IMG/VR virus record: IMGVR_UViG_3300045988_165665
Location: 1 to 46,813 of that record
Origin: a virus
Strand: one strand, 5' to 3'
Length of the DNA stretch: 46,813 nucleotides
Shown: piece by piece, positions 1 to 46,813 of the stretch
Layout of the letters: the number at the start of each line of letters is the position of its first letter
How positions within the stretch are numbered: the first letter of the stretch is position 1
Notes under the pieces: generated by a model
Database searches by the model: none
The model's input: only the letters and a program-made list of their open reading frames with translations
Told to the model about the DNA's origin: nothing
Translations under genes and position numbers: made by a program

Positions 1-89
1 AGGAGAAATGTTAAAAAAAGACATTGATAATAATCCTGCTTTAACACAAATAGCTAAAGAATATAATTTAACTTCAACACAAAAAAAAT
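1..89 (+). repeat. Terminal overlap identical to 46725..46813 (circular closure)
   Basis: aggagaaatgttaaaaaaagacattgataataatcc... read identically at both window ends. A reading frame runs through the junction. Confidence 0.95.
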
Positions 90-304
90 TCATGAAAGCA
101 TTTTTATGTTTAACTAATGAACAAAAAGATACTATTATTGAAACTATGAAAATAATGGTAGATGCTACATTTGAAAAGAAACAACACATTATTTATGAAA
201 CTTCTGATGAAAACTTAAGCTCATCTGAAAGAAGAGCATTAATCAACCAAGAATTAGATGATGAGGAAAAAGTTCAAGAAATGGAAAAAAAGGAAATATT
301 ATAA
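1..304 (+). CDS. C-terminal part of the same CI-like repressor (ORF track 8..304 is an internal Met)
   Basis: Frame is continuous with 46528.. across the circular junction. No S24 peptidase-like C-terminus seen. Confidence 0.8.
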   Translation, partial: GEMLKKDIDNNPALTQIAKEYNLTSTQKKFMKAFLCLTNEQKDTIIETMKIMVDATFEKKQHIIYETSDENLSSSERRALINQELDDEEKVQEMEKKEIL

Positions 305-356
305 GTTTTCATGCTTATAAGTGGTATAAAAAGTATTATTAATATTTTTTATATCA

Positions 357-390
357 AAAAAAGACCACCTTTAATGGTGGCCTTTTTTAT
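357..390 (+). terminator. Intrinsic terminator after repressor gene
   Basis: gaccacc-tttaa-ggtggcc stem followed by TTTTTT. Confidence 0.7.
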
Positions 391-447
391 TGATAAAAAT
401 AATATAAATGTTAAGATAATACTATAAATATAGAAGGAAGTGTTTTT

Positions 448-1014
448 ATGTATTATTTAAGAAGTCTTGTTTTATGCTCTATTTTTATTTTATTAATGGT
501 ATCTAGTTGTTTTGCACATGTACGAACAGCATACGAACCAGAATGGGACAACGCTTACTCTTTAAGCGTACAAAGTATTAGAGCTAATCTCGGTCTTTGT
601 TTTGTAAAATATTCTACACCAACAGAAGATATGTACTGGTTTAGAATGGATAAAAGAAAAGATGAAGATAAAATCTTACCTTATGCTACTTTTATAATAG
701 ATGGTATTGAATATCCTGTAGTAGCTTTAAAAAATCCAGATTATAGATATCTAGAAGCTGGACAAACATTAATTGATACATCATCATTAAATAACGTTGT
801 TCAACATAGTAATTTTAGATATTTCAACTTAAATAAAGAAATAATTCAAAAACTATCTACAGCCAATGAAGTAAAACTTAAATTTGATTGCGTTTCTAGA
901 ATAAATAGAACTACCACAATACCAGATGATTTGGTATTAGCTGTTAAAGAACAAATAAAAATGCCATATGAAGATATAAAAGCTAACTGGAAACCAATTG
1001 ATGACTCTTTATAA
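448..1014 (+). CDS. Lipoprotein on the lysogeny side (candidate superinfection-exclusion or conversion protein)
   Basis: Signal peptide with lipobox LMVSSC. GAAGGA RBS. Same strand as and downstream of the repressor. Own terminator. Confidence 0.7.
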   Translation: MYYLRSLVLCSIFILLMVSSCFAHVRTAYEPEWDNAYSLSVQSIRANLGLCFVKYSTPTEDMYWFRMDKRKDEDKILPYATFIIDGIEYPVVALKNPDYRYLEAGQTLIDTSSLNNVVQHSNFRYFNLNKEIIQKLSTANEVKLKFDCVSRINRTTTIPDDLVLAVKEQIKMPYEDIKANWKPIDDSL

Positions 1015-1056
1015 TCAACTTCATATTTTATAAGAAATAGGAAGTTAAAAAATTAA

Positions 1057-1097
1057 GGTAGATGCTAGAAACACAATATCTAGTATCTACCTTTTTT
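1057..1097 (+). terminator. Intrinsic terminator after lipoprotein gene
   Basis: 13-bp stem ggtagatgctaga/tctagtatctacc (one G.U) followed by TTTTTT. Confidence 0.75.
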
Positions 1098-1169
1098 ATT
1101 TTGCTTAAAATATGTATTCTCTAAATGGATTTTTTATAAAATTTGACTGACTTTGATTGAGTTCGCCAA

Positions 1170-1290
1170 AACCACTATATATTGTGTTATATAATATATA
1201 TATTGTTTATATATATGTTGTATATACTTTATATATATTATATATTGCATTTCTATATATATGTTATATAATATATATATACCACATATA
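1170..1290. repeat. TA-rich iterated TATATA(T)TGT-type repeats upstream of parA (candidate centromere/operator)
   Basis: About 8 copies of tatatattgt / tatatatgtt between 1170 and 1290, directly 5' of the ParA RBS. Confidence 0.5.
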
Positions 1291-1302
1291 AGGAGTGATA
1301 TT

Positions 1303-2031
1303 ATGGAAATCATCTCTATAATAAATCAAAAGGGCGGAGTTGGAAAAACAACAACTGCCCAAAATTTAACAGCAGGTTTAAGATTGCAAAATAAAAAAGT
1401 ATTATTGCTAGATTTAGATGCACAATGTAATTTAACTTTATTACAGCAAGCAACTAAATATAAATATAATATTTTAAACGTTCTAAAAAATGAAGTTGAC
1501 ATAAATACAGCTGTCGAAAAAGATTTTATCGCTGGATCTAAGTTTCTAGTTGGTGAAAATACTGAAATTGAGTTAAATAAATTGAAAAATGAATTGCAAA
1601 AATTAAAAACTGATTATGATTATATAATAATTGATACACCACCAGCATTATCTAATATAACTATTAATGCATTAACAGCAAGTACAGATATTATAATAAC
1701 GATAACAGCAGATTTACTACCAATTCAAGGTTTAGTTGATTTATACAAAACTGTACAATCTATACAAAAAACATCTAATAAAAACCTTAATATAAAAGGG
1801 ATCTTAGTAACTAGATTTAATAAACGAACTATATTAGGAAGAACTATGTTAAATAGTCTTATTGATATAGCAGAAAAATTAAATACAAAAGTATTAAATA
1901 CCAAAATAAGAGATAGTATCTCTATAAAAGAGTCCCAAGCAAAAATGACTGATATATTTAAATATGCTAGATACTCTACAGCTGGTCGAGATTATAGAGC
2001 ATTAGTAAAAGAAATATTGGAGGATAAATAA
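1303..2031 (+). CDS. parA: ParA/Soj-type partition ATPase
   Basis: Deviant Walker A NQKGGVGKTTT. AAGGAG RBS before ATG 1303 (track start 1261 is probably too long). IIIDTPP Walker B. Confidence 0.9.
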   Translation: MEIISIINQKGGVGKTTTAQNLTAGLRLQNKKVLLLDLDAQCNLTLLQQATKYKYNILNVLKNEVDINTAVEKDFIAGSKFLVGENTEIELNKLKNELQKLKTDYDYIIIDTPPALSNITINALTASTDIIITITADLLPIQGLVDLYKTVQSIQKTSNKNLNIKGILVTRFNKRTILGRTMLNSLIDIAEKLNTKVLNTKIRDSISIKESQAKMTDIFKYARYSTAGRDYRALVKEILEDK

Positions 2032-2282
2032 TGAGTAACTTTAAAACTTTTGATAATCCAGCAGATATGCTATTAGGTTTAGATGATAACAAACCAGAAC
2101 CTGAAATAATAACAGATAAAAAAAATCTAAAAGAAATTCTTGATTATGAAAAACAAACAAAAAAGAAATTAATAGTCATTGGTCCAAAATTATTTGAAAT
2201 CATAGAAAAAAAAGCTAAAATTGATGGTCGCAGTGTTAATAATTATATAGTTAACGCATTAAAAGAATATGTACTAAAATAA
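2031..2282 (+). CDS. Small centromere-binding partner, RHH (ParG/CopG-like) C-terminus
   Basis: Translationally coupled to parA (ATGA overlap). C-terminal KIDGRSVNNYIVNALKEYV looks like ribbon-helix-helix. Confidence 0.6.
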   Translation: MSNFKTFDNPADMLLGLDDNKPEPEIITDKKNLKEILDYEKQTKKKLIVIGPKLFEIIEKKAKIDGRSVNNYIVNALKEYVLK

Positions 2283-2286
2283 TAAA

Positions 2287-2326
2287 AGAGCCTAGCACAT
2301 AAATTAGTGTTAGGCTCTTATTTTTT
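2287..2326. terminator. Bidirectional intrinsic terminator between parAB and the convergent 62-aa gene
   Basis: agagcctagcac/gtgttaggctct stem flanked by an A-run and a T-run. Confidence 0.75.
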
Positions 2327-2397
2327 ATCCATTTAGAGCTGTTTTATTTTTATCTTAATTTATACCTACAAAGATTTTAAACAGCTTATACAGGCTA

Positions 2398-2586
2398 TTA
2401 TTTTATAGCTTTTTGGCAATCCTTATACCAAAGGCACACATCTATATTACATTGTTTAGTTGCATAACAAGGATTATTTCCCTCTTGCTCCTGCAATATA
2501 TGTATCATATCTGCTTTTTTTGCTTTCTTTGGTAGTATTACAGCTCTATCTTTTGCTATAGTTTTTATTTCTTTTATTGTTGGCAT
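2398..2586 (-). CDS. 62-aa SAP/Rho-N-like protein with C-terminal Cys4 cluster
   Basis: GAAGGTGAG RBS. TIKEIKTIAKDRAVILPKKAKKADMIHILQ resembles a SAP/Rho_N helix pair, followed by CYATKQCNIDVCLWYKDC. Confidence 0.6.
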   Translation of the reverse strand: MPTIKEIKTIAKDRAVILPKKAKKADMIHILQEQEGNNPCYATKQCNIDVCLWYKDCQKAIK

Positions 2587-2961
2587 CTACTCACCTTCTT
2601 TCTTGGTATATATAAATTTATTTAAACTAGGCACTAACTTTAGCTTTACTTCTAAACTAAAAAAGATTACGCTTGGGAGGATTGCGGAGCCGTGTTCTAG
2701 ATATAGTTATACCTTTAGCGTTCTACTAAAGATATAACTATATTTTTTTACGCCTGGTTTTCTTGCGTCTGCCAGTCCAGTTTTCTACTAGTTCCTGCTT
2801 TTACACAGGTAGGATATTAATGGTTACTTAATTGCCCCAACCACCATACGTTTCCATATGTTATCCTAATACGGCTTATAGCTTATGCTACAATCCCAGT
2901 CTGCAACTTACGTTGCCTTTAACCACCGTTGTCTACTTTTAACCATATAAATATATTACTC
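2587..2961 (-). ncRNA. Structured about 370-nt leader or second module of the large RNA
   Basis: No ORF. GNRA hairpins at 2845-2860 and 2903-2916. Three-way junction closed by 2810-2816/2862-2868. 18-bp hairpin 2701-2743 has a G.U only on the minus strand. Confidence 0.5.
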
Positions 2962-2965
2962 AAAT

Positions 2966-2987
2966 AAAAAAAGCCGTCTAAACGGCT
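2966..2987 (-). terminator. Intrinsic terminator (minus strand) inside the ORF-free region
   Basis: Minus strand reads agccgtttagacggct followed by TTTTTTT. Confidence 0.7.
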
Positions 2988-3035
2988 CTCATGAGTTCTT
3001 ATTTACTTAGGCTTATTAAGGGAGTTTAACAACAT

Positions 3036-3213
3036 TCCGCCCTCTTAGGTAAATGCAAATAGTAGAATATATTTGCATGCCCCACCGATTTTCCGCCTCC
3101 GCTGGTGATACGGTTGGTTACTTTCTGCAACCACTTATTTATACACTCCGCCAAGTGTAGCTTTCGCTCTCCTAGAATAAGCATCTAGGCACGCTCTTGA
3201 CGTTTATTCCGCC
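3036..3213 (-). repeat. Four phased GGCGGA motifs (plus strand TCCGCC) at 3036, 3092, 3147 and 3208
   Basis: Spacing is 56, 55 and 61 nt. Two copies share CACTTGGCGGA. One copy sits in the loop of hairpin 3142-3159. Confidence 0.6.
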
Positions 3214-3322
3214 AAGTGATTTTAGATACTAAAAAACACATTTATCATCATTCCCACATGGGAAAAATGTAAATGTGCCTACTATTCCTACCTAAAATCA
3301 TTTTATTTTGTGATATCATATG

Positions 3323-3351
3323 TTGACATATCGCAAATACATAAGTATAAT
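3323..3351 (+). promoter_or_regulatory. Perfect sigma-70 consensus promoter TTGACA-17-TATAAT
   Basis: ttgaca at 3323-3328 and tataat at 3346-3351, with an exact 17-nt spacer. Confidence 0.75.
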
Positions 3352-3357
3352 GAGTTT

Positions 3358-3438
3358 AGAAAGTAACTCGAGCAACTTATGTTGTGGGTAGGTTGTTCGG
3401 CAAAGTCGGTTGTACTGCCAATACAATCGGCTTTTTTT
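3358..3438 (+). ncRNA. About 80-nt sRNA antisense to the 5' part of the long minus-strand RNA
   Basis: Lies between the consensus promoter and the intrinsic terminator at 3405-3438. No ORF. Confidence 0.6.
3405..3438 (+). terminator. Intrinsic terminator of the plus-strand sRNA
   Basis: 10-bp stem gtcggttgta/tacaatcggc (two G.U pairs), 7-nt loop, TTTTTTT. Confidence 0.75.
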
Positions 3439-3439
3439 A

Positions 3440-3468
3440 TTTCTAAAAACTTTTTATAAAATTGTCAA
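3440..3468 (-). promoter_or_regulatory. Second, weaker minus-strand promoter TTGACA-17-TAGAAA
   Basis: Plus-strand tgtcaa at 3463-3468. The -10 element matches 4 of 6. Confidence 0.35.
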
Positions 3469-3483
3469 ATTATTTACATCTTT

Positions 3484-3512
3484 ATAATATATTAAATTAA
3501 ATATATTGTCAA
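3484..3512 (-). promoter_or_regulatory. Near-consensus promoter TTGACA-17-TATTAT driving the long RNA
   Basis: Plus-strand tgtcaa at 3507-3512 and ataata at 3484-3489, with a 17-nt spacer. Lies just downstream of the operon terminator. Confidence 0.65.
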
Positions 3513-3514
3513 TT

Positions 3515-3548
3515 AAAAAGGGCTGCTAAAGATAGCAGCTCTTTTTTT
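3515..3548. terminator. Bidirectional terminator after the ParB-like gene
   Basis: gggctgct-aaagat-agcagctc stem flanked by an A-run and a T-run. Confidence 0.75.
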
Positions 3549-4062
3549 ATTTTATATCCCATGAATTACTAAACTCTTCATTTCTAAATAAAGATGCTAG
3601 TCCGCTCATCTGTTTTAAACGAATAACTTCATCAGCATCCATTCCTAAATGCTTCATTATCCATTTATCAGTTTTCCCCATATCTTTTAATTCTTTTACG
3701 ATATTACTCATTAAATCAACATCATGCGAACCTCTAGCTCTATTATGGCGAATTGTACTTGCCATACGTTCACCAATAGGCTTATTAACTACAGATACTG
3801 GAAGCATTCCTTTTTCACGTTCATAAATATCTTTATACTTCAGCATTATAGAATAGCGGTGAAATCCATCAACTATCTCATACATATCTTCATCTGCATT
3901 GTAATAGCAAACGATAGGCATGGTATAGCCATCTTCTTTTATGCTATCATATAATAATTTCATTTCTGGTGGTGCTACATGATTTGGATTATATTCGTTT
4001 GCACGAATTTTTTCTACTGGTACAGCTATTATATTATAAACAGGGCTTTTAAATTCTGACAT
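3547..4062 (-). CDS. ParB/Srx-fold N-terminal domain protein (IbrB-like)
   Basis: VPVEKIRANEYNPNHV...IVDGFHRY...TIRHNRARGSHD are ParB-nuclease/sulfiredoxin-type motifs. Directly follows the PAPS-reductase-like gene. Confidence 0.75.
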   Translation of the reverse strand: MSEFKSPVYNIIAVPVEKIRANEYNPNHVAPPEMKLLYDSIKEDGYTMPIVCYYNADEDMYEIVDGFHRYSIMLKYKDIYEREKGMLPVSVVNKPIGERMASTIRHNRARGSHDVDLMSNIVKELKDMGKTDKWIMKHLGMDADEVIRLKQMSGLASLFRNEEFSNSWDIK

Positions 4063-4072
4063 GATATCACTC

Positions 4073-5374
4073 CTATAAATTTTTATATTTTTCCATTATC
4101 TTCTGTTGTCTTAGTGTTAAATCTTTGGTTATAGAAAAGGATAAACCTTTGCATATTATGTCATTTTTTATAATGCACATTGCCATTCTTTTCCATGTCA
4201 ATATATCTTGCTTTTTATCTATTGGATGCTCGTCTATTATTCTTTTAAATTTAATTACTTCTTTATCACCTTTTCCTCGCTTGGAAAAACTATGTGTATT
4301 AATAATATCTTCTGGTACAGTTTCTTCTAATTCTTTTATAAAATCATCTTGCATTGGACATCCTGTTCTTTGCCAATACTTAATAAATTTTATAAATTTG
4401 GTTTTATACATCTTTGCCGTATCTGGTGGCAATGTTGACAATAAAAACTTTGTAAAACTCTTCCATGTATGATTTTTTGGCAATGTATATCTAGCGGACA
4501 TTATTTTATTACCGCTATAGATATTACCAAAGTTAGCTCCAGATACACGATTGACTACACGAACCCATAAATCTGGGGCAATAACCTTGAATAAATTCAA
4601 ACCTGCTTTTGCTTCGTTTCCAAATGGTTCATCAACACGCATTTTATCTATTGGAACACCTGCTTTATAAAACAGGTCATAAAGTTTGTTATATGGCTTA
4701 TTGTATTTGCCATAGTAAATCCAATCATCTTTTGTAGTCCAATCATATATTGGGTAAAAATTATAGCAATTATCATCTATTTTTTTGCTATAACTTTTAT
4801 CTTTATAATGATTTTCCTGCTTTCTTTGACTCCCACCGATTGCCCTAAAACGATTAAGGCTTTCATCTGTACGGATGCCTACAAGTTGAGCAGTTTTTGC
4901 ACCTGCTCCATACCATTGAGTAAAGTATTTTATAAATTCCTCAAACGGCATGTTTTCTTTATAAAAATTAAACGGATTATTTTTTAAATTTATAACCCAT
5001 TTATTTTTAGGCATAGGGCGAACCCATATAGGTTCTTTTTCTGGTTCCCACCATATCCATGTAGGATCTAAATAAGATAAACTATTTGGGCTTTCCATTG
5101 GTAGACAAACCCAGTATGGTTCAAGTACATCTTCATTTTCTGTCAGCATCTTTTCAATATACTCTATAGTTATTGGATAAAATGCTTCTAAATCAATAAA
5201 GAGAACACCTAATTTTCTTCCTCTAGCTCTTGCTATATCAATAGCCATGTTAAGAACAACACCGCTATCTTTACCGCCAGAAAAAGATATACAGACTTTA
5301 TCAAATTCATCAAATATGAAGTTTAGTCTTTCAACTGTAGCTTCATATACATTTTTGTTTTTGTATATTTTCAT
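4073..5374 (-). CDS. PAPS-reductase/PP-loop ATP-pyrophosphatase family protein with long C-terminal extension (IbrA-like)
   Basis: PP-loop SFSGGKDS near residue 30. 433 aa. Paired with the ParB-like gene, as in ibrA/ibrB. Confidence 0.75.
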   Translation of the reverse strand: MKIYKNKNVYEATVERLNFIFDEFDKVCISFSGGKDSGVVLNMAIDIARARGRKLGVLFIDLEAFYPITIEYIEKMLTENEDVLEPYWVCLPMESPNSLSYLDPTWIWWEPEKEPIWVRPMPKNKWVINLKNNPFNFYKENMPFEEFIKYFTQWYGAGAKTAQLVGIRTDESLNRFRAIGGSQRKQENHYKDKSYSKKIDDNCYNFYPIYDWTTKDDWIYYGKYNKPYNKLYDLFYKAGVPIDKMRVDEPFGNEAKAGLNLFKVIAPDLWVRVVNRVSGANFGNIYSGNKIMSARYTLPKNHTWKSFTKFLLSTLPPDTAKMYKTKFIKFIKYWQRTGCPMQDDFIKELEETVPEDIINTHSFSKRGKGDKEVIKFKRIIDEHPIDKKQDILTWKRMAMCIIKNDIICKGLSFSITKDLTLRQQKIMEKYKNL

Positions 5375-6758
5375 TGTATTTCTCCTCGTCTACATTTTTC
5401 CAAATAGCAATCTGCTTTTTGAATGAATCTAGTAGATTGCTTTTATTTTGCAAACAATTTGCTATAAAAACATCTATGGTATATTTACAGCATATATCAT
5501 AGATGTTAACCGTCCGCTCCTGGCCAATGCGGTGAACTCTATCTTCTGCCTGCAAACGAGTTGCAAGGTCAAAATCGTTCGAATAGAAGATGATGTTATG
5601 GCAAAATTGAAGATTTAAACCATAAGCTCCACATTGTTTGTTGGCCAACATAAATTGAACATCATTTTTAAACTCAATTCTATTTTGTTGACGTTGTTTA
5701 GGTCTTATTTCTCCAGTAAATTCTACAAAGGTTTTATTCATTGAATCCAAGAGAAATTTTATATCTTTTATTTCATCCTGATATTTGGCAAAGATAATAC
5801 ATTTATCATTGCCAATTTCTTCAATGACTCTTTTTAAACATTGTATACGTGGATTATTTTTCCATGTATACATCTTTTCTGTACGCATCCGTTTTTCTGG
5901 TGCTGATAACACTCTCTTACCAGAAGTAATATGTTGCAATGCAGAAAATAATTTAAATATCGTTTCCGACCGCCAATCTACTACATTAAAAAGGAATAAC
6001 TCTTTTGTTTCGTAATATTCCTCTTCTTGTAAATCATCCAAACAAAAATATCGCATATGATATTCCTTTGGTTTAAGTTCTTTTAATACCTCATCTTTTT
6101 TGATTTGGTACATATATGGAGCTATCTTTTCTGTTAAATAGTCCACATTTAGAACTCTTATAATTTGGTCGGTCGTTATCTCTCTACCACTTGGAAGCCT
6201 TACTTTTTTATATTCTAAGTGATTAGCGGCAAAGCTATAAAAAGACTTGTATCCCAATATCCGCCAATCTAAGATATACCATTGGGCGAATAAGTCCGCT
6301 TCATTCTTAGATATTGGTGTACCATTCAATATCATCTTATATTTGCAAAAAGATGATATTTCTATAATACGTTCCGTTCTTATGGCCAACTTATTTTTTA
6401 CAAGGTTGCTTTCATCCACAATTAGATAAACTTTGTAATTTTTTACTAGCTCTAACAGCTGTAAATATAATCTATCAGAACTAGACAAGCTTTCAATTCC
6501 CTTAATTATTATGTTATTTTCACTAGGTTTTTGACCTGTATGCTTTATAACATCTTCTTTAAGGTTATTTTTAACCGAACAAGGGCATAGCCAAAGTACA
6601 ACATTAACCTTTCCCTTATCCATTTTATTTTTAATAATTTCTAAAGCCGTTCTCGTCTTTCCTGTTCCTTGCTCCATATACAAAGCACCAACTTTAAGCT
6701 TAGAAAGTTTATCGACAGCTTTAGATTGGTATTTATATAGTTTTGTTTTTAAAATCAT
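5343..6758 (-). CDS. SNF2-family helicase/ATPase
   Basis: Motif I EQGTGKT, motif II LIVDESN and motif VI QAEDRVHRIGQ. Coupled to both neighbours. Confidence 0.85.
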   Translation of the reverse strand: MILKTKLYKYQSKAVDKLSKLKVGALYMEQGTGKTRTALEIIKNKMDKGKVNVVLWLCPCSVKNNLKEDVIKHTGQKPSENNIIIKGIESLSSSDRLYLQLLELVKNYKVYLIVDESNLVKNKLAIRTERIIEISSFCKYKMILNGTPISKNEADLFAQWYILDWRILGYKSFYSFAANHLEYKKVRLPSGREITTDQIIRVLNVDYLTEKIAPYMYQIKKDEVLKELKPKEYHMRYFCLDDLQEEEYYETKELFLFNVVDWRSETIFKLFSALQHITSGKRVLSAPEKRMRTEKMYTWKNNPRIQCLKRVIEEIGNDKCIIFAKYQDEIKDIKFLLDSMNKTFVEFTGEIRPKQRQQNRIEFKNDVQFMLANKQCGAYGLNLQFCHNIIFYSNDFDLATRLQAEDRVHRIGQERTVNIYDICCKYTIDVFIANCLQNKSNLLDSFKKQIAIWKNVDEEKYNENIQKQKCI

Positions 6759-7207
6759 ATGAATACCATCTTTAAATCATCAATTACTTTAGCTATATCG
6801 GCTAAAGTATTTTTTTCTTTAAACTTATTAATATTTATGATTTCTAAACGTTCCTTAAGGTCGTCTATATCATAAATAATAATTGGTGCGTCTGGATTAT
6901 TCTTATAATATTCTATTTGAAATATTATGGAAGCCTTTGCCAAAATAAAAGCTTCTTTTTTATTAAATAAAATATCTTTATCGGATACTTCATCTAACAA
7001 TATAAACCCACTACGGAATTTATTTTGCTGTTTAATCATATCTTTTAATTTTGATATGATTAATGGCTCAAGGACAGTGGGACGTGGTGAACGTCCCATT
7101 TCCCAAAACTCCCATGTAGATACTCCAACTCCTATTTTTTTAGCCATTTCTACCTGTGATAATCCTAATTCTAATCTTAATTTTTTTATTTCGTCTTTGA
7201 ACAACAT
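6755..7207 (-). CDS. XRE-type HTH protein
   Basis: IKKLRLELGLSQVEMAKKIGVGVSTWEFWEMG is HTH_3-like. ATGA coupling to the SNF2 gene. Confidence 0.7.
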   Translation of the reverse strand: MLFKDEIKKLRLELGLSQVEMAKKIGVGVSTWEFWEMGRSPRPTVLEPLIISKLKDMIKQQNKFRSGFILLDEVSDKDILFNKKEAFILAKASIIFQIEYYKNNPDAPIIIYDIDDLKERLEIININKFKEKNTLADIAKVIDDLKMVFI

Positions 7208-7224
7208 ATTTAATTTCTCTCCCC

Positions 7225-7632
7225 TTAACGATATGTGACAAAATCACTCCAAGGACTATAGATTGAACCCAATTGACGTCCATGAGGAACACAACAAAGA
7301 GCTCTAGCTAATTCAATAATTAGTTGTGTTTTACTTAAAGCATTATTTTGTGCAATATCTTTTAAAGCATCTGTTTCATCATTTTGATATCTGCCTTGAT
7401 TCTGTACTTTTGAAAAACGATTTAAATAAAATATAATATCTTTTCTATCAAAGCACTCCCAATCATGTGATTTAGCCATTTTTTCGGCATGTTTTTTTAA
7501 TTCATCTCCTTTTTTGTATATAAGCTCTCTTAAACTATCACAGTTTTCTTTAATTTTGAAATATTTATTAGCACTTATTTCGTTAATCAAAATGTTTATT
7601 TGATTTTCTAATTCTACTTGTTGTTTATTCAT
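7225..7632 (-). CDS. Hypothetical protein (135 aa from the internal Met)
   Basis: AAAGGAG RBS before ATG 7632. The track start at 7707 overlaps the upstream gene and lacks an RBS. Confidence 0.6.
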   Translation of the reverse strand: MNKQQVELENQINILINEISANKYFKIKENCDSLRELIYKKGDELKKHAEKMAKSHDWECFDRKDIIFYLNRFSKVQNQGRYQNDETDALKDIAQNNALSKTQLIIELARALCCVPHGRQLGSIYSPWSDFVTYR

Positions 7633-7699
7633 AATAAAATCTCCTTTTAATATACTTAATATATATATCCGTATATATTTTTTATTTTTGGCAAAATAC

Positions 7700-8707
7700 T
7701 TAATCATCTTTTAAATCATCTAAAACATCTCTGGATGATTTTAAGATGTCTTGTAGTTCTGTATTTTCTTCTTTTTTTACATCAGCTTTTTTTATTGTTG
7801 TTTTGATGTGAGCTTTTTCATCATCTTCAGCTTGAGATAACAACTCTTCTGCTGCTGGTGTTATCTTAAATTCATTTATTTTGGCAAAATCTCTTATTTC
7901 TGCATAATATCTTGCAGGAACATCCATTCCACCATTTTCCCATTTAGCATGTGGGAGTCTTTTAGCTTTTCTATATAATTCATCACTTCTAAACTCCCAT
8001 ACAATACTTATCATATCTTTATCTTTAATTATCCAACGGAAACATTCTTTTTCATATTCTCCATTTATGGCTTTTTCTCTAATAGCTTCATCCCAAATTA
8101 TGATTGGGACTCCAGCCAGTAAAAGTTTATTGCCGACTTCTGCCATTCGATCGGTAACATCTCTTTTATATGGCACTGTTTCACGATACCATACTTTACC
8201 AGACCAATCATAATGTAGACTTTTTACAGTGTTGATTACGATTTGGTCTTTTTCAGATTTTACTTTCACTTCATTAATTTCATCATCAAATATTATTTCC
8301 GCAACGACCTTAGTTTTTTGGTCGTTTGGATATACTATAGCTTCAGCTTTTGCTTCATCAATAACACTCTTTTCTTTTGGTTCTTCAAAATAAAGAGTAC
8401 TTTCGATTAGTCTTTGGAATTGAAAATAATCTTTTTCTCTATGTTCAATCCAAAAACTAGCTTTATTTTTAGATAAAATAAAGTGTTCAGCTTTTTTAAT
8501 AACCTCTTCATCCATTTCAATGAAGTATAAGCCTTTTTTAGAATTGAAAGCATAATACATAATTAGGTTTCTTGTTACCTTAGCCCTAATTTTATTTGCC
8601 CATTCTACTTGTTTTGGGCTTCCAGATAATGGAGCAATTTTATCTAAATTATCGCTAAAATTTTCAGCTATATTCATTATTTCATCAGAAAACATTTCAA
8701 CTTTCAT
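7700..8707 (-). CDS. Hypothetical 335-aa protein with acidic C-terminus, first gene of the operon
   Basis: Long ORF with AAGGAG RBS. No family recognised. Confidence 0.65.
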   Translation of the reverse strand: MKVEMFSDEIMNIAENFSDNLDKIAPLSGSPKQVEWANKIRAKVTRNLIMYYAFNSKKGLYFIEMDEEVIKKAEHFILSKNKASFWIEHREKDYFQFQRLIESTLYFEEPKEKSVIDEAKAEAIVYPNDQKTKVVAEIIFDDEINEVKVKSEKDQIVINTVKSLHYDWSGKVWYRETVPYKRDVTDRMAEVGNKLLLAGVPIIIWDEAIREKAINGEYEKECFRWIIKDKDMISIVWEFRSDELYRKAKRLPHAKWENGGMDVPARYYAEIRDFAKINEFKITPAAEELLSQAEDDEKAHIKTTIKKADVKKEENTELQDILKSSRDVLDDLKDD

Positions 8708-8721
8708 TTTTATTTATCTCC

Positions 8722-8781
8722 TTTACTTTTCCCGCAAGCAAAGGTATACTTAAAATATCTCGCTTGCGGGATATTGACAAT
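8722..8781. promoter_or_regulatory. Back-to-back promoters bracketed by the 9-bp inverted repeat CCCGCAAGC/GCTTGCGGG
   Basis: Minus strand: TTGTCA-17-TATTTT (8752-8780). Plus strand: TTTACT-17-TATACT (8722-8750). The IR arms at about 8731-8739 and 8762-8770 flank both -10 boxes. Confidence 0.45.
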
Positions 8782-8788
8782 CACTTAT

Positions 8789-8829
8789 GAGCTTAGGTAG
8801 TGCCATTACCTAGGCTCTTTTTATTTTTT
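8789..8829 (+). terminator. Plus-strand intrinsic terminator (orphan)
   Basis: 11-bp stem gagcttaggta/tacctaggctc has a G.U on plus but a C.A mismatch on minus, then TTTTTATTTTTT. Confidence 0.55.
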
Positions 8830-9177
8830 CTATGCATTAACATTATTTCCATCAGTGTACTCTTCTAAAACTCTTCTATTTTTACCTATAACAAATAAAT
8901 ATTTCAACAATTTAGGACAGTCATTTAAACAAATTGCCGTTTCTCTGTCCTCTTTTTTATTTTTTTTGGATGTAAATATCATAAAAGCCCCTTTTCTTCC
9001 AACTAAGCAAGATATATAAGCTTCTACATTATCTGCAATATTTTTGCGGTTAACATATACAGATACAATAACACTATATATATTATTTGTATCTTTTTCT
9101 CCTAATATAACTTTTACTTTTGCCCCTCTTGAGCTTACAAATTTAAAAGTTCTTTTTACTTTAATACCTTTTCTCAT
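8830..9177 (-). CDS. Hypothetical 115-aa basic protein
   Basis: ORF with AGAGGGA RBS, driven by the consensus promoter at 9289-9317. Confidence 0.6.
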   Translation of the reverse strand: MRKGIKVKRTFKFVSSRGAKVKVILGEKDTNNIYSVIVSVYVNRKNIADNVEAYISCLVGRKGAFMIFTSKKNKKEDRETAICLNDCPKLLKYLFVIGKNRRVLEEYTDGNNVNA

Positions 9178-9288
9178 GTTTATCCCTCTTTATTTTTATT
9201 TTGGTTACCACCCAATCATAGGCTATAAATTTGAATACTTTGGTTGCTACCCAACTATCAGCTATTAATTACATCATCTTATGTTTTT

Positions 9289-9317
9289 ATTATACCCTCT
9301 TTAAGAGGGTATGTCAA
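9289..9317 (-). promoter_or_regulatory. Perfect TTGACA-17-TATAAT promoter whose spacer is a 19-bp palindrome
   Basis: Minus strand reads TTGACA taccctcttaaagaggg TATAAT. TACCCTCTT-A-AAGAGGGTA is a perfect inverted repeat. Confidence 0.7.
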
Positions 9318-9330
9318 TAATATTTTGAGC

Positions 9331-9364
9331 AAAAAAATAAGCCCTACCTTTATTGGTAGGGCTT
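9331..9364 (-). terminator. Intrinsic terminator ending the small-protein cassette
   Basis: aagccctacc/ggtagggctt stem followed by a U-run on the minus strand. Confidence 0.75.
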
Positions 9365-9367
9365 TAT

Positions 9368-9889
9368 TTATAAGAGCTTAGCATCATAATTTATACGCTG
9401 AAGCTTTTCTATTTCCTTAAGAATATATTTATGTTCCTTAAATGTATCTTTGTAGAATTCCTGGAACTTGATATAATCCATGCATTGATGTTCTAACGTG
9501 TAATGCATGCATGCTAGATATAATTCCATTGTGGATTCTTCCCATTTTTTCCAGTTCTGAAAAGTTTCTTTTAAGAAATTTTTTCTATATTCTATGGTTA
9601 CTTGGTCTGGAGTATAACGCATAACTTCTTGCTGTTTAGATACTACCTGTAATTTTTCAAATTTAGGTGTTTCTAATATTTTTCCATAATTTTGCAAGTA
9701 ATAAAGTTGTGTTTCTTCAAATTTTTCTTGTTCTTCTTTTGTTTGTTCTTTATGCTTTTTACTGTAGCAATCTAAGGAGCAGAAGGCATTAAATAGCATC
9801 ATATCGTTATGGAATATAACACCTTGCATTTGGTGTTCTAAAACTTTCTGATACATTGCTTCTTTGGTCCAAGATTTTGTATCTATCAT
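9368..9889 (-). CDS. All-helical 173-aa protein, ferritin-like pattern (weak)
   Basis: ATGA coupling to the upstream gene. The pattern around EEQEKFEETQLYYLQNYGK resembles ferritin helix B-C but lacks the His. Confidence 0.55.
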   Translation of the reverse strand: MIDTKSWTKEAMYQKVLEHQMQGVIFHNDMMLFNAFCSLDCYSKKHKEQTKEEQEKFEETQLYYLQNYGKILETPKFEKLQVVSKQQEVMRYTPDQVTIEYRKNFLKETFQNWKKWEESTMELYLACMHYTLEHQCMDYIKFQEFYKDTFKEHKYILKEIEKLQRINYDAKLL

Positions 9890-10134
9890 GGTTTAATAGC
9901 CTCCTGTTTTGGATTTGTTGCAAGAATTGGATTAACTGCTTCTTGCGTTGGAGTTGGTGTTGTAGGTGGTATTGGATTCATTGCTTTAGCTGCAACATTC
10001 ATTAAAGCAGTAGCTCCTGGGACTGCTTGATTTACTGCTATATTAGCCATGCTGTTTGCTATATTTTTACCTGTTTCTGTAAAAATAAAAAATCCAGCCA
10101 AAACACCTATTAAAAAACTAGCTCCATTATTCAT
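9886..10134 (-). CDS. Small membrane protein with Pro/Thr-rich tail
   Basis: N-terminal TM segment FLIGVLAGFFIF. AGAGGTGAG RBS. Confidence 0.6.
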   Translation of the reverse strand: MNNGASFLIGVLAGFFIFTETGKNIANSMANIAVNQAVPGATALMNVAAKAMNPIPPTTPTPTQEAVNPILATNPKQEAIKP

Positions 10135-10148
10135 TTTTACTCACCTCT

Positions 10149-10517
10149 TTAGGCTGTAGCTGTACCTGTTAATTGTGGTGGTACAAAAGCTGTTGGGCAA
10201 AGATTATTAGTTTTAACAGTAGCAGATGGTGTAGCTGTATTTGCACGCAATACGTAAATTCTTCTTTTTCTAATTTGGTCTGCATATACTGGTTTACCGC
10301 ATTTATTAATAAGAGTTAAAGTATTGGATCCATTAATAATATTAATTGGCAATACACCTGCACCAGTTGGAATATCTTGGGCGATTAATAAGCAGATTTT
10401 TTGATTATCGTTTATAGTCATGGTCGGAATTGTGATTTGAAGTACAGAGCCACTAACAGCAATATCTGTGGAAGCCACTAAATTAGGGCAAACTTGACAA
10501 TTATTGATACAATTCAT
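10149..10517 (-). CDS. Cys-rich beta-rich 122-aa protein
   Basis: N-terminal CINNCQVC plus three further Cys residues. AGAGG RBS. No family recognised. Confidence 0.6.
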   Translation of the reverse strand: MNCINNCQVCPNLVASTDIAVSGSVLQITIPTMTINDNQKICLLIAQDIPTGAGVLPINIINGSNTLTLINKCGKPVYADQIRKRRIYVLRANTATPSATVKTNNLCPTAFVPPQLTGTATA

Positions 10518-10591
10518 TTTTATTACCTCTTTTCTAAATTAAAAAAGGCGGTTGTTACACCGCCTATAAAATCACGTCTATTGACGGAGCA

Positions 10592-11119
10592 TTAGCAATT
10601 TGTACAAGAATTGCAATTATTTGTATTGTATGCATATCCAGGAGGAATTGGTGTACCACAATTAATGAAACCTGCACTCCAATATGGTGGACGCTGTGGA
10701 ATGTTGCATGCTAACTGGGAAATTTTCTGGTCTAATGCAGTAAACATTCCTTCATTTTGTCTTTCTAATTGATTGAATTTATTATCATTATAAATACGAT
10801 TTTTAAGTTGTAAGTTTTCGTTTGTTACTTCATTTATTTTATCTCGTAATCCTTGGATTTGATAATAATCTACTTTATTGCCAAGTGCATTAATGCCTGC
10901 ATTGGTCATTTCTTGAGTCTGACGTGCTGTTTGTTCGATTAAATACTGTGTTCTAGCACTGTCTATAATTTCTTGTTTTTCTACTTCACAAGGTGTAGCA
11001 CCGCAACAATTTCCACGATTGCCGAAGAAATTTCCAAAACCGCCACCCATGAACATAAATAAGAGGATTAAGAAGATAATGAGTCCCCATCCACTCATTC
11101 CTGTGTTTTTTTCATCCAT
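10592..11119 (-). CDS. Membrane-anchored coiled-coil protein with Cys-rich C-terminus
   Basis: AAGGAG RBS 8 nt before ATG 11119 (the track GTG at 11128 is unlikely). TM segment WGLIIFLILLFMF, a Gly-rich stretch, then C-terminal NNCNSCTNC. Confidence 0.6.
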   Translation of the reverse strand: MDEKNTGMSGWGLIIFLILLFMFMGGGFGNFFGNRGNCCGATPCEVEKQEIIDSARTQYLIEQTARQTQEMTNAGINALGNKVDYYQIQGLRDKINEVTNENLQLKNRIYNDNKFNQLERQNEGMFTALDQKISQLACNIPQRPPYWSAGFINCGTPIPPGYAYNTNNCNSCTNC

Positions 11120-11175
11120 TAAAAACACTCCTTTATAAAATTTTTATATTATACAAGCAAAATTTGCTGTATAAG

Positions 11176-11556
11176 CTATTTTAGTTGGCTTAGACCTCGT
11201 CTAAACTTATCTAAGCCATTTGTTGTTACTGGATTATTATTACCAGCCTGTCTATTAACTTGAGTGGTGTTACCACCTGTATTTCCACCTGCTAAGGCAT
11301 CTATCTTCATTCGCATGTCATTGATATTTATACCTGCCATATTTGCTAATACTGTAGCCATAGGATTATTTAATGCTCCTTTTACTTTGGCTAAAATTGT
11401 AGAATTTATACCAGCTTGTTGTAATATATTCATTGCATCTTGCTGTGTATTAACGTTTTTGGCCATATTGCTTGCTGGTCCCCACGCTTGTTGCAATTTG
11501 CTTGCCTGCTGTGGATTTAATTTCATCATTTGTGCTATTACTTGCGGATTTAACAT
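11176..11556 (-). CDS. Q/N-rich 126-aa protein
   Basis: GAGGAG RBS 7 nt before ATG 11556. Low-complexity Gln/Asn-rich sequence. Confidence 0.6.
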   Translation of the reverse strand: MLNPQVIAQMMKLNPQQASKLQQAWGPASNMAKNVNTQQDAMNILQQAGINSTILAKVKGALNNPMATVLANMAGININDMRMKIDALAGGNTGGNTTQVNRQAGNNNPVTTNGLDKFRRGLSQLK

Positions 11557-11869
11557 TTTTTAACTCCTCTATTTCTTTATTCATTTCTTCTATTTTTGCC
11601 GATAACGCTAAATTTTGCTGATTATTATCTTTTATTTGTCGTAATAACTCTTGCATAAGCTGATTTTGCTCTTGTTGTATTTGTTCTGGTGTCTTTTCTG
11701 GAACTATTACACCTAACTCTACTAATTTGTTGTAATATTCTTCTGTTATTTTGTTTAAATCCTCATACGCTTTATTTGTTACACCGATTACAGTTTTATT
11801 TCCGTATAAGTCTTTATCACAAATTTTGTCGCCTTCAATTACATATTGTCTAAAATTTTCATACATCAT
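11450..11869 (-). CDS. 139-aa coiled-coil protein, first gene of the cassette
   Basis: GGAG RBS. The last 35 codons overlap the next gene in another frame. Confidence 0.6.
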   Translation of the reverse strand: MMYENFRQYVIEGDKICDKDLYGNKTVIGVTNKAYEDLNKITEEYYNKLVELGVIVPEKTPEQIQQEQNQLMQELLRQIKDNNQQNLALSAKIEEMNKEIEELKNVKSASNSTNDEIKSTAGKQIATSVGTSKQYGQKR

Positions 11870-11963
11870 GTTTTTTGCTCCGTTCAGTTCGTTATTTTTA
11901 GTATAAATATTTTTTATTTTTAAAAAGATTAAATAAAAGTGTAATAAAAATTAAAAAAAGGCA

Positions 11964-11993
11964 TAAAAAAAAGAAGCTACCCTAAGGTAGCTT
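11964..11993 (-). terminator. Intrinsic terminator after the 79-aa HTH gene
   Basis: aagctacc-ttag-ggtagctt stem followed by TTTTTTTT on the minus strand. The stem overlaps the stop codon. Confidence 0.75.
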
Positions 11994-12231
11994 ACTTTTG
12001 TTTTAGAACCTTGCTAACAGCATCATAAATTTGCGTTAGGTTATATTTTATTGTTTCTGGTGCTACATGTAATCTATTAGCTATTTGGAATACATGTTTA
12101 TTTTTAAAGATTTTTAGATATAATATTTTAATTTGTATTTCTGTTATTTTGGCTTCTCTTAAGATTTTCTTATAATCTTTTAGAGTTGCTGTTTTCAAAA
12201 AATTTCTTGCAATCTTCCTACTTTCTAACAT
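11992..12231 (-). CDS. Small sigma-70 region-4/LuxR-type HTH protein
   Basis: TEIQIKILYLKIFKNKHVFQIANRLHVAPETIKYNLTQIY resembles a region-4 HTH. Confidence 0.55.
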   Translation of the reverse strand: MLESRKIARNFLKTATLKDYKKILREAKITEIQIKILYLKIFKNKHVFQIANRLHVAPETIKYNLTQIYDAVSKVLKQK

Positions 12232-12242
12232 ACGAAACCCCT

Positions 12243-12752
12243 TTAAAATTTATATTTTATGCCTATAGCAACTGTTTCTTTATCCAGGTATAGCCATGTT
12301 TTTTTCACATCTGCATTTATGGCCACACCATTATTTCCTAGTCCAATTCCTATAGCATAATCACTTTGCTGGTTGGTTTCGTATTTGCTCAATAATGTCT
12401 TGGCATTCTTCAAGGATTTGGTCAAATCGTTCACTTGCTCCTGTAGCTGTGTCGATTGCTGTTTCTGCTTTTCCAATGCTGTCTTGGAGTTCTCCAACTG
12501 TATCTTGGATTGCTGTAGCTGTGTCTGCAATGTCTTGTTTTGTGTCTGTAGCTCGGTCAAGTTCTGTTCTAATTTGGTCAACTGGCTCTCTGTTATCAGA
12601 TACGTATTTTCCGCACAATAGCCAGTAGATACACAACAAAATAAGAACAAAACCGCCAAAAATAAGAACGTTTCTGCCAAAAATAAGAACGTTTGTAGCG
12701 TTCTTTTGTAAAAACTCCCAAAATTTAAGAACATATGCATACATCCATACAC
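12243..12752 (-). CDS. Overlapping +1-frame ORF: signal peptide, Q-rich coiled coil and four short beta strands ending in an OMP beta-signal
   Basis: Open for 169 codons over the same DNA. C-terminus VAIGIKYKF has hydrophobic residues at -1, -3, -5, -7 and -9. An internal ATG (Met5) shares the same SD. Confidence 0.45.
   Translation of the reverse strand: MYGCMHMFLNFGSFYKRTLQTFLFLAETFLFLAVLFLFCCVSTGYCAENTYLITESQLTKLEQNLTELQTQNKTLQTQLQQSKIQLENSKTALEKQKQQSTQLQEQVNDLTKSLKNAKTLLSKYETNQQSDYAIGIGLGNNGVAINADVKKTWLYLDKETVAIGIKYKF
12361..12744 (-). CDS. i-spanin-like protein (N-terminal TM plus charged coiled coil), 127 aa
   Basis: GAAGGTG RBS 5 nt before the ATG. TM segment VLIFGGFVLILLCIYWLLCG. 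A-ending codons typical of this genome. Lies downstream of the lysis genes. Confidence 0.6.
   Translation of the reverse strand: MYAYVLKFWEFLQKNATNVLIFGRNVLIFGGFVLILLCIYWLLCGKYVSDNREPVDQIRTELDRATDTKQDIADTATAIQDTVGELQDSIGKAETAIDTATGASERFDQILEECQDIIEQIRNQPAK
12655..12696. repeat. 2 x 21-bp tandem duplication inside the dual-coding TM region
   Basis: gccaaaaataagaacgtttct / gccaaaaataagaacgtttgt. Gives NVLIFGR-NVLIFGG in one frame and TFLFLAE-TFLFLAV in the other. Confidence 0.85.
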
Positions 12753-12758
12753 CTTCTT

Positions 12759-12968
12759 TTAAGCATCTAATTCTGTAATAATCGCTTCGTTTCTATTTTG
12801 CATTGTAATATCATCAAAATAAATTACTTGATTGCCTTGCATGAAACTAAATCTTTTAAATGTGTTTTTTAAGCTTTCATTTGGGCAATGAGATTGCGTT
12901 ACAATGCCTTTAATACGTGTTTTTTCTACTGCGTTAAGTGGATTTCTAGAATATACTAAAATTTTCAT
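12759..12968 (-). CDS. Hypothetical 69-aa protein
   Basis: GGGAG RBS. No family recognised. Confidence 0.5.
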   Translation of the reverse strand: MKILVYSRNPLNAVEKTRIKGIVTQSHCPNESLKNTFKRFSFMQGNQVIYFDDITMQNRNEAIITELDA

Positions 12969-12986
12969 GGTTTATTCTCCCTTTCA

Positions 12987-13169
12987 TTAACGTAAAAATT
13001 CCATTTTCTTTGTTTCGTCTACTCCATTTTCTACTAGTTCATTGTTTTTATCTAAAATAAATTTTAATGGAGCAAATACTACTTTGTTTTCATTTTCGTA
13101 TATGCATTTGTAGGGAATTAGATTTTCCCCTTCAACTAAATTCAAATAATCATCTTTACATAAATTCAT
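12987..13169 (-). CDS. Hypothetical 60-aa protein
   Basis: AAGGAG RBS. No family recognised. Confidence 0.5.
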   Translation of the reverse strand: MNLCKDDYLNLVEGENLIPYKCIYENENKVVFAPLKFILDKNNELVENGVDETKKMEFLR

Positions 13170-13261
13170 GTCTTATTTCTCCTTAAATTGAAATTTTATT
13201 TATTAATTAACTGTTGCATGCAGAAAATATCCTGGAAAAATAATGCAATCTAATTTCATTT

Positions 13262-13316
13262 ATCGGCTAAAATAACCGATAAAATAACCGATATAAAAAC
13301 CGATATAAAAGCCGAT
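13262..13316. repeat. Iteron-like array: four tandem 12-bp repeats (A[AT]AA[AT]A[AG]CCGAT) plus one inverted copy
   Basis: aaaataaccgat x2, ataaaaaccgat and ataaaagccgat at 13269-13316. Inverted atcgg at 13262-13266. Confidence 0.85.
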
Positions 13317-13319
13317 AAA

Positions 13320-13901
13320 TTAATAATAAATATTACAGTCTAATTGCATATTTCCAATTTGTTCATGGTCGGTATATTGCCACATTTTGCAAATACGTTC
13401 TGGATGCTCTTGTTTAAAACTATTTTCTTTATAATATTGAGCTACCCAAATTGGCACATCTAATGGCAATGGCTGTAAATCAATTACGTTAGTAAGCCAA
13501 TTATAAGAAGTATATACTCCTACATAGTTATATCCTGCTTCTCTAAGTGTATGCACAAAATTAGCTATTGGATATACTACATTTTCATCACCTTGTAGCA
13601 TATCTTTATCTTCTGCATCATACCAAATGCCAAGTGGTGGATTTTCTCCTCTTATATAAGTTTTAATCCATTGGTCTACTGTATAAGCTTCTCGTCTTGC
13701 TTCTGCTACATCTTTTGCATGACCATAATAATATAATCCATATTTCAAACCATTATTTACAGCATCATTAACATGGTCAAAAAACATTTCATCTAGGTTT
13801 GTTCTTTCTCCTAGTTTAATTATTACGCCTTCAATACCTGCATTTTTTACTACTTCCCAGTCAATATTTTCTTGCCATGCTGAAATATCTATTACTTTCA
13901 T
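13320..13901 (-). CDS. GH25 muramidase endolysin, single domain
   Basis: VIDISAWQENIDWEVVKNAGIEGVIIK...WQYT matches the GH25 pattern. No cell-wall-binding domain. AAGGAG RBS favours ATG 13901. Confidence 0.85.
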   Translation of the reverse strand: MKVIDISAWQENIDWEVVKNAGIEGVIIKLGERTNLDEMFFDHVNDAVNNGLKYGLYYYGHAKDVAEARREAYTVDQWIKTYIRGENPPLGIWYDAEDKDMLQGDENVVYPIANFVHTLREAGYNYVGVYTSYNWLTNVIDLQPLPLDVPIWVAQYYKENSFKQEHPERICKMWQYTDHEQIGNMQLDCNIYY

Positions 13902-13916
13902 AATTATCATCTCCTT

Positions 13917-14204
13917 TTAAACAGCTTCGTAAGTCTTTTTAAAAATATCTGGATTGCAAGGATAAAACTCACCATTTACACCTTTTATAATGTAATCACC
14001 AAATGAAGCGTGATGAACACCTTTAAGAGTATTTATATTTATACCATTTCCCATATATATTGACTCTAATTCATCATTTATATCTAAATCTAAATTATAA
14101 GTTGAACCTAAAAATTTTAAACAAGCTTTTATACTTTCATCATTCTTTTTTAGCTGTATAGCTTGTATGATTACTGGTTTTCTTCTATATTTTTTTATTT
14201 CCAT
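13917..14204 (-). CDS. PGDYG-like small phage protein
   Basis: C-terminal FGDYIIKGVNGEFYPCNPDIFKKTYE matches the PGDYG-type motif. Confidence 0.5.
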   Translation of the reverse strand: MEIKKYRRKPVIIQAIQLKKNDESIKACLKFLGSTYNLDLDINDELESIYMGNGININTLKGVHHASFGDYIIKGVNGEFYPCNPDIFKKTYEAV

Positions 14205-14437
14205 TATTTATTACCTCTTTTTGTAAAAATATTAGAAATTGAATTGCTTAAATTTACTCCACCAATGACAACAATTAATGTCTGTATGATACTTGTTAGA
14301 TTGTCTGTTATATCTTTTTCTAACACGTACATAACAAACATAAATAAAAAAGTGAGTACACATAATATAATTAATGCACTCACTTTTGCTTCGTTAATGG
14401 ATAAACCATCTTTGATATTAAATTTTTCTTCTTCCAT
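14204..14437 (-). CDS. Holin (two TM segments)
   Basis: 77 aa with two hydrophobic helices and a basic C-terminus. GAGGAGG RBS. Lies upstream of the lysin. Confidence 0.65.
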   Translation of the reverse strand: MEEEKFNIKDGLSINEAKVSALIILCVLTFLFMFVMYVLEKDITDNLTSIIQTLIVVIGGVNLSNSISNIFTKRGNK

Positions 14438-14438
14438 T

Positions 14439-14762
14439 TTACTCCTCCTCTATTTGGGGCAAATTGATAGTTTTGTTATACATTTTTTCTGCTGCACCAT
14501 TTCCTCCTAGAGCTTTATAAGATTTATATAGCAACGTTAAATTTTCTAAGTTGTAATATGCTATATGTCCTTCTCGCTGTGCTTTGTGGCAGATACTTAT
14601 AATTTGAGTTCTACACAAGCTTTTTGTAGCATCATCTCTTGCTTCTGCCCTAGCTTGGTAATCATCAAATTTTTCTTTTAGGCTTATTAATATATACTTT
14701 AATACCCCAATGTTTACCAATAACCCTAAGATTGTTCCCCAGTTCGACTCTAAAAACTCCAT
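14439..14762 (-). CDS. N-terminally anchored membrane protein (possible holin partner or lysis regulator)
   Basis: GAAGGTG RBS before ATG 14762. TM segment WGTILGLLVNIGVL. Sits in the lysis cassette. Confidence 0.5.
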   Translation of the reverse strand: MEFLESNWGTILGLLVNIGVLKYILISLKEKFDDYQARAEARDDATKSLCRTQIISICHKAQREGHIAYYNLENLTLLYKSYKALGGNGAAEKMYNKTINLPQIEEE

Positions 14763-14781
14763 TTTATTCACCTTCTTTACT

Positions 14782-16404
14782 CTAAATACCAAGTATTTTA
14801 CTAGCTACTTTTCTTGCCAATATATCATATCCTATATCATTTGGATGTAATCCATCAACATATACCGCGTTTCTAGTTGAATCTGTTCCTCCATATAAGC
14901 CTTCGTTATAAAGGTCTAAATACGGTATGCAATAATATTGACAACGATTAACTATAGCATCTCTATAATCCTTTAATGTTTTTCCTACTTTATTTTGTGA
15001 GTAATAATTTATCGGTTCTTCCCACAATGAATGAGGATGTTCCCATACTCTTATAGGAGTTAAGACTAACAATTTATTAATTAGATACTTTTCTCTTAAT
15101 CCGCCTAGTAATACATTTAAAGCACCATAAAATGTTTTTGTATCTTTAGATGTTTCTTCCCCCATTGGAACAGATAAAGAAAAATCATTGTGTCCTCCAA
15201 AAATAATTGTTAAATCTGCTTCTCCCATATTCATATATCTATTACACATTGGATTTTCATTTACATAGTCAGATATAGTTGAACCATTAACCCCATATTT
15301 TGTTATATTTTTTATATTTATATAATTTTTTAATTTATCTGCCCATGATATGCCATTATTCCTATCCCCATATGTTATACTATCTCCTAAACAATTTATC
15401 TTTAGGGCATCTTCTATTAAACCATTAGTAGTATTTTCTAATGTACCATCTATACTAACATTATTACTACCTAACCAAGCCTTTGTTTGTGTAGAATATA
15501 CACCAATAAGAATATCATTAGAAGTTATTTTATTAGAACCATTTGTACTATATTCTTCAAGTTTAATATCTCCTGTAGTATAATCAAGTAAAACATAAAA
15601 AACACTATAATCAGAATAACTAACTGTTTGTTTATTTACAATAACTTGTCCAGTATAAGAAGCCACAACACCACTTTTAGCTTCTATAATCTTATCCGTA
15701 GTGTTTATATTTATTAAATTAGTAGTCATTCCTAATATTGGAGGATTGCATAAATAAGAATAAGAAATACTCTTTTTTATTCTATTTAGTGTCCAATCAT
15801 TATTAACTTTATAAGGGATAGATAAACATACGTATTTGCTACCTATTACACCAACAAATACTGCTTTTTTATCATCAAAATATTCACTAAACAAAACACA
15901 TTTTAATGTATAACCACTTCCTGAACTATCTTTTACTATCCAAAGACCACCTCCTCTTGCTCCATCAAATGTTACTTTTGTTCCTACATTAAGGAGAAAA
16001 GTAAGTGTATTAACATATACATATATAGGCTCTCCAACCACCTCAATTATATTTTCATTTCTATCTATATTTAAATAACCAATACCGCCAGAATGGCTAA
16101 AACTAGGTCTATAGGCTATTTTATACTCGTAATCAATTGAAAAGTTATCAATCTCATTAGCTTGATAAACACCTCCACTTACCCATGCACTACCATTCCA
16201 ATAATTCCAATTTCCATTATCTGTTGTCAAATAAATTCTAGTTTTATCCGTATTTTCTGCACTCTGTAGTGTTGCTAAATTATCATAAACTCCAGCAGGG
16301 CCACCTTTATTTAATGCATCAAATTCTGCTCTTGTTATTCCCATTGGTCCTTGTGTTCCACCTAAATTTATTTTTATATTATTTACAGTTTCTATATTAC
16401 TCAT
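14782..16404 (-). CDS. Tail fibre/receptor-binding protein with C-terminal SGNH/GDSL esterase domain
   Basis: CLGDSITYG (block I), GGHNDF and DGLHPNDIGY (block V). N-terminus is fibre-like. Follows the J-like gene. Confidence 0.75.
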   Translation of the reverse strand: MSNIETVNNIKINLGGTQGPMGITRAEFDALNKGGPAGVYDNLATLQSAENTDKTRIYLTTDNGNWNYWNGSAWVSGGVYQANEIDNFSIDYEYKIAYRPSFSHSGGIGYLNIDRNENIIEVVGEPIYVYVNTLTFLLNVGTKVTFDGARGGGLWIVKDSSGSGYTLKCVLFSEYFDDKKAVFVGVIGSKYVCLSIPYKVNNDWTLNRIKKSISYSYLCNPPILGMTTNLININTTDKIIEAKSGVVASYTGQVIVNKQTVSYSDYSVFYVLLDYTTGDIKLEEYSTNGSNKITSNDILIGVYSTQTKAWLGSNNVSIDGTLENTTNGLIEDALKINCLGDSITYGDRNNGISWADKLKNYINIKNITKYGVNGSTISDYVNENPMCNRYMNMGEADLTIIFGGHNDFSLSVPMGEETSKDTKTFYGALNVLLGGLREKYLINKLLVLTPIRVWEHPHSLWEEPINYYSQNKVGKTLKDYRDAIVNRCQYYCIPYLDLYNEGLYGGTDSTRNAVYVDGLHPNDIGYDILARKVASKILGI

Positions 16405-16414
16405 TTTTTTCTCC

Positions 16415-16792
16415 TTAATTTGTTACTCTTGGACTTACATAAAAATATCCATTTAAAATTCTTTTTACATATTTGCCATTACTAGTTGGAGTATCTATCG
16501 TTATATCATATACATACTTTTCATATTCACGATTATTATCTCCACTAGTTTCTATTTTTGCCGTTTCTTCTGCTGATAAATAAACAGATATGATACCTTT
16601 CTGTGCATTTACTATTTTAGTTATTGGTGTAGCTATAACTGTATCATCTGTTGCACTTTTTCTTATTTGCATTTTCACAGCATATCCTGTTAAATCTATC
16701 ATATCTTCATCAATTTTTTCACCAAAGAGCTGAATAGTATAATAAAAAGTACTTCCTCTTTCACATGGAAAATCATAAGTTCCTGCTGGCAT
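16415..16792 (-). CDS. Small tail-tip accessory protein
   Basis: 125-aa beta-rich protein lying between the J-like and fibre genes. Confidence 0.45.
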   Translation of the reverse strand: MPAGTYDFPCERGSTFYYTIQLFGEKIDEDMIDLTGYAVKMQIRKSATDDTVIATPITKIVNAQKGIISVYLSAEETAKIETSGDNNREYEKYVYDITIDTPTSNGKYVKRILNGYFYVSPRVTN

Positions 16793-19724
16793 TTTGTATC
16801 ACTCCTTTAGCTTCATACATAATTTGCCCTTCTAATGGTTCTTGCGTTGTAATATCTATCTGTTTTACTTCAAATCCTGTCGTAGTTATATTTTTTGTAT
16901 ATGCTATACCATTTTCTGTTTGTGCTATTACAAATAAGCTTGGTACATCTTTAAATTTATTAGTAAAGTTTACTTGTTGCCAATCTGATGATGTATAATC
17001 TATTACTTTATTTTCCGTTACTGTTATATCTATATCTGTTATCGTTCCTGTTACGTTTACTACTGCTACTACACCTTTAGATACAGCACCAAGGCTATTT
17101 ACTACGCATACTTTTATATAATATGTTCCTTTATTTAAATTACTTATTCTAGCGGTTTGGAAGCTTGTTGTAGTATATAAAGTCCATACATTTCCGCCAT
17201 CTACAGAATAATAAACATTTACTTTATCTGCTCCACCTCTAGGCATTTGCCAGCTTATATTTATATCAGAACGTATATTATTATCCTGGATATATGTTTC
17301 TTCTCTTGCTGTTAAATCTTCTACTTCATAACTTGTTACTGGTACTGTGTAATCTATATCTGGCACATCTTGCGTTTCTTCATAGGTAGATTCTAAATAT
17401 TCAACTCCTGTTAAAGACACTGTTAAATCATCTTTTCTAGAAGTATCTACTATGGTAAATGGTTTGGCCATTTTATTTACTTCACCAAAAGCATATATAC
17501 AAAAATCTTCAGGAATTTCTTCAAAGGCTTCTGCTATTTCTACATAATCTGTTTCACCTTCTTTAAATACTATATTCTTAGTTATTAAAGTATCATCCAT
17601 CATTCTTACGATTATGGCATACTGCTTACCACTAACCATATTTACTAATCTATCTAACTTAATGTGGTTAGTATTGGCATATAATAATCGTCCAGATAAT
17701 CCCCATTGTGGTACATCATGACTAAGTAATACTACATCACCAACTTGACAGGCTATAGCATCTATATCTGCATCCCATGTGCAAGTACGTATTTTTTTAT
17801 TAACCCTTAATTGGTATTTACCATATTTATATGCCTGCTCATAATCTGTACAGCCATATAGTGTAACCTGTGTAGGATTTTGATATATTTCTTCATTGTC
17901 GTAATCATCACCATAAACTGTTATTACGTCTTTTTGGTAGTTTTTAGCTTTATTTATAAAAGTAATCTCTATAGCGTTTGCTCTGTCTGTTATTACGCTA
18001 TATTCCTTGCTATAACTATCTTGAAGAATATTACCAACTGTGAACATCTGTACTGGCTCACTTGGTTTATCACAAATACAGCTATATTTCGTACCTCTCA
18101 TTAAAACTTTGCCACGGCCAAAAGTTTCTGGAGTTTTTAGTGCTTCCCATAGGTCATTTACAGTATCAAAAATATGTTCAAAGTTTAATCCTAATGTATC
18201 GCAATACTCCGACCAATCAGCAAAAGCTTGATAATCTATTTGATTTGCTGGTATATTTCTTACTACATATTCAAAATTTCCTGTATGGATATTTTTTAAT
18301 TTTTTACATTGATGAAGCATATCGTAGGCTACCCAAGCAGGATTTCTAGCAGATTTTAATTCATATGCGTTTGTATTAGGATTAAATACATTTACATATT
18401 CTACTGTTTGCTTCCATCTTATGCTTATACTATTAGATAATTGGCTAGTAGCTAATGCACGTATAGAAATTAATACTTTATTTGGTCTACAAAAATCATC
18501 ATAAACGATAGAAGAAATAATAAACCAATATATCCTTGTAGCGTCCCTTGTAGTATCGCCACTCTTGTATAAACACAAACACCGCACAGTATATCTACCT
18601 TCCTGTAGATTATCTATGCGGTATTTTTTATATTTCGTAGCATTATCGTTATCTTCAATTTTTGTTAATATCCAATTTCCCCATTCTGTAGCATCTTCTT
18701 TTTTATACTGAACATAAATTACTACAGATGCATTTCCTATACTACCATTATCATTCATATGATAAAGACCATTCGGAAATTGGAATGATATTTCCAATCC
18801 TTGGGCGGAGTTTCCTTCTATTTGCTGGGTAGAATAATCACTATCTGGATATAAATTTAATTTCAATGTCTGTATTTCTGCTAATTCTTCTGAAGTTAAA
18901 GGCACATCTGCTTTTTTTCTTATAAATCCTTTTGGATTAGATACATCACCTACACCTGCTGGCTTTTCTTCTGGTACTAAAAGTTCAAATTCTAAACTTT
19001 GGTCTGCATATGTGTCATTAAAATTAGCAATTACATCTTGGTCATTTGTTCCAAGACGTGTTTCTATTTCAACATCCTCATAGTTTTCTATAGGATTATC
19101 ATTTATAGTGATATCCTCTATGCTATCTACAGGGCCTTCTCCGCCACATACTATAAGATTTAAATATTGTTGCTCACCATCACTATCTACATGTCTTGCA
19201 AGCTCTGTACCTGCCGTATACATACTTCCATAAGTAACTGGCAAACATCCACCTTGTGTATTGCTTGTCTGCTGTTCTCCCCAACCATAGGTAACAGAAT
19301 TTTGTAAATCACTCATATTAAAATCAGTTTTGGGCATTGGACATATATGGTTTATTAATATTCCGCCAATATATCCTACTGCTGCCGCTGTAAGTCCTGC
19401 TAAAAATGTTCCTCCAGCTAATCCCCATGCTGCAATACCACCAGCTGCAATACCACCTGTAACAATAGCTAATCCAATAGATAAAATAGAGCCTAGTAAT
19501 GAGCCTTTACCTACTACAGGGCATATAGCTATATAATCTATACTATCTGGAATGTAATCTGCTTCTTTCTTTTCTCCATTAACAGCATAGCAAAAATCTT
19601 TATATGGCAATCCCATTATATAAGGCTGTACATACTCACTTAATTTTTTTCCTGGAATATAGGTTAAATCTTTAACTTCTCTACCTGCTATATTAAAAGG
19701 ATTTTGTAAAATTATTAGCTTCAT
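16773..19724 (-). CDS. Fused gpI-like/gpJ-like central tail fibre (host specificity protein)
   Basis: N-terminal about 130 aa carry the Gly-rich TM segment GGIAAGGIAAWGLAGG, like lambda I. The remaining roughly 850 aa look J-like by size and position after the K-like gene. Confidence 0.75.
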   Translation of the reverse strand: MKLIILQNPFNIAGREVKDLTYIPGKKLSEYVQPYIMGLPYKDFCYAVNGEKKEADYIPDSIDYIAICPVVGKGSLLGSILSIGLAIVTGGIAAGGIAAWGLAGGTFLAGLTAAAVGYIGGILINHICPMPKTDFNMSDLQNSVTYGWGEQQTSNTQGGCLPVTYGSMYTAGTELARHVDSDGEQQYLNLIVCGGEGPVDSIEDITINDNPIENYEDVEIETRLGTNDQDVIANFNDTYADQSLEFELLVPEEKPAGVGDVSNPKGFIRKKADVPLTSEELAEIQTLKLNLYPDSDYSTQQIEGNSAQGLEISFQFPNGLYHMNDNGSIGNASVVIYVQYKKEDATEWGNWILTKIEDNDNATKYKKYRIDNLQEGRYTVRCLCLYKSGDTTRDATRIYWFIISSIVYDDFCRPNKVLISIRALATSQLSNSISIRWKQTVEYVNVFNPNTNAYELKSARNPAWVAYDMLHQCKKLKNIHTGNFEYVVRNIPANQIDYQAFADWSEYCDTLGLNFEHIFDTVNDLWEALKTPETFGRGKVLMRGTKYSCICDKPSEPVQMFTVGNILQDSYSKEYSVITDRANAIEITFINKAKNYQKDVITVYGDDYDNEEIYQNPTQVTLYGCTDYEQAYKYGKYQLRVNKKIRTCTWDADIDAIACQVGDVVLLSHDVPQWGLSGRLLYANTNHIKLDRLVNMVSGKQYAIIVRMMDDTLITKNIVFKEGETDYVEIAEAFEEIPEDFCIYAFGEVNKMAKPFTIVDTSRKDDLTVSLTGVEYLESTYEETQDVPDIDYTVPVTSYEVEDLTAREETYIQDNNIRSDINISWQMPRGGADKVNVYYSVDGGNVWTLYTTTSFQTARISNLNKGTYYIKVCVVNSLGAVSKGVVAVVNVTGTITDIDITVTENKVIDYTSSDWQQVNFTNKFKDVPSLFVIAQTENGIAYTKNITTTGFEVKQIDITTQEPLEGQIMYEAKGVIQNASRNL

Positions 19725-20125
19725 GTTTTCACCTTCTTGGGTGGCAGGTAAAATCCTTCTATTCTATTTTTCCAATTTATAGAGTCTATGCGATCGATAT
19801 TTACTCCTACTTTATCCCTAGTGTGAATAAATCTGCCATTGCCAATATAAACTCCTGTATGATTACAAAACTTAGTGCCTAGATGCATAACAACTAAACA
19901 AGGAGCTACTGGCTTTTCTATTTTTTGCCAATAGCTCCTTTGTTTATCTATAGTTTTATCTATATTTGTTATATCCTCACAGCAAATATTATAATCTGGG
20001 ATATCTTGACCATATCTTTTAAAAACTATTTTTGCCAGTCCCCAACAATCTAAACCATTTAAATCTCTACCTCTGTCTTTAAACAGTATTCCTATTAGGT
20101 CTGTAAAATTATTTATTTGATACAT
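19721..20125 (-). CDS. gpK-like NlpC/P60 tail-tip protein
   Basis: GLDCWGL catalytic Cys and HTGVYIGNGRFIHT His motifs. Synteny L-K-I/J. Confidence 0.8.
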   Translation of the reverse strand: MYQINNFTDLIGILFKDRGRDLNGLDCWGLAKIVFKRYGQDIPDYNICCEDITNIDKTIDKQRSYWQKIEKPVAPCLVVMHLGTKFCNHTGVYIGNGRFIHTRDKVGVNIDRIDSINWKNRIEGFYLPPKKVKT

Positions 20126-20723
20126 AGATACCTCCTGTACTTATAGAATATTCTCCGCCAAATCTTTTACTATTATTACGCTCTCTACAGCCTTTTAATG
20201 TATGCGGACAAGTTTCTAAATCACTTGTAGCTGCACATTCTATACCTTTATATACAAATGGACACCAATCTTTTAAAATTCGTCTAAATGGGAACCTCAT
20301 CTTCACAGGTAATGAACCACCTAGATTAAATGTTGCCCATTGTGCATCTGCTGTAGTGCTTTCTATTGTAAAAGTTTCCTCAACTTCTGCCACTGCATTT
20401 TCTAAAAAATTACTATTTATTACACGCAATATAACTTTTGTCCCTACCAATCCGCCATATTGTTCTATATATTGCTCTATTACACGTGTTATATTAGATA
20501 CTTTTATAGGAACTGTAGGTATTTCTGTTTTATTTTGTGTTACTTGGTCTACAGTAAATGGAAAAGCTGTCCATACTGCATTATTCCATGTTACATCCAC
20601 ATTATTACTACAAATCTTTATAGAATCTTGACCTTCTATAAAAATCTCTAATAACGTTATCCAACAGCTATCTGTAGCTATTTTGTTTTTTTCTATCTTA
20701 GCCGCCAAAGATAATGGAAGCAT
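20109..20723 (-). CDS. gpL-like minor tail protein
   Basis: C-terminus CPFVYKGIEC...CPHTLKGCRERNNSKRFGGE parallels the lambda gpL Cys cluster. Confidence 0.8.
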   Translation of the reverse strand: MLPLSLAAKIEKNKIATDSCWITLLEIFIEGQDSIKICSNNVDVTWNNAVWTAFPFTVDQVTQNKTEIPTVPIKVSNITRVIEQYIEQYGGLVGTKVILRVINSNFLENAVAEVEETFTIESTTADAQWATFNLGGSLPVKMRFPFRRILKDWCPFVYKGIECAATSDLETCPHTLKGCRERNNSKRFGGEYSISTGGIYVSNK

Positions 20724-20765
20724 AAACTCACCACCTTATGCTATAATTTTATAGAGGTGATATAT

Positions 20766-21284
20766 ATGAAAAAATTATTATTTTTATTCGCTTTTATTTT
20801 TATTTTATTTCCTAGCAATGTATTTGCTAAAGAATACAGTCAATTTTATGATTTTTATTGGGAGGATAGCTTACAGGATATACAAAATAAAGGTTATATA
20901 TTAACATATAATAAATATGTTCCTGAAGAAAATGCTGTTGTATATACTACATATTTTGTAAGCGATAAAAACGATCTTTTAATATTAAAAGCAAATTTAT
21001 ATTTTTGGAATAATAAACTTTATAATATTGAAGCTAGTTTTATTGATAAATTCGATGTATATACAGATAAAACTCCTTTATTTATGGAAACTTATATAGA
21101 TTTCTTTAAAACTTACGGTGAACCAAATGCTTTAAATATAAAAAATATGAAATCTTGGGAGATACCACCTTCAACAATGATTTCATTAATTATTTCAAAT
21201 GATAATCACGATTTTCATATTTTATGGGGAAATTATATTTTATTTAATCAAGCTCAAGCTGATGGAGCTAAAATAAATCAATGA
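20766..21284 (+). CDS. Secreted moron protein inserted between gpL and gpM in opposite orientation
   Basis: AGAGG RBS before ATG 20766. Sec signal MKKLLFLFAFIFILFPSNVFA. Own terminator. Confidence 0.7.
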   Translation: MKKLLFLFAFIFILFPSNVFAKEYSQFYDFYWEDSLQDIQNKGYILTYNKYVPEENAVVYTTYFVSDKNDLLILKANLYFWNNKLYNIEASFIDKFDVYTDKTPLFMETYIDFFKTYGEPNALNIKNMKSWEIPPSTMISLIISNDNHDFHILWGNYILFNQAQADGAKINQ

Positions 21285-21294
21285 TATAAAAATT

Positions 21295-21326
21295 AAAAGA
21301 CTGCTATAAAAAGCAGTCTTTTTTTA
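21295..21326. terminator. Bidirectional terminator (moron and gpM-like gene)
   Basis: agactgct/agcagtct stem flanked by an A-run and a T-run. Confidence 0.7.
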
Positions 21327-21734
21327 TACTTCTTCTATCTGTACAGAACCAGTCCATACATTCGGTAATTTTTCTTCAAAACTAAATGTATCACTTATAA
21401 ATCTTACCAAAAATTGTTTTCCTTCTAATCTTAAATCAAAATTTTTTTGCATATAAACTGTATTTTTTTGCTTTCTTTTTGGTGGATAAGTCCATAAAAA
21501 AGCATTTGCTCCGCCCAATGTTTTACGCATATAAAAATCTCTTAACATTTCATATTCTGGACGCTCTTTAGTGTTTCTTAGAGCGTCCCATTGAAGTGTC
21601 CATTTGCGTTTTAATCTAGTATATCTAGCTCTTGTTATTCTCATTCCATTTTCGGTGTCAGAGCTTATAACAGGATTATCTATTTCCTCTTTTAGCGGAT
21701 ACATTGGTGGTGATATATTAGGAAAATATAACAT
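21324..21734 (-). CDS. gpM-like minor tail protein
   Basis: GGANAFLWTYPP parallels lambda gpM GGWKSFLWTPPY. Immediately follows the tape measure gene. Confidence 0.75.
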   Translation of the reverse strand: MLYFPNISPPMYPLKEEIDNPVISSDTENGMRITRARYTRLKRKWTLQWDALRNTKERPEYEMLRDFYMRKTLGGANAFLWTYPPKRKQKNTVYMQKNFDLRLEGKQFLVRFISDTFSFEEKLPNVWTGSVQIEEV

Positions 21735-21736
21735 TT

Positions 21737-24700
21737 TTAACTCCTTCCTGCTACAGCAGATATAGCATCTTTCATTCCGCCTTTATTTTGTGTTATCGCT
21801 TGTAATACTACGTTTATTACATAATTATCTGGGCTAGAAGATTTTACTTCTTGCTTAGCTGTTACATTTTGACCAGATTGATTGATTACATTTACTGTTA
21901 CATTTGGAATAGATGTTTGAGTTACTACTTTATTAGTAGCAGTATAATCATTCAATTTGAAGTTTGGTACTATTGTTCCATCTGTATTTGGTATAAATAG
22001 TTCCTTTCCTTTTTCCCCTACGATATAAGGAGAGCCACTTTCTACTGGTCCACCACTAGCTCTAAAAGTAAAACCTGTTCCTTCAATATGAGTTAGTGTA
22101 TCTCCACCGCCACCTATACTCATGCCCATCATATTTCCAAGCCAACTAAACAATGGCTTCATGATGCTTTGTTGTACAATTTGTTTCATCACTACAGATT
22201 GTACTTCTTTAGCCATATTTTCAAAAATATCTACAAAACCATCACTAAAGCTTTCTGCCCCATTTAACATATTAGTAAAATTGTCTGTTATATTATCTTC
22301 TATGCTATCAAAAGCACTTTCTATTAGTTCTACGTAATTTGTAGTATCTCTTTGCATTTCTTTTAATGCTACTGGCCATGCTGTAAGTAAATTTTGGGAG
22401 TCTATTTCATTTATTGCCCTAGTAGTTTCATAAATTTGATTTTCTAGGTCTATTCGTTGCTGGGCTGTTAATTTTGCCCTATTTAATTCTGTCTGTAGAT
22501 ACGTTAATTTTTTATTTAAAACTTCTCTATTTAAAACATTAGTTTGTTCTACTGTATTATTTTCTAATTCAATTAAATTTTTATTATGTTCTACTTCAAG
22601 GTCATATTCTTTTAATAGATATTCCCTTACTTTATCATTTTTCTCTTTGAGAAAAAGCTCTTTTTGTTGATTGTACCATTCATCAACAGCAGCTTTTGCT
22701 ACTGCGTCATTTGGATCTTGCATTACAGCTTTTTCTCTTTCTTTGCGTTCGCTATCTAGTTTATCTAATTGTTTAGTATATTCTATGCTATAGTTTGCAA
22801 GTTTATTGCCTGTTAATTCACTATTTGTTTCTGCAATACTATCTTTTAAATCTTGCCAACTTTTTCGCCATTTTTCTATTACTTTATTTTTTTCTAAGTC
22901 TTGTAATTGTTTTATTTGTTCATTTAGTCCAGATACATCTATACCATAATTACTCATTTTTCTGGTTTGCTCTTGATATTTTTGTATTTCTTCATTTATC
23001 TTTTGCATACCTACTTGGTATTGTGTACCTGTTTCTTCTGTTAATTTACTATTTAATTCATCCTGCAATTGCTGAAAAGCTTTTAATTGTTCTGCTTTTT
23101 CTTTTGCAAATTGCGTAATATATTTATTTCCTGTACCAGATAGACCTTCACCTTTTAAATAACCCATTATCGTAGCTACATAATCTTGGGTTTCTGCAAA
23201 TGGTGGTACTCCGCCATAATCTTGTACATTTCCTGCACCAGCATTATATGCTGCTAATCCTAATTCTAGATTACCGCCAAACATATTCATCATTTTGGCT
23301 AGATATCTTGCAGAAGCAACTAAATTAGTCTGTGGATCGAATAAGTTTCCATATACACCTACTTCATTTGCAGCTGCTGTTGATATTTGACCTAATCCAA
23401 AATGTTGGCCAGATGGTGATACTGCATTTGGATTAAAAGTTGACTCTTTTTTTACTAAAGCAGCTAATATTTCAGGAGCTATTCCTGCATCTTGTGCAGC
23501 TATTTCAATCAAAGGAGCATATGCTCCTGCTTCTGATAATAATTGGCTCTTTATATCACTTTGCGAAAGTTTTTTTTCTTTTTCTTTCTTTTTCTTTTCT
23601 TCTTCATCATCTGTTGTATTAAATTTTGTTGATAATCCTTGTATTGTATCAGCAATATTTCCTACATCTTTTCCTATATCATTTATATTATCTGTAGACC
23701 ATGGTAACCATGGCTTTCCTACAGCATTTTTTTGATTTTTTTCGTTCCATTGAGTCCAATAATTATGTTCTTCCATTTCTCCTGGACTTAATAATTTCCA
23801 ACCTTTTATAAGTCCAAAAGGTCCCATTTCTATTTGTTTAGAATAAGTACCATCTGCATTTTTTCTAATTATAGTATTAGGATTATATGATTGAATTCTT
23901 CCTTGTTGCTGTATATAATCTGCTAATTGATATGTAGCATATCCAATAGCTACTGCTACACCTAACCAACCGCCAGCCAATGATAACACGGCACTACCCA
24001 ATGTTTTAACAGCACTTTTTGCTTTTCCTGCACCTGAAACAGCTGCTACAGATGAAGCTTCTGCTACTACTGCATTTTTTATATGAGCTTGTTGTGTTGC
24101 TATTACTTGCTGTGCTAACTCGAATTGCCCTGCTTTGGCAAGTTTTGCCGCTTGTACTTGCATAGCTCCTGCTTGTTCTGCACTTACACCAAGTTCCATA
24201 TATCGAACTTTAAGCATTTGTAATGTATTTGCCAGTTCTATATATCCTGCTTGTGTTGCTCTTTGCACTGCGGCATAAGTCGTTCTTTGTTGTGCCATTG
24301 CTACCATTTGGGCCCTATTGGCTTCTTGTCTTGCAGCTGTTTTTCTTGCTTCTTCTGCTACTACTGTTGTTGCAGCTTGTTGTGCCGCTAACATTTCTTC
24401 TGTATAGGTTTGTCTGGCTGATAAAGCTTGCTCTGTATATGCTGTTTTTACAGATAATACTGCTTTTCCTAATGCTGTATTTGCTGTTGTAGCTCCTGTA
24501 GCGGCTGCTGTTATATCTACATAATATGTTGATATATTTCTAAGTACATACCATGTAGCAAGCCCCAATCCTATGGATTGTATATTTTCTCCCACATATA
24601 CTAAAGCATTACCAAAAGCTGTAATTGCTGGTAAGCCTACACTAGCTATAGGAGTAAACATTTCTTTTATATTTCCGCCAATTATAAGTGATTCATTCGC

Positions 24701-25582
24701 TATATATTGCAAGTCATTTATAAATTGCGGATTTATTTGTATTTGTTTAGTGGTTTCATCAACAGGCAGTAAATAATTCCCTATTTCACCCATTTGTGCT
24801 TTTACAGCTTCAAATATAGGTTCAAAACCTTCTGCCGCTCCACGAGTAAGACCTTCTTTTATTTGGTCAAATTTGCCTTTAAAAGTATTTTGTGTATACT
24901 CGGACGCTTGTCTAAAACCTTCTAAACGTTCCATCAAGAAATTGAATAAGCCTTGAGAACTACTTTTAGCAGCTTCTATATCTTTATCTGTAAGACCTAA
25001 AGCTGTTGCTAAAGTAGAACTAGCAGGCTGTATTCCACCTTGTACTAAATCTCTTAATTCTTGGACTAATTGCGTACCATCTAAACCTAAAGATTTTACC
25101 GCATTAACACCTGTAGTAGTGAGTTGAATTATCTGGTCTACATCCATACCAGCACCAAGACCAGGACCTAATAAAGCTCTAAATGTATTTACTAATTCTT
25201 CACTTGTTGAAGCTGTTCTCAATGCTTCATCATTTAATTTTTTCATAATACTGCCAGATATTCCCATAGCAGTATTAAAATCTAAAGCATTTCCTTTTAA
25301 TGTGGTCATGCTAGATAAGATACCAGCCATACCGACTTGGTTTGTTTCCATGCTAGTATAGAATGTTCCTACAGCTCCAATAGTATTATGTATGGCTGTA
25401 GTGAGTGCTTCAAATCCAGCTATTCCTGCTGTTATACTAGCTGTATCTATTGCAAAGTTTTTTAATCCACTTAAACTATCTAAGGCTTTAGATGCCCTTT
25501 GGCTACTTTGTGCCACCTGCTTTAAGGTTGCAGAGGCATTATCCCTAGCATTTATTCGTATTGTTACATCATTTCTGGCCAT
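21737..25582 (-). CDS. Tape measure protein with internal lytic transglycosylase (SLT) domain
   Basis: 1281 aa, helical. KKESTFNPNAVSPSGQHFGLGQIS...AAYNAGAGNV is an SLT signature. Confidence 0.9.
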   Translation of the reverse strand: MARNDVTIRINARDNASATLKQVAQSSQRASKALDSLSGLKNFAIDTASITAGIAGFEALTTAIHNTIGAVGTFYTSMETNQVGMAGILSSMTTLKGNALDFNTAMGISGSIMKKLNDEALRTASTSEELVNTFRALLGPGLGAGMDVDQIIQLTTTGVNAVKSLGLDGTQLVQELRDLVQGGIQPASSTLATALGLTDKDIEAAKSSSQGLFNFLMERLEGFRQASEYTQNTFKGKFDQIKEGLTRGAAEGFEPIFEAVKAQMGEIGNYLLPVDETTKQIQINPQFINDLQYIANESLIIGGNIKEMFTPIASVGLPAITAFGNALVYVGENIQSIGLGLATWYVLRNISTYYVDITAAATGATTANTALGKAVLSVKTAYTEQALSARQTYTEEMLAAQQAATTVVAEEARKTAARQEANRAQMVAMAQQRTTYAAVQRATQAGYIELANTLQMLKVRYMELGVSAEQAGAMQVQAAKLAKAGQFELAQQVIATQQAHIKNAVVAEASSVAAVSGAGKAKSAVKTLGSAVLSLAGGWLGVAVAIGYATYQLADYIQQQGRIQSYNPNTIIRKNADGTYSKQIEMGPFGLIKGWKLLSPGEMEEHNYWTQWNEKNQKNAVGKPWLPWSTDNINDIGKDVGNIADTIQGLSTKFNTTDDEEEKKKKEKEKKLSQSDIKSQLLSEAGAYAPLIEIAAQDAGIAPEILAALVKKESTFNPNAVSPSGQHFGLGQISTAAANEVGVYGNLFDPQTNLVASARYLAKMMNMFGGNLELGLAAYNAGAGNVQDYGGVPPFAETQDYVATIMGYLKGEGLSGTGNKYITQFAKEKAEQLKAFQQLQDELNSKLTEETGTQYQVGMQKINEEIQKYQEQTRKMSNYGIDVSGLNEQIKQLQDLEKNKVIEKWRKSWQDLKDSIAETNSELTGNKLANYSIEYTKQLDKLDSERKEREKAVMQDPNDAVAKAAVDEWYNQQKELFLKEKNDKVREYLLKEYDLEVEHNKNLIELENNTVEQTNVLNREVLNKKLTYLQTELNRAKLTAQQRIDLENQIYETTRAINEIDSQNLLTAWPVALKEMQRDTTNYVELIESAFDSIEDNITDNFTNMLNGAESFSDGFVDIFENMAKEVQSVVMKQIVQQSIMKPLFSWLGNMMGMSIGGGGDTLTHIEGTGFTFRASGGPVESGSPYIVGEKGKELFIPNTDGTIVPNFKLNDYTATNKVVTQTSIPNVTVNVINQSGQNVTAKQEVKSSSPDNYVINVVLQAITQNKGGMKDAISAVAGRS

Positions 25583-25584
25583 AA

Positions 25585-25938
25585 TTACCTCCTCCTTTTA
25601 GCAGGCTTTTTCTTTGGTTTATTTTTTATTTTATTTAAAGTAAATGTTTCGATTGCATTTAATTTTTTTATATCACACGGATTTAGTTCCATGTCCATAT
25701 TCTTGGCCACAATATTTATTGCACTATAATCTAATCCTACAGGGCCTTCAAATCCATATTTCCACTGCGTAGAACATGCACACCATAATTCCCAAATTCT
25801 TATATTTTCAGGCAATAAAACAGGAGGATTGTATTCACATTTTTTACAATCCTCCTGTGTTTTACCTTTTAATTTTTTACAAGCTTGGCAATACTCTTGT
25901 TTTTCTAATACCCATTGCCAAGCTTCTACAAGTTTTTT
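25585..25938 (-). CDS. gpT-like extension reached by -1 frameshift from the chaperone gene (GT fusion)
   Basis: The -1 frame is open from the slippery site to 25585, checked codon by codon. The track ORF 25585..25815 is its 3' part. Confidence 0.7.
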   Translation of the reverse strand, partial: KKLVEAWQWVLEKQEYCQACKKLKGKTQEDCKKCEYNPPVLLPENIRIWELWCACSTQWKYGFEGPVGLDYSAINIVAKNMDMELNPCDIKKLNAIETFTLNKIKNKPKKKPAKRRR

Positions 25939-26261
25939 TCGGCTAAATTATCACTATATGTCATAGCAAAGCATTTTGTAGCAAATGCAGTACATAAACC
26001 ATTATCTAAATCATCAAAATTGAAATCTGGGAAAACATTATCTAAAATCCAATCCGTCATTTGTTCGTATAGTTTTTGTACTGTAGTATTTTCATCAATC
26101 TTTGCATAATATACATTTACTCCTGCTTCTGTCATATTTTTGCGTTCTTTTCTCGTTAACGCTCTATATTGTGGGAGTTTATTTTCTTTAATTAAATTCT
26201 GTAAGATTTCTAAATTTTTCTTAGCCTGTTCTCTTGCTTTTTCTACTTTTTCTTTTTCCAT
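25926..26261 (-). CDS. Tail assembly chaperone (gpG-like)
   Basis: 111-aa acidic protein lying between the tail tube and tape measure genes. Confidence 0.75.
   Translation of the reverse strand: MEKEKVEKAREQAKKNLEILQNLIKENKLPQYRALTRKERKNMTEAGVNVYYAKIDENTTVQKLYEQMTDWILDNVFPDFNFDDLDNGLCTAFATKCFAMTYSDNLAEKNL
25932..25938 (-). promoter_or_regulatory. Slippery heptamer A AAA AAC for the -1 programmed frameshift
   Basis: Minus strand reads gcc gaA AAA AAC ttg tag. The heptamer ends one codon before the G stop codon. Confidence 0.65.
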
Positions 26262-26272
26262 TTTTACTTACC

Positions 26273-27289
26273 TCACATCAATTTTTGGCTACTCATCATG
26301 GATGCAGATTCTACTGCTGGTATATCATAGCTTGCAATTTTATTTACAAGTTCAATCTGTACGGCTGTTTCATTTTCATTATCTTTATAAAATGCACCAT
26401 AATCCATTTCTATATATACACCTTCTGGGCCAGAAATACCTGGAGTATTTCTTTGGTAAACTACTTCAGGCAAGATAATAGTCAAACTTTCTTCACTATT
26501 GTTTATGGCTATTTCTAATTTTGTAGGTGTTCCTTTTTCTGCTTTTTCTATAACAGTATTATCTACAAAGAACGCTTTTAAACTTCCTGTAACGGTAGTA
26601 ATACCATCATTGATAAATGAACGATAACCTTTGCCACCAATAGCATAAGTATCTCCATCTAAGCCAAAATCTATATCTAAACTAAAATCTGTGCCTAAAT
26701 TACTTTCACTATCATCTTCTTTAAAAGTAACCTGGTCAAATTGCAGTTTGTTACCTACTAATGTCGGTGCATCAGCTTGCATACTGCTTCCTTCGCCGTC
26801 TACTTCTTTTACACCCATTATTGTTGTTTGTGCCGTAAGCTCATTATCTCCGCCAAAACTGAAAGACAATTTACTTATTTTACAACCAATATATTTTTTA
26901 TAAACACCTATATCTTGGAAACCTTGTTCCCATGTAAAAGACGGCATATCTTGGTTTAATTTAAACACGTGCTTATATTTATCGCCGCCAGCAGAAGTTG
27001 TTTCTGGTGGTCCAAAAGCAGCTTTTAAAAACATACCAATTTGTGCTGTATCTAATGGTGCTTCTACATCTCCCTGTACATCAATATTTCCACGATATGG
27101 TTCAGACGGATTTCGATTACCAGTGATTACATTAGAAGTATTTTGATTTTGTTGTGCTTGTACATTTGCACTAATAAAGTTTATTTTTATGCCTTTTTTA
27201 TGCTCACTATTTTCTACTCCTGGACTTTCTTCAAATTCCATGACGACTCTACCATGAGCACCCATTGCTTGAATAGACATTACTTTCAC
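26273..27289 (-). CDS. Major tail tube protein
   Basis: 338-aa beta-rich protein directly upstream of G/GT. Confidence 0.7.
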   Translation of the reverse strand: MKVMSIQAMGAHGRVVMEFEESPGVENSEHKKGIKINFISANVQAQQNQNTSNVITGNRNPSEPYRGNIDVQGDVEAPLDTAQIGMFLKAAFGPPETTSAGGDKYKHVFKLNQDMPSFTWEQGFQDIGVYKKYIGCKISKLSFSFGGDNELTAQTTIMGVKEVDGEGSSMQADAPTLVGNKLQFDQVTFKEDDSESNLGTDFSLDIDFGLDGDTYAIGGKGYRSFINDGITTVTGSLKAFFVDNTVIEKAEKGTPTKLEIAINNSEESLTIILPEVVYQRNTPGISGPEGVYIEMDYGAFYKDNENETAVQIELVNKIASYDIPAVESASMMSSQKLM

Positions 27290-27295
27290 ACTCCT

Positions 27296-27778
27296 TTAAA
27301 ATTCTACTCTTTCTGTTCCTATTACATGTGGTACGTTGATTGTAAGACTCATTTGCCCTGGGAATTGCGGATATTCTGTTAAACCATTAACACTATAATC
27401 TATTTGGTTTACAACAGAATTTTTTAGACTATTTACTACTGTATTTAATATTAATTGTCCTAGATTGTCTGCTTCATCTATTCCTACAAATTCTACTAAT
27501 TTATCTTGCGTTATCTCTTTATTAGAAATACACCACATTATATCTACTACATACGTAAATTGTTTTTGCGTTAATCCTTCTTGTTTTTCCCCTGGGACTA
27601 CTACTATATATGGGCAAGTATCTTGCGGTGGTGGTTGTTTTAAATCTGTACCTAAAAATACTATTTGTTCTTTTTCATAATGCTCTGTGCAATATTGCTT
27701 TATTTCTTCACTATCTGCCAATTTTTCGGCAAATAATCTTGTTAAATTTACTAGTGAAGCTGTTTTAAAAAATAACAT
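27296..27778 (-). CDS. Tail terminator/completion protein (by synteny)
   Basis: 160 aa, between the head-tail genes and the tube gene. Confidence 0.5.
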   Translation of the reverse strand: MLFFKTASLVNLTRLFAEKLADSEEIKQYCTEHYEKEQIVFLGTDLKQPPPQDTCPYIVVVPGEKQEGLTQKQFTYVVDIMWCISNKEITQDKLVEFVGIDEADNLGQLILNTVVNSLKNSVVNQIDYSVNGLTEYPQFPGQMSLTINVPHVIGTERVEF

Positions 27779-28401
27779 TATAATCCACCTGTTGTAATTC
27801 CTGTATTATATACTCTATATCTGCGATTGCTGGTCTTTGTTCCACGTAAGTTAGGATTTTGTATAAATTGCTCAATTTTAGTATTAAGGTAATTTACTAG
27901 CTGTGGCTCTAATACTACTGTCATTGGCCCAAATGTTGGTCTTGCTGGTATTTCTATTATCTTTTTATTGGTATATATTCTGCCTCTTAATAAGGCTCTA
28001 CGCATTTTTGGTGTTACATAGTAATAAATACCTTTTTCCATAATAGAACCAATCCTAACAGCTGTTCTGGATAACCATCCGACTGTTACTATACCTCTAT
28101 TCACTTCTTTAGTATCGTAACCAACGGCATTACGCAATCTACCCATAGGCAAATATCTACTTTTTGTTTTTTTACGAAAAGCCTTATCCATTTGCCTACG
28201 TTTAGATGGCTTTATCAAGTCTTGATATTTTTTACCGCCAGGAGCACCACTTCTTATCCCTTTTTTTATTTCTTGCTGTGAATGCCAGCCCAAAGATTTT
28301 AAAGCTCTTTTATAAAAAACTGGATACGCTTCTGCATAGTAATCTAATTTATTAAGTGCCTCATCTTCTACAGAAACTCTAACTAAATTAATATCTGCCA
28401 T
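27778..28401 (-). CDS. Head-tail joining / neck protein (by synteny)
   Basis: AGGTGG RBS before ATG 28401. Basic protein. Confidence 0.5.
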   Translation of the reverse strand: MADINLVRVSVEDEALNKLDYYAEAYPVFYKRALKSLGWHSQQEIKKGIRSGAPGGKKYQDLIKPSKRRQMDKAFRKKTKSRYLPMGRLRNAVGYDTKEVNRGIVTVGWLSRTAVRIGSIMEKGIYYYVTPKMRRALLRGRIYTNKKIIEIPARPTFGPMTVVLEPQLVNYLNTKIEQFIQNPNLRGTKTSNRRYRVYNTGITTGGL

Positions 28402-28732
28402 ACATTCCACCTGTCCTTGGCATTACAGACTTATTAGCTTCTGCTTCTAGTTTAATAATAAAGCCGTTATCCCAAATAGAGCGGATAACGGCATATTTTT
28501 TACCATCATGTGTTATTTCATCATTTGCTTTATAGCCTTTTACATCTTCTTTTAGAACTAAGAAATATTTTACATCTCTAGTTCCTACAGATTTATAATC
28601 TCCTCTTATATTTGTTTCTCCAGAAACTACTATAGCTTTTATTTCTTTCTCATTAAAAACTACCATTTCTGCAAATTCATCAATATTTAAGAGATTATTT
28701 GCATCTTGCTTCATTTGTTCTTTTAGGTTCAT
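28388..28732 (-). CDS. Head completion/adaptor protein (by synteny)
   Basis: 114 aa, follows the decoration-like gene. Confidence 0.45.
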   Translation of the reverse strand: MNLKEQMKQDANNLLNIDEFAEMVVFNEKEIKAIVVSGETNIRGDYKSVGTRDVKYFLVLKEDVKGYKANDEITHDGKKYAVIRSIWDNGFIIKLEAEANKSVMPRTGGMYGRY

Positions 28733-28738
28733 TTTTCA

Positions 28739-29077
28739 TTAACCAATTTTTACAACAACAGATGTTCCAGACTCTTCTTTGTGGGAAATAGCAATACCTG
28801 CTGGAACATTAGATAATTCTGTTTTATTTATATTATTATCGCTTGTACTCCAGTAAACGGCATCACCTGGTTTTATTTCTAAAGATGTTGCAGCTGGTAA
28901 TTCCCATGCACCATTAAGATATAAACTACCAACTGCTTTATCTGGGATTACCTCACCTGCAATCCCAATACAATTAGCTAAAGGTACAACTTGGTTATAT
29001 TCAATCTGTGCACCTGTTTTATTTTCATAGTCAATTGTTTCACCTTTTTGTATATATGTTGCTATAATATTTGCCAT
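28739..29077 (-). CDS. DUF2190-like capsid decoration/cement protein
   Basis: VVPLANCIGIAGEVIPDKAVGSLYLNGAWELP...GDAVYW matches the DUF2190 pattern. Follows the capsid gene. Confidence 0.6.
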   Translation of the reverse strand: MANIIATYIQKGETIDYENKTGAQIEYNQVVPLANCIGIAGEVIPDKAVGSLYLNGAWELPAATSLEIKPGDAVYWSTSDNNINKTELSNVPAGIAISHKEESGTSVVVKIG

Positions 29078-29092
29078 TTTTAATTCCTCCTA

Positions 29093-30970
29093 TTATTCTG
29101 CTGCATTACCATCAGATTTATAAAGACCTCTATAATCTACTAAATCTACACCCACATCTAAATAAACACGATATTTTACACCTAAGCTATCAAAATCGTC
29201 TGCTCTTTCAATGATTGGAGTTTGAACACCATTCAAATAAGAAACTTTGATAGATTGATATCTACCTCTTGCCGCTGCCAAATACCATTCTTGTGCATTT
29301 GTAATATATGGATCGGATATTACTGTTAATCTATTAAAGAATGGATTTGGTGTATTGTTATATTTAGTTGGATCTACACTAGAACCTACAAGCTGTGTAG
29401 CTTCTACTTCTAATTCTGTTGGTACAATTAAAAAGCCTGGTTGAATATTTAAATAAGCCTTTCCGCTAATATCTGTTTGTTTAGACATAGCAGATTTTGC
29501 AGCAGCTAAACTATTAATGCTAATTTTACCTGTACCTAAATTATTATGTTTAGATTTATCAAATAAGGCTACATTATCAATTTTAGTATCTTTTCCTGTT
29601 AAAAGTTTATAACACATTTGATTTATCATGCGTTTAGAAGATTCGCCAAATAAAGCCATCACCTCTGTAAATGCTCCTAAATCATCATTGATTAGTGCTT
29701 TTCTTGTGATTGCAAAGCTTGCACCATAAGTGTCTAATTGTGTATTTACTTTTGTTTCTTTAAATGATTTATTTTTAAATTCTCCAGCTTCTGTCATTTT
29801 TTCTAATACATCTGCACTAGATAATTGTACTTGTGTAGTTGGTTTAAAATCTTTATTACTGCCTACAGCAGTCCAAAACTGGAATGTTGTTGGTGCTTCT
29901 TCATAGGAACTTTGAAGTGTTTTATTGGCCACATTAGATAAGATTATTGGAAATGCTCCTGTACCTTCTAATGCACGCTCAAAAATATCAACATCTCTAG
30001 CATTACGCATATCCTGACCAGTTTGTCTAAAAATAGACTCTTCCGCCAATCTCAATAGAGATTTTCCTGCAAATTCTCTAGCACCATCTACAGGTTTATC
30101 TACTCTAAGACCAACACGTATAGATAATCCATCTGTAGCTGCACGTTTAAATTTATCAATTTCTTCTGTTCCAACTTGAACACTTGCAGTTGTATTAACA
30201 GGTGTTGTATTTCTAGCTAATTCTTCTAATATAGATTTTCTAGCATCTTCAATGCTTGTTCCATTATCAATTAAATTATCAAAAAACTTCTGGTCTAAAT
30301 TAAAAGAGCGTGCCATTTGTCGAATTTCTTTGACTCTTTCACGCTCTTCTTCTAATTTTCTTTGTAATTCCTCATTGTCATTTCTCTGACTATTATCTTG
30401 TACATTATTATCTTTTACATTTTTATTTTCTGGCATATTTATTTCCCCATTATCTTCTTCTGAAAAACTTCTTCCTACTCCTACTGTTGGATCAGCTGGT
30501 ACACTAACAATAGAAATTTCATATGGCATCCATCTAGTAGCTATAGAACAAGGTCCTTGAAATCTTCCATCTGTGCTTACTGCTCCTTGTTCTACTTCTT
30601 CCCAGTTATTTACTCTATAACCAACAGAAACTCCTTTTAATGTTCCAGATTTTACCTTCTGGTAAATCTTTTCACTATCCTCATCAGTATCAAAAACTAC
30701 TTTAGCTTTACCTCGATTATTTTCTACCCATGCTTTTTCTATTCTACCTATAACTTTGTCATAATCATGGTTAAAAAGTAATACTCCAATTTGATTTAAT
30801 CTTGTTAAATCAATACTTTCGCTTTTATGCTCTAGTATTTCTGTGCCAAACCATCTATCGTATGGTTCTTCACTACTGAAGGATAATTCTATACTTCGTT
30901 CTTCTTCATTTACACTATCAAGATTAAATTCCCTAGATAAATTTCCTTGCTTACTCTTGTTTAGATCCAC
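29093..30970 (-). CDS. Prohead protease - major capsid protein fusion (HK97 fold)
   Basis: N-terminal about 170 aa resemble an HK97-type prohead protease. C-terminal about 350 aa are capsid-like. No separate capsid gene is present. Confidence 0.7.
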   Translation of the reverse strand: MDLNKSKQGNLSREFNLDSVNEEERSIELSFSSEEPYDRWFGTEILEHKSESIDLTRLNQIGVLLFNHDYDKVIGRIEKAWVENNRGKAKVVFDTDEDSEKIYQKVKSGTLKGVSVGYRVNNWEEVEQGAVSTDGRFQGPCSIATRWMPYEISIVSVPADPTVGVGRSFSEEDNGEINMPENKNVKDNNVQDNSQRNDNEELQRKLEEERERVKEIRQMARSFNLDQKFFDNLIDNGTSIEDARKSILEELARNTTPVNTTASVQVGTEEIDKFKRAATDGLSIRVGLRVDKPVDGAREFAGKSLLRLAEESIFRQTGQDMRNARDVDIFERALEGTGAFPIILSNVANKTLQSSYEEAPTTFQFWTAVGSNKDFKPTTQVQLSSADVLEKMTEAGEFKNKSFKETKVNTQLDTYGASFAITRKALINDDLGAFTEVMALFGESSKRMINQMCYKLLTGKDTKIDNVALFDKSKHNNLGTGKISINSLAAAKSAMSKQTDISGKAYLNIQPGFLIVPTELEVEATQLVGSSVDPTKYNNTPNPFFNRLTVISDPYITNAQEWYLAAARGRYQSIKVSYLNGVQTPIIERADDFDSLGVKYRVYLDVGVDLVDYRGLYKSDGNAAE

Positions 30971-32435
30971 TTATTTTTCCTCCTCCTTCTATATTTTGTA
31001 CATGATTTGATTGTGCAGCCTGTACTGCTTCAGGAGTGTGAATATTTAATTTTAGTCCCAGTTTTTCGGCATATTCTTTTTCTCTTGCCATCTGGTCTAG
31101 TTGGCTTTGCCAATCATCTCCACGTTCTGCACACCATTGTGAAAGTGTTTTACCGCCATTTTGCATAGCTTTAATATCTGCATTTACTTCTTTTTCTGGA
31201 TCTATCCAAGACCAGCCTGGAGCAATCCAAGCACTATTTGTATATTTTTCCTTATTAGTGAAGAAATCTTTTATATTTATAAGACCTTTTAATACACAAG
31301 CTTCTACAAAATCACTCCATATAGGATTACAAAAATGCTCTATCATGTATTTTTGTATAGGCTTAAATGTCATTTGGTCCTCAAGTAATCCTTGTCTTGC
31401 AGAAGAGAAGTTTGCATTATTAAAATCTCGGCTTACTAATTCATATGATAAACCAGCTCCTGCTCCCATTAATCTTTGTTGTAGATTTACAACATCTCTT
31501 GCAGATGTCATAGAACGGCTAGGATTTGCTGTTTCTATACTTTCACCTTGATTTAAATAGCTAATCATTCCAGGATGTATTTCTTCTATTCTATTTTTAT
31601 CATTTTCAGCATATTGATTATAACCACCATTATTTCTTTTGATAAAAATAGAAAAACAAGCCGCTATCTTAGCACTCATTGTTTCAGCATCCAAAAAATC
31701 TTCTATTGATTTTGTTCGTTTTATAAGTGGTGCTAACTCTGAAATACCTCTTATTTGTTCTGGGCTTGTCTTATCAAACAAATGTATCATGTTTTCTGCT
31801 TTTACTCGTTTAGAGTCCAAGGTTAAAAATCCATCTGGTGTTTTTTGTAATATCCAATAAGCAACTGGTTTTAAATAAGATGTTACCTCTACACCAGAAC
31901 GCACAACATTTTTGCCATTTCCATTAAATCTACTAGTATCTAATAAATCTGTCTTGATAACCTGCAATTTAAGCGGTATTTCAGCATTATTATCATAGAC
32001 TTTATTTACTAGGATTTCTCCATCTACAAATCTACGCAATAATAACATTTTTTGTAGTTCATAAAACGTACTTTGCCCTGTTATATCACAGTTTGTAGTT
32101 GCCCATTTTTTCCATAGTTCTTCTAGTTTATCGTCTAAATCTTTACTCCCTGTACGTGCCTGCGGTTTTATGCCTGTGCCAATTACATTACGTAAAAAAG
32201 CAGATATTAAACTATTAGCAATATCACTATTTCTTTCTAGATATCTTGCTCTAGCTTTTATTATGTCCCTTTCAGGTGCTGCCATATTTTCATCATCACC
32301 ATTTAGGGCTCGCCAACTATCTGTGAAGCGGTTCATTTCGCCTGCTTCATAGTATTTCAGCATTTGTTTAGCATACATTCTTTTCAATGCCGTACCAGGA
32401 GAGATAAACGCTACTATTTTTTCTAATACATTCAT
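30951..32435 (-). CDS. Portal protein, lambda gpB family
   Basis: 494 aa. RARYLERNSDIANSLISAFLRNVIGTGIKPQ matches the lambda-portal N-terminal motif. Position is W-B. Confidence 0.8.
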   Translation of the reverse strand: MNVLEKIVAFISPGTALKRMYAKQMLKYYEAGEMNRFTDSWRALNGDDENMAAPERDIIKARARYLERNSDIANSLISAFLRNVIGTGIKPQARTGSKDLDDKLEELWKKWATTNCDITGQSTFYELQKMLLLRRFVDGEILVNKVYDNNAEIPLKLQVIKTDLLDTSRFNGNGKNVVRSGVEVTSYLKPVAYWILQKTPDGFLTLDSKRVKAENMIHLFDKTSPEQIRGISELAPLIKRTKSIEDFLDAETMSAKIAACFSIFIKRNNGGYNQYAENDKNRIEEIHPGMISYLNQGESIETANPSRSMTSARDVVNLQQRLMGAGAGLSYELVSRDFNNANFSSARQGLLEDQMTFKPIQKYMIEHFCNPIWSDFVEACVLKGLINIKDFFTNKEKYTNSAWIAPGWSWIDPEKEVNADIKAMQNGGKTLSQWCAERGDDWQSQLDQMAREKEYAEKLGLKLNIHTPEAVQAAQSNHVQNIEGGGKISGSKQE

Positions 32436-32656
32436 CTCATTACTATTTTGGCAAGTGTTCTATATCCTCTGCCATTAGTTTTTAGATTATTTAAACGCTG
32501 TATAAGAGTTTCTTCTCTATCATATAACGTTTTTAAATCTGCCCTAGTGAAGCTTATCTTTCCATCTGCTGTATAAGATTGCCCATTTTGTTCTACAGCT
32601 TCTATAGCTTTTTGTAGATTACTCAATTTTTCTTCTAATTGCGTTGCAGTTTCCAA
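32432..32656 (-). CDS. gpW-like head-tail joining protein
   Basis: 74 aa between terminase and portal. Pattern is like lambda W. Confidence 0.65.
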   Translation of the reverse strand: METATQLEEKLSNLQKAIEAVEQNGQSYTADGKISFTRADLKTLYDREETLIQRLNNLKTNGRGYRTLAKIVMR

Positions 32657-32676
32657 AATAGTTTCACCTCCTTAAA

Positions 32677-34476
32677 TTATTTAAGCCAATTTTTAGTATC
32701 ACCAAGCCAAGAATTAGCTTTATTTTGTTTTTTAGGCTTAGGTTTATATAAAACTGGTTCTTTTTCCATTAAATACCTCACTCCGCATACTTCCGCCAAT
32801 AATGCAGATATTGTTTCTACGTCTAGCATATGATTTTGTGCATGTGAGCTTATTTTTTCCCATTTTTGCGTTATCAATCCATTCTTTTTACGAACATCTA
32901 CCTTTTGTTCTGAACAAACTTGGTCGCAATAACGTCTGTCTATACCTTTATATACATTCCAACTCCCTTTATCGCCTGCTTCTATGGTTAATCTACCTGC
33001 GATAAAGTCTTTCATTTTATCTGTGTCATAGACATATAATTTCATGCCGTTTATCTGTGTTTTATCTATCAAAGACGTATTGTAATACGTATTCATGGAA
33101 CGACTTGAACCCTTTGTAGGAATACATAAACCGCCATGTCTAGCACACCATAGATAAACTTCATCTGTATTGTAACCAGCATCTATGCCACATCTATTTA
33201 TTTTGCGTATTTCTCCATTTGTATCTGCAAAATTACGCTCTAATATCTCATCTAGTTCTGTCCATGTTTCAGCTTTTCCATAATCCACTAGCCAACTTTT
33301 AAGACCAGCACCCCAAGCACGTACACCCCACCAAAAGTGGTCTACCTGTACGTCTATTCCTAAAGTAAGTATCTGTGCTTCTTCTGGCATAGTTCCACGT
33401 TCATAATTTAGCTGTTTTTCCATTACTAAATCTGAATTTAACTTACTAGCATTATTCTTCCATGGTTCAGCAAGCCATGAATTAATAAAGTTCATTAGCT
33501 GTTCTGGAGTATCTTTACTTTTTAAAAACATTTCCGCCACCTCGCCGAATGTTACCCATGGCGAATATATAGAATTTAAATGAAATGATATAGAACTAGC
33601 ATGACCTTTAGCTTTATTTTTAACTACCCATTTTCCTAATCTAAGCATTTCTGGCTTTTGCTTATCATAAATCGGCTGTTTACAATGCATGCACTGATAA
33701 TAAGCAGTATATTTAACTTCACTTGGTGTCGTATATTGTTCTGGCCACATTATGCCACCGCTTTCTCCCTTTTCTCTAGGTCGAAAAAATAGCGGTTGAT
33801 ACGTACCACAATGTGGACAAGGCACTTGATACTCCATTTGTAAATCTGCCTTTTTATAAGATTGCCAAATTACACCATCTTCTAATACTGGAGAAGATAC
33901 TTTTACTTTCTTTTTATTCCAGAATGTTTTTGTACGTTCTTCCGCCAGTGATATTGGATTTGCTTCATCACCTGACCATTTTGGATATTTTTCAGCTTCA
34001 TCAAAGAATACATATCTTACTGGTCGAGATGATAGATTTGATGGCGAATTAGCACCAGCAATAGCAATATACATTTCATCAAACTGTAGTTCATCTTGCT
34101 TACTTTTATCCTCACGGAATTTGTTTTTTAATGCTGGAGATAGATTAAACATAGGCTTTAATCTATTTTCTGCTGTAAAAATACCTAATTTATCCGTTGG
34201 ATAAACAACAATCATAGGACCTGGATCTTGGTCTATAGCATAACCTATCATATTTTGTTCTGCTGCTGTTTTCCCTATCTGTGTACCAGCAACAAAAGTT
34301 ATTTCTTGAAACTTAGGATTAGAAAATGCATCCATTATATCTCTTAAATATGGTGTCTTTGCTGTTCGCCATGGTCCAGGACTAGCCGAGTCTTTACCAG
34401 ATAATATTCTGTTTTCATCTGCCCATTCACTTACAGTTATTTTTTTAGGAGGCTTGAATATTTCTAAAGCCTCCAT
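32677..34476 (-). CDS. Terminase large subunit, lambda gpA family
   Basis: 599 aa. KTPYLRDIMDAFS and Walker A AGTQIGKT. Confidence 0.9.
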   Translation of the reverse strand: MEALEIFKPPKKITVSEWADENRILSGKDSASPGPWRTAKTPYLRDIMDAFSNPKFQEITFVAGTQIGKTAAEQNMIGYAIDQDPGPMIVVYPTDKLGIFTAENRLKPMFNLSPALKNKFREDKSKQDELQFDEMYIAIAGANSPSNLSSRPVRYVFFDEAEKYPKWSGDEANPISLAEERTKTFWNKKKVKVSSPVLEDGVIWQSYKKADLQMEYQVPCPHCGTYQPLFFRPREKGESGGIMWPEQYTTPSEVKYTAYYQCMHCKQPIYDKQKPEMLRLGKWVVKNKAKGHASSISFHLNSIYSPWVTFGEVAEMFLKSKDTPEQLMNFINSWLAEPWKNNASKLNSDLVMEKQLNYERGTMPEEAQILTLGIDVQVDHFWWGVRAWGAGLKSWLVDYGKAETWTELDEILERNFADTNGEIRKINRCGIDAGYNTDEVYLWCARHGGLCIPTKGSSRSMNTYYNTSLIDKTQINGMKLYVYDTDKMKDFIAGRLTIEAGDKGSWNVYKGIDRRYCDQVCSEQKVDVRKKNGLITQKWEKISSHAQNHMLDVETISALLAEVCGVRYLMEKEPVLYKPKPKKQNKANSWLGDTKNWLK

Positions 34477-34493
34477 GATGTATTTAGGGGAAA

Positions 34494-35051
34494 TTATTTT
34501 TTCTTTTTGCCACCAATTCTTCCTTCTCCCTTCGCCAGTAACTCTAAAACATAGTTTACCTTCTTATCTATTACTTCTTTTGCAGAAATTGCTATTTCTG
34601 CATCATAAGAATTTATCTCTGTAGCTACTTCATGGCCAAGAGATGTTATTTCCTTTTTCAAATAGCCAAACAACTGTATTAAATCTTCTTTTACTTGGCT
34701 TACTGGTATATATTTACCCTTTTCCTTCTCCAATTTTATTAATTCTTGCTCTGCTTTAGCTTCTTTTAGGTCAGCTTCAGCTTTAATTTTTCGTGCTTCT
34801 GGAGAATCTGTCTGCGTATATTTCCATTTTATAAGTTCTTTTAAATTCCATTTTCCATATCCTTTTTTTGGGGCTCCTTTTTTATACCAGTTATTTAAAG
34901 TTTCAGCACTTATTTCAAAAAAATCACAGATTTCAGCAGTGCTATAAACCCATGTTTCATCAGCCTTTGCGGTTTTTTTGTCTTTTGTGGGTGTACTTTT
35001 CAACTTCATAACTTTCAACCCCATTTTTTTATTTTTTATGCGATTTTTCAC
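34494..35051 (-). CDS. Terminase small subunit, Nu1-like HTH (start uncertain; ATG at about 35024 or 35009 also possible)
   Basis: STAEICDFFEISAETLNNWYKKGAP is a Nu1-type wHTH. The track start is a GTG. Confidence 0.7.
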   Translation of the reverse strand: MKNRIKNKKMGLKVMKLKSTPTKDKKTAKADETWVYSTAEICDFFEISAETLNNWYKKGAPKKGYGKWNLKELIKWKYTQTDSPEARKIKAEADLKEAKAEQELIKLEKEKGKYIPVSQVKEDLIQLFGYLKKEITSLGHEVATEINSYDAEIAISAKEVIDKKVNYVLELLAKGEGRIGGKKKK

Positions 35052-35180
35052 GCGCGAAATGCGACCCCTAGGCTTTTAATATCGTGAGGGAGTACCTTTT
35101 CCAGTGGGGGTGTACATCATGATAACAATTATCATTTTTATTATTTAATTGATAATAATTATATATTGATAATGATTATC
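35052..35180. promoter_or_regulatory. Candidate cos/packaging region: GC-rich island plus three TGATAA(Y/T)RATTAT repeats
   Basis: cgcgcgaaatgcgacccctaggc...ccagtgggggtgtac, then repeats at 35120, 35150 and 35167, immediately 5' of the Nu1-like gene. Confidence 0.45.
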
Positions 35181-35559
35181 TTATACTTTTAAGCTCCGTT
35201 TCCATGATAGAAGCTATCTTTCTAAGACAAATAAATCTATTGTCCCATGTCTTGTACTCTGTTTCTGTGAGTACAACTTTTGCTTTGGCTTCCTTGTAGA
35301 CACTTTTTGTCTGTTGAACATCTGTATCTACATCTACCAAAGCTTTTAGCTTAAGCTGATTAGCTTTGGGATATTGTTCCATATATGATAAAAGCTTTTC
35401 TGATTGTATTTGCTTTAATAAGTCCTCGGCATCCGCCATAACATTTTTGTATCTGGCCAACTTTTCTGATACCAAAGCAAGTGTATTAGTAGCACAAGCA
35501 GTAAGTTCTATTATTTCTTTCGGTGTTGGATTAGTCGGTATAATAAATGGATTATCCAT
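35176..35559 (-). CDS. Hypothetical helical 127-aa protein
   Basis: Coupled to the HNH gene. No family recognised. Confidence 0.55.
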   Translation of the reverse strand: MDNPFIIPTNPTPKEIIELTACATNTLALVSEKLARYKNVMADAEDLLKQIQSEKLLSYMEQYPKANQLKLKALVDVDTDVQQTKSVYKEAKAKVVLTETEYKTWDNRFICLRKIASIMETELKSIR

Positions 35560-35830
35560 ATATATTTTTTAAATACCTCCTGCATTTATCTCTTATTTCT
35601 TTTAATCTATCTGTATTATGTCTTGCATAATGACAACTATCACATAGCACGACACCGCCAGATAATTCATCAGTCTTGTCTTGAGCATTTGGCTCATGAT
35701 GAAATTTATGTTCTGGAGATACATAAGCACCACAAACAATACATGCATAATTATCTCGCTCAAAAATCTTTTGATTGAGTTCTCTTAGCTTCTTGCCTGT
35801 TAGTTTTACTCTATGTTTTTTCTGTAGCAT
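35552..35830 (-). CDS. HNH endonuclease (terminase-associated)
   Basis: CIVCG...HHEP...CDSCHYARHN. Lies next to the terminase genes, as in cos phages. Confidence 0.8.
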   Translation of the reverse strand: MLQKKHRVKLTGKKLRELNQKIFERDNYACIVCGAYVSPEHKFHHEPNAQDKTDELSGGVVLCDSCHYARHNTDRLKEIRDKCRRYLKNIYG

Positions 35831-35845
35831 TTACTCACCACCAAC

Positions 35846-35874
35846 AAAAAGAGATATTGCATTTGCAATACCTC
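35846..35874 (-). terminator. Intrinsic terminator 16 nt upstream of the late-operon RBS
   Basis: Minus strand reads agaggtattgca-aa-tgcaatatct followed by TTTTT. It has a G.U on minus but an A.C mismatch on plus. Confidence 0.65.
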
Positions 35875-35877
35875 TTT

Positions 35878-35929
35878 ATATACATTATATATACATCATA
35901 TATATGTAATATATACATTTAATATACAT
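35878..35929. repeat. Five 11-bp-phased ATATACAT boxes (one degenerate)
   Basis: atatacat at 35878, 35889, 35911 and 35922. Degenerate atatatgt at 35900. Confidence 0.75.
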
Positions 35930-35937
35930 TATATATA

Positions 35938-36150
35938 TTACTTATATACCTGATGTGAATTACTTTTAAATCTTCCGCTTTCTTTATGGCATGTATTTTT
36001 TACATGAACCAAATCTTTTATACTAAATGTTTTATCTTTGTCCCTAGTATAATTTAAACACTTGCCATATTTTAGCTTTATTTTTCTATGTGTACATGTA
36101 TTTTCTACATTGTAATAACATTTATGTTTATAACATTTTATTACTGTCAT
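35938..36150 (-). CDS. Cys/His-rich 70-aa protein (DUF1540-like pattern)
   Basis: KCYKHKCYYNVENTCTHRKIKL and a second Cys/His cluster. Confidence 0.5.
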   Translation of the reverse strand: MTVIKCYKHKCYYNVENTCTHRKIKLKYGKCLNYTRDKDKTFSIKDLVHVKNTCHKESGRFKSNSHQVYK

Positions 36151-36348
36151 GTTTTCACCTTCTTATAAAAGAAAAAGACAGCCTAATTTGACTGCCTTTT
36201 CTTTTCCCCATGTACGGAAGTCATATTAAGTTGTCTGTCTACTTGACTAAAGAAATACCATTAGTTAAACGCTTGCCTTTTTTTACCTATAAATATTGTA
36301 TCATTGTTTTTATTCAATAAAAATAGCATGTTTTTTGCATGATATTTT

Positions 36349-36897
36349 CTAGTTTATTGCATCTCCGCCATATAATTTTATAGTCAGAATGTCCAATAAT
36401 CTAGACTTATTACGATATATTGTTACTGTATCACAGTTCATTTCTTCCGCTATCTTTTCTACTGTTTTTCTTTCAAAAAAGAATTTAGGAATAACATCAT
36501 AATAATCATCATTTTTTATTTCTTTTAATGCTCTATCTATTTCTTTTATAATAGCTTCATCTCTAATTTTATTTTTTAATATCTTCAATGATTCAACATA
36601 TCTTATTTCATCAAGTGTCATTTCTGGATTGTAATAAGAACGTGCTACATGAACCACTGGACTTCTTCCAAATTCTTCTTTATAAATATCATCTAAGTCT
36701 TTTTGATATTCTGCTATGTTATTTTTTAATATTTGATAAGACTTTAATTTTTTTATGGTATCTTTTTTATATCCATCTGCTTTATCCTTTTCTTTTTGCT
36801 GTTTTACTATTAATGCTACTGCTTCTCCTATTGCTATCTGTGCTACTTTAACTATTGATTGTTTTAGTTCCATTAAATGTTTTTGTCCTAAAGCCAT
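36349..36897 (-). CDS. ArpU/RinA-type late transcriptional regulator (sigma region-4-like C-terminus)
   Basis: KTVEKIAEEMNCDTVTIYRNKSRLLDILTIKL. Lies just upstream of the packaging genes. Confidence 0.55.
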   Translation of the reverse strand: MALGQKHLMELKQSIVKVAQIAIGEAVALIVKQQKEKDKADGYKKDTIKKLKSYQILKNNIAEYQKDLDDIYKEEFGRSPVVHVARSYYNPEMTLDEIRYVESLKILKNKIRDEAIIKEIDRALKEIKNDDYYDVIPKFFFERKTVEKIAEEMNCDTVTIYRNKSRLLDILTIKLYGGDAIN

Positions 36898-36946
36898 ATT
36901 TATATACCTATCTTCCTATTTAATATTTATCATTTTGTTAATAATC

Positions 36947-37204
36947 TTACTTATTAATTAACATTAATTTTATTAAACCTGCTAAGATTTCTTCTTTATC
37001 ATTATTTTTATCTTCTTTTTCTATGTCTATCACACACCTATTTAGAAACAACTCTGCTTCCTCCCTATTTTCACATTTATTTATTAAAATTTCTTTTTCT
37101 TTACATATTGCATAAACTTCATTATTCCTTTTTATTACTATGCCTTCAATATTAGACTCTTTTACTAAACCCATATTACCACTTATATATTTGCTCATTT
37201 TCAT
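36947..37204 (-). CDS. Hypothetical 85-aa protein, paralog of 37470..37763
   Basis: Shared N-terminus: KYISGNMGLVKE against EYIKSNIGIVKK. Confidence 0.5.
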   Translation of the reverse strand: MKMSKYISGNMGLVKESNIEGIVIKRNNEVYAICKEKEILINKCENREEAELFLNRCVIDIEKEDKNNDKEEILAGLIKLMLINK

Positions 37205-37320
37205 TTCTCCTGTAATTCACATATAAAAAATTTTTTAGGATATCTTGCTGTTAAATTTGTTTTAATATCCTCTAAGTAAACATTATCTCCCTCTGTTATT
37301 TTCCCATATATTTCACACAT
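37201..37320 (-). CDS. 39-aa micro-ORF
   Basis: Overlaps the upstream stop and is coupled by ATGA to the downstream start. Below the track cutoff. Confidence 0.35.
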   Translation of the reverse strand: MCEIYGKITEGDNVYLEDIKTNLTARYPKKFFICELQEK

Positions 37321-37498
37321 CTATATTTGCCATTTTAGATGCATCTTTACCAGTGAAAACCATAAGTGTTTTATCTTTCTGTTTTCTATCCATGAAGTTT
37401 ACATTTAATTTTACTTTATCTTCTTCTGGCAGTTTGTGAAGCTGTGATATGCTTTTTACACTTATTTTTTTAGAGTTTAAATATATGAATTGAGCCAT
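37313..37498 (-). CDS. Hypothetical 61-aa protein
   Basis: AGGAG RBS 8 nt before the ATG. Confidence 0.5.
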   Translation of the reverse strand: MAQFIYLNSKKISVKSISQLHKLPEEDKVKLNVNFMDRKQKDKTLMVFTGKDASKMANIDV

Positions 37499-37763
37499 TC
37501 TTTTTTACTCCTAATTTATTTCTTACATATCCCCATATACTTCCACGTTTTTTATTATTTTCTAACTCCATATATATTCTTGATATTTCATTTTCAGCTT
37601 CATATATTTTTTTATATCTTCCAATTACTACTGTATCAGATAATAACCTTCCTAATTTTGCCTTAATTAAAAATGTACTCATTGTTCTATCAAATTCTAT
37701 AGTTACATAATCTACTAGGTCTTTTTTTACTATCCCTATATTACTTTTTATATATTCACTCAT
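37470..37763 (-). CDS. Hypothetical 97-aa protein
   Basis: AGGAG RBS. Paralog of 36947..37204. Confidence 0.5.
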   Translation of the reverse strand: MSEYIKSNIGIVKKDLVDYVTIEFDRTMSTFLIKAKLGRLLSDTVVIGRYKKIYEAENEISRIYMELENNKKRGSIWGYVRNKLGVKKNGSIHIFKL

Positions 37764-37857
37764 CTTTACTACTCCTATTTATCTGAAGCATGCACATTAG
37801 CACTACTCCTGCAAAACAACCTATCCAACCGCCAATAATTAAGCCTGCTATAAACAT
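37756..37857 (-). CDS. 33-aa hydrophobic single-TM peptide
   Basis: MFIAGLIIGGWIGCFAGVVLMCML... with AAGGGTG RBS. Its stop overlaps the next start. Confidence 0.4.
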   Translation of the reverse strand: MFIAGLIIGGWIGCFAGVVLMCMLQINRSSKDE

Positions 37858-37869
37858 ATTATTCACCCT

Positions 37870-38217
37870 TTATACTAGCTGCATAAGTCTTTCACACATT
37901 TCATTAACTAAAAACTCTTTATCGTATTCATCAAAACATATTATGACATTGTTAGTACCTATAGGATTTTGTAAATGAATTCCCATAATACAATATCCTT
38001 CTTTTATTCCTATAGGAAAATCTTTATCTTTTAATATATATATAACTGTTGCCTTAGCAGAATTACCAGTAAAATTCTTTTTTATTGGATCATATTCTTT
38101 TAAAATAAGCGTATCACCGATTTTATAATTTCTATCATTTTTCCTTACTTCAAAATTTTTATTTCCACCAATAATTTCTTTGAAGTATTTAGGAATTATC
38201 TTTAATTTATGTTCCAT
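37870..38217 (-). CDS. DUF3850/ASCH-like protein
   Basis: LKIIPKYFKEIIGGNKNFEVRKNDRNYKIGDTLILKEY. Confidence 0.6.
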   Translation of the reverse strand: MEHKLKIIPKYFKEIIGGNKNFEVRKNDRNYKIGDTLILKEYDPIKKNFTGNSAKATVIYILKDKDFPIGIKEGYCIMGIHLQNPIGTNNVIICFDEYDKEFLVNEMCERLMQLV

Positions 38218-38219
38218 TT

Positions 38220-38513
38220 TTATTCACCTTCTATTTGTTCATTAAAATCTGTATAATTTAAAAGATTAATTACTATAACGCTGTTTTCTTTTGGTATCTC
38301 TGGAAAATTTTCATTATTTATGACACATAGAATTTCACATGTAGCTTTACATCCTGTATATTTTCTTTTTATTGCGTCATATTCGTTTAAAATAAGCATG
38401 TCATTTGCTTTAAATTTTATATTTTTTCTTATTTCAAATATTTTATTTCCGTTTATTATTTCGCTAAAATACTTCGGTAATATATTTAACTCATATATAT
38501 TTAAATATTTCAT
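38220..38513 (-). CDS. DUF3850/ASCH-like protein (tandem paralog)
   Basis: LNILPKYFSEIINGNKIFEIRKNIKFKANDMLILNEY. Confidence 0.6.
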   Translation of the reverse strand: MKYLNIYELNILPKYFSEIINGNKIFEIRKNIKFKANDMLILNEYDAIKRKYTGCKATCEILCVINNENFPEIPKENSVIVINLLNYTDFNEQIEGE

Positions 38514-38920
38514 TGTTTTTTTCTTCTTTCTCTATATTCTTTATCAAAAGAATATGTCTTGAATGTATTATTTTCTATATCCTCTTTTGGTATTTCACTA
38601 CCACAAATTGGCCATTCATAATCATTCTGTTTAAATTTTACTAAATCACTTGCTTTTTCAAAGTAATCACTTGCTTTTTCAAAGTAATCACTTGCTTTTT
38701 CAAAGTATTTTACTTTGCTACATTCTGGGCATATGAACTTATAATTTATTCTTAAAATCTCGGCACCTTTTAAAGTTAATTCATCTAAAAACTTTTCTGC
38801 TTCATCAACATTTGTTCCAGTCATATATGCTATATAGTTTGGCATAAAGTTTTCTATTCTACTTTTTATCAACCTATCTACTACTTTTCTTACATTTCGC
38901 CTTTTTTCATCAACCTTCAT
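38510..38920 (-). CDS. wHTH plus zinc-ribbon protein with YFEKASD x3 repeat
   Basis: CPEC...CGS pairs. The in-frame heptapeptide repeat comes from a 21-bp tandem repeat. Confidence 0.55.
   Translation of the reverse strand: MKVDEKRRNVRKVVDRLIKSRIENFMPNYIAYMTGTNVDEAEKFLDELTLKGAEILRINYKFICPECSKVKYFEKASDYFEKASDYFEKASDLVKFKQNDYEWPICGSEIPKEDIENNTFKTYSFDKEYRERRKKQ
38645..38707. repeat. 3 x 21-bp perfect tandem repeat (atcacttgctttttcaaagta)
   Basis: Three identical units, in frame within CDS 38510..38920. Confidence 0.9.
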
Positions 38921-39084
38921 TTTTCATCACCAAAATATTTACTTACTGAATTTGGATCCACGGCTATACATTTTGCATAGCCGTTTTTATTTACCTTTGG
39001 AATTATAAAATGGTTATTACCTTGCTTCATATATACTCCATATACCCATTTATTATCCAATATCGTTCTTCCCTTATATTTCAA
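38917..39084 (-). CDS. 55-aa YopX-like fragment (TTG start)
   Basis: GGAGG RBS 8 nt before the TTG. KGRTILDNKWVYGVY...AVDPNSV matches the YopX-type pattern. The stop overlaps the next ATG. Confidence 0.4.
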   Translation of the reverse strand: MKYKGRTILDNKWVYGVYMKQGNNHFIIPKVNKNGYAKCIAVDPNSVSKYFGDEK

Positions 39085-39261
39085 TTATTTTTCCTCCATG
39101 TTCTTATTTAGTGTTATAGCCACAGATAAACCAGTTTCTTTATCTGTTTTAACTGTTTTATTTTTTAAGAGAAAATCAGCAACATCTGGATTATCTTTTA
39201 CATAATTTAAAACCATATCATTAATCATTTCTAAATAATCTAATTTCTCTTGTAAACTCAT
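39085..39261 (-). CDS. 58-aa hypothetical protein
   Basis: Tightly packed between neighbouring ORFs. Below the track cutoff. Confidence 0.4.
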   Translation of the reverse strand: MSLQEKLDYLEMINDMVLNYVKDNPDVADFLLKNKTVKTDKETGLSVAITLNKNMEEK

Positions 39262-39408
39262 TTATTCAATTACCTCATATTCTTCTACCATAGCAACCCC
39301 ATAATATCCAATCTTATTATTTATTTTTTTAACTTCCTCTTGAGCTTTCTCTCTAGTTGCATATATGCCTTGTATTTCATCAAAAGCTTCTACTACATAT
39401 ACTTTCAT
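39262..39408 (-). CDS. 48-aa hypothetical protein
   Basis: ATGA coupling to the upstream gene. Its stop abuts the next ATG. Confidence 0.4.
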   Translation of the reverse strand: MKVYVVEAFDEIQGIYATREKAQEEVKKINNKIGYYGVAMVEEYEVIE

Positions 39409-39863
39409 TTATCTAATCTCCTCATATTTTCTAGTTGTAACAATATAAAGCAATTATGGCTATTTATATCGCAAAGTTTAAAACTCCATGGAACTATAGC
39501 CACTAAATTAAATACAAACCATTTATATATAAATAACTTAGTATTTTTACAGGAATAAAACTTTCTAAAATCTTTTAAGTATTTAATTCTAAGATGCTCT
39601 AATGCCCTTTTCCAACCTTCTATATCATCATTTACATTTCTTGGCATGAGTAAATCTGTATTTCTATTGGGTTTAATTTTGTTTAAATAATATTCTGTGT
39701 ATATGCTAAACTTAATAATTCTCTCTATTAAGCGTCTTATTTGCCTTCCATGAATATCATTGTTTAATTTAGCCTGCATTTTTCTTTTAATATATTTATT
39801 TTTCTTTAAAATTTTTGCTCTTTTATTATCCATATTCTTAGGTAAATTATTAATATATATCAT
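39405..39863 (-). CDS. Hypothetical basic 152-aa protein
   Basis: Coupled ORF. No family recognised. Confidence 0.5.
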   Translation of the reverse strand: MIYINNLPKNMDNKRAKILKKNKYIKRKMQAKLNNDIHGRQIRRLIERIIKFSIYTEYYLNKIKPNRNTDLLMPRNVNDDIEGWKRALEHLRIKYLKDFRKFYSCKNTKLFIYKWFVFNLVAIVPWSFKLCDINSHNCFILLQLENMRRLDK

Positions 39864-40378
39864 TGCTCGTTTTCCTCCGATTTCATTACATCATGTTCTG
39901 ATAAAAATGCTTTGTTTTCTATATCTATTAAACTTATCTGCTCTCGCACTCCTTTTGCATACAATATTGCTTGTTCTTGGAATTCGTTTAATAATTTTAT
40001 GTCATTTTCTGTATACCCAAATTCATTTGTTGATTGATATATCCAAGAATAAAATTTAGTTTCTATTGGTATAGAATGTGGTGCTTTATATAAACCAAGT
40101 AATTTACATTCCTTTAATTCTTCATCTTTCCATTTAAGCTCAATTCCAGTAATTATTATTCTTTCTATTAGAAATTCTGGCAGTTCTAAGTTCCTTATTC
40201 CTGTAAACTTTAATTCTTTTAATATTTCTTCAAATTTTTCTACAGGTCTTTGATTATCTCTTACACTTTTTTCTACACCATTTTCTACATATTTACATAC
40301 AATAACTATACCTTTACGAGTTGCTTTTTTATTTATTTCTTTTATATAGATACCATCTATTACTATTCCTTCCGCCAT
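39860..40378 (-). CDS. Hypothetical 172-aa protein
   Basis: Coupled ORF. No family recognised. Confidence 0.5.
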   Translation of the reverse strand: MAEGIVIDGIYIKEINKKATRKGIVIVCKYVENGVEKSVRDNQRPVEKFEEILKELKFTGIRNLELPEFLIERIIITGIELKWKDEELKECKLLGLYKAPHSIPIETKFYSWIYQSTNEFGYTENDIKLLNEFQEQAILYAKGVREQISLIDIENKAFLSEHDVMKSEENEQ

Positions 40379-40542
40379 ATCTTCTGCACCTCGCTATTTA
40401 TTTTTTTGGCTTTTTCTATCTCCATACTTCTTACCATTTCTACACATTCTTCTGTATAGTGTGGTTTTACATATGGGCATGGTTCTTTCATTATTGTGCA
40501 GATATAACCTACATCTGCATCATACTGTGTATATGGGCACAT
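40363..40542 (-). CDS. 59-aa Cys-rich protein
   Basis: MCPYTQYDADVGYICTIMKEPCPYVKPHYTEEC... TAATG overlap with the upstream stop. Confidence 0.4.
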   Translation of the reverse strand: MCPYTQYDADVGYICTIMKEPCPYVKPHYTEECVEMVRSMEIEKAKKINSEVQKIWRKE

Positions 40543-40910
40543 TATTTATCATCTCCCCAATCCGCCACATCAAATGGTTCATCTTCATAATATCCCCTAT
40601 CACTATTTTTTCTTATTGCTTTATTGAATAGACTATTGAAATCTAAACAATAATGCTTACCAAAAATTATTAATAATAAATGCATATATCCCTGTGCAGC
40701 TTGGCTTATATCAAATGCTTCTAGAAATGCTTTTTCTATATCTACAGCAGAAATATATTCTTTTCTATTGATTTTGTTTAATAAATTTGAGTTTTCCTCT
40801 CCTAATTCGCCAAATTCCTCGGCGATTTTCTTGAATTGCTCACCCAAATCGTTATCTAATACTTTTACGCAGAATGGCAATTTTTTATGTTTAAATCTCT
40901 TTTTACTCAA
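40542..40910 (-). CDS. MazG-like all-alpha NTP pyrophosphohydrolase (weak call)
   Basis: IAEEFGELGEE ... EKAFLEAFDISQAAQGYMHLL. TTG start. Confidence 0.45.
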   Translation of the reverse strand: MSKKRFKHKKLPFCVKVLDNDLGEQFKKIAEEFGELGEENSNLLNKINRKEYISAVDIEKAFLEAFDISQAAQGYMHLLLIIFGKHYCLDFNSLFNKAIRKNSDRGYYEDEPFDVADWGDDK

Positions 40911-41022
40911 TTAACTTCACCGCCATAATCGTTCCTACTATTGCTGTTAATAGTAGGCTTATTTTACATATTAATTCTGTTCTTCTTCTTTTTCTTAAAT
41001 ACTCAATATCTTTATTTATCAT
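40903..41022 (-). CDS. 39-aa tail-anchored membrane peptide
   Basis: MINKDIEYLRKRRRTELICKISLLLTAIVGTIMAVKLIE. Overlaps both neighbours. Confidence 0.35.
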   Translation of the reverse strand: MINKDIEYLRKRRRTELICKISLLLTAIVGTIMAVKLIE

Positions 41023-41558
41023 CAATTTTCCCTTCTATACTCTTCTTTTCGTTCTACTTTTCCGCCATTTTTTAAGTCCAAAAAATTTACGTTGCCATTA
41101 AATTTAACTCTATAGGCTTGTATATCTTCTGGCCTGAAATACTGGCGTCTGTATTGCTCGTAAACAAGTCGCCACAGTTTCCAAGGTACAAAGAAAAATT
41201 GGTCTTGTATTCCTATTACTACACCTGTTATAGCTCCTAATTTATAGTGCTTTTCCAGACACTGTATTTGATTTTCTGTGAGCACATCTGCACGAATTTT
41301 ATCTGTAGATGTGTACTTTGCTTCAAAAACTATAGATAAACCATTTCTCAATGTTCCTTTGAAATCTGGCTGTGATTTAGAAGTAAATCTACCTTTAAAA
41401 AATCCATTTTCCAAAGGTTTAGACACCTTGAATGGTTCTGGTGTCTTTTCTATAAAGGCTCTTTCTTGTAGGCTATATGCCATACAACCGCCAATTATTT
41501 CACTTTCAAATAGTGAACCATTTTTATTATTGATAAGACCTCTTAGACTTCTATCCAT
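41022..41558 (-). CDS. recU: RecU-type Holliday junction resolvase
   Basis: GSLFESEI...PDFKGTLRNGLSIVFEAKYT...NQIQCLEKH...GVVIGI parallels the RecU motifs. Confidence 0.8.
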   Translation of the reverse strand: MDRSLRGLINNKNGSLFESEIIGGCMAYSLQERAFIEKTPEPFKVSKPLENGFFKGRFTSKSQPDFKGTLRNGLSIVFEAKYTSTDKIRADVLTENQIQCLEKHYKLGAITGVVIGIQDQFFFVPWKLWRLVYEQYRRQYFRPEDIQAYRVKFNGNVNFLDLKNGGKVERKEEYRREN

Positions 41559-41560
41559 GT

Positions 41561-42298
41561 TTATACCTCCAATTCTTTATATGCTTTTTCTATACAATCT
41601 AAAAATGTATAATTGCATGATATTTCTATATGTGATTTTCTTATTTTTACAAATCCCATATTTTGTAATTTATATAAAATATCTTCCACTGTTCTATATT
41701 CCAAGCCAAAAACATTTTTAAATGTTGAATATATTGTGTTAAATTCTAACCATGATGCATTATTATCTAGCGTTGGTTCTGGTAGATTATCTATTATTAT
41801 TGCTAATGCTACCCATATATTAGGCTTGTACTCTCTTTTACAATAGAAATCCCCCTGTTTTCTTATTAATGGCAATAAAGCTCTATTCATGCTTTCTTTT
41901 TCTGCTATTTTAGGAATATACATATTTAGCAATACATTTAAATCCGCCACTATTAAATCAGATTTAAATTCATATAATCCTGATAACTCTTTTAAAATGT
42001 ATTGTTTGTCAAAGTCGCTAAGGCTAAATACTAATCTCCAAATGCTGTCTTGGTTATAAGTTAAAATCTTATAGTGCATAACTTCCATTGTGATGTTTTC
42101 CTCAAGAAATCTATCATGTGCTTTTATAAGACTGCCAAGAGGTGTTAATTTCTTCCCATTACTTAACCCTGTTAATTTAAGCCAGCTTTTTAAAACTTTT
42201 ACTTGATTGGCTGTTATTCCTAATTCTTCTGGCTTTAAGTTGTTATATTTAAGACCTTTTGCTAGGTGTCTTAAGTTAAAAGCTCCATAGTTTTTCAT
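41561..42298 (-). CDS. 245-aa protein, possibly DUF4007-like (low confidence)
   Basis: ATG 42298 overlaps the upstream stop. LGITANQVKVLKSWLKLTGL resembles the LGVGKNMV..IRYWL.ATGL motif as I remember it. Confidence 0.35.
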   Translation of the reverse strand: MKNYGAFNLRHLAKGLKYNNLKPEELGITANQVKVLKSWLKLTGLSNGKKLTPLGSLIKAHDRFLEENITMEVMHYKILTYNQDSIWRLVFSLSDFDKQYILKELSGLYEFKSDLIVADLNVLLNMYIPKIAEKESMNRALLPLIRKQGDFYCKREYKPNIWVALAIIIDNLPEPTLDNNASWLEFNTIYSTFKNVFGLEYRTVEDILYKLQNMGFVKIRKSHIEISCNYTFLDCIEKAYKELEV

Positions 42299-42522
42299 CA
42301 CAATTCCCCATACCAGCACCAAGTATCTTTAGACCATGCTAATAAATCTAAATATTCTTGTGCTTTGTTATACGTAGAAAATATCTTGTTGTTTTTTTCT
42401 ACATATCTATTGCCTTCTAATTCTGAACCAATATCTTTTGTATATACTGTATATTGGTTATTTTTTAATTGATGTACATAGTAAATACGCTTTCCGTCTG
42501 TGTATTTATCGCTTTTAACCAC
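42298..42522 (-). CDS. Hypothetical 74-aa protein (GTG start)
   Basis: AAAGAG RBS. 58-nt overlap with the upstream ORF. Confidence 0.4.
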   Translation of the reverse strand: MVKSDKYTDGKRIYYVHQLKNNQYTVYTKDIGSELEGNRYVEKNNKIFSTYNKAQEYLDLLAWSKDTWCWYGEL

Positions 42523-42866
42523 GTAAAATCACTCTTTCTACCTGTCCTTGCGTAAAGTTTATACTCCGCCATTTTTTGTATATATACCATGTTGGGGTAA
42601 TAAGCCTTTACTATTCCATAACTTAATCCTGTCTTTTGTGATATATCTCTAAATTTACAAATAAAATCATTACCTCTTCTTATTTTTAATTTTCTCTGTT
42701 CTATTATCTCCTTTCTCTTCTTTAAAAATTCTCTTAACATCTTATTTTTTCTCAATCTCTTGCATTCACTTGAACAGCATTTAATACGTGAACTTGTTGT
42801 TTTAAATGTTGCACCGCAATATTCACATTTTTTCTCTATTATCTTGGGCTTATACAATTCATTCAC
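42465..42866 (-). CDS. Zinc-ribbon plus HTH-like 133-aa protein
   Basis: CEYCG...CCSSEC, then a basic helix and ISQKTGLSYGIVKAY. Confidence 0.5.
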   Translation of the reverse strand: MNELYKPKIIEKKCEYCGATFKTTSSRIKCCSSECKRLRKNKMLREFLKKRKEIIEQRKLKIRRGNDFICKFRDISQKTGLSYGIVKAYYPNMVYIQKMAEYKLYARTGRKSDFTWLKAINTQTESVFTMYIN

Positions 42867-43713
42867 CCCAATCTTCTATTACCTCTGGTACATCTATATT
42901 TTCCAAAGGCTTTCTATATTTACTCTTTTTAAACTTCTGATACTGGCTATCTATTCTGTACATGGTTATTCTTTGTACCCTGCAACATTCATAATAGCCA
43001 CCATTATCTGCCCAGCCATAGCCATCATATATACTATTTTTGTCTATTATGTAGCCTTTTGGGGCTTTTTTTGTTGCCATGTTCCACCATCTATTATTTT
43101 TTATAACTTTGGTGGTTACTAATGGCATTTTTAAATTCTTAGATGCACAAAATCTTTTCTTATGCACCTTTTCTTTTCTGTAGAATTGTTCTCTACTATT
43201 TTTAATCAAATATGAAGCAAGCTTTTTGTATTCCCCACTGTAATCTAAATGTCTTATCGTTACTCTTGGGTATTTACATTCTTCTGTACCAACTATTCTT
43301 TGCCATGCTTTAGTTAGTACATCAGTATCGTGCTTGTTCATCACAATATGAAAGTGGATCATACCTTTTTTTGTGATGCCAGCCACGTAAATATACTTGA
43401 GCTTCTTTTGCTCTCTTTTGTATATTCTTCTCACTGTGTCCAGAAATGTATTTATATTTTTTCTGGCCACATCTATATCTATTTTTTTATGTGGTGGATA
43501 ATTTAGCGTTAAGAATAAATCTCCACCTTCAAAATTTTCATTTAATTTGTATCGGCAGATACGCTCTGCTTTTTTGTCTTGGTAACGCAACTGCTTCAAC
43601 GGTGTTTTACCTAGTGCAGGGCCATTAGGTATATTCTTTCCATATCTGCCACTATAGTATTGGAACTGGTCTATATAATTTTTTCCATATACCTTTTTCT
43701 GCACTAGTGCCAT
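42859..43713 (-). CDS. HUH-superfamily rolling-circle replication initiator (Rep_1/pC194-phiX-like motif order)
   Basis: Motif I LFLTLNY, motif II IHFHIVM and motif III LASYLIKN. AAGGAGG RBS. Confidence 0.75.
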   Translation of the reverse strand: MALVQKKVYGKNYIDQFQYYSGRYGKNIPNGPALGKTPLKQLRYQDKKAERICRYKLNENFEGGDLFLTLNYPPHKKIDIDVARKNINTFLDTVRRIYKREQKKLKYIYVAGITKKGMIHFHIVMNKHDTDVLTKAWQRIVGTEECKYPRVTIRHLDYSGEYKKLASYLIKNSREQFYRKEKVHKKRFCASKNLKMPLVTTKVIKNNRWWNMATKKAPKGYIIDKNSIYDGYGWADNGGYYECCRVQRITMYRIDSQYQKFKKSKYRKPLENIDVPEVIEDWGE

Positions 43714-43798
43714 ATTTCTAAGCCTCCTTGTTTTTATTTTCCTGTTAAAATAATACCTTTAGCAGGTCCACAAAACGCTCCACCGAACGCTTAAAAAA

Positions 43799-43827
43799 TT
43801 GACACCTAACCATTATTGATATATAAT
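43799..43827 (+). promoter_or_regulatory. Perfect TTGACA-17-TATAAT promoter antisense to the rep leader
   Basis: ttgaca at 43799-43804 and tataat at 43822-43827. The spacer contains TTGATAT. Confidence 0.75.
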
Positions 43828-43833
43828 TTAATT

Positions 43834-43937
43834 AAACTTTATATGTGGTTAGTTTTAAGCCCTTAGATTATTCGCAGTAACCTAAGGGCTTCGCCATTTT
43901 TTTAAGCCAGTAAACGTTTTGTGTTTATTGGTTTTTT
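43834..43937 (+). ncRNA. About 100-nt countertranscript (ctRNA) complementary to the rep mRNA leader
   Basis: Two hairpins (43857-43891 and 43906-43930), the second followed by TTTTTTT. No ORF. Confidence 0.55.
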
Positions 43938-44326
43938 TATTTCATAAAATCTTTAATTTTAATTACGATTTCTTCTTCATTCTTTTTTAAATCAGGAAGA
44001 ATTACATATTTTTCAATTGTTTCTTTTTCTTTGTATTTTGCTTTAACTTCTAAGTATATACAATCATCTTTAACTTCATAAAAATGATCGCCTTCACAAC
44101 CAAAATCATTTAATTTATATACAATGTTTTCATCTTTTTCGTTTATTCTTGAACATCTTAAATCTGCTTTATCATTAATCATTTTTATAAGTAAATTTTC
44201 TTCACTATTTTTAACCATTACATATTCGCCATTGATTAATTTTCTTAAAGCTTCTCTAAAACTAATTTCTTTCATATTGTTTTTCCCCAATCTTTCTATT
44301 ATTTGTCTAAAACTTTCATCTTTCAT
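43937..44326 (-). CDS. Hypothetical 129-aa protein
   Basis: ORF in the early operon. No family recognised. Confidence 0.5.
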   Translation of the reverse strand: MKDESFRQIIERLGKNNMKEISFREALRKLINGEYVMVKNSEENLLIKMINDKADLRCSRINEKDENIVYKLNDFGCEGDHFYEVKDDCIYLEVKAKYKEKETIEKYVILPDLKKNEEEIVIKIKDFMK

Positions 44327-44330
44327 TTAT

Positions 44331-44672
44331 TTACCTCACAATCTTTTCTATAAGAGCTGGTAAATCTATGCCATGCTCTTTTTTTATTTTTATTAAATCT
44401 TCATCTTTAAAATCTATAATTTTAGTTTTTTCATCACCTTCATATGCATATTCAATGCTTATGAAGTCTATTCTTTTCTTTACATCTGTCATGTAGCTAT
44501 CTTCTGGTTTAAGTAATGAAAATCCAGCAGTATGATTTAAATTACTCACATCAGCTATACAATCACCTTTTTTAACAAATTCTGTTAAAAATCCAGAGCT
44601 GTTAGCATGTATAATTGTTCCTCCATTGTGTAATATTTCTAAAGCCTTATAAAAATCAATTCTTTTTAGCAT
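44331..44672 (-). CDS. Hypothetical 113-aa protein
   Basis: ORF in the early operon. No family recognised. Confidence 0.5.
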   Translation of the reverse strand: MLKRIDFYKALEILHNGGTIIHANSSGFLTEFVKKGDCIADVSNLNHTAGFSLLKPEDSYMTDVKKRIDFISIEYAYEGDEKTKIIDFKDEDLIKIKKEHGIDLPALIEKIVR

Positions 44673-44674
44673 CT

Positions 44675-44776
44675 TTATTTTTCCCCTTTCCTTTCTTTGT
44701 GCATCCCTAAAGACTCTATGGCAAATAGTATTGCCCCTTTAGTTGTTATTTTCTTTAGGTCTTTAACTTTTAACAT
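44675..44776 (-). CDS. 33-aa micro-ORF
   Basis: GGGGAAAG sits directly before the ATG. Fills the 123-nt gap. Confidence 0.25.
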   Translation of the reverse strand: MLKVKDLKKITTKGAILFAIESLGMHKERKGEK

Positions 44777-44795
44777 CTTTCCCCAACCTAGTCTT

Positions 44796-45158
44796 TTATA
44801 TAGCATTTACATTTTTCCCAATTCTTTTATATTTTTTTACCAACTCACAAAAATCTTTTGTTATTTCAAGAGCAATAGGTATTTGCTCTTTAATCATTTT
44901 TGGCATACTTTCAAGTTCTAACGAACTTTTTATAACGCAATTTAAAGCGTTTCTATATTCTGGATTATTTATATTAATCTCATAATCCAAAAGTATTTTA
45001 TTTGACTTTTTAACAAAAATTTTATGTGGTTGTAATGGCTTATAAACTATAGCTATGTGATTTTCTTTTTGTTCTAAAATTAATTCTTTTATCAATTCCT
45101 TTTTTACTTCTTCACTAATAGAACGCTTCAACTCATCAATATCAACACTATATGCCAT
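44796..45158 (-). CDS. Hypothetical 120-aa protein
   Basis: ORF in the early operon. No family recognised. Confidence 0.5.
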   Translation of the reverse strand: MAYSVDIDELKRSISEEVKKELIKELILEQKENHIAIVYKPLQPHKIFVKKSNKILLDYEININNPEYRNALNCVIKSSLELESMPKMIKEQIPIALEITKDFCELVKKYKRIGKNVNAI

Positions 45159-45175
45159 TTCATCACCTTCTATTT

Positions 45176-45955
45176 TTAATTGATGCCATACTGTATAGAC
45201 ATCTTCTTTAATACTGCTATTGCACTATTAATAAGCCTGGCATCTTCCTCGATAATATCGAGTTTATTAATTTCTTTTATTTTGTTTTTATTTAATCCAG
45301 CTTTATAAGCTCTTTCTTTCTTGTTTTTTAATCTTATATTCAAATTGCAATGTGCTTCATTTTCCAGACGCTCATAAAATTCATGTCTTATCGCTTGATA
45401 TGGATTTTCCATATCTAAGCAAGGATAATATTTTGCAATTTTTCTCGTTACTGAACCAAAATATAGACGCCAATTACTGGCGTTTATTTGTTCGAGTTCT
45501 TTTATCTGCTCAATATTAGATTCAATCTTAGCAAGACGATTAGAATGTTCTTCTAATCGTTTTTGCTGTTCTTTCATCAACTTGATTGATTGTTCAAGAA
45601 TATCGAGCTGTGTTAAAGGTTTTTGCTGTTGCATTAACAACTGTTTTTCCATCTGCTCAAATTTTGTTACATATTCAGCAGTGAATAATACACCTTTTTC
45701 ACCCGTTAACTTATTTGCGACCATGTCGCAACCTTTACGAGTAAGATTGTAACAAGGTCTAGTTTCTCTTTTACTATCTACATAACTTGATTTAATAAAG
45801 AAATCTAACGAACGCAATTTTGCGTTGGTTAAAATTTGTACATAGCCATCAATACTACGCATTAAATCTGCATGACGTTTTCCAATCATTTCAGCCACCT
45901 GACGACTATCTACATAAATTTTCCCATTTTCATTAATTAGTTGTAATTCGTTCAT
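45176..45955 (-). CDS. Rha-family phage regulatory protein/antirepressor with coiled-coil C-terminal domain
   Basis: GGGGAGGG RBS before ATG 45955. IYVDSRQVAEMIGKRHADLMRSIDGY is the pRha motif. Confidence 0.85.
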   Translation of the reverse strand: MNELQLINENGKIYVDSRQVAEMIGKRHADLMRSIDGYVQILTNAKLRSLDFFIKSSYVDSKRETRPCYNLTRKGCDMVANKLTGEKGVLFTAEYVTKFEQMEKQLLMQQQKPLTQLDILEQSIKLMKEQQKRLEEHSNRLAKIESNIEQIKELEQINASNWRLYFGSVTRKIAKYYPCLDMENPYQAIRHEFYERLENEAHCNLNIRLKNKKERAYKAGLNKNKIKEINKLDIIEEDARLINSAIAVLKKMSIQYGIN

Positions 45956-45977
45956 CTTTATCCCTCCCCTATATTGA

Positions 45978-46073
45978 GCAGTACACACCCAGCAAGCATT
46001 TTTAAATCATCTATAATCATGAATTTTTTTACTTTTTAGAGGTCGTGGCAGTTGCTTACTGGGTTTGTACTGC
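45978..46073 (-). promoter_or_regulatory. 20-bp imperfect inverted repeat forming a long hairpin just 5' of the rha RBS
   Basis: Arms gcagtacacacccagcaagc (45978-45997) and gcttactgggtttgtactgc (46054-46073). Pairing is better on the minus-strand RNA. Confidence 0.45.
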
Positions 46074-46147
46074 CCAATATTTTTATTAATTTAGCCATAG
46101 TTATTTAAATATGTTGTATAATGTTTATACAAAGTTTCCTTTATTTC

Positions 46148-46209
46148 GCAAGTAGATATATAACTCATCTTAATCATCTCTCTATATATCTACTTGCATT
46201 TTTTATTTT
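46148..46209 (+). terminator. Plus-strand hairpin with T-run (orphan terminator)
   Basis: Perfect 15-bp arms gcaagtagatatata/tatatatctacttgc followed by ATTTTTTATTTT. Confidence 0.5.
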
Positions 46210-46230
46210 GTTTTTAAACCTCATTTTTAA

Positions 46231-46386
46231 TTAACTAGCAATTTTATCTTTAATTACATCAGATATACATGCACCATTTGAAATTACATATCCTTGCATT
46301 ATCCAATAAATCTGTTTTTGCTGTTCTTCACTTAATTTACTAAAAAGTTCTAAAGCATCTTTATTTCTTTTATCTATTTCTGTCAT
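46231..46386 (-). CDS. 51-aa first early gene (Cro position, no obvious HTH)
   Basis: AAAGGGGA RBS. First ORF after the early promoter. Below the track cutoff. Confidence 0.5.
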   Translation of the reverse strand: MTEIDKRNKDALELFSKLSEEQQKQIYWIMQGYVISNGACISDVIKDKIAS

Positions 46387-46431
46387 ATATATTCCCCTTT
46401 CACAGAAAGTAAATTATTTTATTTTTAACCT

Positions 46432-46487
46432 CTCCGCAATTAAATAATATCATTTTGAAATTATAATGTCAATATTTAATTGCGGAG
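46432..46487. promoter_or_regulatory. Genetic switch: perfect 15-bp inverted repeat flanking the early promoter
   Basis: CTCCGCAATTAAATA (46432-46446) and TATTTAATTGCGGAG (46473-46487). A third half-site GCAATTAAAT lies at about 46488. Confidence 0.7.
46444..46472 (-). promoter_or_regulatory. Early (PR-like) promoter TTGACA-17-TATTAT
   Basis: Plus-strand tgtcaa at 46467-46472 and ataata at 46444-46449, with a 17-nt spacer, embedded between the operator arms. Confidence 0.7.
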
Positions 46488-46508
46488 CAATTAAATTTAT
46501 GGTAATAT
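46480..46508 (+). promoter_or_regulatory. Candidate repressor-maintenance promoter TTGCGG-17-TAATAT
   Basis: The -35 overlaps the right operator arm. The TSS would fall a few nt before the GGGAGG RBS. Confidence 0.4.
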
Positions 46509-46527
46509 CTATATGGGAGGTATTAAT

Positions 46528-46813
46528 ATGGAAAAAATAAATGAACGAATAAAACAAATAAGAAAAACACTTAATTTATCTCAAGCTGCTTTCGGTAAAA
46601 AAATTGATGTTAGTTCTTCAGCAATAGGCTGTTGGGATATTGGTATACGACAACCAAAACCTATCCACATTTCAGCAATTTGCAATATTTTTAATATAAA
46701 TGAAGAATGGTTATTACATGGAACAGGAGAAATGTTAAAAAAAGACATTGATAATAATCCTGCTTTAACACAAATAGCTAAAGAATATAATTTAACTTCA
46801 ACACAAAAAAAAT
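46528..46813 (+). CDS. XRE-family CI-like repressor, N-terminal HTH part (continues in frame into 1..304; 166 aa in total)
   Basis: GGGAGG RBS 7 nt before ATG 46528. MEKINERIKQIRKTLNLSQAAFGKKIDVSSSAIGCWDIG is a classic HTH_3. ATG at 46732 (= position 8) is in frame (204 nt). Confidence 0.85.
   Translation, partial: MEKINERIKQIRKTLNLSQAAFGKKIDVSSSAIGCWDIGIRQPKPIHISAICNIFNINEEWLLHGTGEMLKKDIDNNPALTQIAKEYNLTSTQKK
46725..46813 (+). repeat. Terminal overlap identical to 1..89
   Basis: Same 89 nt as the window start. Confidence 0.95.

Follow-up and report, generated by a model that had tools for sequence, protein, structure and literature searches.

Comparative sequence analysis of the gene-free stretch next to the partition cassette of a phage-plasmid indicated that this region encodes a large, intricately folded RNA of ~830 nt or more on the minus strand. 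The window that we analyzed is the whole of IMG/VR virus record IMGVR_UViG_3300045988_165665 (46,813 nucleotides), a circular phage-plasmid with an 89-nt terminal repeat. A short RNA of opposite polarity is predicted within the 5' leader of the long one, and by this evidence the locus is a sense/antisense RNA pair. We hypothesize, giving the idea about an even chance of being correct, that the pair represents a new, non-homologous family of Rep-independent replicons resembling RNA II/RNA I by analogy, and that it serves as the replication and copy-control module of the plasmid state.

The preliminary description of this DNA had reported an ORF-free region at 2587-3546 with elevated G+C content, and had named, among the observations that would speak against a structured RNA, homologs with an intact ORF and a lack of covariation among homologs. 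Our analysis confirmed that the region lacks ORFs of 60 aa or more in all frames. A 52-aa ORF inside the locus (3184..3026) is not kept among homologs, and when an intact ORF was sought at this position across the homologs, none was found; covariation, described below, was strong. In 200-nt windows, G+C rises to 0.365-0.43 between 2700 and 3300, while it is mostly 0.19-0.30 in the plus-strand flank at 1-2500 (a single window at 0.33) and 0.24-0.35 beyond 3400. The reported enrichment is thus real, with the qualification that the 48% given for it is a per-line value and that the 200-nt maximum is 43%. All of the hairpins, promoters and terminators described earlier were located, the hairpins in the same places, and a signal scan recovered both the minus-strand promoter and the minus-strand terminator; it counted 5 terminator-like sites per 1.5 kb against 0.7 expected. 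Two signals had been overlooked, a plus-strand promoter at 3323-3351 and a plus-strand terminator at 3402-3434, and these define an antisense small RNA. A search for tRNA and tmRNA genes found none.

To define the extent of the element, we used nhmmer, which found homology over the whole span of the long RNA (2650..3477, minus strand) at 30+ loci and revealed no ORF conserved among them, as noted above. Covariation was assessed in a set of ~25 distinct homologs drawn from human-gut metagenomes, 9 IMG/VR phage contigs and one conjugative plasmid of Megamonas funiformis; because these sources all belong to a single, narrow group in ecology and taxonomy, the compensatory changes given below represent few independent events. 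In blastn searches of 50,697 phage records, neither the locus nor 8 kb of structural genes of the window gave a match, and in distant-mode blastn of the locus against 72,556 PLSDB plasmids only the Megamonas plasmid was matched. The Megamonas sequence, used as a query against PLSDB, gave two other matches, both short and of low complexity. A pattern scan of genome contigs returned 4 chance-like matches in unrelated phyla, which were excluded, and three additional pattern scans of viral sequences yielded no contigs beyond the 9 from IMG/VR.

Transcription of the long RNA is predicted to start near 3477, from a minus-strand promoter at 3484..3512 (TTGACA-17-TATTAT) whose hexamers are kept in all homologs of the window type, with a spacer that varies; in the Megamonas type, TTGACG-17-TATTAT was read from the alignment at the equivalent place. 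The RNA consists, in order, of a leader, domain 1, an internal terminator hairpin, domain 2, a long hairpin and a 3' tail, all on the minus strand, and its transcription may continue through a downstream 62-aa ORF and stop at a hairpin at 2326-2287. Hairpin H0 (3312..3332), upstream of domain 1, is 94% paired with one compensatory pair, and its sequence coincides in part with the antisense promoter's -35 element. Domain 1 (2991..3296) was analyzed in alignment A2, in which its 69 pairs were 96.9% paired across 21 distinct sequences, compared with 39-49% when the partners were slid, and in which both-sided changes occurred at 31 pairs. Its helices are H1 (3237-3277), P2 (3196-3216), P3 (3171-3189), the GNRA-capped P4 (3159-3168, GCGAAAGC), P5 (3143-3158), P6 (3115-3133), the P7a/P7b pseudoknot (3083-3113), the 9-bp hairpin P8 (3053-3078) and P9 (3019-3043).

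The signal scan placed an intrinsic-terminator-like hairpin followed by U7 directly after domain 1 (2966..2990; scan coordinates 2990..2969). This hairpin is kept in all homologs, re-registered to AGAGCC/GGCUCU in two of them (L007 and L011), and forms the tip of a helix that joins the two domains. Per-sequence folds and manual pair counts defined this bridging helix (2942..3012), in which GCC at 3012-3010 pairs with GGU at 2944-2942, UAAAUA at 3005-3000 with UAUUUA at 2953-2948, and ACUCA at 2996-2992 with UGAGU at 2962-2958. The architecture was present in the single-sequence MFE folds of 13/13 variants, and 4/6 alignable middle pairs were compensatory; RNAalifold, applied to alignment A7, recovered the terminator alone. 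Since a covarying helix spans the internal terminator, the two domains belong to one RNA. The 470-515 nt product that the preliminary description had derived from the first terminator is therefore not the whole RNA, and the covarying helix identifies the read-through transcript of ~830 nt or more as a functional species.

The core of domain 2 (2785..2948) was examined in alignment A4, which replaced the MAFFT alignment A3 after the latter was found to mis-register the start of this domain. Its 34 pairs were 96.8% paired, compared with 27-42% for slid partners, and 19 were compensatory. The core comprises a GUAA-capped hairpin (2903-2916), hairpins at 2872-2898 and 2794-2809, and a three-way junction (2811-2867) formed with a GAAA hairpin (2846-2859) and a hairpin with a GGGC loop. 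An ACGG/CCGU helix considered for this domain was dropped in favor of UGG/CCG, which agreed better with L031, where U-G is changed to U-A, and with the register of the MAFFT alignment. Downstream of domain 2 is the long 18-bp hairpin (2701..2743; alignment A6), in which the 13 proximal pairs were 98% paired, with 4 compensatory. The structure of this hairpin is conserved while its sequence differs between lineages, and its distal part covaries as CUUUAG/CUAAAG, UUUGUUAU/AUAACAAG and CCUGUAGU/ACUACAGG. Many G-U pairs, either invariant or frequent, can form on the minus strand alone and identify it as the structured strand, in agreement with the earlier assignment. The central proposal of the preliminary description, a large structured noncoding RNA on the minus strand, is thus supported by covariation, and the RNA matches no Rfam family.

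The leader segment at 3358..3441 (minus strand), which would be the target of the antisense RNA, contains an invariant element, GCCGAACAACCUACC (3401-3387), and a hypervariable loop. Its CCUACC motif is complementary to GGUAGG at 3291-3286, within UUUAGGUAGG (3296-3287) at the base of domain 1. The Megamonas type has (CUACUAAAG)n and CUUUAGUAG in these two positions, and complementarity between the leader and the base of domain 1 is kept in the two lineages by wholly different sequences.

The antisense promoter (3323..3351, plus strand) is a perfect TTGACA-17-TATAAT, with 12/12 matches to the hexamers. The hexamers are conserved among homologs, the spacer varies, and TTGACA-17-TATAAT was also read from the alignment in the Megamonas type. 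The predicted product is an RNA I-like small RNA of ~85 nt (3358..3441, plus strand; fold z = -4.9) that falls entirely within the leader at the 5' end of the long RNA and forms two stem-loops, SL1 (3368-3400), with a 7-nt loop at 3381-3387, and SL2 (3402-3434), with its loop at 3415-3421, an intrinsic terminator followed by a U-run. In alignment A5, its 26 pairs were 97.8% paired. SL2 contains 7 compensatory pairs; the changes in SL1 are all one-sided and preserve its pairing by G-U wobbles possible on the plus strand, and SL1 is stable on that strand alone. The 21 loci carry 19 distinct versions of the antisense RNA, with changes concentrated in the two loops, and loop variants have been reassorted between otherwise near-identical loci.

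The genes around the RNA were compared among loci. In the window, the partition cassette (1261..2282, plus strand) is convergent with the RNA locus and encodes ParA (1261-2031) and an Arc/RHH ParG-like protein (2031-2282). A parA gene is found beside the RNA or within ~2 kb of it in every locus with enough flanking sequence; ParA identity among these loci falls to 35-60%, the linkage takes two different arrangements on plasmids and phage-plasmids, and the other neighbors vary. A constant ParA partner on both kinds of replicon argues for a role in plasmid maintenance rather than for an "ornate RNA" specific to phages. The gene found immediately downstream of the RNA in the window type has a Shine-Dalgarno sequence and encodes a 62-aa HeH/LEM-like (Rho_N-like) protein (2398..2586, minus strand). 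This ORF follows the RNA in window-type loci and in the plasmid loci L040-43; the Megamonas plasmid has no such ORF downstream of the RNA, and in locus L044 the position after the RNA is taken by a GIY-YIG gene, with the HeH gene across parA and without an RNA of its own. The HeH gene is accessory and is no constant part of the module. The element is present in a single copy per replicon, and it is also carried by circular phage genomes of ~35-47 kb and related plasmid contigs.

Furthermore, we searched for proteins that could account for plasmid replication. No integrase or theta-type Rep was found in the window, and its sole Rep-type protein is an HUH rolling-circle protein (REP_ORF2-G2P) encoded ~4.4 kb from parA. 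The Megamonas funiformis plasmid (46-kb, conjugative, with T4SS/MobA) has no annotated Rep, none was detected with Pfam or NCBIfam, and no PLSDB replicon type is assigned to it; it encodes a 539-aa protein (35689-37308 of the plasmid) without assigned function, which might conceivably be a novel initiator. No Rep gene adjoins the RNA locus of the window, as one would in an iteron/Rep theta replicon. Between 2200 and 3700, direct repeats did not exceed the two-copy matches expected by chance, and a search for DnaA boxes found none. GC skew is dominated by gene orientation and is uninformative, with no origin signal at the locus.

RNA-based replicons are expected to encode a long RNA together with a short antisense one whose whole length is complementary to the 5' part of the first, each from its own promoter, and this arrangement was found in both lineages. 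Under this hypothesis, the strong promoter at 3512-3484 would produce the structured minus-strand RNA as an RNA II analogue (a pre-primer or origin RNA), and the convergent promoter at 3323-3351 would produce the two-hairpin RNA of ~85 nt as an RNA I analogue fully complementary to the 5' leader. By binding the invariant leader element (CCGAACAACCUACC), the antisense RNA would compete with the long-range pairing of this element to GGUAGG at the base of domain 1, which would redirect folding and/or read-through of the long RNA and thereby set copy number. The hypervariable antisense loops would confer specificity, i.e., incompatibility, and the neighboring ParA/ParG cassette would segregate the copies. 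The replication function, including initiation of DNA synthesis by the long RNA, the location of the origin and the action of the antisense RNA as a negative regulator, is what we infer from context. We favor this hypothesis because both RNAs are structured, the long RNA is noncoding and the antisense RNA has a conserved promoter and a covarying terminator; because the diversity of the antisense loops resembles that of the incompatibility determinants of antisense-controlled replicons; and because the leader/domain-1 complementarity persists with different sequences in both lineages. It is also favored by the single-copy element with ParA always near, by a Megamonas plasmid without a recognizable Rep, by a window without an integrase or theta-type Rep and a locus without iterons or DnaA boxes, and by two precedents, the MRB plasmids and the non-RepA parABS mycobacteriophage prophages.

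The first precedent, the marine RNA-based (MRB) replicons of Vibrionaceae, with pB1067 as prototype, has no Rep and carries a 68-nt two-hairpin RNA I wholly inside an RNA II of at least 465 nt (Le Roux, Davis & Waldor 2011, PMC3035462). The present locus shares with it an ORF-free origin region (putative here), a short RNA of two stem-loops that ends in a terminator and lies within the 5' part of a longer RNA, a consensus promoter for RNA I and, here as a prediction, an RNA I region that determines specificity. It differs in the size of the antisense RNA (~85 nt rather than 68 nt), in its long RNA, which is roughly twice the length of the MRB one and combines two covarying domains with an internal terminator, and in its hosts, which are Bacillota/Negativicutes rather than Vibrionaceae. 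The 110-bp RNA I region conserved among the Vibrionaceae plasmids was unmatched (blastn, PLSDB), and the architecture alone is common to the two. The second precedent is that of the non-RepA parABS mycobacteriophage prophages, in which a region beside parA that is transcribed into an ncRNA is both required and by itself enough for replication in the plasmid state (Wetzel et al. 2020, PMC7157519). As described there, these prophages are extrachromosomal, lack integrase and RepA, and have the ncRNA divergent from parA, as in the Megamonas type (PMC7157519). Their origins show no sequence similarity to the present locus (blastn, 50,697 phage records) and their hosts are Actinobacteria; the portions of that paper drawn on here describe neither an antisense partner nor a conserved secondary structure for the RNAs (PMC7157519).

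The likeness to ColE1 is one of convergent logic, in which a long pre-primer RNA would come under the control of a short antisense RNA that pairs with its 5' end, this control would work by altering downstream folding, and the loops would be specificity determinants. A gene of ~62 aa lies downstream, like rom in size and position only; its product is HeH/Rho_N-like and is no Rop four-helix bundle. There is no homology to ColE1, no Rfam RNAI match was obtained, and PLSDB blastn returned only the Megamonas plasmid. The antisense RNA has two hairpins here and three in ColE1, and the present long RNA has an internal terminator and an elaborate, tertiary-type fold.

Several observations weigh against the proposal of a Rep-independent replicon. 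The ColE1 model does not include a conserved intrinsic terminator in the middle of the primer. The fold of the long RNA, with a pseudoknot, GNRA loops and a three-way junction in ~830 nt, hints at an additional or different activity, and we know of no RNA II-type primer described with a fold nearly so elaborate and conserved. The HUH Rep of the phage might conceivably act in the plasmid state as well, the 539-aa protein of the Megamonas plasmid may be a novel initiator, and GC skew shows no sign of an origin at the locus.

These considerations bear on a possible, although rather doubtful, alternative in which the locus encodes a large "ornate" mobile-element ncRNA with a role outside replication (as an RNP scaffold, in anti-defence, in host manipulation or as a ribozyme), the dosage of which is tuned by the cis-antisense RNA and which is linked to ParA through residence in the maintenance or accessory region. 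A complex conserved fold with GNRA loops, a pseudoknot and invariant loops is characteristic of RNAs that adopt a tertiary structure and act with a partner, priming by the present RNA is proposed from analogy, and other large phage or plasmid RNAs without known function, such as ROOL and GOLLD, exist. This alternative leaves unexplained the constant linkage to ParA in two arrangements while other neighbors change, the missing Rep on the Megamonas plasmid and the incompatibility-like diversification of the antisense loops. Moreover, no large-RNA family of Rfam was matched. A cmscan of the whole window with all 4227 Rfam 15 models gave 0 matches at gathering thresholds, and at E<=10 the region 2250-3600 gave just sub-threshold matches to terminator-like sRNA and miRNA models and no large RNA family. 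The preliminary description, which could place the RNA in no known family, agrees with this result, but its suggested resemblance to ROOL and GOLLD did not hold, since no match to ROOL, GOLLD, OLE, raiA or HEARO was found. The RNA is like ROOL, GOLLD, OLE and raiA in being large (>500 nt), multi-domain and of a kind often borne by phages or plasmids without a known biochemical function; it is unlike them in having a dedicated cis-antisense RNA and a constant ParA neighbor. Four more specific identities were considered and rejected: a CsrB-like protein sponge (the window type has four copies of GGCGGAA, a motif not conserved in the Megamonas type), a phi29 pRNA-like packaging RNA and a phage immunity RNA such as P1 c4 or P4 CI (the element is also on a conjugative plasmid), and a TnpB omega-RNA (tnpB of the Megamonas plasmid is 3 kb away on the other strand).

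In another version of the replication hypothesis, the long RNA would represent a new class of ornate, multi-domain RNA and would itself be the initiator of a plasmid or phage-plasmid. In this version, which we consider unlikely, a folded RNA machine rather than a mere primer would define the origin, recruit or position host replication or RNA-processing enzymes and possibly process its own 3' end, with the antisense RNA as the sole regulator.

Still less probable, in our estimate, is a cis-regulatory leader, i.e., an antisense-controlled attenuator of the pT181/pIP501 kind in which the internal terminator governs expression of the 62-aa HeH protein. The window-type RNA directly precedes this ORF and its Shine-Dalgarno sequence, and a conserved terminator separates the ORF from a leader that would be targeted by antisense RNA. 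Nevertheless, the Megamonas plasmid conserves the RNA at full length without a downstream ORF, L044 has the GIY-YIG gene after the RNA and HeH across parA without an RNA, and the members as a whole do not share the downstream rep or other ORF that pT181/pIP501-type control implies. A leader of ~890 nt with two covarying domains is disproportionate to a 62-aa gene, and the antisense target lies ~400 nt upstream of the terminator.

The two remaining explanations are both very improbable. A type I toxin-antitoxin or post-segregational killing system (hok/sok- or fst-like), with a long toxin mRNA repressed by a short antisense RNA, would fit a long structured RNA with a short 5' cis-antisense RNA on plasmids beside partition genes, but the long RNA contains no conserved small ORF and no shared hydrophobic peptide, since the 52-aa ORF of the window either carries a frameshift or is missing in L010, L011, L024 and the Megamonas type. 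A non-RNA origin of the signal, as a decayed gene or an ssDNA structure (a Frpo-like ssDNA promoter or an ssi site of a conjugative leading region), is suggested by L040-43, where the element adjoins the leading-region genes ardA-ssb, and by the tolerance of ssDNA for G-T wobble; against it are the lack of a preserved reading frame, the strong sigma-70 promoters and U-run terminators that frame both strands, the orientation of the structured strand relative to ardA, which is opposite in L040 and the Megamonas plasmid, the presence of the same element in non-conjugative phage genomes, and the GNRA tetraloops and pseudoknots, which are hallmarks of RNA.

Altogether, our results add a well-supported class of large structured RNA, ~830 nt long and containing GNRA loops and a pseudoknot, for which Rfam has no entry, and they indicate that, in a genus common in the human gut, the same maintenance module moves from conjugative plasmids to phage-plasmids or the reverse. 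If the locus is a replicon of the kind that we favor, it would be a further independent Rep-less, RNA-based family after ColE1, MRB and the mycobacteriophage origins and, to our knowledge, the first in Bacillota/Negativicutes. Should the long RNA itself be the initiator, it would be a large structured bacterial RNA with a defined role in DNA replication, at the center of a protein-free replicon family of Negativicutes exchanged between conjugative plasmids and phages. Genetic tools for Megamonas and its relatives are scarce. A self-contained 1.1-kb origin together with the partition cassette would be a candidate vector backbone for these bacteria, and the naturally diversified antisense loops would give ready-made compatible vector variants.

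The stretch reported as gene-free held no ORF of 60 aa or more in any frame between the genes that border it, a 62-aa ORF (2398-2586, minus) and a ParB_N-like gene (3547-4062, minus). Its reported G+C enrichment was likewise recovered: in 200-nt windows, G+C was 0.365-0.43 over 2700-3300, 0.24-0.35 past 3400 and, in the flank at 1-2500 (plus strand), mostly 0.19-0.30 with a single window at 0.33. A consensus scan found the minus-strand promoter TTGACA-17-TATTAT (3512..3484) and the minus-strand terminator (2990..2969) of the preliminary description, as well as two unreported plus-strand signals, a perfect TTGACA-17-TATAAT (3323-3351) and a terminator (3402-3434). All hairpin coordinates were re-derived to within 1-2 bases. 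The RNA locus contained no iterons or DnaA boxes, and GC skew was uninformative for it.

By blastn, the RNA locus had no match in 50,697 phage records and one in 72,556 plasmids, a 285-nt match of 68% identity in an unannotated part of the Megamonas funiformis JCM 14723 plasmid NZ_CP048628.1 (locus L039). A search pattern made of the two blocks invariant between the window and this plasmid matched 23 contigs from human-gut metagenomes and, in IMG/VR, 9 contigs 35-45 kb long; four matches in GTDB representative genomes, which came from unrelated phyla and look like chance, were set aside. Results from nhmmer showed that window-type loci are homologous over the whole ~900 nt, that the Megamonas type has a core in common with them, and that L023/L024 form an intermediate lineage. 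Five extra RNA-bearing loci (L040-43 and L044) were obtained via relatives of the 62-aa protein. Because L044 differs in a loop earlier taken as invariant, the pattern scans probably undersampled the family.

An intact ORF in the homologs had been named as evidence against a structured RNA, and no ORF in the region was found to be conserved: the one of 52 aa in the window (3184..3026) is missing from other loci or frame-shifted there. In domain 1 of the long RNA (3296-2966; alignment A2, 21 distinct sequences), 69 pairs were 96.9% paired, with 39-49% when partners were slid by 1-3 columns, and 31 pairs changed on both sides. The domain 2 core (2948-2785; A4) gave 34 pairs at 96.8% (27-42% when slid; 19 with both-side changes) and the proximal part of the long hairpin (2743-2701; A6) 13 pairs at 98% (20-54%; 4). 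The domain 1 covariation score was 0.377 versus 0.06-0.07 with slid partners, and some of its pairs occurred as five different pair types. The homologs share one habitat and fall into three or four lineages, which makes cell counts overstate independent events; even so, the double-change numbers and slid controls were unambiguous in the covariation check that the preliminary description had proposed. Both helices of an H-type pseudoknot, CCGU/GCGG interleaved with CACC/GGUG, were 100% paired, with both-side changes at one pair of the former and three of the latter. Short hairpins vary in sequence and keep GNRA loops (GAAA, GAGA, GGAA), and the distal part of the long hairpin has been swapped, lineage by lineage, for other complementary sequences. 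Many pairs are G-U, several of them invariant; since their plus-strand equivalents are A-C mismatches, they fix the structured strand as minus, as first called.

Across the window, cmscan with all 4227 models of Rfam 15 gave no match at gathering thresholds, and at E<=10 only sub-threshold terminator-like sRNA and miRNA matches appeared in 2250-3600. The resemblance to ROOL or GOLLD suggested earlier found no counterpart in these results; nor did cmscan match OLE, raiA, HEARO, group II intron, riboswitch or RNAI models, and ARAGORN detected no tRNA or tmRNA. Together, covariation and the lack of an Rfam match support the original core reading, in which the RNA is large, structured and outside the known families.

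Two copies of CCUAAG lie close to the 3' end of domain 1 (3019-3013 and 3046-3041), and UAUGG lies at the start of domain 2 (2947-2943); we read CCUAAG and UAUGG as both halves of the classic 11-nt GAAA-tetraloop receptor, a possible tertiary-contact motif. Their counterparts in the Megamonas and L024 types are CCUAAA and CAUGG, i.e. A-C in place of G-U, a replacement that can be isosteric.

A terminator-like hairpin with U7 (2990-2966) is conserved between domains 1 and 2, and in L007/L011 it is rebuilt in another register. When the inter-domain segment alone was folded, this hairpin topped a longer helix in the minimum-energy fold of every lineage, with the strands of the bridging helix flanking the U-run, one per side. 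The bridging helix (minus strand) pairs GCC (3012-3010) with GGU (2944-2942) and UAAAUA with UAUUUA, as well as ACUCA/UGAGU (window), GUAUAC/GUAUAU (Megamonas) and ACAUA/UAUGU (L024). Its presence in every lineage and the compensatory changes in four of the six alignable middle pairs show that the sequence 3' of the terminator is selected for pairing with the sequence 5' of it, so read-through transcripts must be functional. On this comparative evidence, domains 1 and 2 are one RNA, not two.

Among homologs, the plus-strand promoter keeps its hexamers and varies in its spacer; a perfect TTGACA-17-TATAAT is likewise present in the Megamonas type, displaced by ~40 nt. The fold of the predicted antisense transcript (~3358-3441; z = -4.9) consists of two 13-bp hairpins, SL1 and SL2, of which SL2 is the terminator. 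In a comparison of 19 distinct sequences, SL1 was 99% paired, with changes in the 5' arm only and pairing kept via G-U pairs that exist on the plus strand alone, and SL2 had compensatory pairs (n=7). The 95-nt antisense region occurred in 19 versions at 21 loci, which differ mostly in the SL2 stem and in both loops; loop variants are reassorted across otherwise near-identical loci, as a specificity determinant would be expected to show.

The leader of the long RNA, complementary to the antisense RNA, contains the invariant GCCGAACAACCUACC (3401-3387), whose CCUACC is complementary to GGUAGG (3291-3286) within UUUAGGUAGG (3296-3287) at the foot of domain 1; the equivalent two positions in the Megamonas type are (CUACUAAAG)n and CUUUAGUAG. 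Because the antisense RNA carries the same sequence as the leader's downstream partner, it would compete with that partner for the leader. A putative folding switch made of leader, foot of domain 1 and antisense RNA is plausible, with only two sequence states in support. The Megamonas-type leader (L039, ~45250-45330; also L029 and L037) carries a 10-nt unit, CUACUAAAAG, 5-8 times in tandem, the number differing between loci, and in L016/L020 there are just one or two degenerate units; the repeats could serve as targets of the antisense RNA or, in addition, as protein-binding or centromere-like sites. In domain 2, the GUAA hairpin (GCAACGUAAGUUGC, 2903-2915) is a 12/13 match to leader segment 3372-3384, part of the antisense target, so domain 2 of the window could be a further pairing partner of the antisense RNA; this similarity shows no covariation in L011 and may be coincidental.

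The window ends are identical over 89 nt (1-89 = 46725-46813), a terminal direct repeat that indicates a circular assembly and thus a complete element of 46,724 bp. It encodes a lambda-like tailed phage (gpA-type terminase, capsid-protease, tail tube, endolysin, Rha-type regulator) and a ParA/RHH (ParG) partition cassette, and neither integrase nor theta-type Rep families were matched among the ~50 ORFs scanned; this gene content identifies it as a phage-plasmid. A HUH REP_ORF2-G2P rolling-circle initiator (42859-43713, minus; phrog_3584), presumably lytic, lies ~4.4 kb away from parA, on the other side of the circle junction; its conservation is 97-98% in L004, L005 and L030, and identity is only ~30% in L022/L035. 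At 3547-6758 (minus), a ParB_N-like 171-aa protein and a PAPS-reductase/DUF3440 433-aa protein, an IbrB/IbrA-like pair, cluster with a SNF2-family helicase, and a DUF4007 protein lies apart (41561-42322). The cluster, which resembles a DNA-modification or anti-restriction module, is directly upstream of the RNA promoter in L028 and L010 and not in some other relatives.

NZ_CP048628.1 is a 46-kb conjugative plasmid (T4SS, MobA/MobL, ArdA, SSB) with no Rep or replicon type annotated in its record. No Rep turned up when its larger hypothetical proteins were scanned against Pfam and NCBIfam, and one 539-aa protein stayed unassigned. Its RNA (45500-44509, minus) is divergent from parA, which runs across the record start, and the RNA element is single-copy in both complete replicons. 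Wherever the flank was long enough, a ParA gene was present next to the RNA or at most ~2 kb off; ParA identity among loci falls to 35-60%, and the genes on the RNA's other side vary. The RNA is either followed by the 62-aa (HeH) ORF and convergent parG-parA, or divergent from parA. Contigs L040-43 are 90% identical in nucleotide sequence to the backbone of the Megamonas plasmid (ArdA-SSB-539 aa), yet have the first arrangement. The module is therefore exchanged between plasmids and phages of Megamonas-like hosts, which suggests such a host for the window phage.

The 62-aa protein is a small HeH/LEM (Rho_N-like) protein with a Cys-rich C-terminus that recurs beside ParA genes (window 2398-2586; L044 6001-6204; L039 5981-6190), sometimes 3' of the RNA; its L044 copy is directly divergent from parA and has no RNA beside it. 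The protein may bind DNA as an accessory of partition or of the origin. L044 also has a GIY-YIG endonuclease gene (3400-4251) between RNA and parA and an HNH gene on the RNA's opposite side, which may be homing-endonuclease insertions into the maintenance module. In L039, a 'hypothetical protein' (10424-11014, minus) matched the NCBIfam CptIN type III toxin-antitoxin toxin (E = 8e-55), and a cognate repeat-RNA antitoxin may lie upstream (11015-11585).

The likeliest function of the RNA locus, to which we lend about as much belief as doubt, is a Rep-independent, RNA II/RNA I-like replicon, because its lack of ORFs, long RNA with nested 5' antisense and partition neighbours match RNA-based replicons, and because it is single-copy on elements otherwise without a plasmid initiator. 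ColE1 is an RNA-based replicon with this long RNA and antisense RNA architecture. In MRB plasmids of Vibrionaceae, a 68-nt two-hairpin RNA I, which determines incompatibility, lies inside an RNA II of at least 465 nt (PMC3035462), and in non-RepA parABS mycobacteriophage prophages, a non-coding RNA beside parA is necessary and sufficient for plasmid-state replication (PMC7157519). The locus resembles all three in architecture, but by sequence it is a member of none. Its fold is also far more elaborate than those of described primer RNAs, which leaves room for a non-replicative or more-than-primer role for the long RNA, a reading we consider rather improbable. A leader or attenuator for the HeH gene is unlikely, since the Megamonas plasmid has no ORF downstream of the RNA and L044 has another gene there. 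The readings as a type I toxin-antitoxin system and as a decayed gene failed for lack of a conserved ORF, and that of an ssDNA structure failed on strand relations across plasmid loci. What is new here is the predicted cognate antisense RNA, the continuity of the domains across the terminator, and the plasmid and phage-plasmid distribution with constant ParA linkage, which together lead us to propose that this RNA family would serve as a replicon.

Follow-up and report, generated by a model that had tools for sequence, protein, structure and literature searches.

At positions 3323-3512, the convergent promoter pair and the small antisense RNA are real and conserved, and this part of the first-pass annotation of the DNA is confirmed. 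The long RNA that the small RNA is predicted to control is large, folded, and previously undescribed, and it adjoins the partition genes. We consider it quite possible, if short of probable, that the region 2587-3546 (hereafter, the module) harbors the control and initiation functions of an antisense-controlled, RNA-based, Rep-independent plasmid replicon, which maintains these elements as plasmids. Throughout, “the window” refers to the whole stretch of 46,813 nt that was analyzed; it is a complete 46.7-kb circular phage-plasmid with a HUH Rep, and the carriers of the module are gut elements of Negativicutes type. Judged by comparison among relatives, both promoters, the structures and strands of the two RNAs, their terminators, the non-coding status of the region, and the linkage to par across different backbones are well supported.

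The features concerned are the following, with positions in the window:

1261/1303-2031, plus strand: parA (Pfam AAA_31/CbiA/ParA)
2031-2282, plus strand: ribbon-helix-helix partner of 83 aa, Arc-like repressor family
2586-2398, minus strand: ORF of 62 aa immediately after D2, with AGGTGA as its ribosome-binding site
2587-3546: non-coding gap that holds the module
about 2961-2620, minus strand: domain D2, multi-branched and closed by long-range helices, predicted to be reached by read-through of T1
2990-2962, minus strand: T1, the intrinsic terminator that closes D1 (2990-2969 in the scan), giving an RNA of about 515 nt from a start at 3477
3232-2991, minus strand: domain D1, helices P1-P9 and a possible pseudoknot
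3300-3289 paired with 3228-3217, minus strand: helix P0, which precedes D1
3280-3231, minus strand: T_att, an attenuator-like intrinsic terminator (long hairpin, then U6) between the antisense target and D1
3299-3287, minus strand: GAUUUUAGGUAGG segment of the leader
3292-3477, minus strand: leader of the long RNA, as read from the sequence, which also holds the complement of the plus-strand promoter
3441-3358, minus strand: antisense target within the leader
3512-3484, minus strand: long-RNA promoter TTGACA-17-TATTAT, an 11/12 consensus match, predicted start about 3477
3323-3351, plus strand: small-RNA promoter TTGACA-17-TATAAT, a 12/12 consensus match in the promoter/terminator scan
3358-3441, plus strand: small antisense RNA of about 84 nt
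3368-3400, plus strand: SL-A, the first hairpin of the small RNA
3402-3441, plus strand: SL-B and its U-run, together an intrinsic terminator (3402-3434, then T7, in the scan)

The predicted start of either transcript was set 7 nt after the −10 box. About 40 related loci were collected. They amount to 34 distinct sequences, grouped in three clades (A, B, and C), and all family members found lie on contigs of at most 77 kb. When 2587-3546 was searched by blastn in its distant mode against 72,556 plasmids (PLSDB), the sole match was the Megamonas funiformis plasmid NZ_CP048628.1. A blastn search of 50,697 phage records returned nothing, and an anchor pattern run against 185,579 representative genomes (GTDB) gave no homologue of the module, only 51 chance matches. 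Similarly, two further patterns searched in viral contigs yielded only chance matches beyond the known relatives, and there was no circular mini-plasmid among the short contigs that bear the module.

It is worth beginning with the small RNA. Its promoter had been described as perfect and indeed is, with TTGACA-N16/17-TATAAT kept in 34 of 34 non-redundant relatives; both hexamers are invariant, whereas the spacers differ. Within clade A, the mean pairwise difference is 0.000 in both plus-strand hexamers and in the −35 box of the minus-strand promoter; the two spacers have values of 0.32 and 0.25. The whole 46.8-kb window contains five sites that match the promoter consensus with one mismatch or fewer, where 1.4 would be expected by chance, and the facing pair accounts for two of the five. 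Since the hexamers and the hairpins are conserved among relatives, the arrangement of promoter and small RNA is more than chance.

The first-pass annotation had proposed an sRNA of about 80 nt ending at a strong terminator, which agrees well with the 84 nt found here, and had placed its pairing at roughly nt 40-120 inside the opposing transcript; the complementarity runs from about nt 37 to 120 of the minus-strand RNA begun near 3477. The small RNA is predicted to fold into two hairpins (−29.2 kcal/mol, z = −4.9), and the comparative evidence for this fold is strong. Overall, 98% of alignment cells pair, whereas sliding the partners leaves 27-47%. Among relatives, SL-A shows pairing in 100% of cells, and its one-sided changes are of the kind A-U to G-U or C-G to U-G, so that the pairing is valid on the plus strand only; in SL-B, 7 of the 12 pairs show compensatory changes. 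All clade A members share one and the same SL-A 3′ arm (GGTAGGTTGTTCGG). The loops of the small RNA and the terminator hairpin of SL-B, by contrast, are hypervariable beside invariant flanks, and the control region has been swapped between clades, as in contigs L102 and L099, which combine D1 and D2 of clade C with a small RNA of clade A type. Such hypervariability next to invariant flanks, together with exchange between clades, is what one would expect of an incompatibility determinant.

The opposing promoter, claimed at 3484-3512, likewise holds up in the scan, and its −35 box is invariant in clade A. It lies directly past the terminator (3539-3522) of an upstream minus-strand operon. A minus-strand promoter of the type TTGAC(A/G)-N16-18-TAT is present in 28 of the 34 sequences, and clades B and C have an equivalent; five of the remaining six carry TTGACA with TAATAT (alignment read by eye), and the sixth is a contig that is cut off there. 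The long RNA is non-coding: neither by position nor by sequence was a conserved ORF with a ribosome-binding site found in eight representatives of the three clades, on both strands. The claimed architecture, a long untranslated RNA beside parA whose 5′ part is covered by a short and strongly promoted countertranscript, recurs in all three clades. The first-pass annotation had also named type I toxin-antitoxin loci as an alternative (hok/sok, fst, and txpA types). This we reject because an ORF with a ribosome-binding site, such as a small toxin would need, is not conserved across clades and the indels of the long RNA are not multiples of three; the Rfam antitoxin RNA families were also unmatched.

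Downstream of the antisense target, 27 of the 28 members of clades A and C have a hairpin that abuts a U6-7 run (−9 to −43 kcal/mol), whereas no T_att is evident in clade B. These hairpins vary in sequence and length among members, with 0-7 G-U pairs each in the minus-strand reading. In folds of the nascent leader from clades A and C, the UGCC..CCUACC part of the target pairs with GGUAGG..GGCA just upstream of the attenuator, and this helix overlaps the T_att stem by only 2-3 nt. Thermodynamic folding revealed no clear anti-terminator, and T_att forms whether or not the target is blocked.

Beyond T_att lies domain D1. Pairing holds in 91.5% of cells compared with 37-46% when partners are slid, 20 pairs are changed on both sides compared with 0-8, and the fold z-score is −5.2. 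Its 51 G-U cells against 7 A-C cells indicate the minus strand. All three clades retain the T1 hairpin and a U7-9 run; in contigs L004 and L009 the hairpin is formed in another way. For D2, RNAalifold gives 52 pairs, 25 of which have compensatory changes, and folding is more favorable for the minus strand than for the plus (−28 vs. −20), with a fold z-score of −3.8. No promoter of its own was recognized for D2, which could alternatively be a structure of single-stranded DNA. The whole window had no match in Rfam 15 at gathering scores, and with permissive thresholds (E up to 10) the region 2200-3700 gave only terminator-like chance matches that were far below those scores; a scan for tRNA and tmRNA found nothing.

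The module always adjoins a ParA/ribbon-helix-helix partition operon, with its D2 side facing that operon, and the order of module and par is the same in clade C and in the clade B contig L080. Three backbones carry it, namely HUH-Rep phage-plasmids (such as the window), phage-plasmids with a DnaB-type replication module (clade C), and the conjugative plasmid of Megamonas. The last of these is 46 kb in size and encodes a type IV secretion system, a MobA/MobL relaxase, and several toxin-antitoxin systems. Its largest non-coding gap is occupied by the module and immediately precedes parA. The Megamonas ParA at 39241-39978 is 49.6% identical to ParA of the window. At the protein level, the two elements share only ParA, the 62-aa ORF, an HTH protein, and an SLT domain, and the RNA module is essentially the sole non-protein block common to both. 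The 62-aa ORF has an equivalent position in clade C. Its Megamonas homologue (59% identity) sits right after a serine recombinase gene, 7 kb from the module, and because of this location the ORF is not an obligatory part of the module.

No Rep is annotated or detectable by Pfam in the Megamonas plasmid, for which 20 hypothetical or poorly named proteins were scanned. The plasmid could nevertheless encode an unrecognized Rep, and it has six perfect 14-nt repeats at 1245-1328 that are iteron-like. Several candidates for other partnerships were considered and dropped. The ParB-like and PAPS-reductase neighbors are not partners of the module, as the right flank differs among close relatives; a 539-aa Megamonas protein does not qualify as a shared Rep, as the window lacks it; and the module is not the omega-RNA of the Megamonas TnpB, which lies 3 kb off and is apparently missing from the near-identical contig L134 (judged from ORF sizes).

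How might such a locus work? We infer a repressive role for the small RNA, exerted through termination or refolding, and a role in replication for the long RNA. Under this proposal, the long minus-strand RNA would begin near 3477, and the 84-nt countertranscript, which would be constitutive and strong, would cover its first 120 nt and act as a negative regulator of copy number and incompatibility. Pairing of the small RNA with the leader would abolish the long-range helix that joins the target to GGUAGG..GGCA, and loss of this helix would favor T_att and/or the alternative fold, helix P0, at the entry to D1. As a consequence, less functional D1(-D2) RNA would be made. The folded D1-D2 RNA, or transcription across this region, would act positively, by priming or activating DNA synthesis close to the boundary of D1 and D2.

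This replicon reading is partly supported by the comparison of backbones, in that the module and the ParA/ribbon-helix-helix operon appear to be what the phage-plasmid and the Rep-less Megamonas plasmid have in common. Several observations weigh against it. The long RNA contains two intrinsic terminators, of which T1 is conserved with its U-run, an unlikely site for a stable RNA-DNA primer hybrid, and the folding of D1 and D2 is far more elaborate than a primer requires. In addition, a separate RNA replicon is not required in the window or in clade C, because HUH rep or DnaB-type genes are present there; the HUH rep gene of the window has a candidate countertranscript of its own (43799-43934), and the two together could be the plasmid-state replicon of this phage. 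DnaA boxes are neither clustered nor enriched, and GC skew tracks gene orientation without an independent signal.

The same observations must be weighed under other readings. Elaborate folds backed by covariation, closure by long-range helices, and a D1 that ends in a defined terminator are typical of stand-alone functional RNAs, and large ornate RNAs such as ROOL and GOLLD occur in prophages. The D1-D2 RNA might be a structured non-coding RNA of mobile elements that works in trans and outside replication (as a decoy against defense, in exclusion or immunity, or by scaffolding or inhibiting a host protein), with its level tuned by the small RNA. The replication genes that the window and clade C possess would fit with this, as would the frequency with which accessory modules are swapped between phages and plasmids. 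We nonetheless regard it as rather unlikely, given that no Rfam family was matched (ROOL and GOLLD included), that linkage to ParA/ribbon-helix-helix is strict in three backbones and the module is confined to contigs of extrachromosomal size, that the hypervariable antisense loops suggest a specificity determinant, and that the Megamonas plasmid, which is without a recognizable Rep, still needs an origin. A second possibility starts from the location of the pair in a plasmid-stability region beside par. A stable and toxic long RNA could be neutralized by an unstable antisense RNA, which would amount to post-segregational killing by RNA only (type I-like but without a toxin peptide, or type VIII-like). 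Convergent promoters with a perfect antisense promoter are in keeping with such an addiction module, and modules of this kind spread among unrelated elements, the Megamonas plasmid with its several toxin-antitoxin systems being a case in point. It is improbable all the same: the classical form is excluded on the ORF and indel evidence given above, known RNA toxins are small and nothing suggests toxicity of a two-domain RNA of 600-850 nt, and an attenuator between target and body is foreign to these systems.

There are two further readings. D1 and/or D2 may act as single-stranded DNA, i.e., as a single-strand origin or a primosome-assembly site for the lagging strand after HUH-Rep rolling circle replication or conjugation, in which case the promoters would belong to an unrelated small-RNA pair. 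That the folding is extensive and strand-specific, that the region is non-coding and common to a HUH-Rep phage and a conjugative plasmid, that D2 lies beyond a terminator and is without a recognizable promoter, and that under the primer model the displaced strand and the folded strand share polarity would all accord with this. However, D1 is flanked by conserved transcription signals (the promoter, T_att with its U-run, and T1 with its U-run), clade C has the module but DnaB-type rather than HUH replication genes, and 51 G-U cells suit RNA better than DNA, such that we find the idea decidedly improbable. The long RNA could also be read as a cis-acting leader, an attenuator or riboswitch-like sensor for the 62-aa ORF at 2586-2398, which in clades A and C lies past D2 on the same strand and has a good ribosome-binding site, with two terminators in the path. 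We have rejected this as very unlikely indeed, because the ORF is unlinked in clade B; there, AT-rich DNA and the tail of a convergent gene come after the module, and the homologue is 7 kb off behind the recombinase gene. In addition, 850 nt would be an extraordinary leader for a protein of 62 aa.

To our knowledge, an RNA-only start of replication is known in just two plasmid families, ColE1 and the MRB (marine RNA-based) origins of Vibrio, both proteobacterial. With due caution, we put forward that the module may represent a third family of plasmid replicons, of independent origin, that are initiated by RNA and need no protein. It would be the first outside the Proteobacteria and the first in phage-plasmids; an unusually large, folded two-domain RNA would replace Rep, and the 84-nt countertranscript, through its hypervariable loops, would set copy number and incompatibility. 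If true, a third RNA-initiated system in gut elements of Negativicutes type would mean that the strategy is wider than thought, would offer a compact origin and incompatibility toolkit for genetically hard hosts such as Megamonas, and would account for the integrase-less persistence of these phage-plasmids. Even if the replicon idea is wrong, what would be left is a new family of large structured RNAs (two domains, about 600 nt) that is absent from Rfam and occurs in mobile elements only, and the small RNA provides a ready-made regulator for probing its function.

How does the module compare with systems that are already understood? The first-pass annotation had likened it to ColE1, and part of this comparison stands. 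As in ColE1/pMB1, a short and strong antisense RNA opposes the 5′ part of a long untranslated RNA (about 500 nt) transcribed from the other strand, a geometry that also applies to MRB; loop-loop recognition, control by refolding of the long RNA, and Rep independence would be expected here too under our proposal. RNA II of ColE1 forms a persistent hybrid at the origin, where RNase H cuts it to prime Pol I, and no plasmid protein is needed. What does not carry over is the notion of a plain primer-like transcript: the long RNA has an attenuator-type terminator in clades A and C, two folded domains, and a terminator between them, whereas RNA II of ColE1 has no attenuator-type or intrinsic terminators and no such domains. 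The Rfam model of RNAI (three stem-loops, about 108 nt) was not matched, and the small RNA here has two hairpins. No Rop homologue was identified; the 62-aa ORF is similar in size and position, without detected similarity.

The attenuation systems of pT181, pIP501, and pAMbeta1, which also belong to Bacillota hosts, resemble the module in that a countertranscript acts on a leader and a terminator follows just past the target (clades A and C). They differ in the regulated product, which is a rep ORF there and would be a structured non-coding RNA here. In addition, clade B is without the terminator, and the Rfam countertranscript families were unmatched. As to a preemptor pairing that competes with the terminator, as in pT181 and pIP501, our folding did not demonstrate one, the long-range helix of the leader overlapping the T_att stem by only 2-3 nt and T_att forming in both states. 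A second Bacillota precedent is the class E theta replicon of pLS20 from Bacillus subtilis, described as a Rep-less minimal replicon, about 1.1 kb long and rich in dyad symmetries, that sits beside the par genes on a conjugative plasmid (Meijer et al. 1995, as summarized in PMC4490491). To the extent that this summary describes it, pLS20 is like the module in being Rep-less, dyad-rich, adjacent to par genes, and of a Bacillota host, and the summary describes no origin RNAs. Its sequence (NC_015148.1) was in the plasmid collection searched and was matched by neither query.

In layout, the module is also like the MRB origins of Vibrionaceae, type pB1067, which comprise 500 bp with no Rep and for which replication was demonstrated experimentally (Le Roux et al. 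2011; PMC3035462). Their RNA I has 68 nt and two stem-loops, including a rho-independent terminator, and their RNA II of at least 465 nt covers RNA I (PMC3035462). A core of about 110 bp, conserved among MRB origins, encodes their RNA I. The two systems appear unrelated in sequence, judged indirectly from the blastn search of the plasmids, which matched no Vibrionaceae plasmid, and they differ in host, the module being found in gut elements of Negativicutes type that include phage-plasmids. The long RNA of the module combines an attenuator terminator with an internal one and with two domains backed by covariation, whereas no structure is described for the MRB RNA II; and replication, shown by experiment for MRB, is proposed for the module. 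Both are non-coding regions of origin size with two convergent transcripts and no Rep gene within them. The small RNA has 68 nt in MRB and 84 nt here, in each case with two stem-loops of which the second is the terminator, and the long RNA (at least 465 nt vs. about 515 nt to T1) fully covers it near the 5′ end. In MRB, finally, variable loops set the specificity, as we predict for the module, and in both the family is spread over very different plasmids.

The gap at window positions 2587-3546 holds no ORF longer than 52 aa, and a promoter/terminator scan places in it two promoters that face each other, with 133 bp between them. Sites within one mismatch of the promoter consensus number 5 in the 46.8-kb window against 1.4 expected, and the facing pair accounts for two of these. 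With transcription starts set 7 nt past each -10 box, the plus-strand transcript (the small RNA) would run from 3358 to ~3441 and fold into two hairpins (-29.2 kcal/mol, z = -4.9); it would be complementary to nt 37-120 of the minus-strand transcript (the long RNA), whose predicted start is ~3477. The first-pass annotation had described this arrangement, and its coordinates hold; the observation of facing promoters and a small antisense RNA is confirmed. The features needed below are as follows.

Features of the RNA region, with one repeat array and one gene lying elsewhere (window positions unless stated)
3515-3546, bidirectional: hairpin closing the upstream minus-strand operon (scan)
3512-3484, minus: long-RNA promoter, TTGACA-17-TATTAT, 11/12 consensus (scan)
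3402-3434, plus: small-RNA terminator, then T7 (scan)
3323-3351, plus: small-RNA promoter, TTGACA-17-TATAAT, 12/12 consensus (scan)
3232-2991, minus: D1, a domain of the long RNA, nine-helix model
2990-2962, minus: T1, the terminator closing D1, hairpin and U-run
2990-2969, minus: terminator as placed by the scan
~2961-2620, minus: D2, a domain of the long RNA; the minus strand folds better
NZ_CP048628.1 45285-45375 (= L001 4410-4500): TTTAGTAGYT repeats of clade B, also in L134
42859-43713, minus: HUH Rep, PF23343 domain match

Searches by blastn gave no match to the RNA region among phage records and a single one among plasmids, the Megamonas funiformis JCM 14723 plasmid NZ_CP048628.1. Pairwise alignment of this plasmid with the window reveals conserved blocks at window 2620 to 3240 and no sequence conservation in the small RNA itself. 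The wider family was gathered from IMG/VR and metagenome contigs by an anchor pattern built on two invariant blocks, and nhmmer was used to tell true members from chance matches. Some 40 loci yield 34 distinct sequences, which form three clades: A (window-like), B (Megamonas-like), and C (intermediate). The anchor pattern found no member in 185,579 representative genomes; every member lies on a contig of ≤77 kb, and the samples are mostly human-gut. The largest, the 76.6-kb metagenome contig ODBF01000064.1, carries the module twice (L072 and L117, ~38 kb apart) and represents a circular clade C element of 38 kb, assembled head to tail as a concatemer. No family in Rfam 15 matches the RNA region, and the RNA family is new to that database.

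The small RNA varies in sequence while keeping its form. Its promoter (TTGACA-N16/17-TATAAT) is found in 34/34 sequences with differing spacers; within clade A, diversity is zero in the hexamers and the minus -35 box as opposed to 0.25-0.32 in the spacers. In a 16-sequence alignment, the two hairpins have 98% of cells paired, compared with 27-47% with slid partners. One of them, SL-A, is 100% paired, and each of its five variable pairs changes on one side only (A-U to G-U, or C-G to U-G). Such swaps pair on the plus strand and would read as A-C mismatches on the minus strand, which argues that the structure is selected as plus-strand RNA. The other, the terminator SL-B, has compensatory changes in 7/12 pairs. 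From these alignments, we judge that the small RNA is under selection. Diversity is highest in the loop of SL-A (0.30) and throughout SL-B, stem as well as loop (0.27-0.37), and the SL-A 3' arm (GGTAGGTTGTTCGG) is invariant across clade A. Some relatives have an SL-B that is an exact reverse complement of the one in others (e.g., L007 and L006); with the hairpin thus found either way round in close relatives, either RNA presents its loop sequence. Clade C inserts additional TTTAGGCA units, and the clade B small RNA, 134-190 nt long, has 5-8 tandem copies of the 10-nt TTTAGTAGYT, their number varying by plasmid. Two loci (L102 and L099) join a clade C D1/D2 to a clade A-type small RNA, which shows that the control region is swapped as one unit.

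The minus promoter occurs in all three clades, as TTGACA-17-TATTAT or TATCAT in A and C and as TTGACG-17-TATTAT in B. Downstream of the antisense target, 27/28 clade A and C members have T_att (window 3280-3231), a long hairpin (-9 to -43 kcal/mol) against a U6-7 run, in several unrelated sequence versions with 0-7 G-U pairs in the minus-strand reading. By these features we class T_att as an attenuator-like intrinsic terminator; it is absent from clade B. The D1 model has 91.5% of cells paired against 37-46% in slid controls, both-sided changes in 20 pairs against 0-8, and a covariation score of 0.36 against ≤0.10. Its G-U cells outnumber A-C cells by 51 to 7 overall (31 to 3 in clade A), an excess that identifies the strand as minus. 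The T1 hairpin and U-run are present in all clades, with different sequences in L004 and L009. For D2, 52 pairs are predicted by RNAalifold, with compensatory changes in 25 and long-range closing helices included, and single-sequence folds reach z = -5.2 for D1 with the leader end and z = -3.8 for D2. We recognised no convincing promoter ahead of D2; the domain would need T1 read-through, or could act as single-stranded DNA.

Folding of the nascent leader suggests how the small RNA might act. Within the target, UGCC..CCUACC pairs with GGUAGG..GGCA immediately ahead of T_att (in clade C, the same helix is UGCCGA/UCGGCA plus CCUGCCUAAA/UUUAGGUAGG), and this same GAUUUUAGGUA segment has an alternative partner in the invariant UAUCUAAAAUC at the D1 entry, with which it can form helix P0 (3300-3289 with 3228-3217). 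In clade B, inspection by eye shows the target's repeated CUACUAAA units to be complementary to a UUUUAG motif in the equivalent segment. The small RNA, once bound, would thus be expected to release this segment and change how the leader folds near T_att and P0. Since T_att forms in both states, energies alone do not reveal a clean anti-terminator; the small RNA might work by attenuation, refolding, RNase III cleavage, or promoter collision.

The module sits in three different backbones. The window is a complete circle of ~46.72 kb (nt 1-89 recur at 46724-46813) with phage lysis, tail, and regulatory genes, Rha, and RecU. Its lysogeny-side block comprises a cI-like HTH gene, a variable gene, parA, a ribbon-helix-helix gene, a 62-aa ORF, and the RNA region; near relatives retain the block and differ in the right flank, where the window has cargo (3547-6758, minus: ParB_N-like, PAPS-reductase/DUF3440, and SNF2-type helicase genes). 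Clade C has the same block (HTH, ParA, ribbon-helix-helix protein, ORF62-like, RNA) and an early region with DnaB-type helicase and ArdC-like genes, and also carries holin and amidase. Clade B is a conjugative plasmid with VirB/Trb genes, a MobA/MobL relaxase, topoisomerase III, ArdA, SSB, and several toxin-antitoxin systems. The Megamonas plasmid has no annotated Rep, and a Pfam scan of 20 of its hypothetical or poorly named proteins found no Rep domain; its largest gap, 44262-45774, is filled by the RNA region, directly ahead of the parA that spans the record start. On the clade B contig L080, a second ParA/ribbon-helix-helix operon lies against the D2 side as in the window, and the ParA of this second operon is the one homologous to the window's.

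In their proteins, window and Megamonas plasmid have in common only ParA (49.6%), the 62-aa ORF (59%), an HTH protein, and an SLT domain. Judged by this context, the module travels with partition genes across backbones whose replication or transfer machinery is unrelated. Its position and behaviour are those of a basic replicon.

Several neighbouring features deserve mention. The 62-aa ORF (window 2398-2586 and L186 5981-6190, both minus; L186 is the Megamonas plasmid) weakly matches an endonuclease VII C-terminal region at its N-terminus, and its C-terminus is Cys-rich; in clades A and C it comes after D2, and in the Megamonas plasmid it stands directly behind a serine recombinase gene. Immediately ahead of the homologous parA genes (window 1176-1281; L186 39128-39228) are TA-rich tandem repeats of 11-14 nt, probably serving partition as centromere or operator. 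A perfect TTGACA-17-TATAAT promoter at window 9289-9317 (minus) has a palindromic spacer (ACCCTCTTAAAGAGGGT), probably an operator inside the promoter. At L186 1245-1328, in the gap after parAB, stand six perfect tandem 14-nt copies of AACTATTATTATAT, with no recognisable initiator gene nearby. A countertranscript candidate not remarked before occupies window 43799-43934 (plus), with a 12/12 promoter (43799-43827), a hairpin at ~43858-43892 (read by eye), and a terminator (43904-43934). It lies between two minus-strand genes, an ORF (44326..43937) and HUH rep (43713..42859), faces the rep leader, and looks like a 70-105 nt countertranscript to it, as known in rolling-circle plasmids.

How, then, should the module be read? 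An antisense-controlled RNA replicon is the interpretation we favour, if tentatively. A primer is unlikely to end at T1, given its U-run, and would not need domains as elaborate as D1 and D2. A countertranscript against the HUH rep leader is typical of plasmid copy control, and this locus could be the window's maintenance replicon; the AACTATTATTATAT repeats of the Megamonas plasmid could be iterons of an unrecognised initiator. DnaA boxes show no enrichment, and GC skew gives no independent origin signal. Because of these caveats we go no further than tentative support for the replicon, and a trans-acting RNA of other function, although rather unlikely, is kept as a serious rival. The rest of the probability is divided among three readings: an RNA-only addiction module, a single-stranded DNA origin, or a cis-acting leader. 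The first-pass annotation had likened the architecture to ColE1 primer control and to type I toxin-antitoxin loci, and had suggested a plasmid-maintenance replicon. Its interpretation is supported in part: the replicon stays plausible, with comparative support, and the toxin-antitoxin reading is rejected, as no ORF in the RNA region is conserved across clades.

Among known replicons, the MRB plasmids of Vibrionaceae are close in geometry; they are the only RNA-initiated plasmid family described besides ColE1 (PMC3035462). Their Rep-less 500-bp origin encodes two convergent transcripts: RNA I (68 nt), with two stem-loops of which the second serves as terminator, and RNA II (at least 465 nt), which spans RNA I. 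RNA I represses replication, and its loops set incompatibility (PMC3035462). The arrangement here is near-identical (small RNA of 84 nt, long RNA of ~515 nt to T1), but the sequence is unrelated. The Rep-less class E theta replicon pLS20 of B. subtilis (PMC4490491) has no similarity to the RNA region; T_att is reminiscent of pT181 and pIP501, although here no rep ORF lies behind it. If the replicon function is true, the module would be a variant of a rare known kind of replicon, and itself new. By analogy, we would place it as working like an antisense-controlled RNA replicon, outside the MRB/ColE1, pLS20, and pT181/pIP501 families.

Follow-up and report, generated by a model that had tools for sequence, protein, structure and literature searches.

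What might a phage do with a gene cluster that joins an SNF2-type ATPase to an IbrA/IbrB-like gene pair, and which of the clustered genes belong together? The cluster was found in a Megamonas phage, and its complete record (46.8 kb; 46,813 nucleotides) formed the window, i.e., the whole stretch of DNA that was analysed. A sequence-only reading had described a six-gene operon, and all six co-directional open reading frames were indeed located on the minus strand between 3547 and 8707. In the order of transcription, they encoded a 335-aa protein (o335, 7700..8707), a lineage-restricted 135-aa ORFan (7225..7632), a 150-aa XRE-type HTH protein (6755..7207), a 471-aa SNF2 ATPase (5343..6758), the 433-aa IbrA (4073..5374), and the 171-aa IbrB (3547..4062).

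The tight coupling ascribed to these genes was correct for most of the operon. The HTH and SNF2 genes overlapped by 4 nt (6755/6758), the SNF2 and IbrA genes overlapped by 32 nt (5343/5374), and a 10-nt gap lay between the IbrA and IbrB genes. However, the overlap at 7700/7707 existed only for a mechanical 160-aa ORF version of the ORFan (7225-7707, minus strand). The 135-aa reading, with its start at 7632 backed by an AGGAG ribosome-binding site, was separated from the 335-aa gene by 67 nt, and the same length was called in other assemblies (P0323).

Two candidate promoters were located upstream on the minus strand. The outer one (9289..9317) matched the consensus as TTGACA-17-TATAAT and was positioned just downstream of a terminator at 9364-9339. 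Its spacer was filled by the 19-bp palindrome TACCCTCTTAAAGAGGGTA, which had a single occurrence in the window, and none of 100 shuffles contained one. The inner candidate (TTGTCA-17-TATTTT, 8752..8780), identified by consensus match only, was placed within the inverted repeat CCCGCAAGC/GCTTGCGGG, immediately 5' of the 335-aa gene. A basic 115-aa ORF (8830..9177, minus strand) had no family match in profile searches (Pfam and PHROG). It may be a seventh co-transcribed gene that opens the transcription unit, since the promoter in front of it (9317-9289) was perfect, the minus strand had no terminator between this ORF and position 8707, and a homologue preceded the module in the closest relative (locus L096). 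Directly 3' of the IbrB stop codon was a hairpin (3515..3546, both strands) with stems of 14 bp (plus strand, 3515-3546) and 7 bp (minus strand, 3539-3522), which we read as a predicted bidirectional terminator closing the operon.

Conserved genes and the variable slot

Judging from gene neighbourhoods, the conserved unit comprised four genes rather than six, namely o335, the minimal SNF2 ATPase, IbrA, and IbrB. Where the downstream sequence was long enough to tell, the SNF2 gene was followed by IbrA and IbrB in 144 of 145 loci (72/73 viral and 72/72 bacterial), and this linkage spanned many phyla. Thus, the suggested link between the SNF2 protein and the other two was essentially obligate from the SNF2 side. 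The last two genes were by their architecture an IbrA/IbrB-type pair, as had been noticed from the sequence, and were adjacent in 86 of 89 loci. Seen from IbrA, on the other hand, there were two partner sets that excluded each other; SNF2 was one of them, and an alternative IbrA subtype was partnered by an SF2 helicase.

The IbrA and IbrB of Escherichia coli (IbrAB island, ECOR-9) shared the two-gene architecture of the phage pair, a PAPS_reduct and DUF3440 protein followed by a ParB_N protein. Among other phages, the IbrA of Streptococcus phage CHPC1230 was 55% identical to that of the window, and those of Lactobacillus phage CR28 and Streptococcus phage PYS40 were 42% identical. CR28 and PYS40 also had an SNF2-type helicase upstream, but it was of a short subtype without the o335 adaptor, whereas the window encoded the long-type SNF2 together with the adaptor. 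In CHPC1230 the pair stood alone, without the adaptor and long-type SNF2 that precede it in the window.

The 335-aa protein, initially taken for an orphan, turned out to be the fourth conserved component and a member of a large unnamed family, of which 9,482 representative clusters were matched at E<=1e-3 and 1,169 at the stricter threshold of E<=1e-30. A Pfam search of o335 gave no match. Its gene was located directly 5' of SNF2 in 70/73 viral and 54/68 bacterial loci, as well as in all five further contigs inspected singly, and it was fused to the SNF2 N-terminus in several loci (L089/L165, L157, L160, L162, and L167). We regard o335 as a dedicated SNF2 partner. The protein contained two alpha/beta domains besides a helical N-terminal part, in which the motif GSxKQxxWAxxIR was located, and it ended in a conserved acidic tail; the window's copy lacked the N-terminal Zn-ribbon of the family. 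Its AF2 model (pLDDT 82) had no match in PDB at E<0.2; in BFVD it matched the N-terminal portion of a phage helicase and a protein annotated as 'HepA-related'.

Only the 135-aa protein was an ORFan. It was represented by just five clusters, all at least 86% identical, among 5.8 billion proteins. It was missing from L096, and a homologue filled the same slot between the adaptor and SNF2 in two other loci (L178 and L179). The neighbouring XRE protein had an HTH_3 domain at residues 7-47 (33.1 bits, cut-off 23) followed by about 90 aa of unmatched sequence. The link between the module and an HTH protein had been regarded as fixed, but the window-type XRE protein was found in just 3 of 79 SNF2-seeded viral loci, exclusively in the Megamonas phage lineage (L096 and L093 also had it), and in none of 80 IbrA-seeded viral contigs. 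These two genes, which set the window apart from the IbrA/IbrB pairs of E. coli and the phages named above, can be considered inserts specific to a lineage, placed in the variable position between adaptor and SNF2. The ORFan would be lineage-specific cargo, and the XRE protein was probably a local regulator of the operon.

In comparison to L096, exactly the IbrA and IbrB genes were exchanged. The adaptor, the HTH gene, and SNF2 were about 90% identical between the two loci, whereas the identities were only 30% for IbrA and 43% for IbrB. The right-hand limit of this cassette swap was the hairpin at 3515-3546. Near-identical motors combined with such dissimilar pairs argue against a tightly co-evolved interface between motor and enzyme, and this counts against the motor-coupled modification proposed below.

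Domains and motifs of the encoded proteins

The SNF2 call was confirmed by Pfam, with SNF2-rel_dom at 45.4 bits (cut-off 24.9) and Helicase_C at 54.2 (23.5). The characteristic motifs were intact (Walker A GTGKT, DES, and motif VI QAEDRVHRIGQ), and G31, G33, K34, D115, E116, S117, R407, and R410 were invariant in an alignment of 23 homologues. The best PDB relative was the Sulfolobus Rad54-like SNF2 core 1Z63 (E 2e-20, residues 7-443 aligned). By its sequence, the 471-aa protein thus belonged to the SWI2/SNF2 group as a minimal ATPase core, and it was predicted to be a dsDNA translocase. Its closest models in the PADLOC defence library were ZorD and DpdE, both with partial coverage. Weak matches to RapA and to the NCBIfam 'pilus expression-regulating Snf2' family were far below the curated cut-offs. 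Bacterial genomes from many phyla widely encoded this SNF2 type.

IbrA was correctly assigned to the PAPS-reductase family (PAPS_reduct, PF01507, 55.5 bits, cut-off 22.5), and its long C-terminal extension proved to be DUF3440 (PF11922, 176.8 bits, cut-off 25, E 4.8e-52). It also matched PHROG 2302 (E 1.6e-106). The PP-loop SFSGGKDS was present at residues 30-37 and kept in relatives, with S32, G34, K35, D36, and S37 invariant in 36 homologues. The same homologues had no invariant cysteine; C408 alone was nearly invariant. Foldseek searches with the AF2 model (pLDDT 82) returned CysH, APS reductase, FAD synthase, and TtuA with E values no better than 3.5e-6, and the tRNA thiolases TtuA/NcsA as well as TilS were found at E 3e-5 to 9e-4. 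The alignments covered about 230-310 columns of the 433-residue model. Since none of them spanned the whole model, the DUF3440 half seemed to be structurally unmatched. Thus, IbrA was a PP-loop adenine-nucleotide alpha-hydrolase domain with the fold of PAPS reductase, FMN adenylyltransferase, CysD, and TtuA, followed by DUF3440.

The structure search bore out the kinship in fold with DndC/SspD-type enzymes. A DndC/SspD-type sulfurtransferase was nevertheless rejected as an identity for IbrA because the scores were far under the cut-offs (26.2 bits against 290.4 for the DndC model TIGR03183), there was no invariant cysteine, and the phage lacked a cysteine desulfurase. The PADLOC matches of IbrA covered short stretches only (DndC E 1.6e-7, BrxP E 1.5e-5, and SspD E 5e-3). 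CysH was rejected as well. The models NF002537, TIGR02057, and TIGR00434 gave 32.7, 26.7, and 22 bits against cut-offs of 154, 254.2, and 165.1, respectively. PAPS reductase requires a catalytic C-terminal cysteine, and no cysteine was invariant across the 36 IbrA homologues.

For IbrB, the proposed ParB/Srx fold was supported by ParB_N (PF02195) at 26.8 bits against a cut-off of 26.3, and the protein matched PHROG 2159 (E 5e-82). Within the N-terminal ParB/Srx fold, NPN..PPEM, DGFHR, and RHNRARGxH were invariant among 27 aligned homologues, and the C-terminus formed a helix-turn-helix (GMDADEV.RLKQ). Weak PDB matches included Spo0J, Noc, and the serine kinase SerK; the PADLOC models gave no match. 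A partition ParB of the ParABS type was rejected since TIGR00180 scored 20.9 against 58.45 and the GERRxR box read DGFHR. Moreover, the partner of the phage-plasmid ParA (1261-2031) was not IbrB but an Arc-like protein of 83 aa encoded on the opposite strand, and these two made up a self-sufficient partition cassette (1261-2282).

Candidate functions of the module

The analysis directly showed the identity of the domains, the integrity of the catalytic motifs, the order, co-conservation, and fusions of the genes, and the cassette swap. That the module acts on DNA, does so by adenylation, and brings protection is what we infer. We tentatively propose, at somewhat less than an even chance, that the module is a motor-coupled, adenylation-dependent DNA modification system that protects the phage. 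In this model, o335 and the minimal SNF2 dsDNA translocase would form the motor half, and the chemistry half would consist of IbrB and IbrA, the latter as a PP-loop ATP pyrophosphatase or adenylyltransferase with DUF3440. IbrB would bind DNA by its HTH and a nucleotide by its ParB/Srx pocket, placing IbrA on the DNA. At the expense of ATP, IbrA would adenylate a base carbonyl or a phosphate of the DNA and make this group substitutable, and SNF2 with its adaptor would move along the duplex, giving access to many sites or exposing bases. The outcome would be a covalent mark on the own DNA of the phage and phage-plasmid, protecting it against nucleases or defence systems of the host, with the XRE protein probably regulating the operon.

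DNA was suggested as the common denominator by the ATPase motifs and Rad54-like core of SNF2, by the HTH of IbrB, and by the fusion of the adaptor to SNF2 together with its weak likeness to a helicase N-terminus. Adenylation was favoured because IbrA kept the ATP-binding PP-loop and shared its fold with AMP-transferring or AMP-using enzymes (CysD, FMN adenylyltransferase, TtuA, and TilS). Phosphorothioation, by which enzymes of this fold are known to modify DNA, was unlikely since IbrA had no conserved cysteine. A modification system was further favoured by the near-absolute SNF2-IbrA-IbrB linkage and by the accessory genes of related loci, which encoded small-molecule or base-modifying enzyme types. 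Namely, GNAT acetyltransferases occurred in about 30% of these loci, some fused to SNF2; EctC-like cupins were fused to IbrB; ParB-methyltransferase neighbours were seen; and a 220-aa protein (p220) with the amino-methyltransferase motifs DPPW and CMGRG was encoded directly 3' of IbrB in 19 of 79 viral loci. The window's own module had no GNAT, cupin, p220, or p291, and this lack of every accessory enzyme spoke against a modifying role.

Several known systems resembled the module. ParB-like proteins work with modification enzymes in the pairs DndB with DndC and DpdB with DpdA. DndB/DndC and SspD/BrxP likewise combine a ParB-superfamily protein with a PP-loop enzyme of the PAPS-reductase fold and are linked to DNA-acting ATPases, and they mark DNA in phage-host conflict, as is proposed for the module. 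However, IbrA had DUF3440 where DndC and BrxP have their own C-terminal regions, and the phage lacked DndA, DndD, DndE, and a cysteine desulfurase. An SspB-like DUF4007 gene was present in its replication region (41561-42322) but was not co-conserved with the module, being absent from five other module-bearing phage genomes. The Dpd 7-deazaguanine system also acts on DNA with a ParB-like ATPase, a base-modifying enzyme, and SNF2-family helicases. The window SNF2 matched DpdE models (SNF2-type) in the helicase core only (E 1.5e-20), and Dpd uses the transglycosylase DpdA rather than a PP-loop protein. The TGT/DpdA domain PF01702 was absent from the complete 46.8-kb record, whereas 14 of 14 control genomes were positive, and no Aminotran_5 protein (cysteine desulfurase) was found in the phage. 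Since no DNA methyltransferase, TGT, or cysteine desulfurase was recognisable there, the module appeared to be the sole candidate DNA-modifying system of the phage. Phages often couple a ParB N-terminal domain to a DNA-modifying enzyme, as in ParB-methyltransferase fusions, and Mom of phage Mu is a GNAT-fold DNA adenine modifier. Related IbrA/IbrB loci resembled these systems in encoding a GNAT or the methyltransferase-like protein with the DPPW motif; the window module had neither.

A benefit to the phage was supported by dairy and rumen phages, which carried the module between lysis and early genes and had no integrase annotated in the examined stretches. On the other hand, prophage copies were located at the edge beside host genes with their own promoter and terminator, and this layout of lysogen-expressed cargo counted against it. 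The same location fitted a module of defence or inter-element conflict, in which resident DNA is marked or incoming DNA attacked, with the ParB/Srx protein as an NTP-regulated nuclease, so that superinfecting phages or rival plasmids are excluded as by Dnd, Dpd, or BREX type 4. The operator-like palindrome in the consensus promoter, the terminator belonging to the module, the presence of this SNF2 type in bacteria of many phyla, and the closest defence-library matches (ZorD, DpdE, and DrmD for SNF2; DndC and BrxP for IbrA) pointed in the same direction, and according to a review ParB/Srx proteins can be nucleases. We consider this role quite unlikely because the PADLOC models reached partial coverage at most and none matched IbrB, no nuclease effector was recognisable, dairy phages also carried the module in stretches without an annotated integrase, and the module was found among phage genes rather than in defence islands.

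Transcription co-activation was possible though unlikely. Here IbrB would be a nucleotide-switched ParB-like clamp or a site-specific DNA binder acting with IbrA and a RapA/HepA-like SNF2, and phage or host genes would be turned on by relieved silencing or recycled RNA polymerase, as with E. coli ibrAB and eib. The only experimental IbrA/IbrB phenotype known, in which eib genes of a prophage are activated (Sandt et al. 2002, as cited in PMC7649339), spoke for this role and against modification. The HTH and ParB-type domain of IbrB, the RapA and pilus-regulator matches of SNF2, the 'HepA-related' neighbour of the adaptor, and the small HTH, Arc, or MazE-like genes that often flanked the module in related loci were consistent with such a role. 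However, every match to a regulator family was far under its curated cut-off, the invariant PP-loop enzyme and the recurrent GNAT, cupin, and methyltransferase-like partners were left unexplained, and the eib phenotype could stem indirectly from DNA modification or damage. A target in RNA or the nucleotide pool was improbable. The PP-loop enzymes TtuA, TtcA, and TilS modify RNA bases, and the fold search results, the small-molecule kinases of the ParB/Srx group (cf. the SerK match), and the cupins and GNATs, as typical small-molecule enzymes, would suit an IbrA modifying a tRNA or rRNA base, or an IbrA/IbrB pair converting a nucleotide or signal to blunt host immunity, but an obligate SNF2 of the dsDNA-translocase type (an SF2 helicase in the other subtype) and the HTH of IbrB were hard to reconcile with it. 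Finally, the database names 'phosphoadenosine phosphosulfate reductase' and 'ParB-like partition protein' and the phage-plasmid genome with a partition cassette nearby suggested housekeeping cargo, namely an auxiliary metabolic gene for sulfate assimilation and a partition ParB. This was effectively refuted by the CysH (22-33 bits against 154-254) and ParB scores, the missing cysteine, the altered GERR box, and the already complete partition cassette, as well as by the constant company of IbrB and IbrA even in phages without plasmid-partition genes in the stretches examined.

The papers in the searched library gave no mechanism for IbrA/IbrB, in agreement with the sequence-only reading, and no report of DNA modification in any module-bearing phage. 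The suggestion of a DNA-tracking machine for modification, anti-restriction, or transcription activation was a reasonable conjecture; its link to SNF2 was real, and that to the HTH protein was not fixed. The window's module was an ordinary copy of a very widespread, biochemically unstudied four-protein set, in which the IbrA/IbrB enzyme pair was swappable behind an unchanged motor.

The conserved unit and its variable slot

All six open reading frames that the sequence-only reading had assigned to the minus-strand operon at 3547-8707 were found where it had placed them, namely those of a 335-aa protein (7700-8707), here called the adaptor, a 135-aa ORFan (7225-7632), an XRE-type HTH protein (6755-7207), a 471-aa SNF2 ATPase (5343-6758), IbrA (433 aa, 4073-5374) and IbrB (171 aa, 3547-4062). 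Its domain calls were also upheld: HTH_3, SNF2-rel_dom with Helicase_C, PAPS_reduct with DUF3440 (the last at E 4.8e-52) and ParB_N each scored above the Pfam cut-off. The PHROGs placed IbrA in the PAPS reductase/IbrA family (E 1.6e-106) and IbrB in the ParB-like/IbrB family (E 5e-82). The claim of tight coupling stood for the distal genes, where HTH and SNF2 overlapped by 4 nt, SNF2 and IbrA overlapped by 32 nt, and IbrA and IbrB were 10 nt apart; the overlap proposed at 7700/7707 belonged only to a mechanical ORF of 160 aa. The 135-aa protein started at 7632 behind AGGAG, 67 nt past the preceding stop, and was also called at 135 aa in other assemblies.

Conservation was assessed from two sides. 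On the IbrA side, the 89 loci searched with the window proteins came from 80 viral contigs with an IbrA relative, six contigs of metagenomes or genomes and three annotated phages. IbrB adjoined IbrA in 86 of these loci, SNF2 lay directly upstream of the pair in 37, and a relative of the adaptor preceded SNF2 in 18 to 19. Adaptor sequences diverged too far for their alignment to serve as the query of a collection scan; on the other side, an alignment of 23 module SNF2s was the seed. Viral loci retrieved with this seed and having downstream room contained both IbrA and IbrB in 72/73 cases and the adaptor family in 70/73. The corresponding bacterial loci, which spanned many phyla including Bacillota, Pseudomonadota, Desulfobacterota, Bacteroidales, Chloroflexota and Lentisphaerota, encoded IbrA and IbrB in 72 of 72 and the adaptor family in 54 of 68. 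Moreover, five more adaptor homologues checked singly all immediately preceded an SNF2-IbrA-IbrB run. The adaptor family, for which Pfam had no model, was large: it counted 9,482 representative clusters at E<=1e-3 and, with the stricter E<=1e-30, 1,169. In six viral loci (L089 and L165 on one contig, L157, L160, L162 and L167) the C-terminal half of the adaptor was fused to the N-terminus of SNF2. From this co-conservation and these fusions we concluded that the unit comprised four genes, those of the adaptor, SNF2, IbrA and IbrB, and not the six proposed earlier. The earlier observation was confirmed and its interpretation partly supported.

The two remaining genes had a narrow distribution. 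The 80 IbrA-seeded viral contigs encoded no relative of the window HTH protein, whose single match in L002 was an unrelated Cro-like gene outside the module; the HTH gene was retained only in the closest relatives, the phage contigs L096 and L093. Neither the 135-aa protein nor the 115-aa protein encoded upstream of the operon (8830-9177) had relatives in any of the 89 IbrA-seeded loci. For the 135-aa protein, only five near-identical clusters were present among 5.8 billion proteins, and its homologues elsewhere occupied the same slot between adaptor and SNF2. This slot (7208-7699 in the window) was variable among Megamonas-type phages, and its small genes differed: the HTH gene alone in L096 and L093, the ORFan and the HTH gene in the window, and four small genes including an ORFan homologue in L178 and L179. 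Megablast with 3000-9500 as the query matched none of 50,697 phage records. According to hhalign, the probabilities that the ORFan or the C-terminal part of the HTH protein was a hidden GNAT, cupin or member of the 143-aa family (an alternative partner of IbrA and IbrB) were below 1%.

Partners of IbrA and IbrB and exchange of the pair

We classified the partners in 85 non-redundant IbrA-seeded loci. SNF2 was found in 32 of them, optionally accompanied by the adaptor and a GNAT; in 36 the 143-aa family stood in its stead, optionally joined by an ectoine-synthase-like cupin and another SF2 helicase, which had a Zn-ribbon. A further 14 loci had neither (three of these had a GNAT), and the other three were incomplete, no IbrB being detected. 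SNF2 and the 143-aa family were mutually exclusive, occurring together in none of the 85. The 143-aa proteins, present in 37/89 loci (e.g., L016:6444-6875 and L025:9054-9485), were helical, carried the motifs WEDY..GMY and NRxAWxGQAACC, and had no Pfam or PHROG match. In six loci (L052:4099-5235, L057, L072, L078, L084 and L087) the C-terminus of IbrB continued into a protein of this family. The cupin (PF06339, E 1.8e-44) was encoded between IbrA and IbrB in six loci, for example as a standalone gene at L016:5611-5994, and in six others, such as L025:8150-9091, it formed the N-terminal part of an IbrB fusion.

The SNF2-type loci had accessory proteins of their own. A 291-aa protein (p291) lay between SNF2 and IbrA in 16 of 79 such loci, and a 220-aa protein (p220) directly followed IbrB in 19 of the 79; p220 was present in every one of the 16 with p291. 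In the Megamonas-type relatives L096, L093 and L178, p291 was fused to SNF2, giving a 756-aa protein; examples of p291 and p220 were L096:5001-7271 (the fusion) and 8890-9552, and L101:6673-7548 and 9206-9871. The p220 motifs DPPW and CMGRG corresponded to motifs IV and I of amino-methyltransferases (DSPW in the L096 copy), and the match to Pfam N6_N4_Mtase was sub-threshold (E 5e-4). The p291 family had no PDB match by profile, and its only Pfam or PHROG match was a sub-threshold one to SNF2-rel_dom in one of three members (E 0.014, 15 bits vs a cut-off of 24.9). GNATs were present in about 30% of SNF2-type loci and were sometimes fused to the C-terminus of SNF2. The window module had no GNAT, cupin, p291, p220 or 143-aa partner among its genes, and tblastn revealed no p220 remnant downstream of its IbrB. 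Two module-bearing genomes had other features of note: the large terminase at L008:11614-14052 was split by an intein (PT-HINT and Intein_splicing between two Terminase_6N pieces), and the prophage L091 carried a diversity-generating-retroelement pair (bAvd and reverse transcriptase, 1261-2946) upstream of its lysis genes.

The closest relative of the window was L096, a complete 42.7-kb phage. On both flanks of the module, and likewise across the genes of the adaptor and the HTH protein and the core of SNF2, the DNA of the two was 87-93% identical. Homology ended at window position 5382, 8 nt before the IbrA start, and restarted at 3548, 1 nt past the IbrB stop; the block beginning exactly at this boundary (1742-3548 vs L096:9552-11377, 91% identical) comprised an ORF-free stretch and partition genes. 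The gene order in L096 was SNF2::p291, a short IbrA (373 aa), IbrB and p220, and that in the window was a bare SNF2, a long IbrA (433 aa) and IbrB. IbrA and IbrB had thus moved together, as one unit. Protein identity was 90% over 459 residues for SNF2, 30% for IbrA and 43% for IbrB, and thus the same motor accepted deeply different enzyme pairs. The swap showed a two-half design and was the sole special trait of the window copy of a known, uncharacterised kind.

Protein folds and genomic setting

The SNF2 protein was a minimal core with every ATPase motif kept, and its nearest relative was a Rad54-like dsDNA translocase of Sulfolobus. In a PDB fold search with the AF2 model of IbrA (pLDDT 82), the N-terminal 240 residues matched the PAPS-reductase / FMN-adenylyltransferase / CysD / TtuA fold at E from 3.5e-6. 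The matches spanned about 230-310 alignment columns and none reached all 433 residues, which suggested a DUF3440 half without a solved relative. The PP-loop of IbrA was invariant, and no cysteine was. IbrB was extremely conserved: NPN..PPEM, DGFHR and RHNRARGxH took the places of ParB boxes I to III ahead of an HTH. It had weak PDB matches to Spo0J, Noc and a ParB/Srx-fold serine kinase. The adaptor model (pLDDT 82) consisted of a helical N-terminal part, two alpha/beta domains with pLDDT >90 and an acidic tail that was kept across the family. Most family members opened with a Zn-ribbon of four cysteines; it was missing from the proteins of the Megamonas lineage. The PDB fold search with the adaptor returned nothing at E<0.2, and its likeness to the XPB damage-recognition domain and AcrIF23 was too weak to use. 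Among BFVD structures the adaptor was similar to the N-terminal part of a phage helicase, to a protein annotated as 'HepA-related' and to uncharacterised phage proteins.

The record represented a complete 46,813-bp virus with direct terminal repeats and about 30% G+C throughout, and Megamonas funiformis was the named source of a close adaptor homologue (P0128). Nearly all genes were on the minus strand, with regulation and replication at ~46-36 kb, packaging, structure and lysis at ~35-12 kb, and the SNF2-IbrA-IbrB operon at the far end of this late strand (8.7-3.5 kb). Past the operon and an ORF-free stretch, a ParA / Arc-like partition cassette was located on the plus strand (1261-2282), and the genome was therefore of the phage-plasmid type. 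Upstream of the operon we found a perfect minus-strand promoter (9317-9289) and a weaker promoter-like site (8780-8752, also minus), and a hairpin terminator lay directly 3' of IbrB, the last gene. The spacer of the perfect promoter was a palindrome with no further copy in the window genome, and therefore no regulon could be drawn. The leader between this promoter and the 115-aa ORF (9200-9260, minus) contained a pair of similar elements, TTGGGTAGCAACCAAAG and TTGGGTGGTAACCAAAA, both 17 nt long and separated by about 40 nt; either could form a short hairpin or serve as a binding site.

In the early region, two adjacent paralogous DUF3850 (PF12961) genes were encoded on the minus strand at 37870-38217 (E 1e-31) and 38220-38513 (E 2e-15). 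Two genes downstream of the Rep gene was that of a 253-aa DUF4007 protein (41561-42322, minus; PF13182, 55.5 bits), whose family includes SspB and the DNA-binding module fused to BrxP. We considered it as a missing Ssp partner and dropped it, as it was located beside the Rep gene and was missing from five other phages bearing the IbrA-IbrB module; it was thus probably a DNA binder of the replication region and no partner of IbrA.

Possible functions of the unit

The database names of the pair, a PAPS reductase of sulfate assimilation and a partition ParB, were hardly credible if taken literally: the scores were far below cut-off, catalytic residues were missing, and the phage had a separate and complete partition cassette. 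The literature that we searched offered no mechanism for IbrA/IbrB, DUF3440 or YbdN/YbdM. Co-activation of transcription was the only reading backed by an experimental phenotype, as ibrAB activates prophage eib genes (Sandt et al. 2002, as cited in PMC7649339). However, it left the invariant PP-loop enzyme and the accessory enzymes unexplained, and we regarded it as unlikely. A defence or exclusion system expressed by the lysogen would fit the position at the prophage edge and the operon's own promoter and terminator, but no nuclease effector was present and the module was also found in dairy phages, where the stretches shown carried no integrase annotation; this function seemed quite improbable. 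The fold neighbours of IbrA agreed with RNA or the nucleotide pool as the target, with which the motor did not fit; such a target was very unlikely.

We gave slightly less than an even chance to modification of DNA, in which a complex of IbrB and IbrA moved by SNF2 and the adaptor adenylates DNA and the resulting mark protects the phage. Its observed basis was an intact ATP-using PP-loop enzyme, an intact ATPase of the dsDNA-motor type, a ParB/Srx protein with an HTH and an adaptor that was sometimes part of the motor polypeptide. The co-occurrence of the four proteins was near-obligate, and the recurrent accessory enzymes were of base-modifying or small-molecule types. In the proposed sequence of events, IbrB would bind DNA and position IbrA, which would adenylate a DNA group and thereby open it to substitution. 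SNF2 and the adaptor would move the complex along the duplex or expose bases, and the mark would protect the phage DNA. Cited papers describe, in DndB/DndC and DpdB/DpdA, earlier cases of a ParB-superfamily protein teamed with an enzyme that modifies DNA. The window module did not qualify as a member of those systems, however: IbrA had no conserved cysteines, the DndC, SspD and BrxP models matched only weakly, and the phage had neither a cysteine desulfurase nor a TGT and no recognisable methyltransferase. A more specific proposal, which we put forward as tentative and on balance doubtful, was that adaptor, SNF2, IbrA and IbrB may form an undescribed motor-coupled DNA-modification machine. A generic translocase half (adaptor and SNF2) would drive a chemistry half that can be exchanged (IbrA/IbrB, optionally with p291, p220, a GNAT or a cupin) and that produces a new base or backbone mark by adenylation, and the swap would be an exchange of marks behind the same motor.

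IbrA and IbrB were among the commoner unexplained phage genes and were routinely mislabelled as sulfur-metabolism or partition genes, and their sole phenotype, the eib activation, dated from 2002 and came without a mechanism. New here were a specific SNF2 subfamily and a large adaptor family found only with IbrA/IbrB, and a cassette-like exchange of the enzyme pair while the motor stays constant. This exclusivity and the cassette exchange jointly defined a clear four-protein unit to reconstitute. The kind as a whole was worth bench work, the window instance being ordinary apart from the swap. If the unit regulates transcription, ParB and SNF2 would together make up a switch of a new type. If it modifies DNA, it would add a new ATP-activated chemistry to the phage DNA marks and would explain why many gut and dairy phages withstand host defences.

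Follow-up and report, generated by a model that had tools for sequence, protein, structure and literature searches.

Two overlapping reading frames in the lysis cassette of a Megamonas virus encode a candidate spanin-like pair with a predicted beta-anchored outer-membrane subunit

The window, that is, the whole stretch of viral DNA analysed here (46,813 nucleotides; IMG/VR record IMGVR_UViG_3300045988_165665), encodes two proteins, A and B, in different frames of nearly the same minus-strand codons; that both frames are maintained by selection, and not by composition skew, is a conclusion well shown by the comparison of related loci. We give an even chance to the reading that this dual-coding lysis module is an analogue of the spanins in which the outer-membrane subunit is beta-anchored and non-lipidated; the spanin function of the pair is what we infer from its anatomy and setting. 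If the reading is correct, the spanin concept would extend to a BAM-dependent anchor, with this locus as a concrete, testable candidate. Regardless of function, the locus is an unusually complete case of dual coding, with about 120 codons read in two frames and both products under selection.

As the initial annotation of this DNA had described, two long open reading frames overlap on the same strand behind one Shine-Dalgarno sequence (Table 1); they share ~380 nt (~99% of B and 77% of A), and A reads in the +1 frame relative to B, as Rz1 does relative to Rz. The Shine-Dalgarno sequence lies 5 nt upstream of the B ATG and 9 nt upstream of the A ATG. The two starts, which had been placed within 8 nt of each other, are 4 nt apart with that of B upstream (ATGtATG). 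Frame A had been counted from a GTG at 12752 (12243..12752, minus strand, 169 aa); because this GTG is inside the Shine-Dalgarno sequence and is cut off from the next ATG by an in-frame stop in four close relatives (L006, L045, L046, and L049), we rejected it and assign the start to the ATG at 12740, which gives a protein of 165 aa. The start region has the same layout in L001 (AGAGGT, then 5 nt, then ATGtATG) and a similar one in L036 (AAGGAAAGGTG, then 6 nt, then ATGgATG); among unique homologues, the motif is ATGnATG in 23 and TTGnATG in 13. A perfect tandem duplication, specific to this window and absent from L005–L008, adds seven residues to both proteins, in the core of the A signal peptide and ahead of the B transmembrane helix.

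Table 1. Positions in the window of the A/B pair, its predicted domains, and neighbouring features.
Feature	Position	Strand	Basis or remark
Frame A CDS, 165 aa + stop	12243..12740	-	Secreted coiled-coil protein with C-terminal beta domain (predicted); candidate outer-membrane partner
Frame B CDS, 127 aa	12361..12744	-	Predicted inner-membrane-anchored coiled-coil protein, i-spanin-like; ATG start
Shine-Dalgarno AGAAGGTG, common to A and B	12750..12757	-	Read from the sequence
A residues 1-43, predicted signal peptide	12612..12740	-	Maximum Kyte-Doolittle 19-residue mean 2.61
A residues 44-124, predicted heptad coiled coil, Q/T/L-rich	12369..12611	-	AF2 helix 51-123, pLDDT 80-90
A residues 127-165, four predicted short amphipathic beta strands ending VAIGIKYKF	12246..12362	-	Outside the overlap; AF2
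B residues 26-45, predicted TM helix VLIFGGFVLILLCIYWLLCG	12610..12669	-	Kyte-Doolittle maximum 2.75 at residue 26; AF2 helix 19-45
B residues 46-127, predicted acidic periplasmic coiled-coil domain	12364..12609	-	Net charge -10; heptads; AF2
Perfect 21-nt tandem duplication	12655..12694	-	TRF: period 21, 1.9 copies, 100% match
69-aa gene directly upstream of the pair	12759..12968	-	Conserved neighbour; TM segment not evident in the sequence
Single-domain GH25 endolysin, 196 aa	13320..13910	-	Pfam Glyco_hydro_25 E=3.9e-28; PHROG endolysin E=1e-33
Holin candidate, 77 aa, two hydrophobic segments	14204..14437	-	Sequence; Phage_holin_4_1 at the equivalent position elsewhere
Terminator-like hairpin and T-run	11974..11993	-	Closes the late operon after a 79-aa gene

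The homologues gathered for A comprise 15 protein homologues and 38 viral loci. No locus was found that keeps one frame only, the pattern that had been proposed as counting against the pair: each of the 43 related loci with a complete gene has both frames open, as does each of the eight distant loci, in which A is ~35–42% identical. When the A protein was preserved and its synonymous codons were redrawn according to the codon usage of the locus concerned, a +2 frame that matched the observed length never arose in 5000 trials for 28 of the 29 unique homologues and arose once in 5000 for the 29th (L034; P 2e-4); the resampled frames averaged 28–52 codons vs 103–125 observed. Permutation of the gene's own synonymous codons gave P values of about 0.0002–0.03. 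At the dicodons at which a T-ending codon would create a stop in B (about 14–26 sites per gene), no T-ending codon occurs within the ORF, the single such site counted per gene being B's own stop codon; T-ending codons account for 28% of the other sites in the overlap and, in the neighbouring genes, for about 50%. In the reverse test, with the B protein fixed, the openness of A has P<1/3000.

Suppressed synonymous variation had been suggested as a further check, and the outcome depends on how it is measured. On average the suppression in A is modest (pS 0.446 vs 0.503); because this average effect is weak, site-wise tests were used in its place, and these are positive. A-synonymous changes that would stop B were seen at 0 of 18 possibilities, and other A-synonymous variants were seen at 32% of the possibilities in the overlap vs 51% outside. 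The A-synonymous changes that do occur are more conservative in B (BLOSUM62 1.10 vs 0.29; stratified permutation p=0.0018), with no such effect in the non-overlap control (p=0.36), and at invariant or nearly invariant B residues the six-fold Leu codons show 100% identity. A and B both bear detectable marks of purifying selection, A in its pN/pS (0.44 in the overlap) and B in the site-wise tests.

The anatomy proposed for A in the initial annotation (a signal-like N-terminus, a coiled coil, and four beta strands) agrees with our predictions from hydropathy, heptads, and AF2 models. The predicted signal peptide opens with an n-region containing K12 and R13 and continues through a hydrophobic core to a conserved Cys with small residues after it, ahead of an invariant E-x-T-Y; in most relatives C-[GSL]-A precedes EKTY in the alignment, and the cleavage site resembles those of signal peptidase I. 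No lipobox, defined as [LVI][ASTVI][GAS]C (PMC6139136), was found in A: the Cys contexts TGYC-A, AVC-GA, LSC-SA, and GTC-LA all fail to match, so we rejected the conserved Cys as a lipoprotein site and, with it, the reading of A as a lipoprotein. In the coiled coil, 67% of the a/d positions are hydrophobic vs 6% elsewhere, and the indels that separate homologues are seven codons long.

The C-terminal strands of A (predicted by AF2 at residues 128–135, 138–145, 148–152, and 157–161; pLDDT about 55 in a monomer model) are short (7–10 residues) for membrane spanning. Invariant residues in this domain are Y128, G131, G133, W149, D153, G160, and F165. The terminal VAIGIKYKF had been singled out as an outer-membrane beta-signal, and the alignment bears this out: the C-terminus has the form G-x-x-aromatic-x-F, that is, a BAM-type beta-signal, with G(-5) and F(0) invariant in the 16-sequence protein alignment and Y, F, W, I, or V at position -2; the exceptions are the L021 group, which has two extra residues (..KYKFYL), and L049, which ends in I. 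A thereby combines the features that sequence criteria ask of a BAM-dependent protein (a Sec signal, a C-terminal beta-signal, and alternating amphipathic strands, all predicted). Among 1.84 billion representatives, the beta domain was found only in the A family and in one unrelated protein, P0262, from the locus L056.

The i-spanin architecture attributed to B is likewise retained, with a predicted N-terminal transmembrane helix followed by an acidic heptad coiled coil. The N-terminal 25 residues carry a net charge of +1.5, and the periplasmic domain is acidic across all relatives (net charge -4 to -13). Hydrophobic residues occupy 85% of the a/d positions of the coiled coil vs 12% elsewhere; the AF2 model has helices at 54–85 and 90–122 with low confidence (pLDDT 50), owing to which it was left out of the Foldseek search. 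An invariant E-C..II..R (E113-C114, I117-I118, and R122) is found near the C-terminus.

The pair is located in a late lysis cassette. In the window the order is holin candidate, GH25 lysin, two small genes, A/B, one gene, and terminator; the placement downstream of the holin and lysin genes, as first reported, is upheld in the related loci, with a lysis-cassette setting common to L001, L002, and L043–L052. At the position equivalent to the 77-aa gene, L043 and L056 encode a Pfam Phage_holin_4_1 protein. The order in L043 is holin (PF05105), a 207-aa gene in the lysin position, A/B, and integrase; in L052 it is GH25 lysin, a 69-aa gene, A/B, and integrase; and L036 and L053 carry the pair immediately downstream of an Amidase_2 endolysin. 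We counted the two small genes between the pair and the lysin in the window against the spanin reading. The one adjacent to the pair (69–70 aa) is present in L001, L002, and L043–L052 and has no match to any family in Pfam, PHROG, or NCBIfam. Both endolysins (GH25 and Amidase_2) are short and have one catalytic Pfam domain each, and no cell-wall-binding domain was detected in them; an endolysin with a single catalytic domain is the usual pattern for diderm hosts.

The host is Megamonas, as identified by a match to a Megamonas MAG and by NCBI protein names from Megamonas funiformis and hypermegale. The Negativicutes, among them Megamonas, Veillonella, and Selenomonas, are abundant members of the human gut and mouth microbiota. 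They are diderm and lack LolA and LolB, and Megamonas has an outer membrane (PMC5007114); the missing Lol proteins provide a rationale for an outer-membrane partner that is not a lipoprotein. Every described o-spanin and u-spanin is a lipoprotein, as a defining trait (PMC6139136); our literature searches found nowhere that addresses how phages of Negativicutes breach the outer membrane. In the same clade, the porin OmpM has a periplasmic triple coiled coil N-terminal to its outer-membrane barrel (PMC10628300). OmpM is a better architectural precedent for A than a trimeric autotransporter: A shares with the stalked porins OmpM/SlpA of diderm Terrabacteria a signal peptide, a periplasmic coiled-coil stalk, and a C-terminal outer-membrane beta region (the last two predicted for A), but lacks an SLH domain, has four strands per chain vs 16, and has no detected sequence similarity to them. 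A terminase search gave only distant matches, to phages of Firmicutes and Proteobacteria, and in the L036 group the flanks out to 10 kb are still prophage sequence.

We propose that one late mRNA with one ribosome-binding site would serve both starts, so that either B or A is made. B would insert in the cytoplasmic membrane by its N-terminal helix (N-in) and place its acidic coiled coil of ~80 residues in the periplasm. A would be exported by Sec, and its signal peptide would be removed before the conserved E-K-T-Y; BAM would recognise G-x-x-aromatic-x-F and assemble the last ~40 residues in the outer membrane, probably as an oligomer, and the A coiled coil (~75 residues) would hang in the periplasm like the stalk of the host porin OmpM. 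A and B would then bind each other across the periplasm; after the GH25 lysin has removed the peptidoglycan, the A-B complexes could, by collapsing or clustering, bring about disruption or fusion of the outer membrane in the way that Rz-Rz1 does. BAM insertion, the periplasmic A stalk, A-B binding, and outer-membrane disruption are steps that we infer. The beta-barrel anchor would, in this proposal, replace the lipoprotein anchor because the Negativicutes have no LolA/LolB for lipoprotein transport. The broader claim, to which we assign a little less than even probability, is that the pair represents an undescribed spanin class for diderm Firmicutes without Lol, in which a BAM-inserted A and an inner-membrane B are made from nearly the same codons and the family exchanges the outer anchor (a beta domain, a hydrophobic tail, or a single chain like P0262).

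The resemblance to Rz/Rz1 of lambda is one of arrangement: two envelope proteins are encoded in different frames of one stretch downstream of the endolysin in a lysis cassette, one frame is +1 relative to the other, and one partner combines an N-terminal transmembrane helix and a periplasmic coiled coil while the other is targeted to the outer membrane (predicted here). The differences are that A is no lipoprotein, is longer than the i-spanin-like B, forms a coiled coil of its own, and has a beta domain at its C-terminus; that the A and B starts nearly coincide, whereas lambda has a gene of 60 codons lying within the distal half of its partner gene; and that there is no significant sequence similarity.

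The predicted beta anchor is not universal in the family, because in distant relatives (L035 and L036–L042) a hydrophobic C-terminus of 12–15 residues stands in its place; the outer-membrane-anchor reading is not proven general across the family. P0262 shares the C-terminal beta domain of the A family and has an N-terminal hydrophobic helix, and the region ahead of its beta domain is not a coiled coil; in L056 its gene follows the holin, the GH25 lysin, and two small genes. No lipobox was found in P0262 or in the A' proteins of the L035/L036 type. The unimolecular spanin gp11 of T1 offers a second comparison, since P0262 (hydrophobic helix and beta domain) and A' (signal peptide and C-terminal hydrophobic segment) may follow its principle of a periplasmic protein with a membrane anchor at each end. 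However, gp11 is anchored in the outer membrane through an N-terminal lipoprotein signal and in the inner membrane through a C-terminal helix; P0262 and A' lack a lipobox, and their polarity would be the opposite.

Searches against known sequences returned little. Megablast of the region and tblastn of both A and the L036 B' against deposited phages and plasmids gave no match, and by these searches the A/B family is absent from annotated collections. Profile searches of Pfam, PHROG, NCBIfam, and PDB sequences gave only coiled-coil noise for the pair. The best spanin-family match of A is to PHROG Rz-like (E=2.8e-5, 25 bits), and the best for B are at 0.009–0.015 (0.009 to PHROG Rz-like); matches to NCBIfam LysB are at 0.004–0.015. 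All are far below curated cutoffs and stand among many coiled-coil matches, so significant similarity to these spanin families was not found. A match to DUF7365, exactly at threshold and in only one of 16 members, was rejected.

It is possible, but in our estimate unlikely, that both proteins instead target the cytoplasmic membrane or the timing of lysis (as a holin regulator, antiholin, or membrane-stress protein) or loosen the OmpM tether, with the membranes neither bridged nor fused. The best PHROG match of B is a holin family (E=1.7e-4), the hydrophobic end of the distant A' could stay in the cytoplasmic membrane, and A resembles OmpM in its stalk-barrel layout. However, separate holin candidates are present in every cassette, the invariant beta-signal-like C-terminus and alternating strand pattern of A point to the outer membrane, and no antiholin is known to have this anatomy.

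We consider it more improbable still that A is a miniature, headless protein like the trimeric autotransporters, its coiled coil threaded through its own 12-strand barrel to the cell surface, with B a separate small inner-membrane protein and the periplasm not spanned; such an A might, by analogy with lambda Lom or Bor, contribute for example to superinfection exclusion, to adhesion, or to serum resistance. The order of elements in A (signal peptide, coiled coil, short linker, four strands, terminal aromatic) is that of a YadA-type anchor, and glycines alternate with hydrophobic residues in strand 1 as read from the sequence; in autotransporter anchors the alternating glycines line the lumen. 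The initial annotation had likewise likened the C-terminus to a trimeric-autotransporter-type anchor, but the comparison finds no support in Pfam (no match to YadA_anchor, PF03895, at E<0.1), in PDB sequences (coiled coils only), or in a Foldseek search of the A model against the PDB (none at E<0.7). The strands of A are also shorter than those of YadA, and A has no head domain and only 165 aa. Its setting argues in the same direction: no promoter-like site was found just upstream and the gene is inside the late lysis operon, a conserved inner-membrane coiled-coil partner is encoded together with A, relatives exchange the beta domain for a hydrophobic tail, and P0262 has the domain without a coiled coil, again in a lysis cassette.

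That only one frame is translated, the second being a by-product of coiled-coil composition and codon bias, is very improbable: the naive pN/pS of B is 1.47, its heptad pattern is partly inherited from the Leu codons of A, and the antisense ORFs of the region are such by-products, but every lineage rejects the resampling nulls, the remaining same-strand frame is closed (26–44 codons within the gene), B ends at a conserved point just ahead of the A beta domain after which its frame has many stops, the start codon 4 nt upstream of that of A is conserved, selection on B residues exceeds stop avoidance, and the two-frame layout persists down to about 35% A identity. The initial annotation had noted that four of six frames are open and had attributed this to strand-composition skew; the count is correct, but the explanation holds for the antisense ORFs only, as skew does not account for B. 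We rejected both antisense ORFs as genes: the plus-strand frame that is long in most homologues is expected given the openness of B and regional codon usage (P 0.07–0.99), and the other reverse frame is not kept open in homologues (33–86 codons).

The A/B locus should be of use in studies of overprinting and in testing gene callers. Gene callers report B in 84 database clusters, including NCBI entries named 'hypothetical protein [Megamonas funiformis / hypermegale]'; existing annotation picks one frame or splits A, and B is sometimes mislabelled as a methyl-accepting chemotaxis protein.

The ORF listing for the minus strand contains two long ORFs in different frames: one of 169 aa from a GTG (12243..12752) and one of 127 aa from an ATG (frame B, an i-spanin-like protein with a TM helix and a coiled coil). 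The GTG falls within the Shine-Dalgarno in the sequence upstream of the pair (AAAAGAAGGTGTATGGATGTATGCATATG, minus-strand reading), and four close relatives carry a stop in frame between it and the next ATG (KKVY*CMHMF); we therefore reject GTG 12752 and start frame A, the candidate outer-membrane partner, at ATG 12740 (165 aa). Thus, of the initial annotation, the two overlapping same-strand ORFs stand, but its GTG start and 8-nt start spacing do not: B's ATG (12744) is 4 nt upstream of A's. The starts of 36 unique homologous genes are arranged as ATGnATG (23/36) or TTGnATG (13/36). The 21-nt tandem duplication inserts TFLFLAE into A's signal peptide and NVLIFGR into B, and it creates a terminator-like hairpin within the gene (12685..12705).

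In all of the close loci with a complete gene (43/43), frame B stays open from about −4 to +311..+377, counted from A's ATG; it ends shortly before A's C-terminal domain, beyond which stops are abundant, and the third same-strand frame is open for merely 26–44 codons within the gene. When A's amino acids were fixed and synonymous codons were drawn from each locus's own usage (5000 trials), a frame as long as that observed never arose (0/5000) in 28 of the 29 unique homologues and arose once (1/5000) in the remaining locus, L034; when the gene's own synonymous codons were shuffled, P was 0.0002–0.03. B is kept open by avoidance of T-ending codons where AA, AG or GA comes next, that is, where a stop would arise in B: none occurs within the ORF (~14–26 such sites per gene), the sole T-ending site counted per gene being B's own stop codon, and T-ending codon use is 28% at other overlap sites and ~50% in neighbouring genes. 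In the reverse test, with the B protein fixed, A's openness has P<1/3000. The proposal of two coding minus-strand frames is supported. Just one of the reverse frames that hold the two plus-strand ORFs is long in most homologues, and that frame is fully expected once B's openness and regional codon usage are imposed (P 0.07–0.99), so we do not regard these ORFs as genes.

Third-position variants that are synonymous in A but stop B were never seen (0/18); of the non-stop possibilities, 32% were seen in the overlap vs 51% in the non-overlapping C-terminus. Those seen cause more conservative changes in B (BLOSUM62 1.10 vs 0.29; p=0.0016 by Mann-Whitney test and p=0.0018 by permutation stratified by nucleotide), and the out-of-frame control in A's C-terminal region gave no conservative bias (p=0.36). 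At invariant or near-invariant B residues the A codons are 100% identical among 17 representatives, six-fold Leu included; four-fold codons of invariant Gly outside the overlap are 21–49% identical. Selection on B extends to its residues, not merely to an open frame. The suppressed synonymous variation that had been suggested as a check is seen site by site, although A's mean synonymous divergence is only slightly lower in the overlap (0.446 vs 0.503). In the overlap, A has pN 0.197 and pS 0.446 and B has pN 0.264; A is the more constrained frame, and B is real yet more tolerant. In our judgement, dual coding is established as far as sequence analysis reaches.

Residues 1–25 of B (net charge +1.5) precede a TM helix (residues 26–45; Kyte-Doolittle 2.75) and an 82-residue domain of net charge −10 (−4 to −13 across relatives), in which a/d positions are 85% hydrophobic vs 12% elsewhere; AF2 divides this domain into two helices, at pLDDT 50. 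The hydrophobic N-terminus of A (Kyte-Doolittle 2.61) is preceded by K and R; an invariant E44-x-T46-Y47 follows a conserved Cys and small residues, and no lipobox was found in A. AF2 (16 sequences) predicts a helix at 51–123 (pLDDT 80–90) and strands at 128–135, 138–145, 148–152 and 157–161 (pLDDT only about 55); the heptad a/d positions are 67% hydrophobic vs 6% elsewhere, and in the strands hydrophobic residues alternate with small or polar ones. G160 (−5) and F165 (0) do not vary in the 16-sequence protein alignment, where position −2 is occupied by Y, F, W, I or V; across the wider set of loci, the exceptions are L049, with a terminal I, and the L021 group, with two extra residues. This C-terminus matches the known BAM beta-signal consensus. 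For the most part, B's a/d residues are specified by codon positions 1 and 2 of the a/d leucines of A, which couples the two heptad patterns via shared DNA; indels in the pair are 7 codons long.

The minus-strand gene order in the window is 117-aa, 77-aa, 95-aa, GH25 endolysin, 60-aa, 69-aa, A/B, 79-aa and terminator; the pair does lie downstream of the holin-candidate and lysin genes, as initially described, and relatives share this order. Locus L043 has holin PF05105, a 207-aa gene at the lysin position, the pair and an integrase; L052 has a GH25 lysin, the 69-aa gene, the pair and an integrase; in L036 and L053 an Amidase_2 lysin is followed directly by the pair; and L056 has holin PF05105, a GH25 lysin, two small genes and P0262, a protein with an A-type beta domain. 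The 69-aa gene lies ahead of the pair in those Megamonas-type loci whose gene calls were listed (L001, L002, L043–L052), is missing in the L036 group, and may be part of the module. The 126-aa and 139-aa ORFs overlap by ~107 nt on the same strand, and relatives have a 139-aa and a 96-aa gene at this site. ParA is downstream in L001 as well; no tRNA was found in the window, and the element could be either a plasmid-like prophage or an entire phage genome.

Features of the window and of related loci
Feature	Position	Strand	Remark
Frame A, 165 aa	12243..12740	-	
Frame B, 127 aa	12361..12744	-	
21-nt tandem duplication	12655..12694	-	perfect; only in this window; in phase for both frames
Antisense ORF, 82 aa	12373..12621	+	by-product of sense frames
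Antisense ORF, 77 aa	12395..12628	+	by-product of sense frames
117-aa membrane protein		-	PHROG 4105
Holin candidate, 77 aa		-	two TM
95-aa gene		-	between holin candidate and endolysin
GH25 endolysin		-	single-domain; E=3.9e-28
60-aa gene		-	between endolysin and 69-aa gene
69-aa gene	12759..12968	-	immediately precedes pair; no family match
79-aa HTH-like gene		-	after A/B, before terminator
139-aa ORF, coiled-coil-like	11450..11869	-	just downstream of operon terminator
126-aa ORF	11176..11556	-	just downstream of operon terminator
ParA-like ATPase, ParB_N protein, PAPS-reductase/DUF3440 protein, SNF2 helicase	1261..2031 (+), 3547..4062 (-), 4073..6758 (-)		
Distant loci	L035:1962-2442; L036-L042 around 5960-6440		both frames retained
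P0262, 186 aa	L056:3253-3813		N-terminal hydrophobic helix, non-coiled-coil middle, A-type C-terminal beta domain

B-type proteins are named 'hypothetical protein [Megamonas hypermegale]' and '[Megamonas funiformis]' at NCBI; proteins of the funiformis B cluster occur on 152 contigs, the longest of 259 kb, locus L003 is a Megamonas MAG, and the GC content of the window is 30.6%. The Megamonas envelope is of the Gram-negative type, and LolA and LolB are absent from every Negativicutes genome (PMC5007114); the major porin and tether of Negativicutes, OmpM, consists of a signal peptide, an SLH domain, a periplasmic triple coiled coil and a barrel (PMC10628300).

The most economical function for the pair would be a spanin-like bridge, because B is a predicted inner-membrane coiled-coil protein, A is a predicted secreted coiled-coil protein with a beta-signal at its C-terminus, a single site in the last part of the holin-endolysin cassette is predicted to serve the co-translation of both, and the diderm host is unable to sort lipoproteins to the outer membrane; BAM insertion of A would take the place of lipidation. 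Of the proposed spanin pair with an OMP-type partner, the i-spanin-like B and the beta-signal of A are retained; however, o-spanins are defined as lipoproteins (PMC6139136), which A is not, and family profile comparison found no credible homology of A or B to spanin families, so we class the pair as spanin-like in working rather than as a spanin member. It is possible, but unlikely, that A and B are instead lysis-timing or tether-targeting proteins; that A is a surface-displayed mini-autotransporter is more doubtful still. A single-frame artefact is essentially excluded. The 2018 spanin census contains lipoprotein-based systems only (embedded, overlapped, separated or unimolecular; PMC6139136), and full-text literature searches found neither a description of a beta-barrel o-spanin nor a paper that connects spanins to Negativicutes, Veillonella, Selenomonas or Megasphaera. 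If its function is confirmed, the pair would be a spanin variant that is new in both anchor chemistry and gene architecture.

Frame A has 15 database homologues (48–62% identity) and related loci in 38 viral contigs and one Megamonas MAG contig; frame B is predicted by gene finders in 84 clusters. Public pipelines call B alone, or B and a 57-aa C-terminal piece of A; in some JGI records B is labelled 'methyl-accepting chemotaxis protein', a misnomer evidently caused by its coiled coil.

The two frames are also present in eight distant loci, in which A is ~35–42% identical over the coiled coil, E-x-TY-x-ITE-TQ (A) and DNGNT and E-C (B) are retained, and the L036 start is ATGgATG, as in the close loci; the L036 group has a GC content of 41.7%. 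The A counterparts in these loci have no beta domain and end in a hydrophobic stretch of 12–15 residues (..RQRNVWCFVAGSLAIYEATN, ..NILGGIASGLLIALLVK). Searching 1.84 billion representatives with a profile restricted to the beta domain identified only 14 proteins, with all strong matches in the A family except P0262; a long overlapping ORF was looked for at its locus and none was found, and P0262 may represent the A/B module in single-chain form. In another database protein, P0258, the coiled coil of B is joined in frame to the beta domain of A (..IRKQPAENKSYTIGV..), either by an indel or assembly error or as a natural fusion. In P0254, an A variant, the coiled coil is almost entirely deleted.
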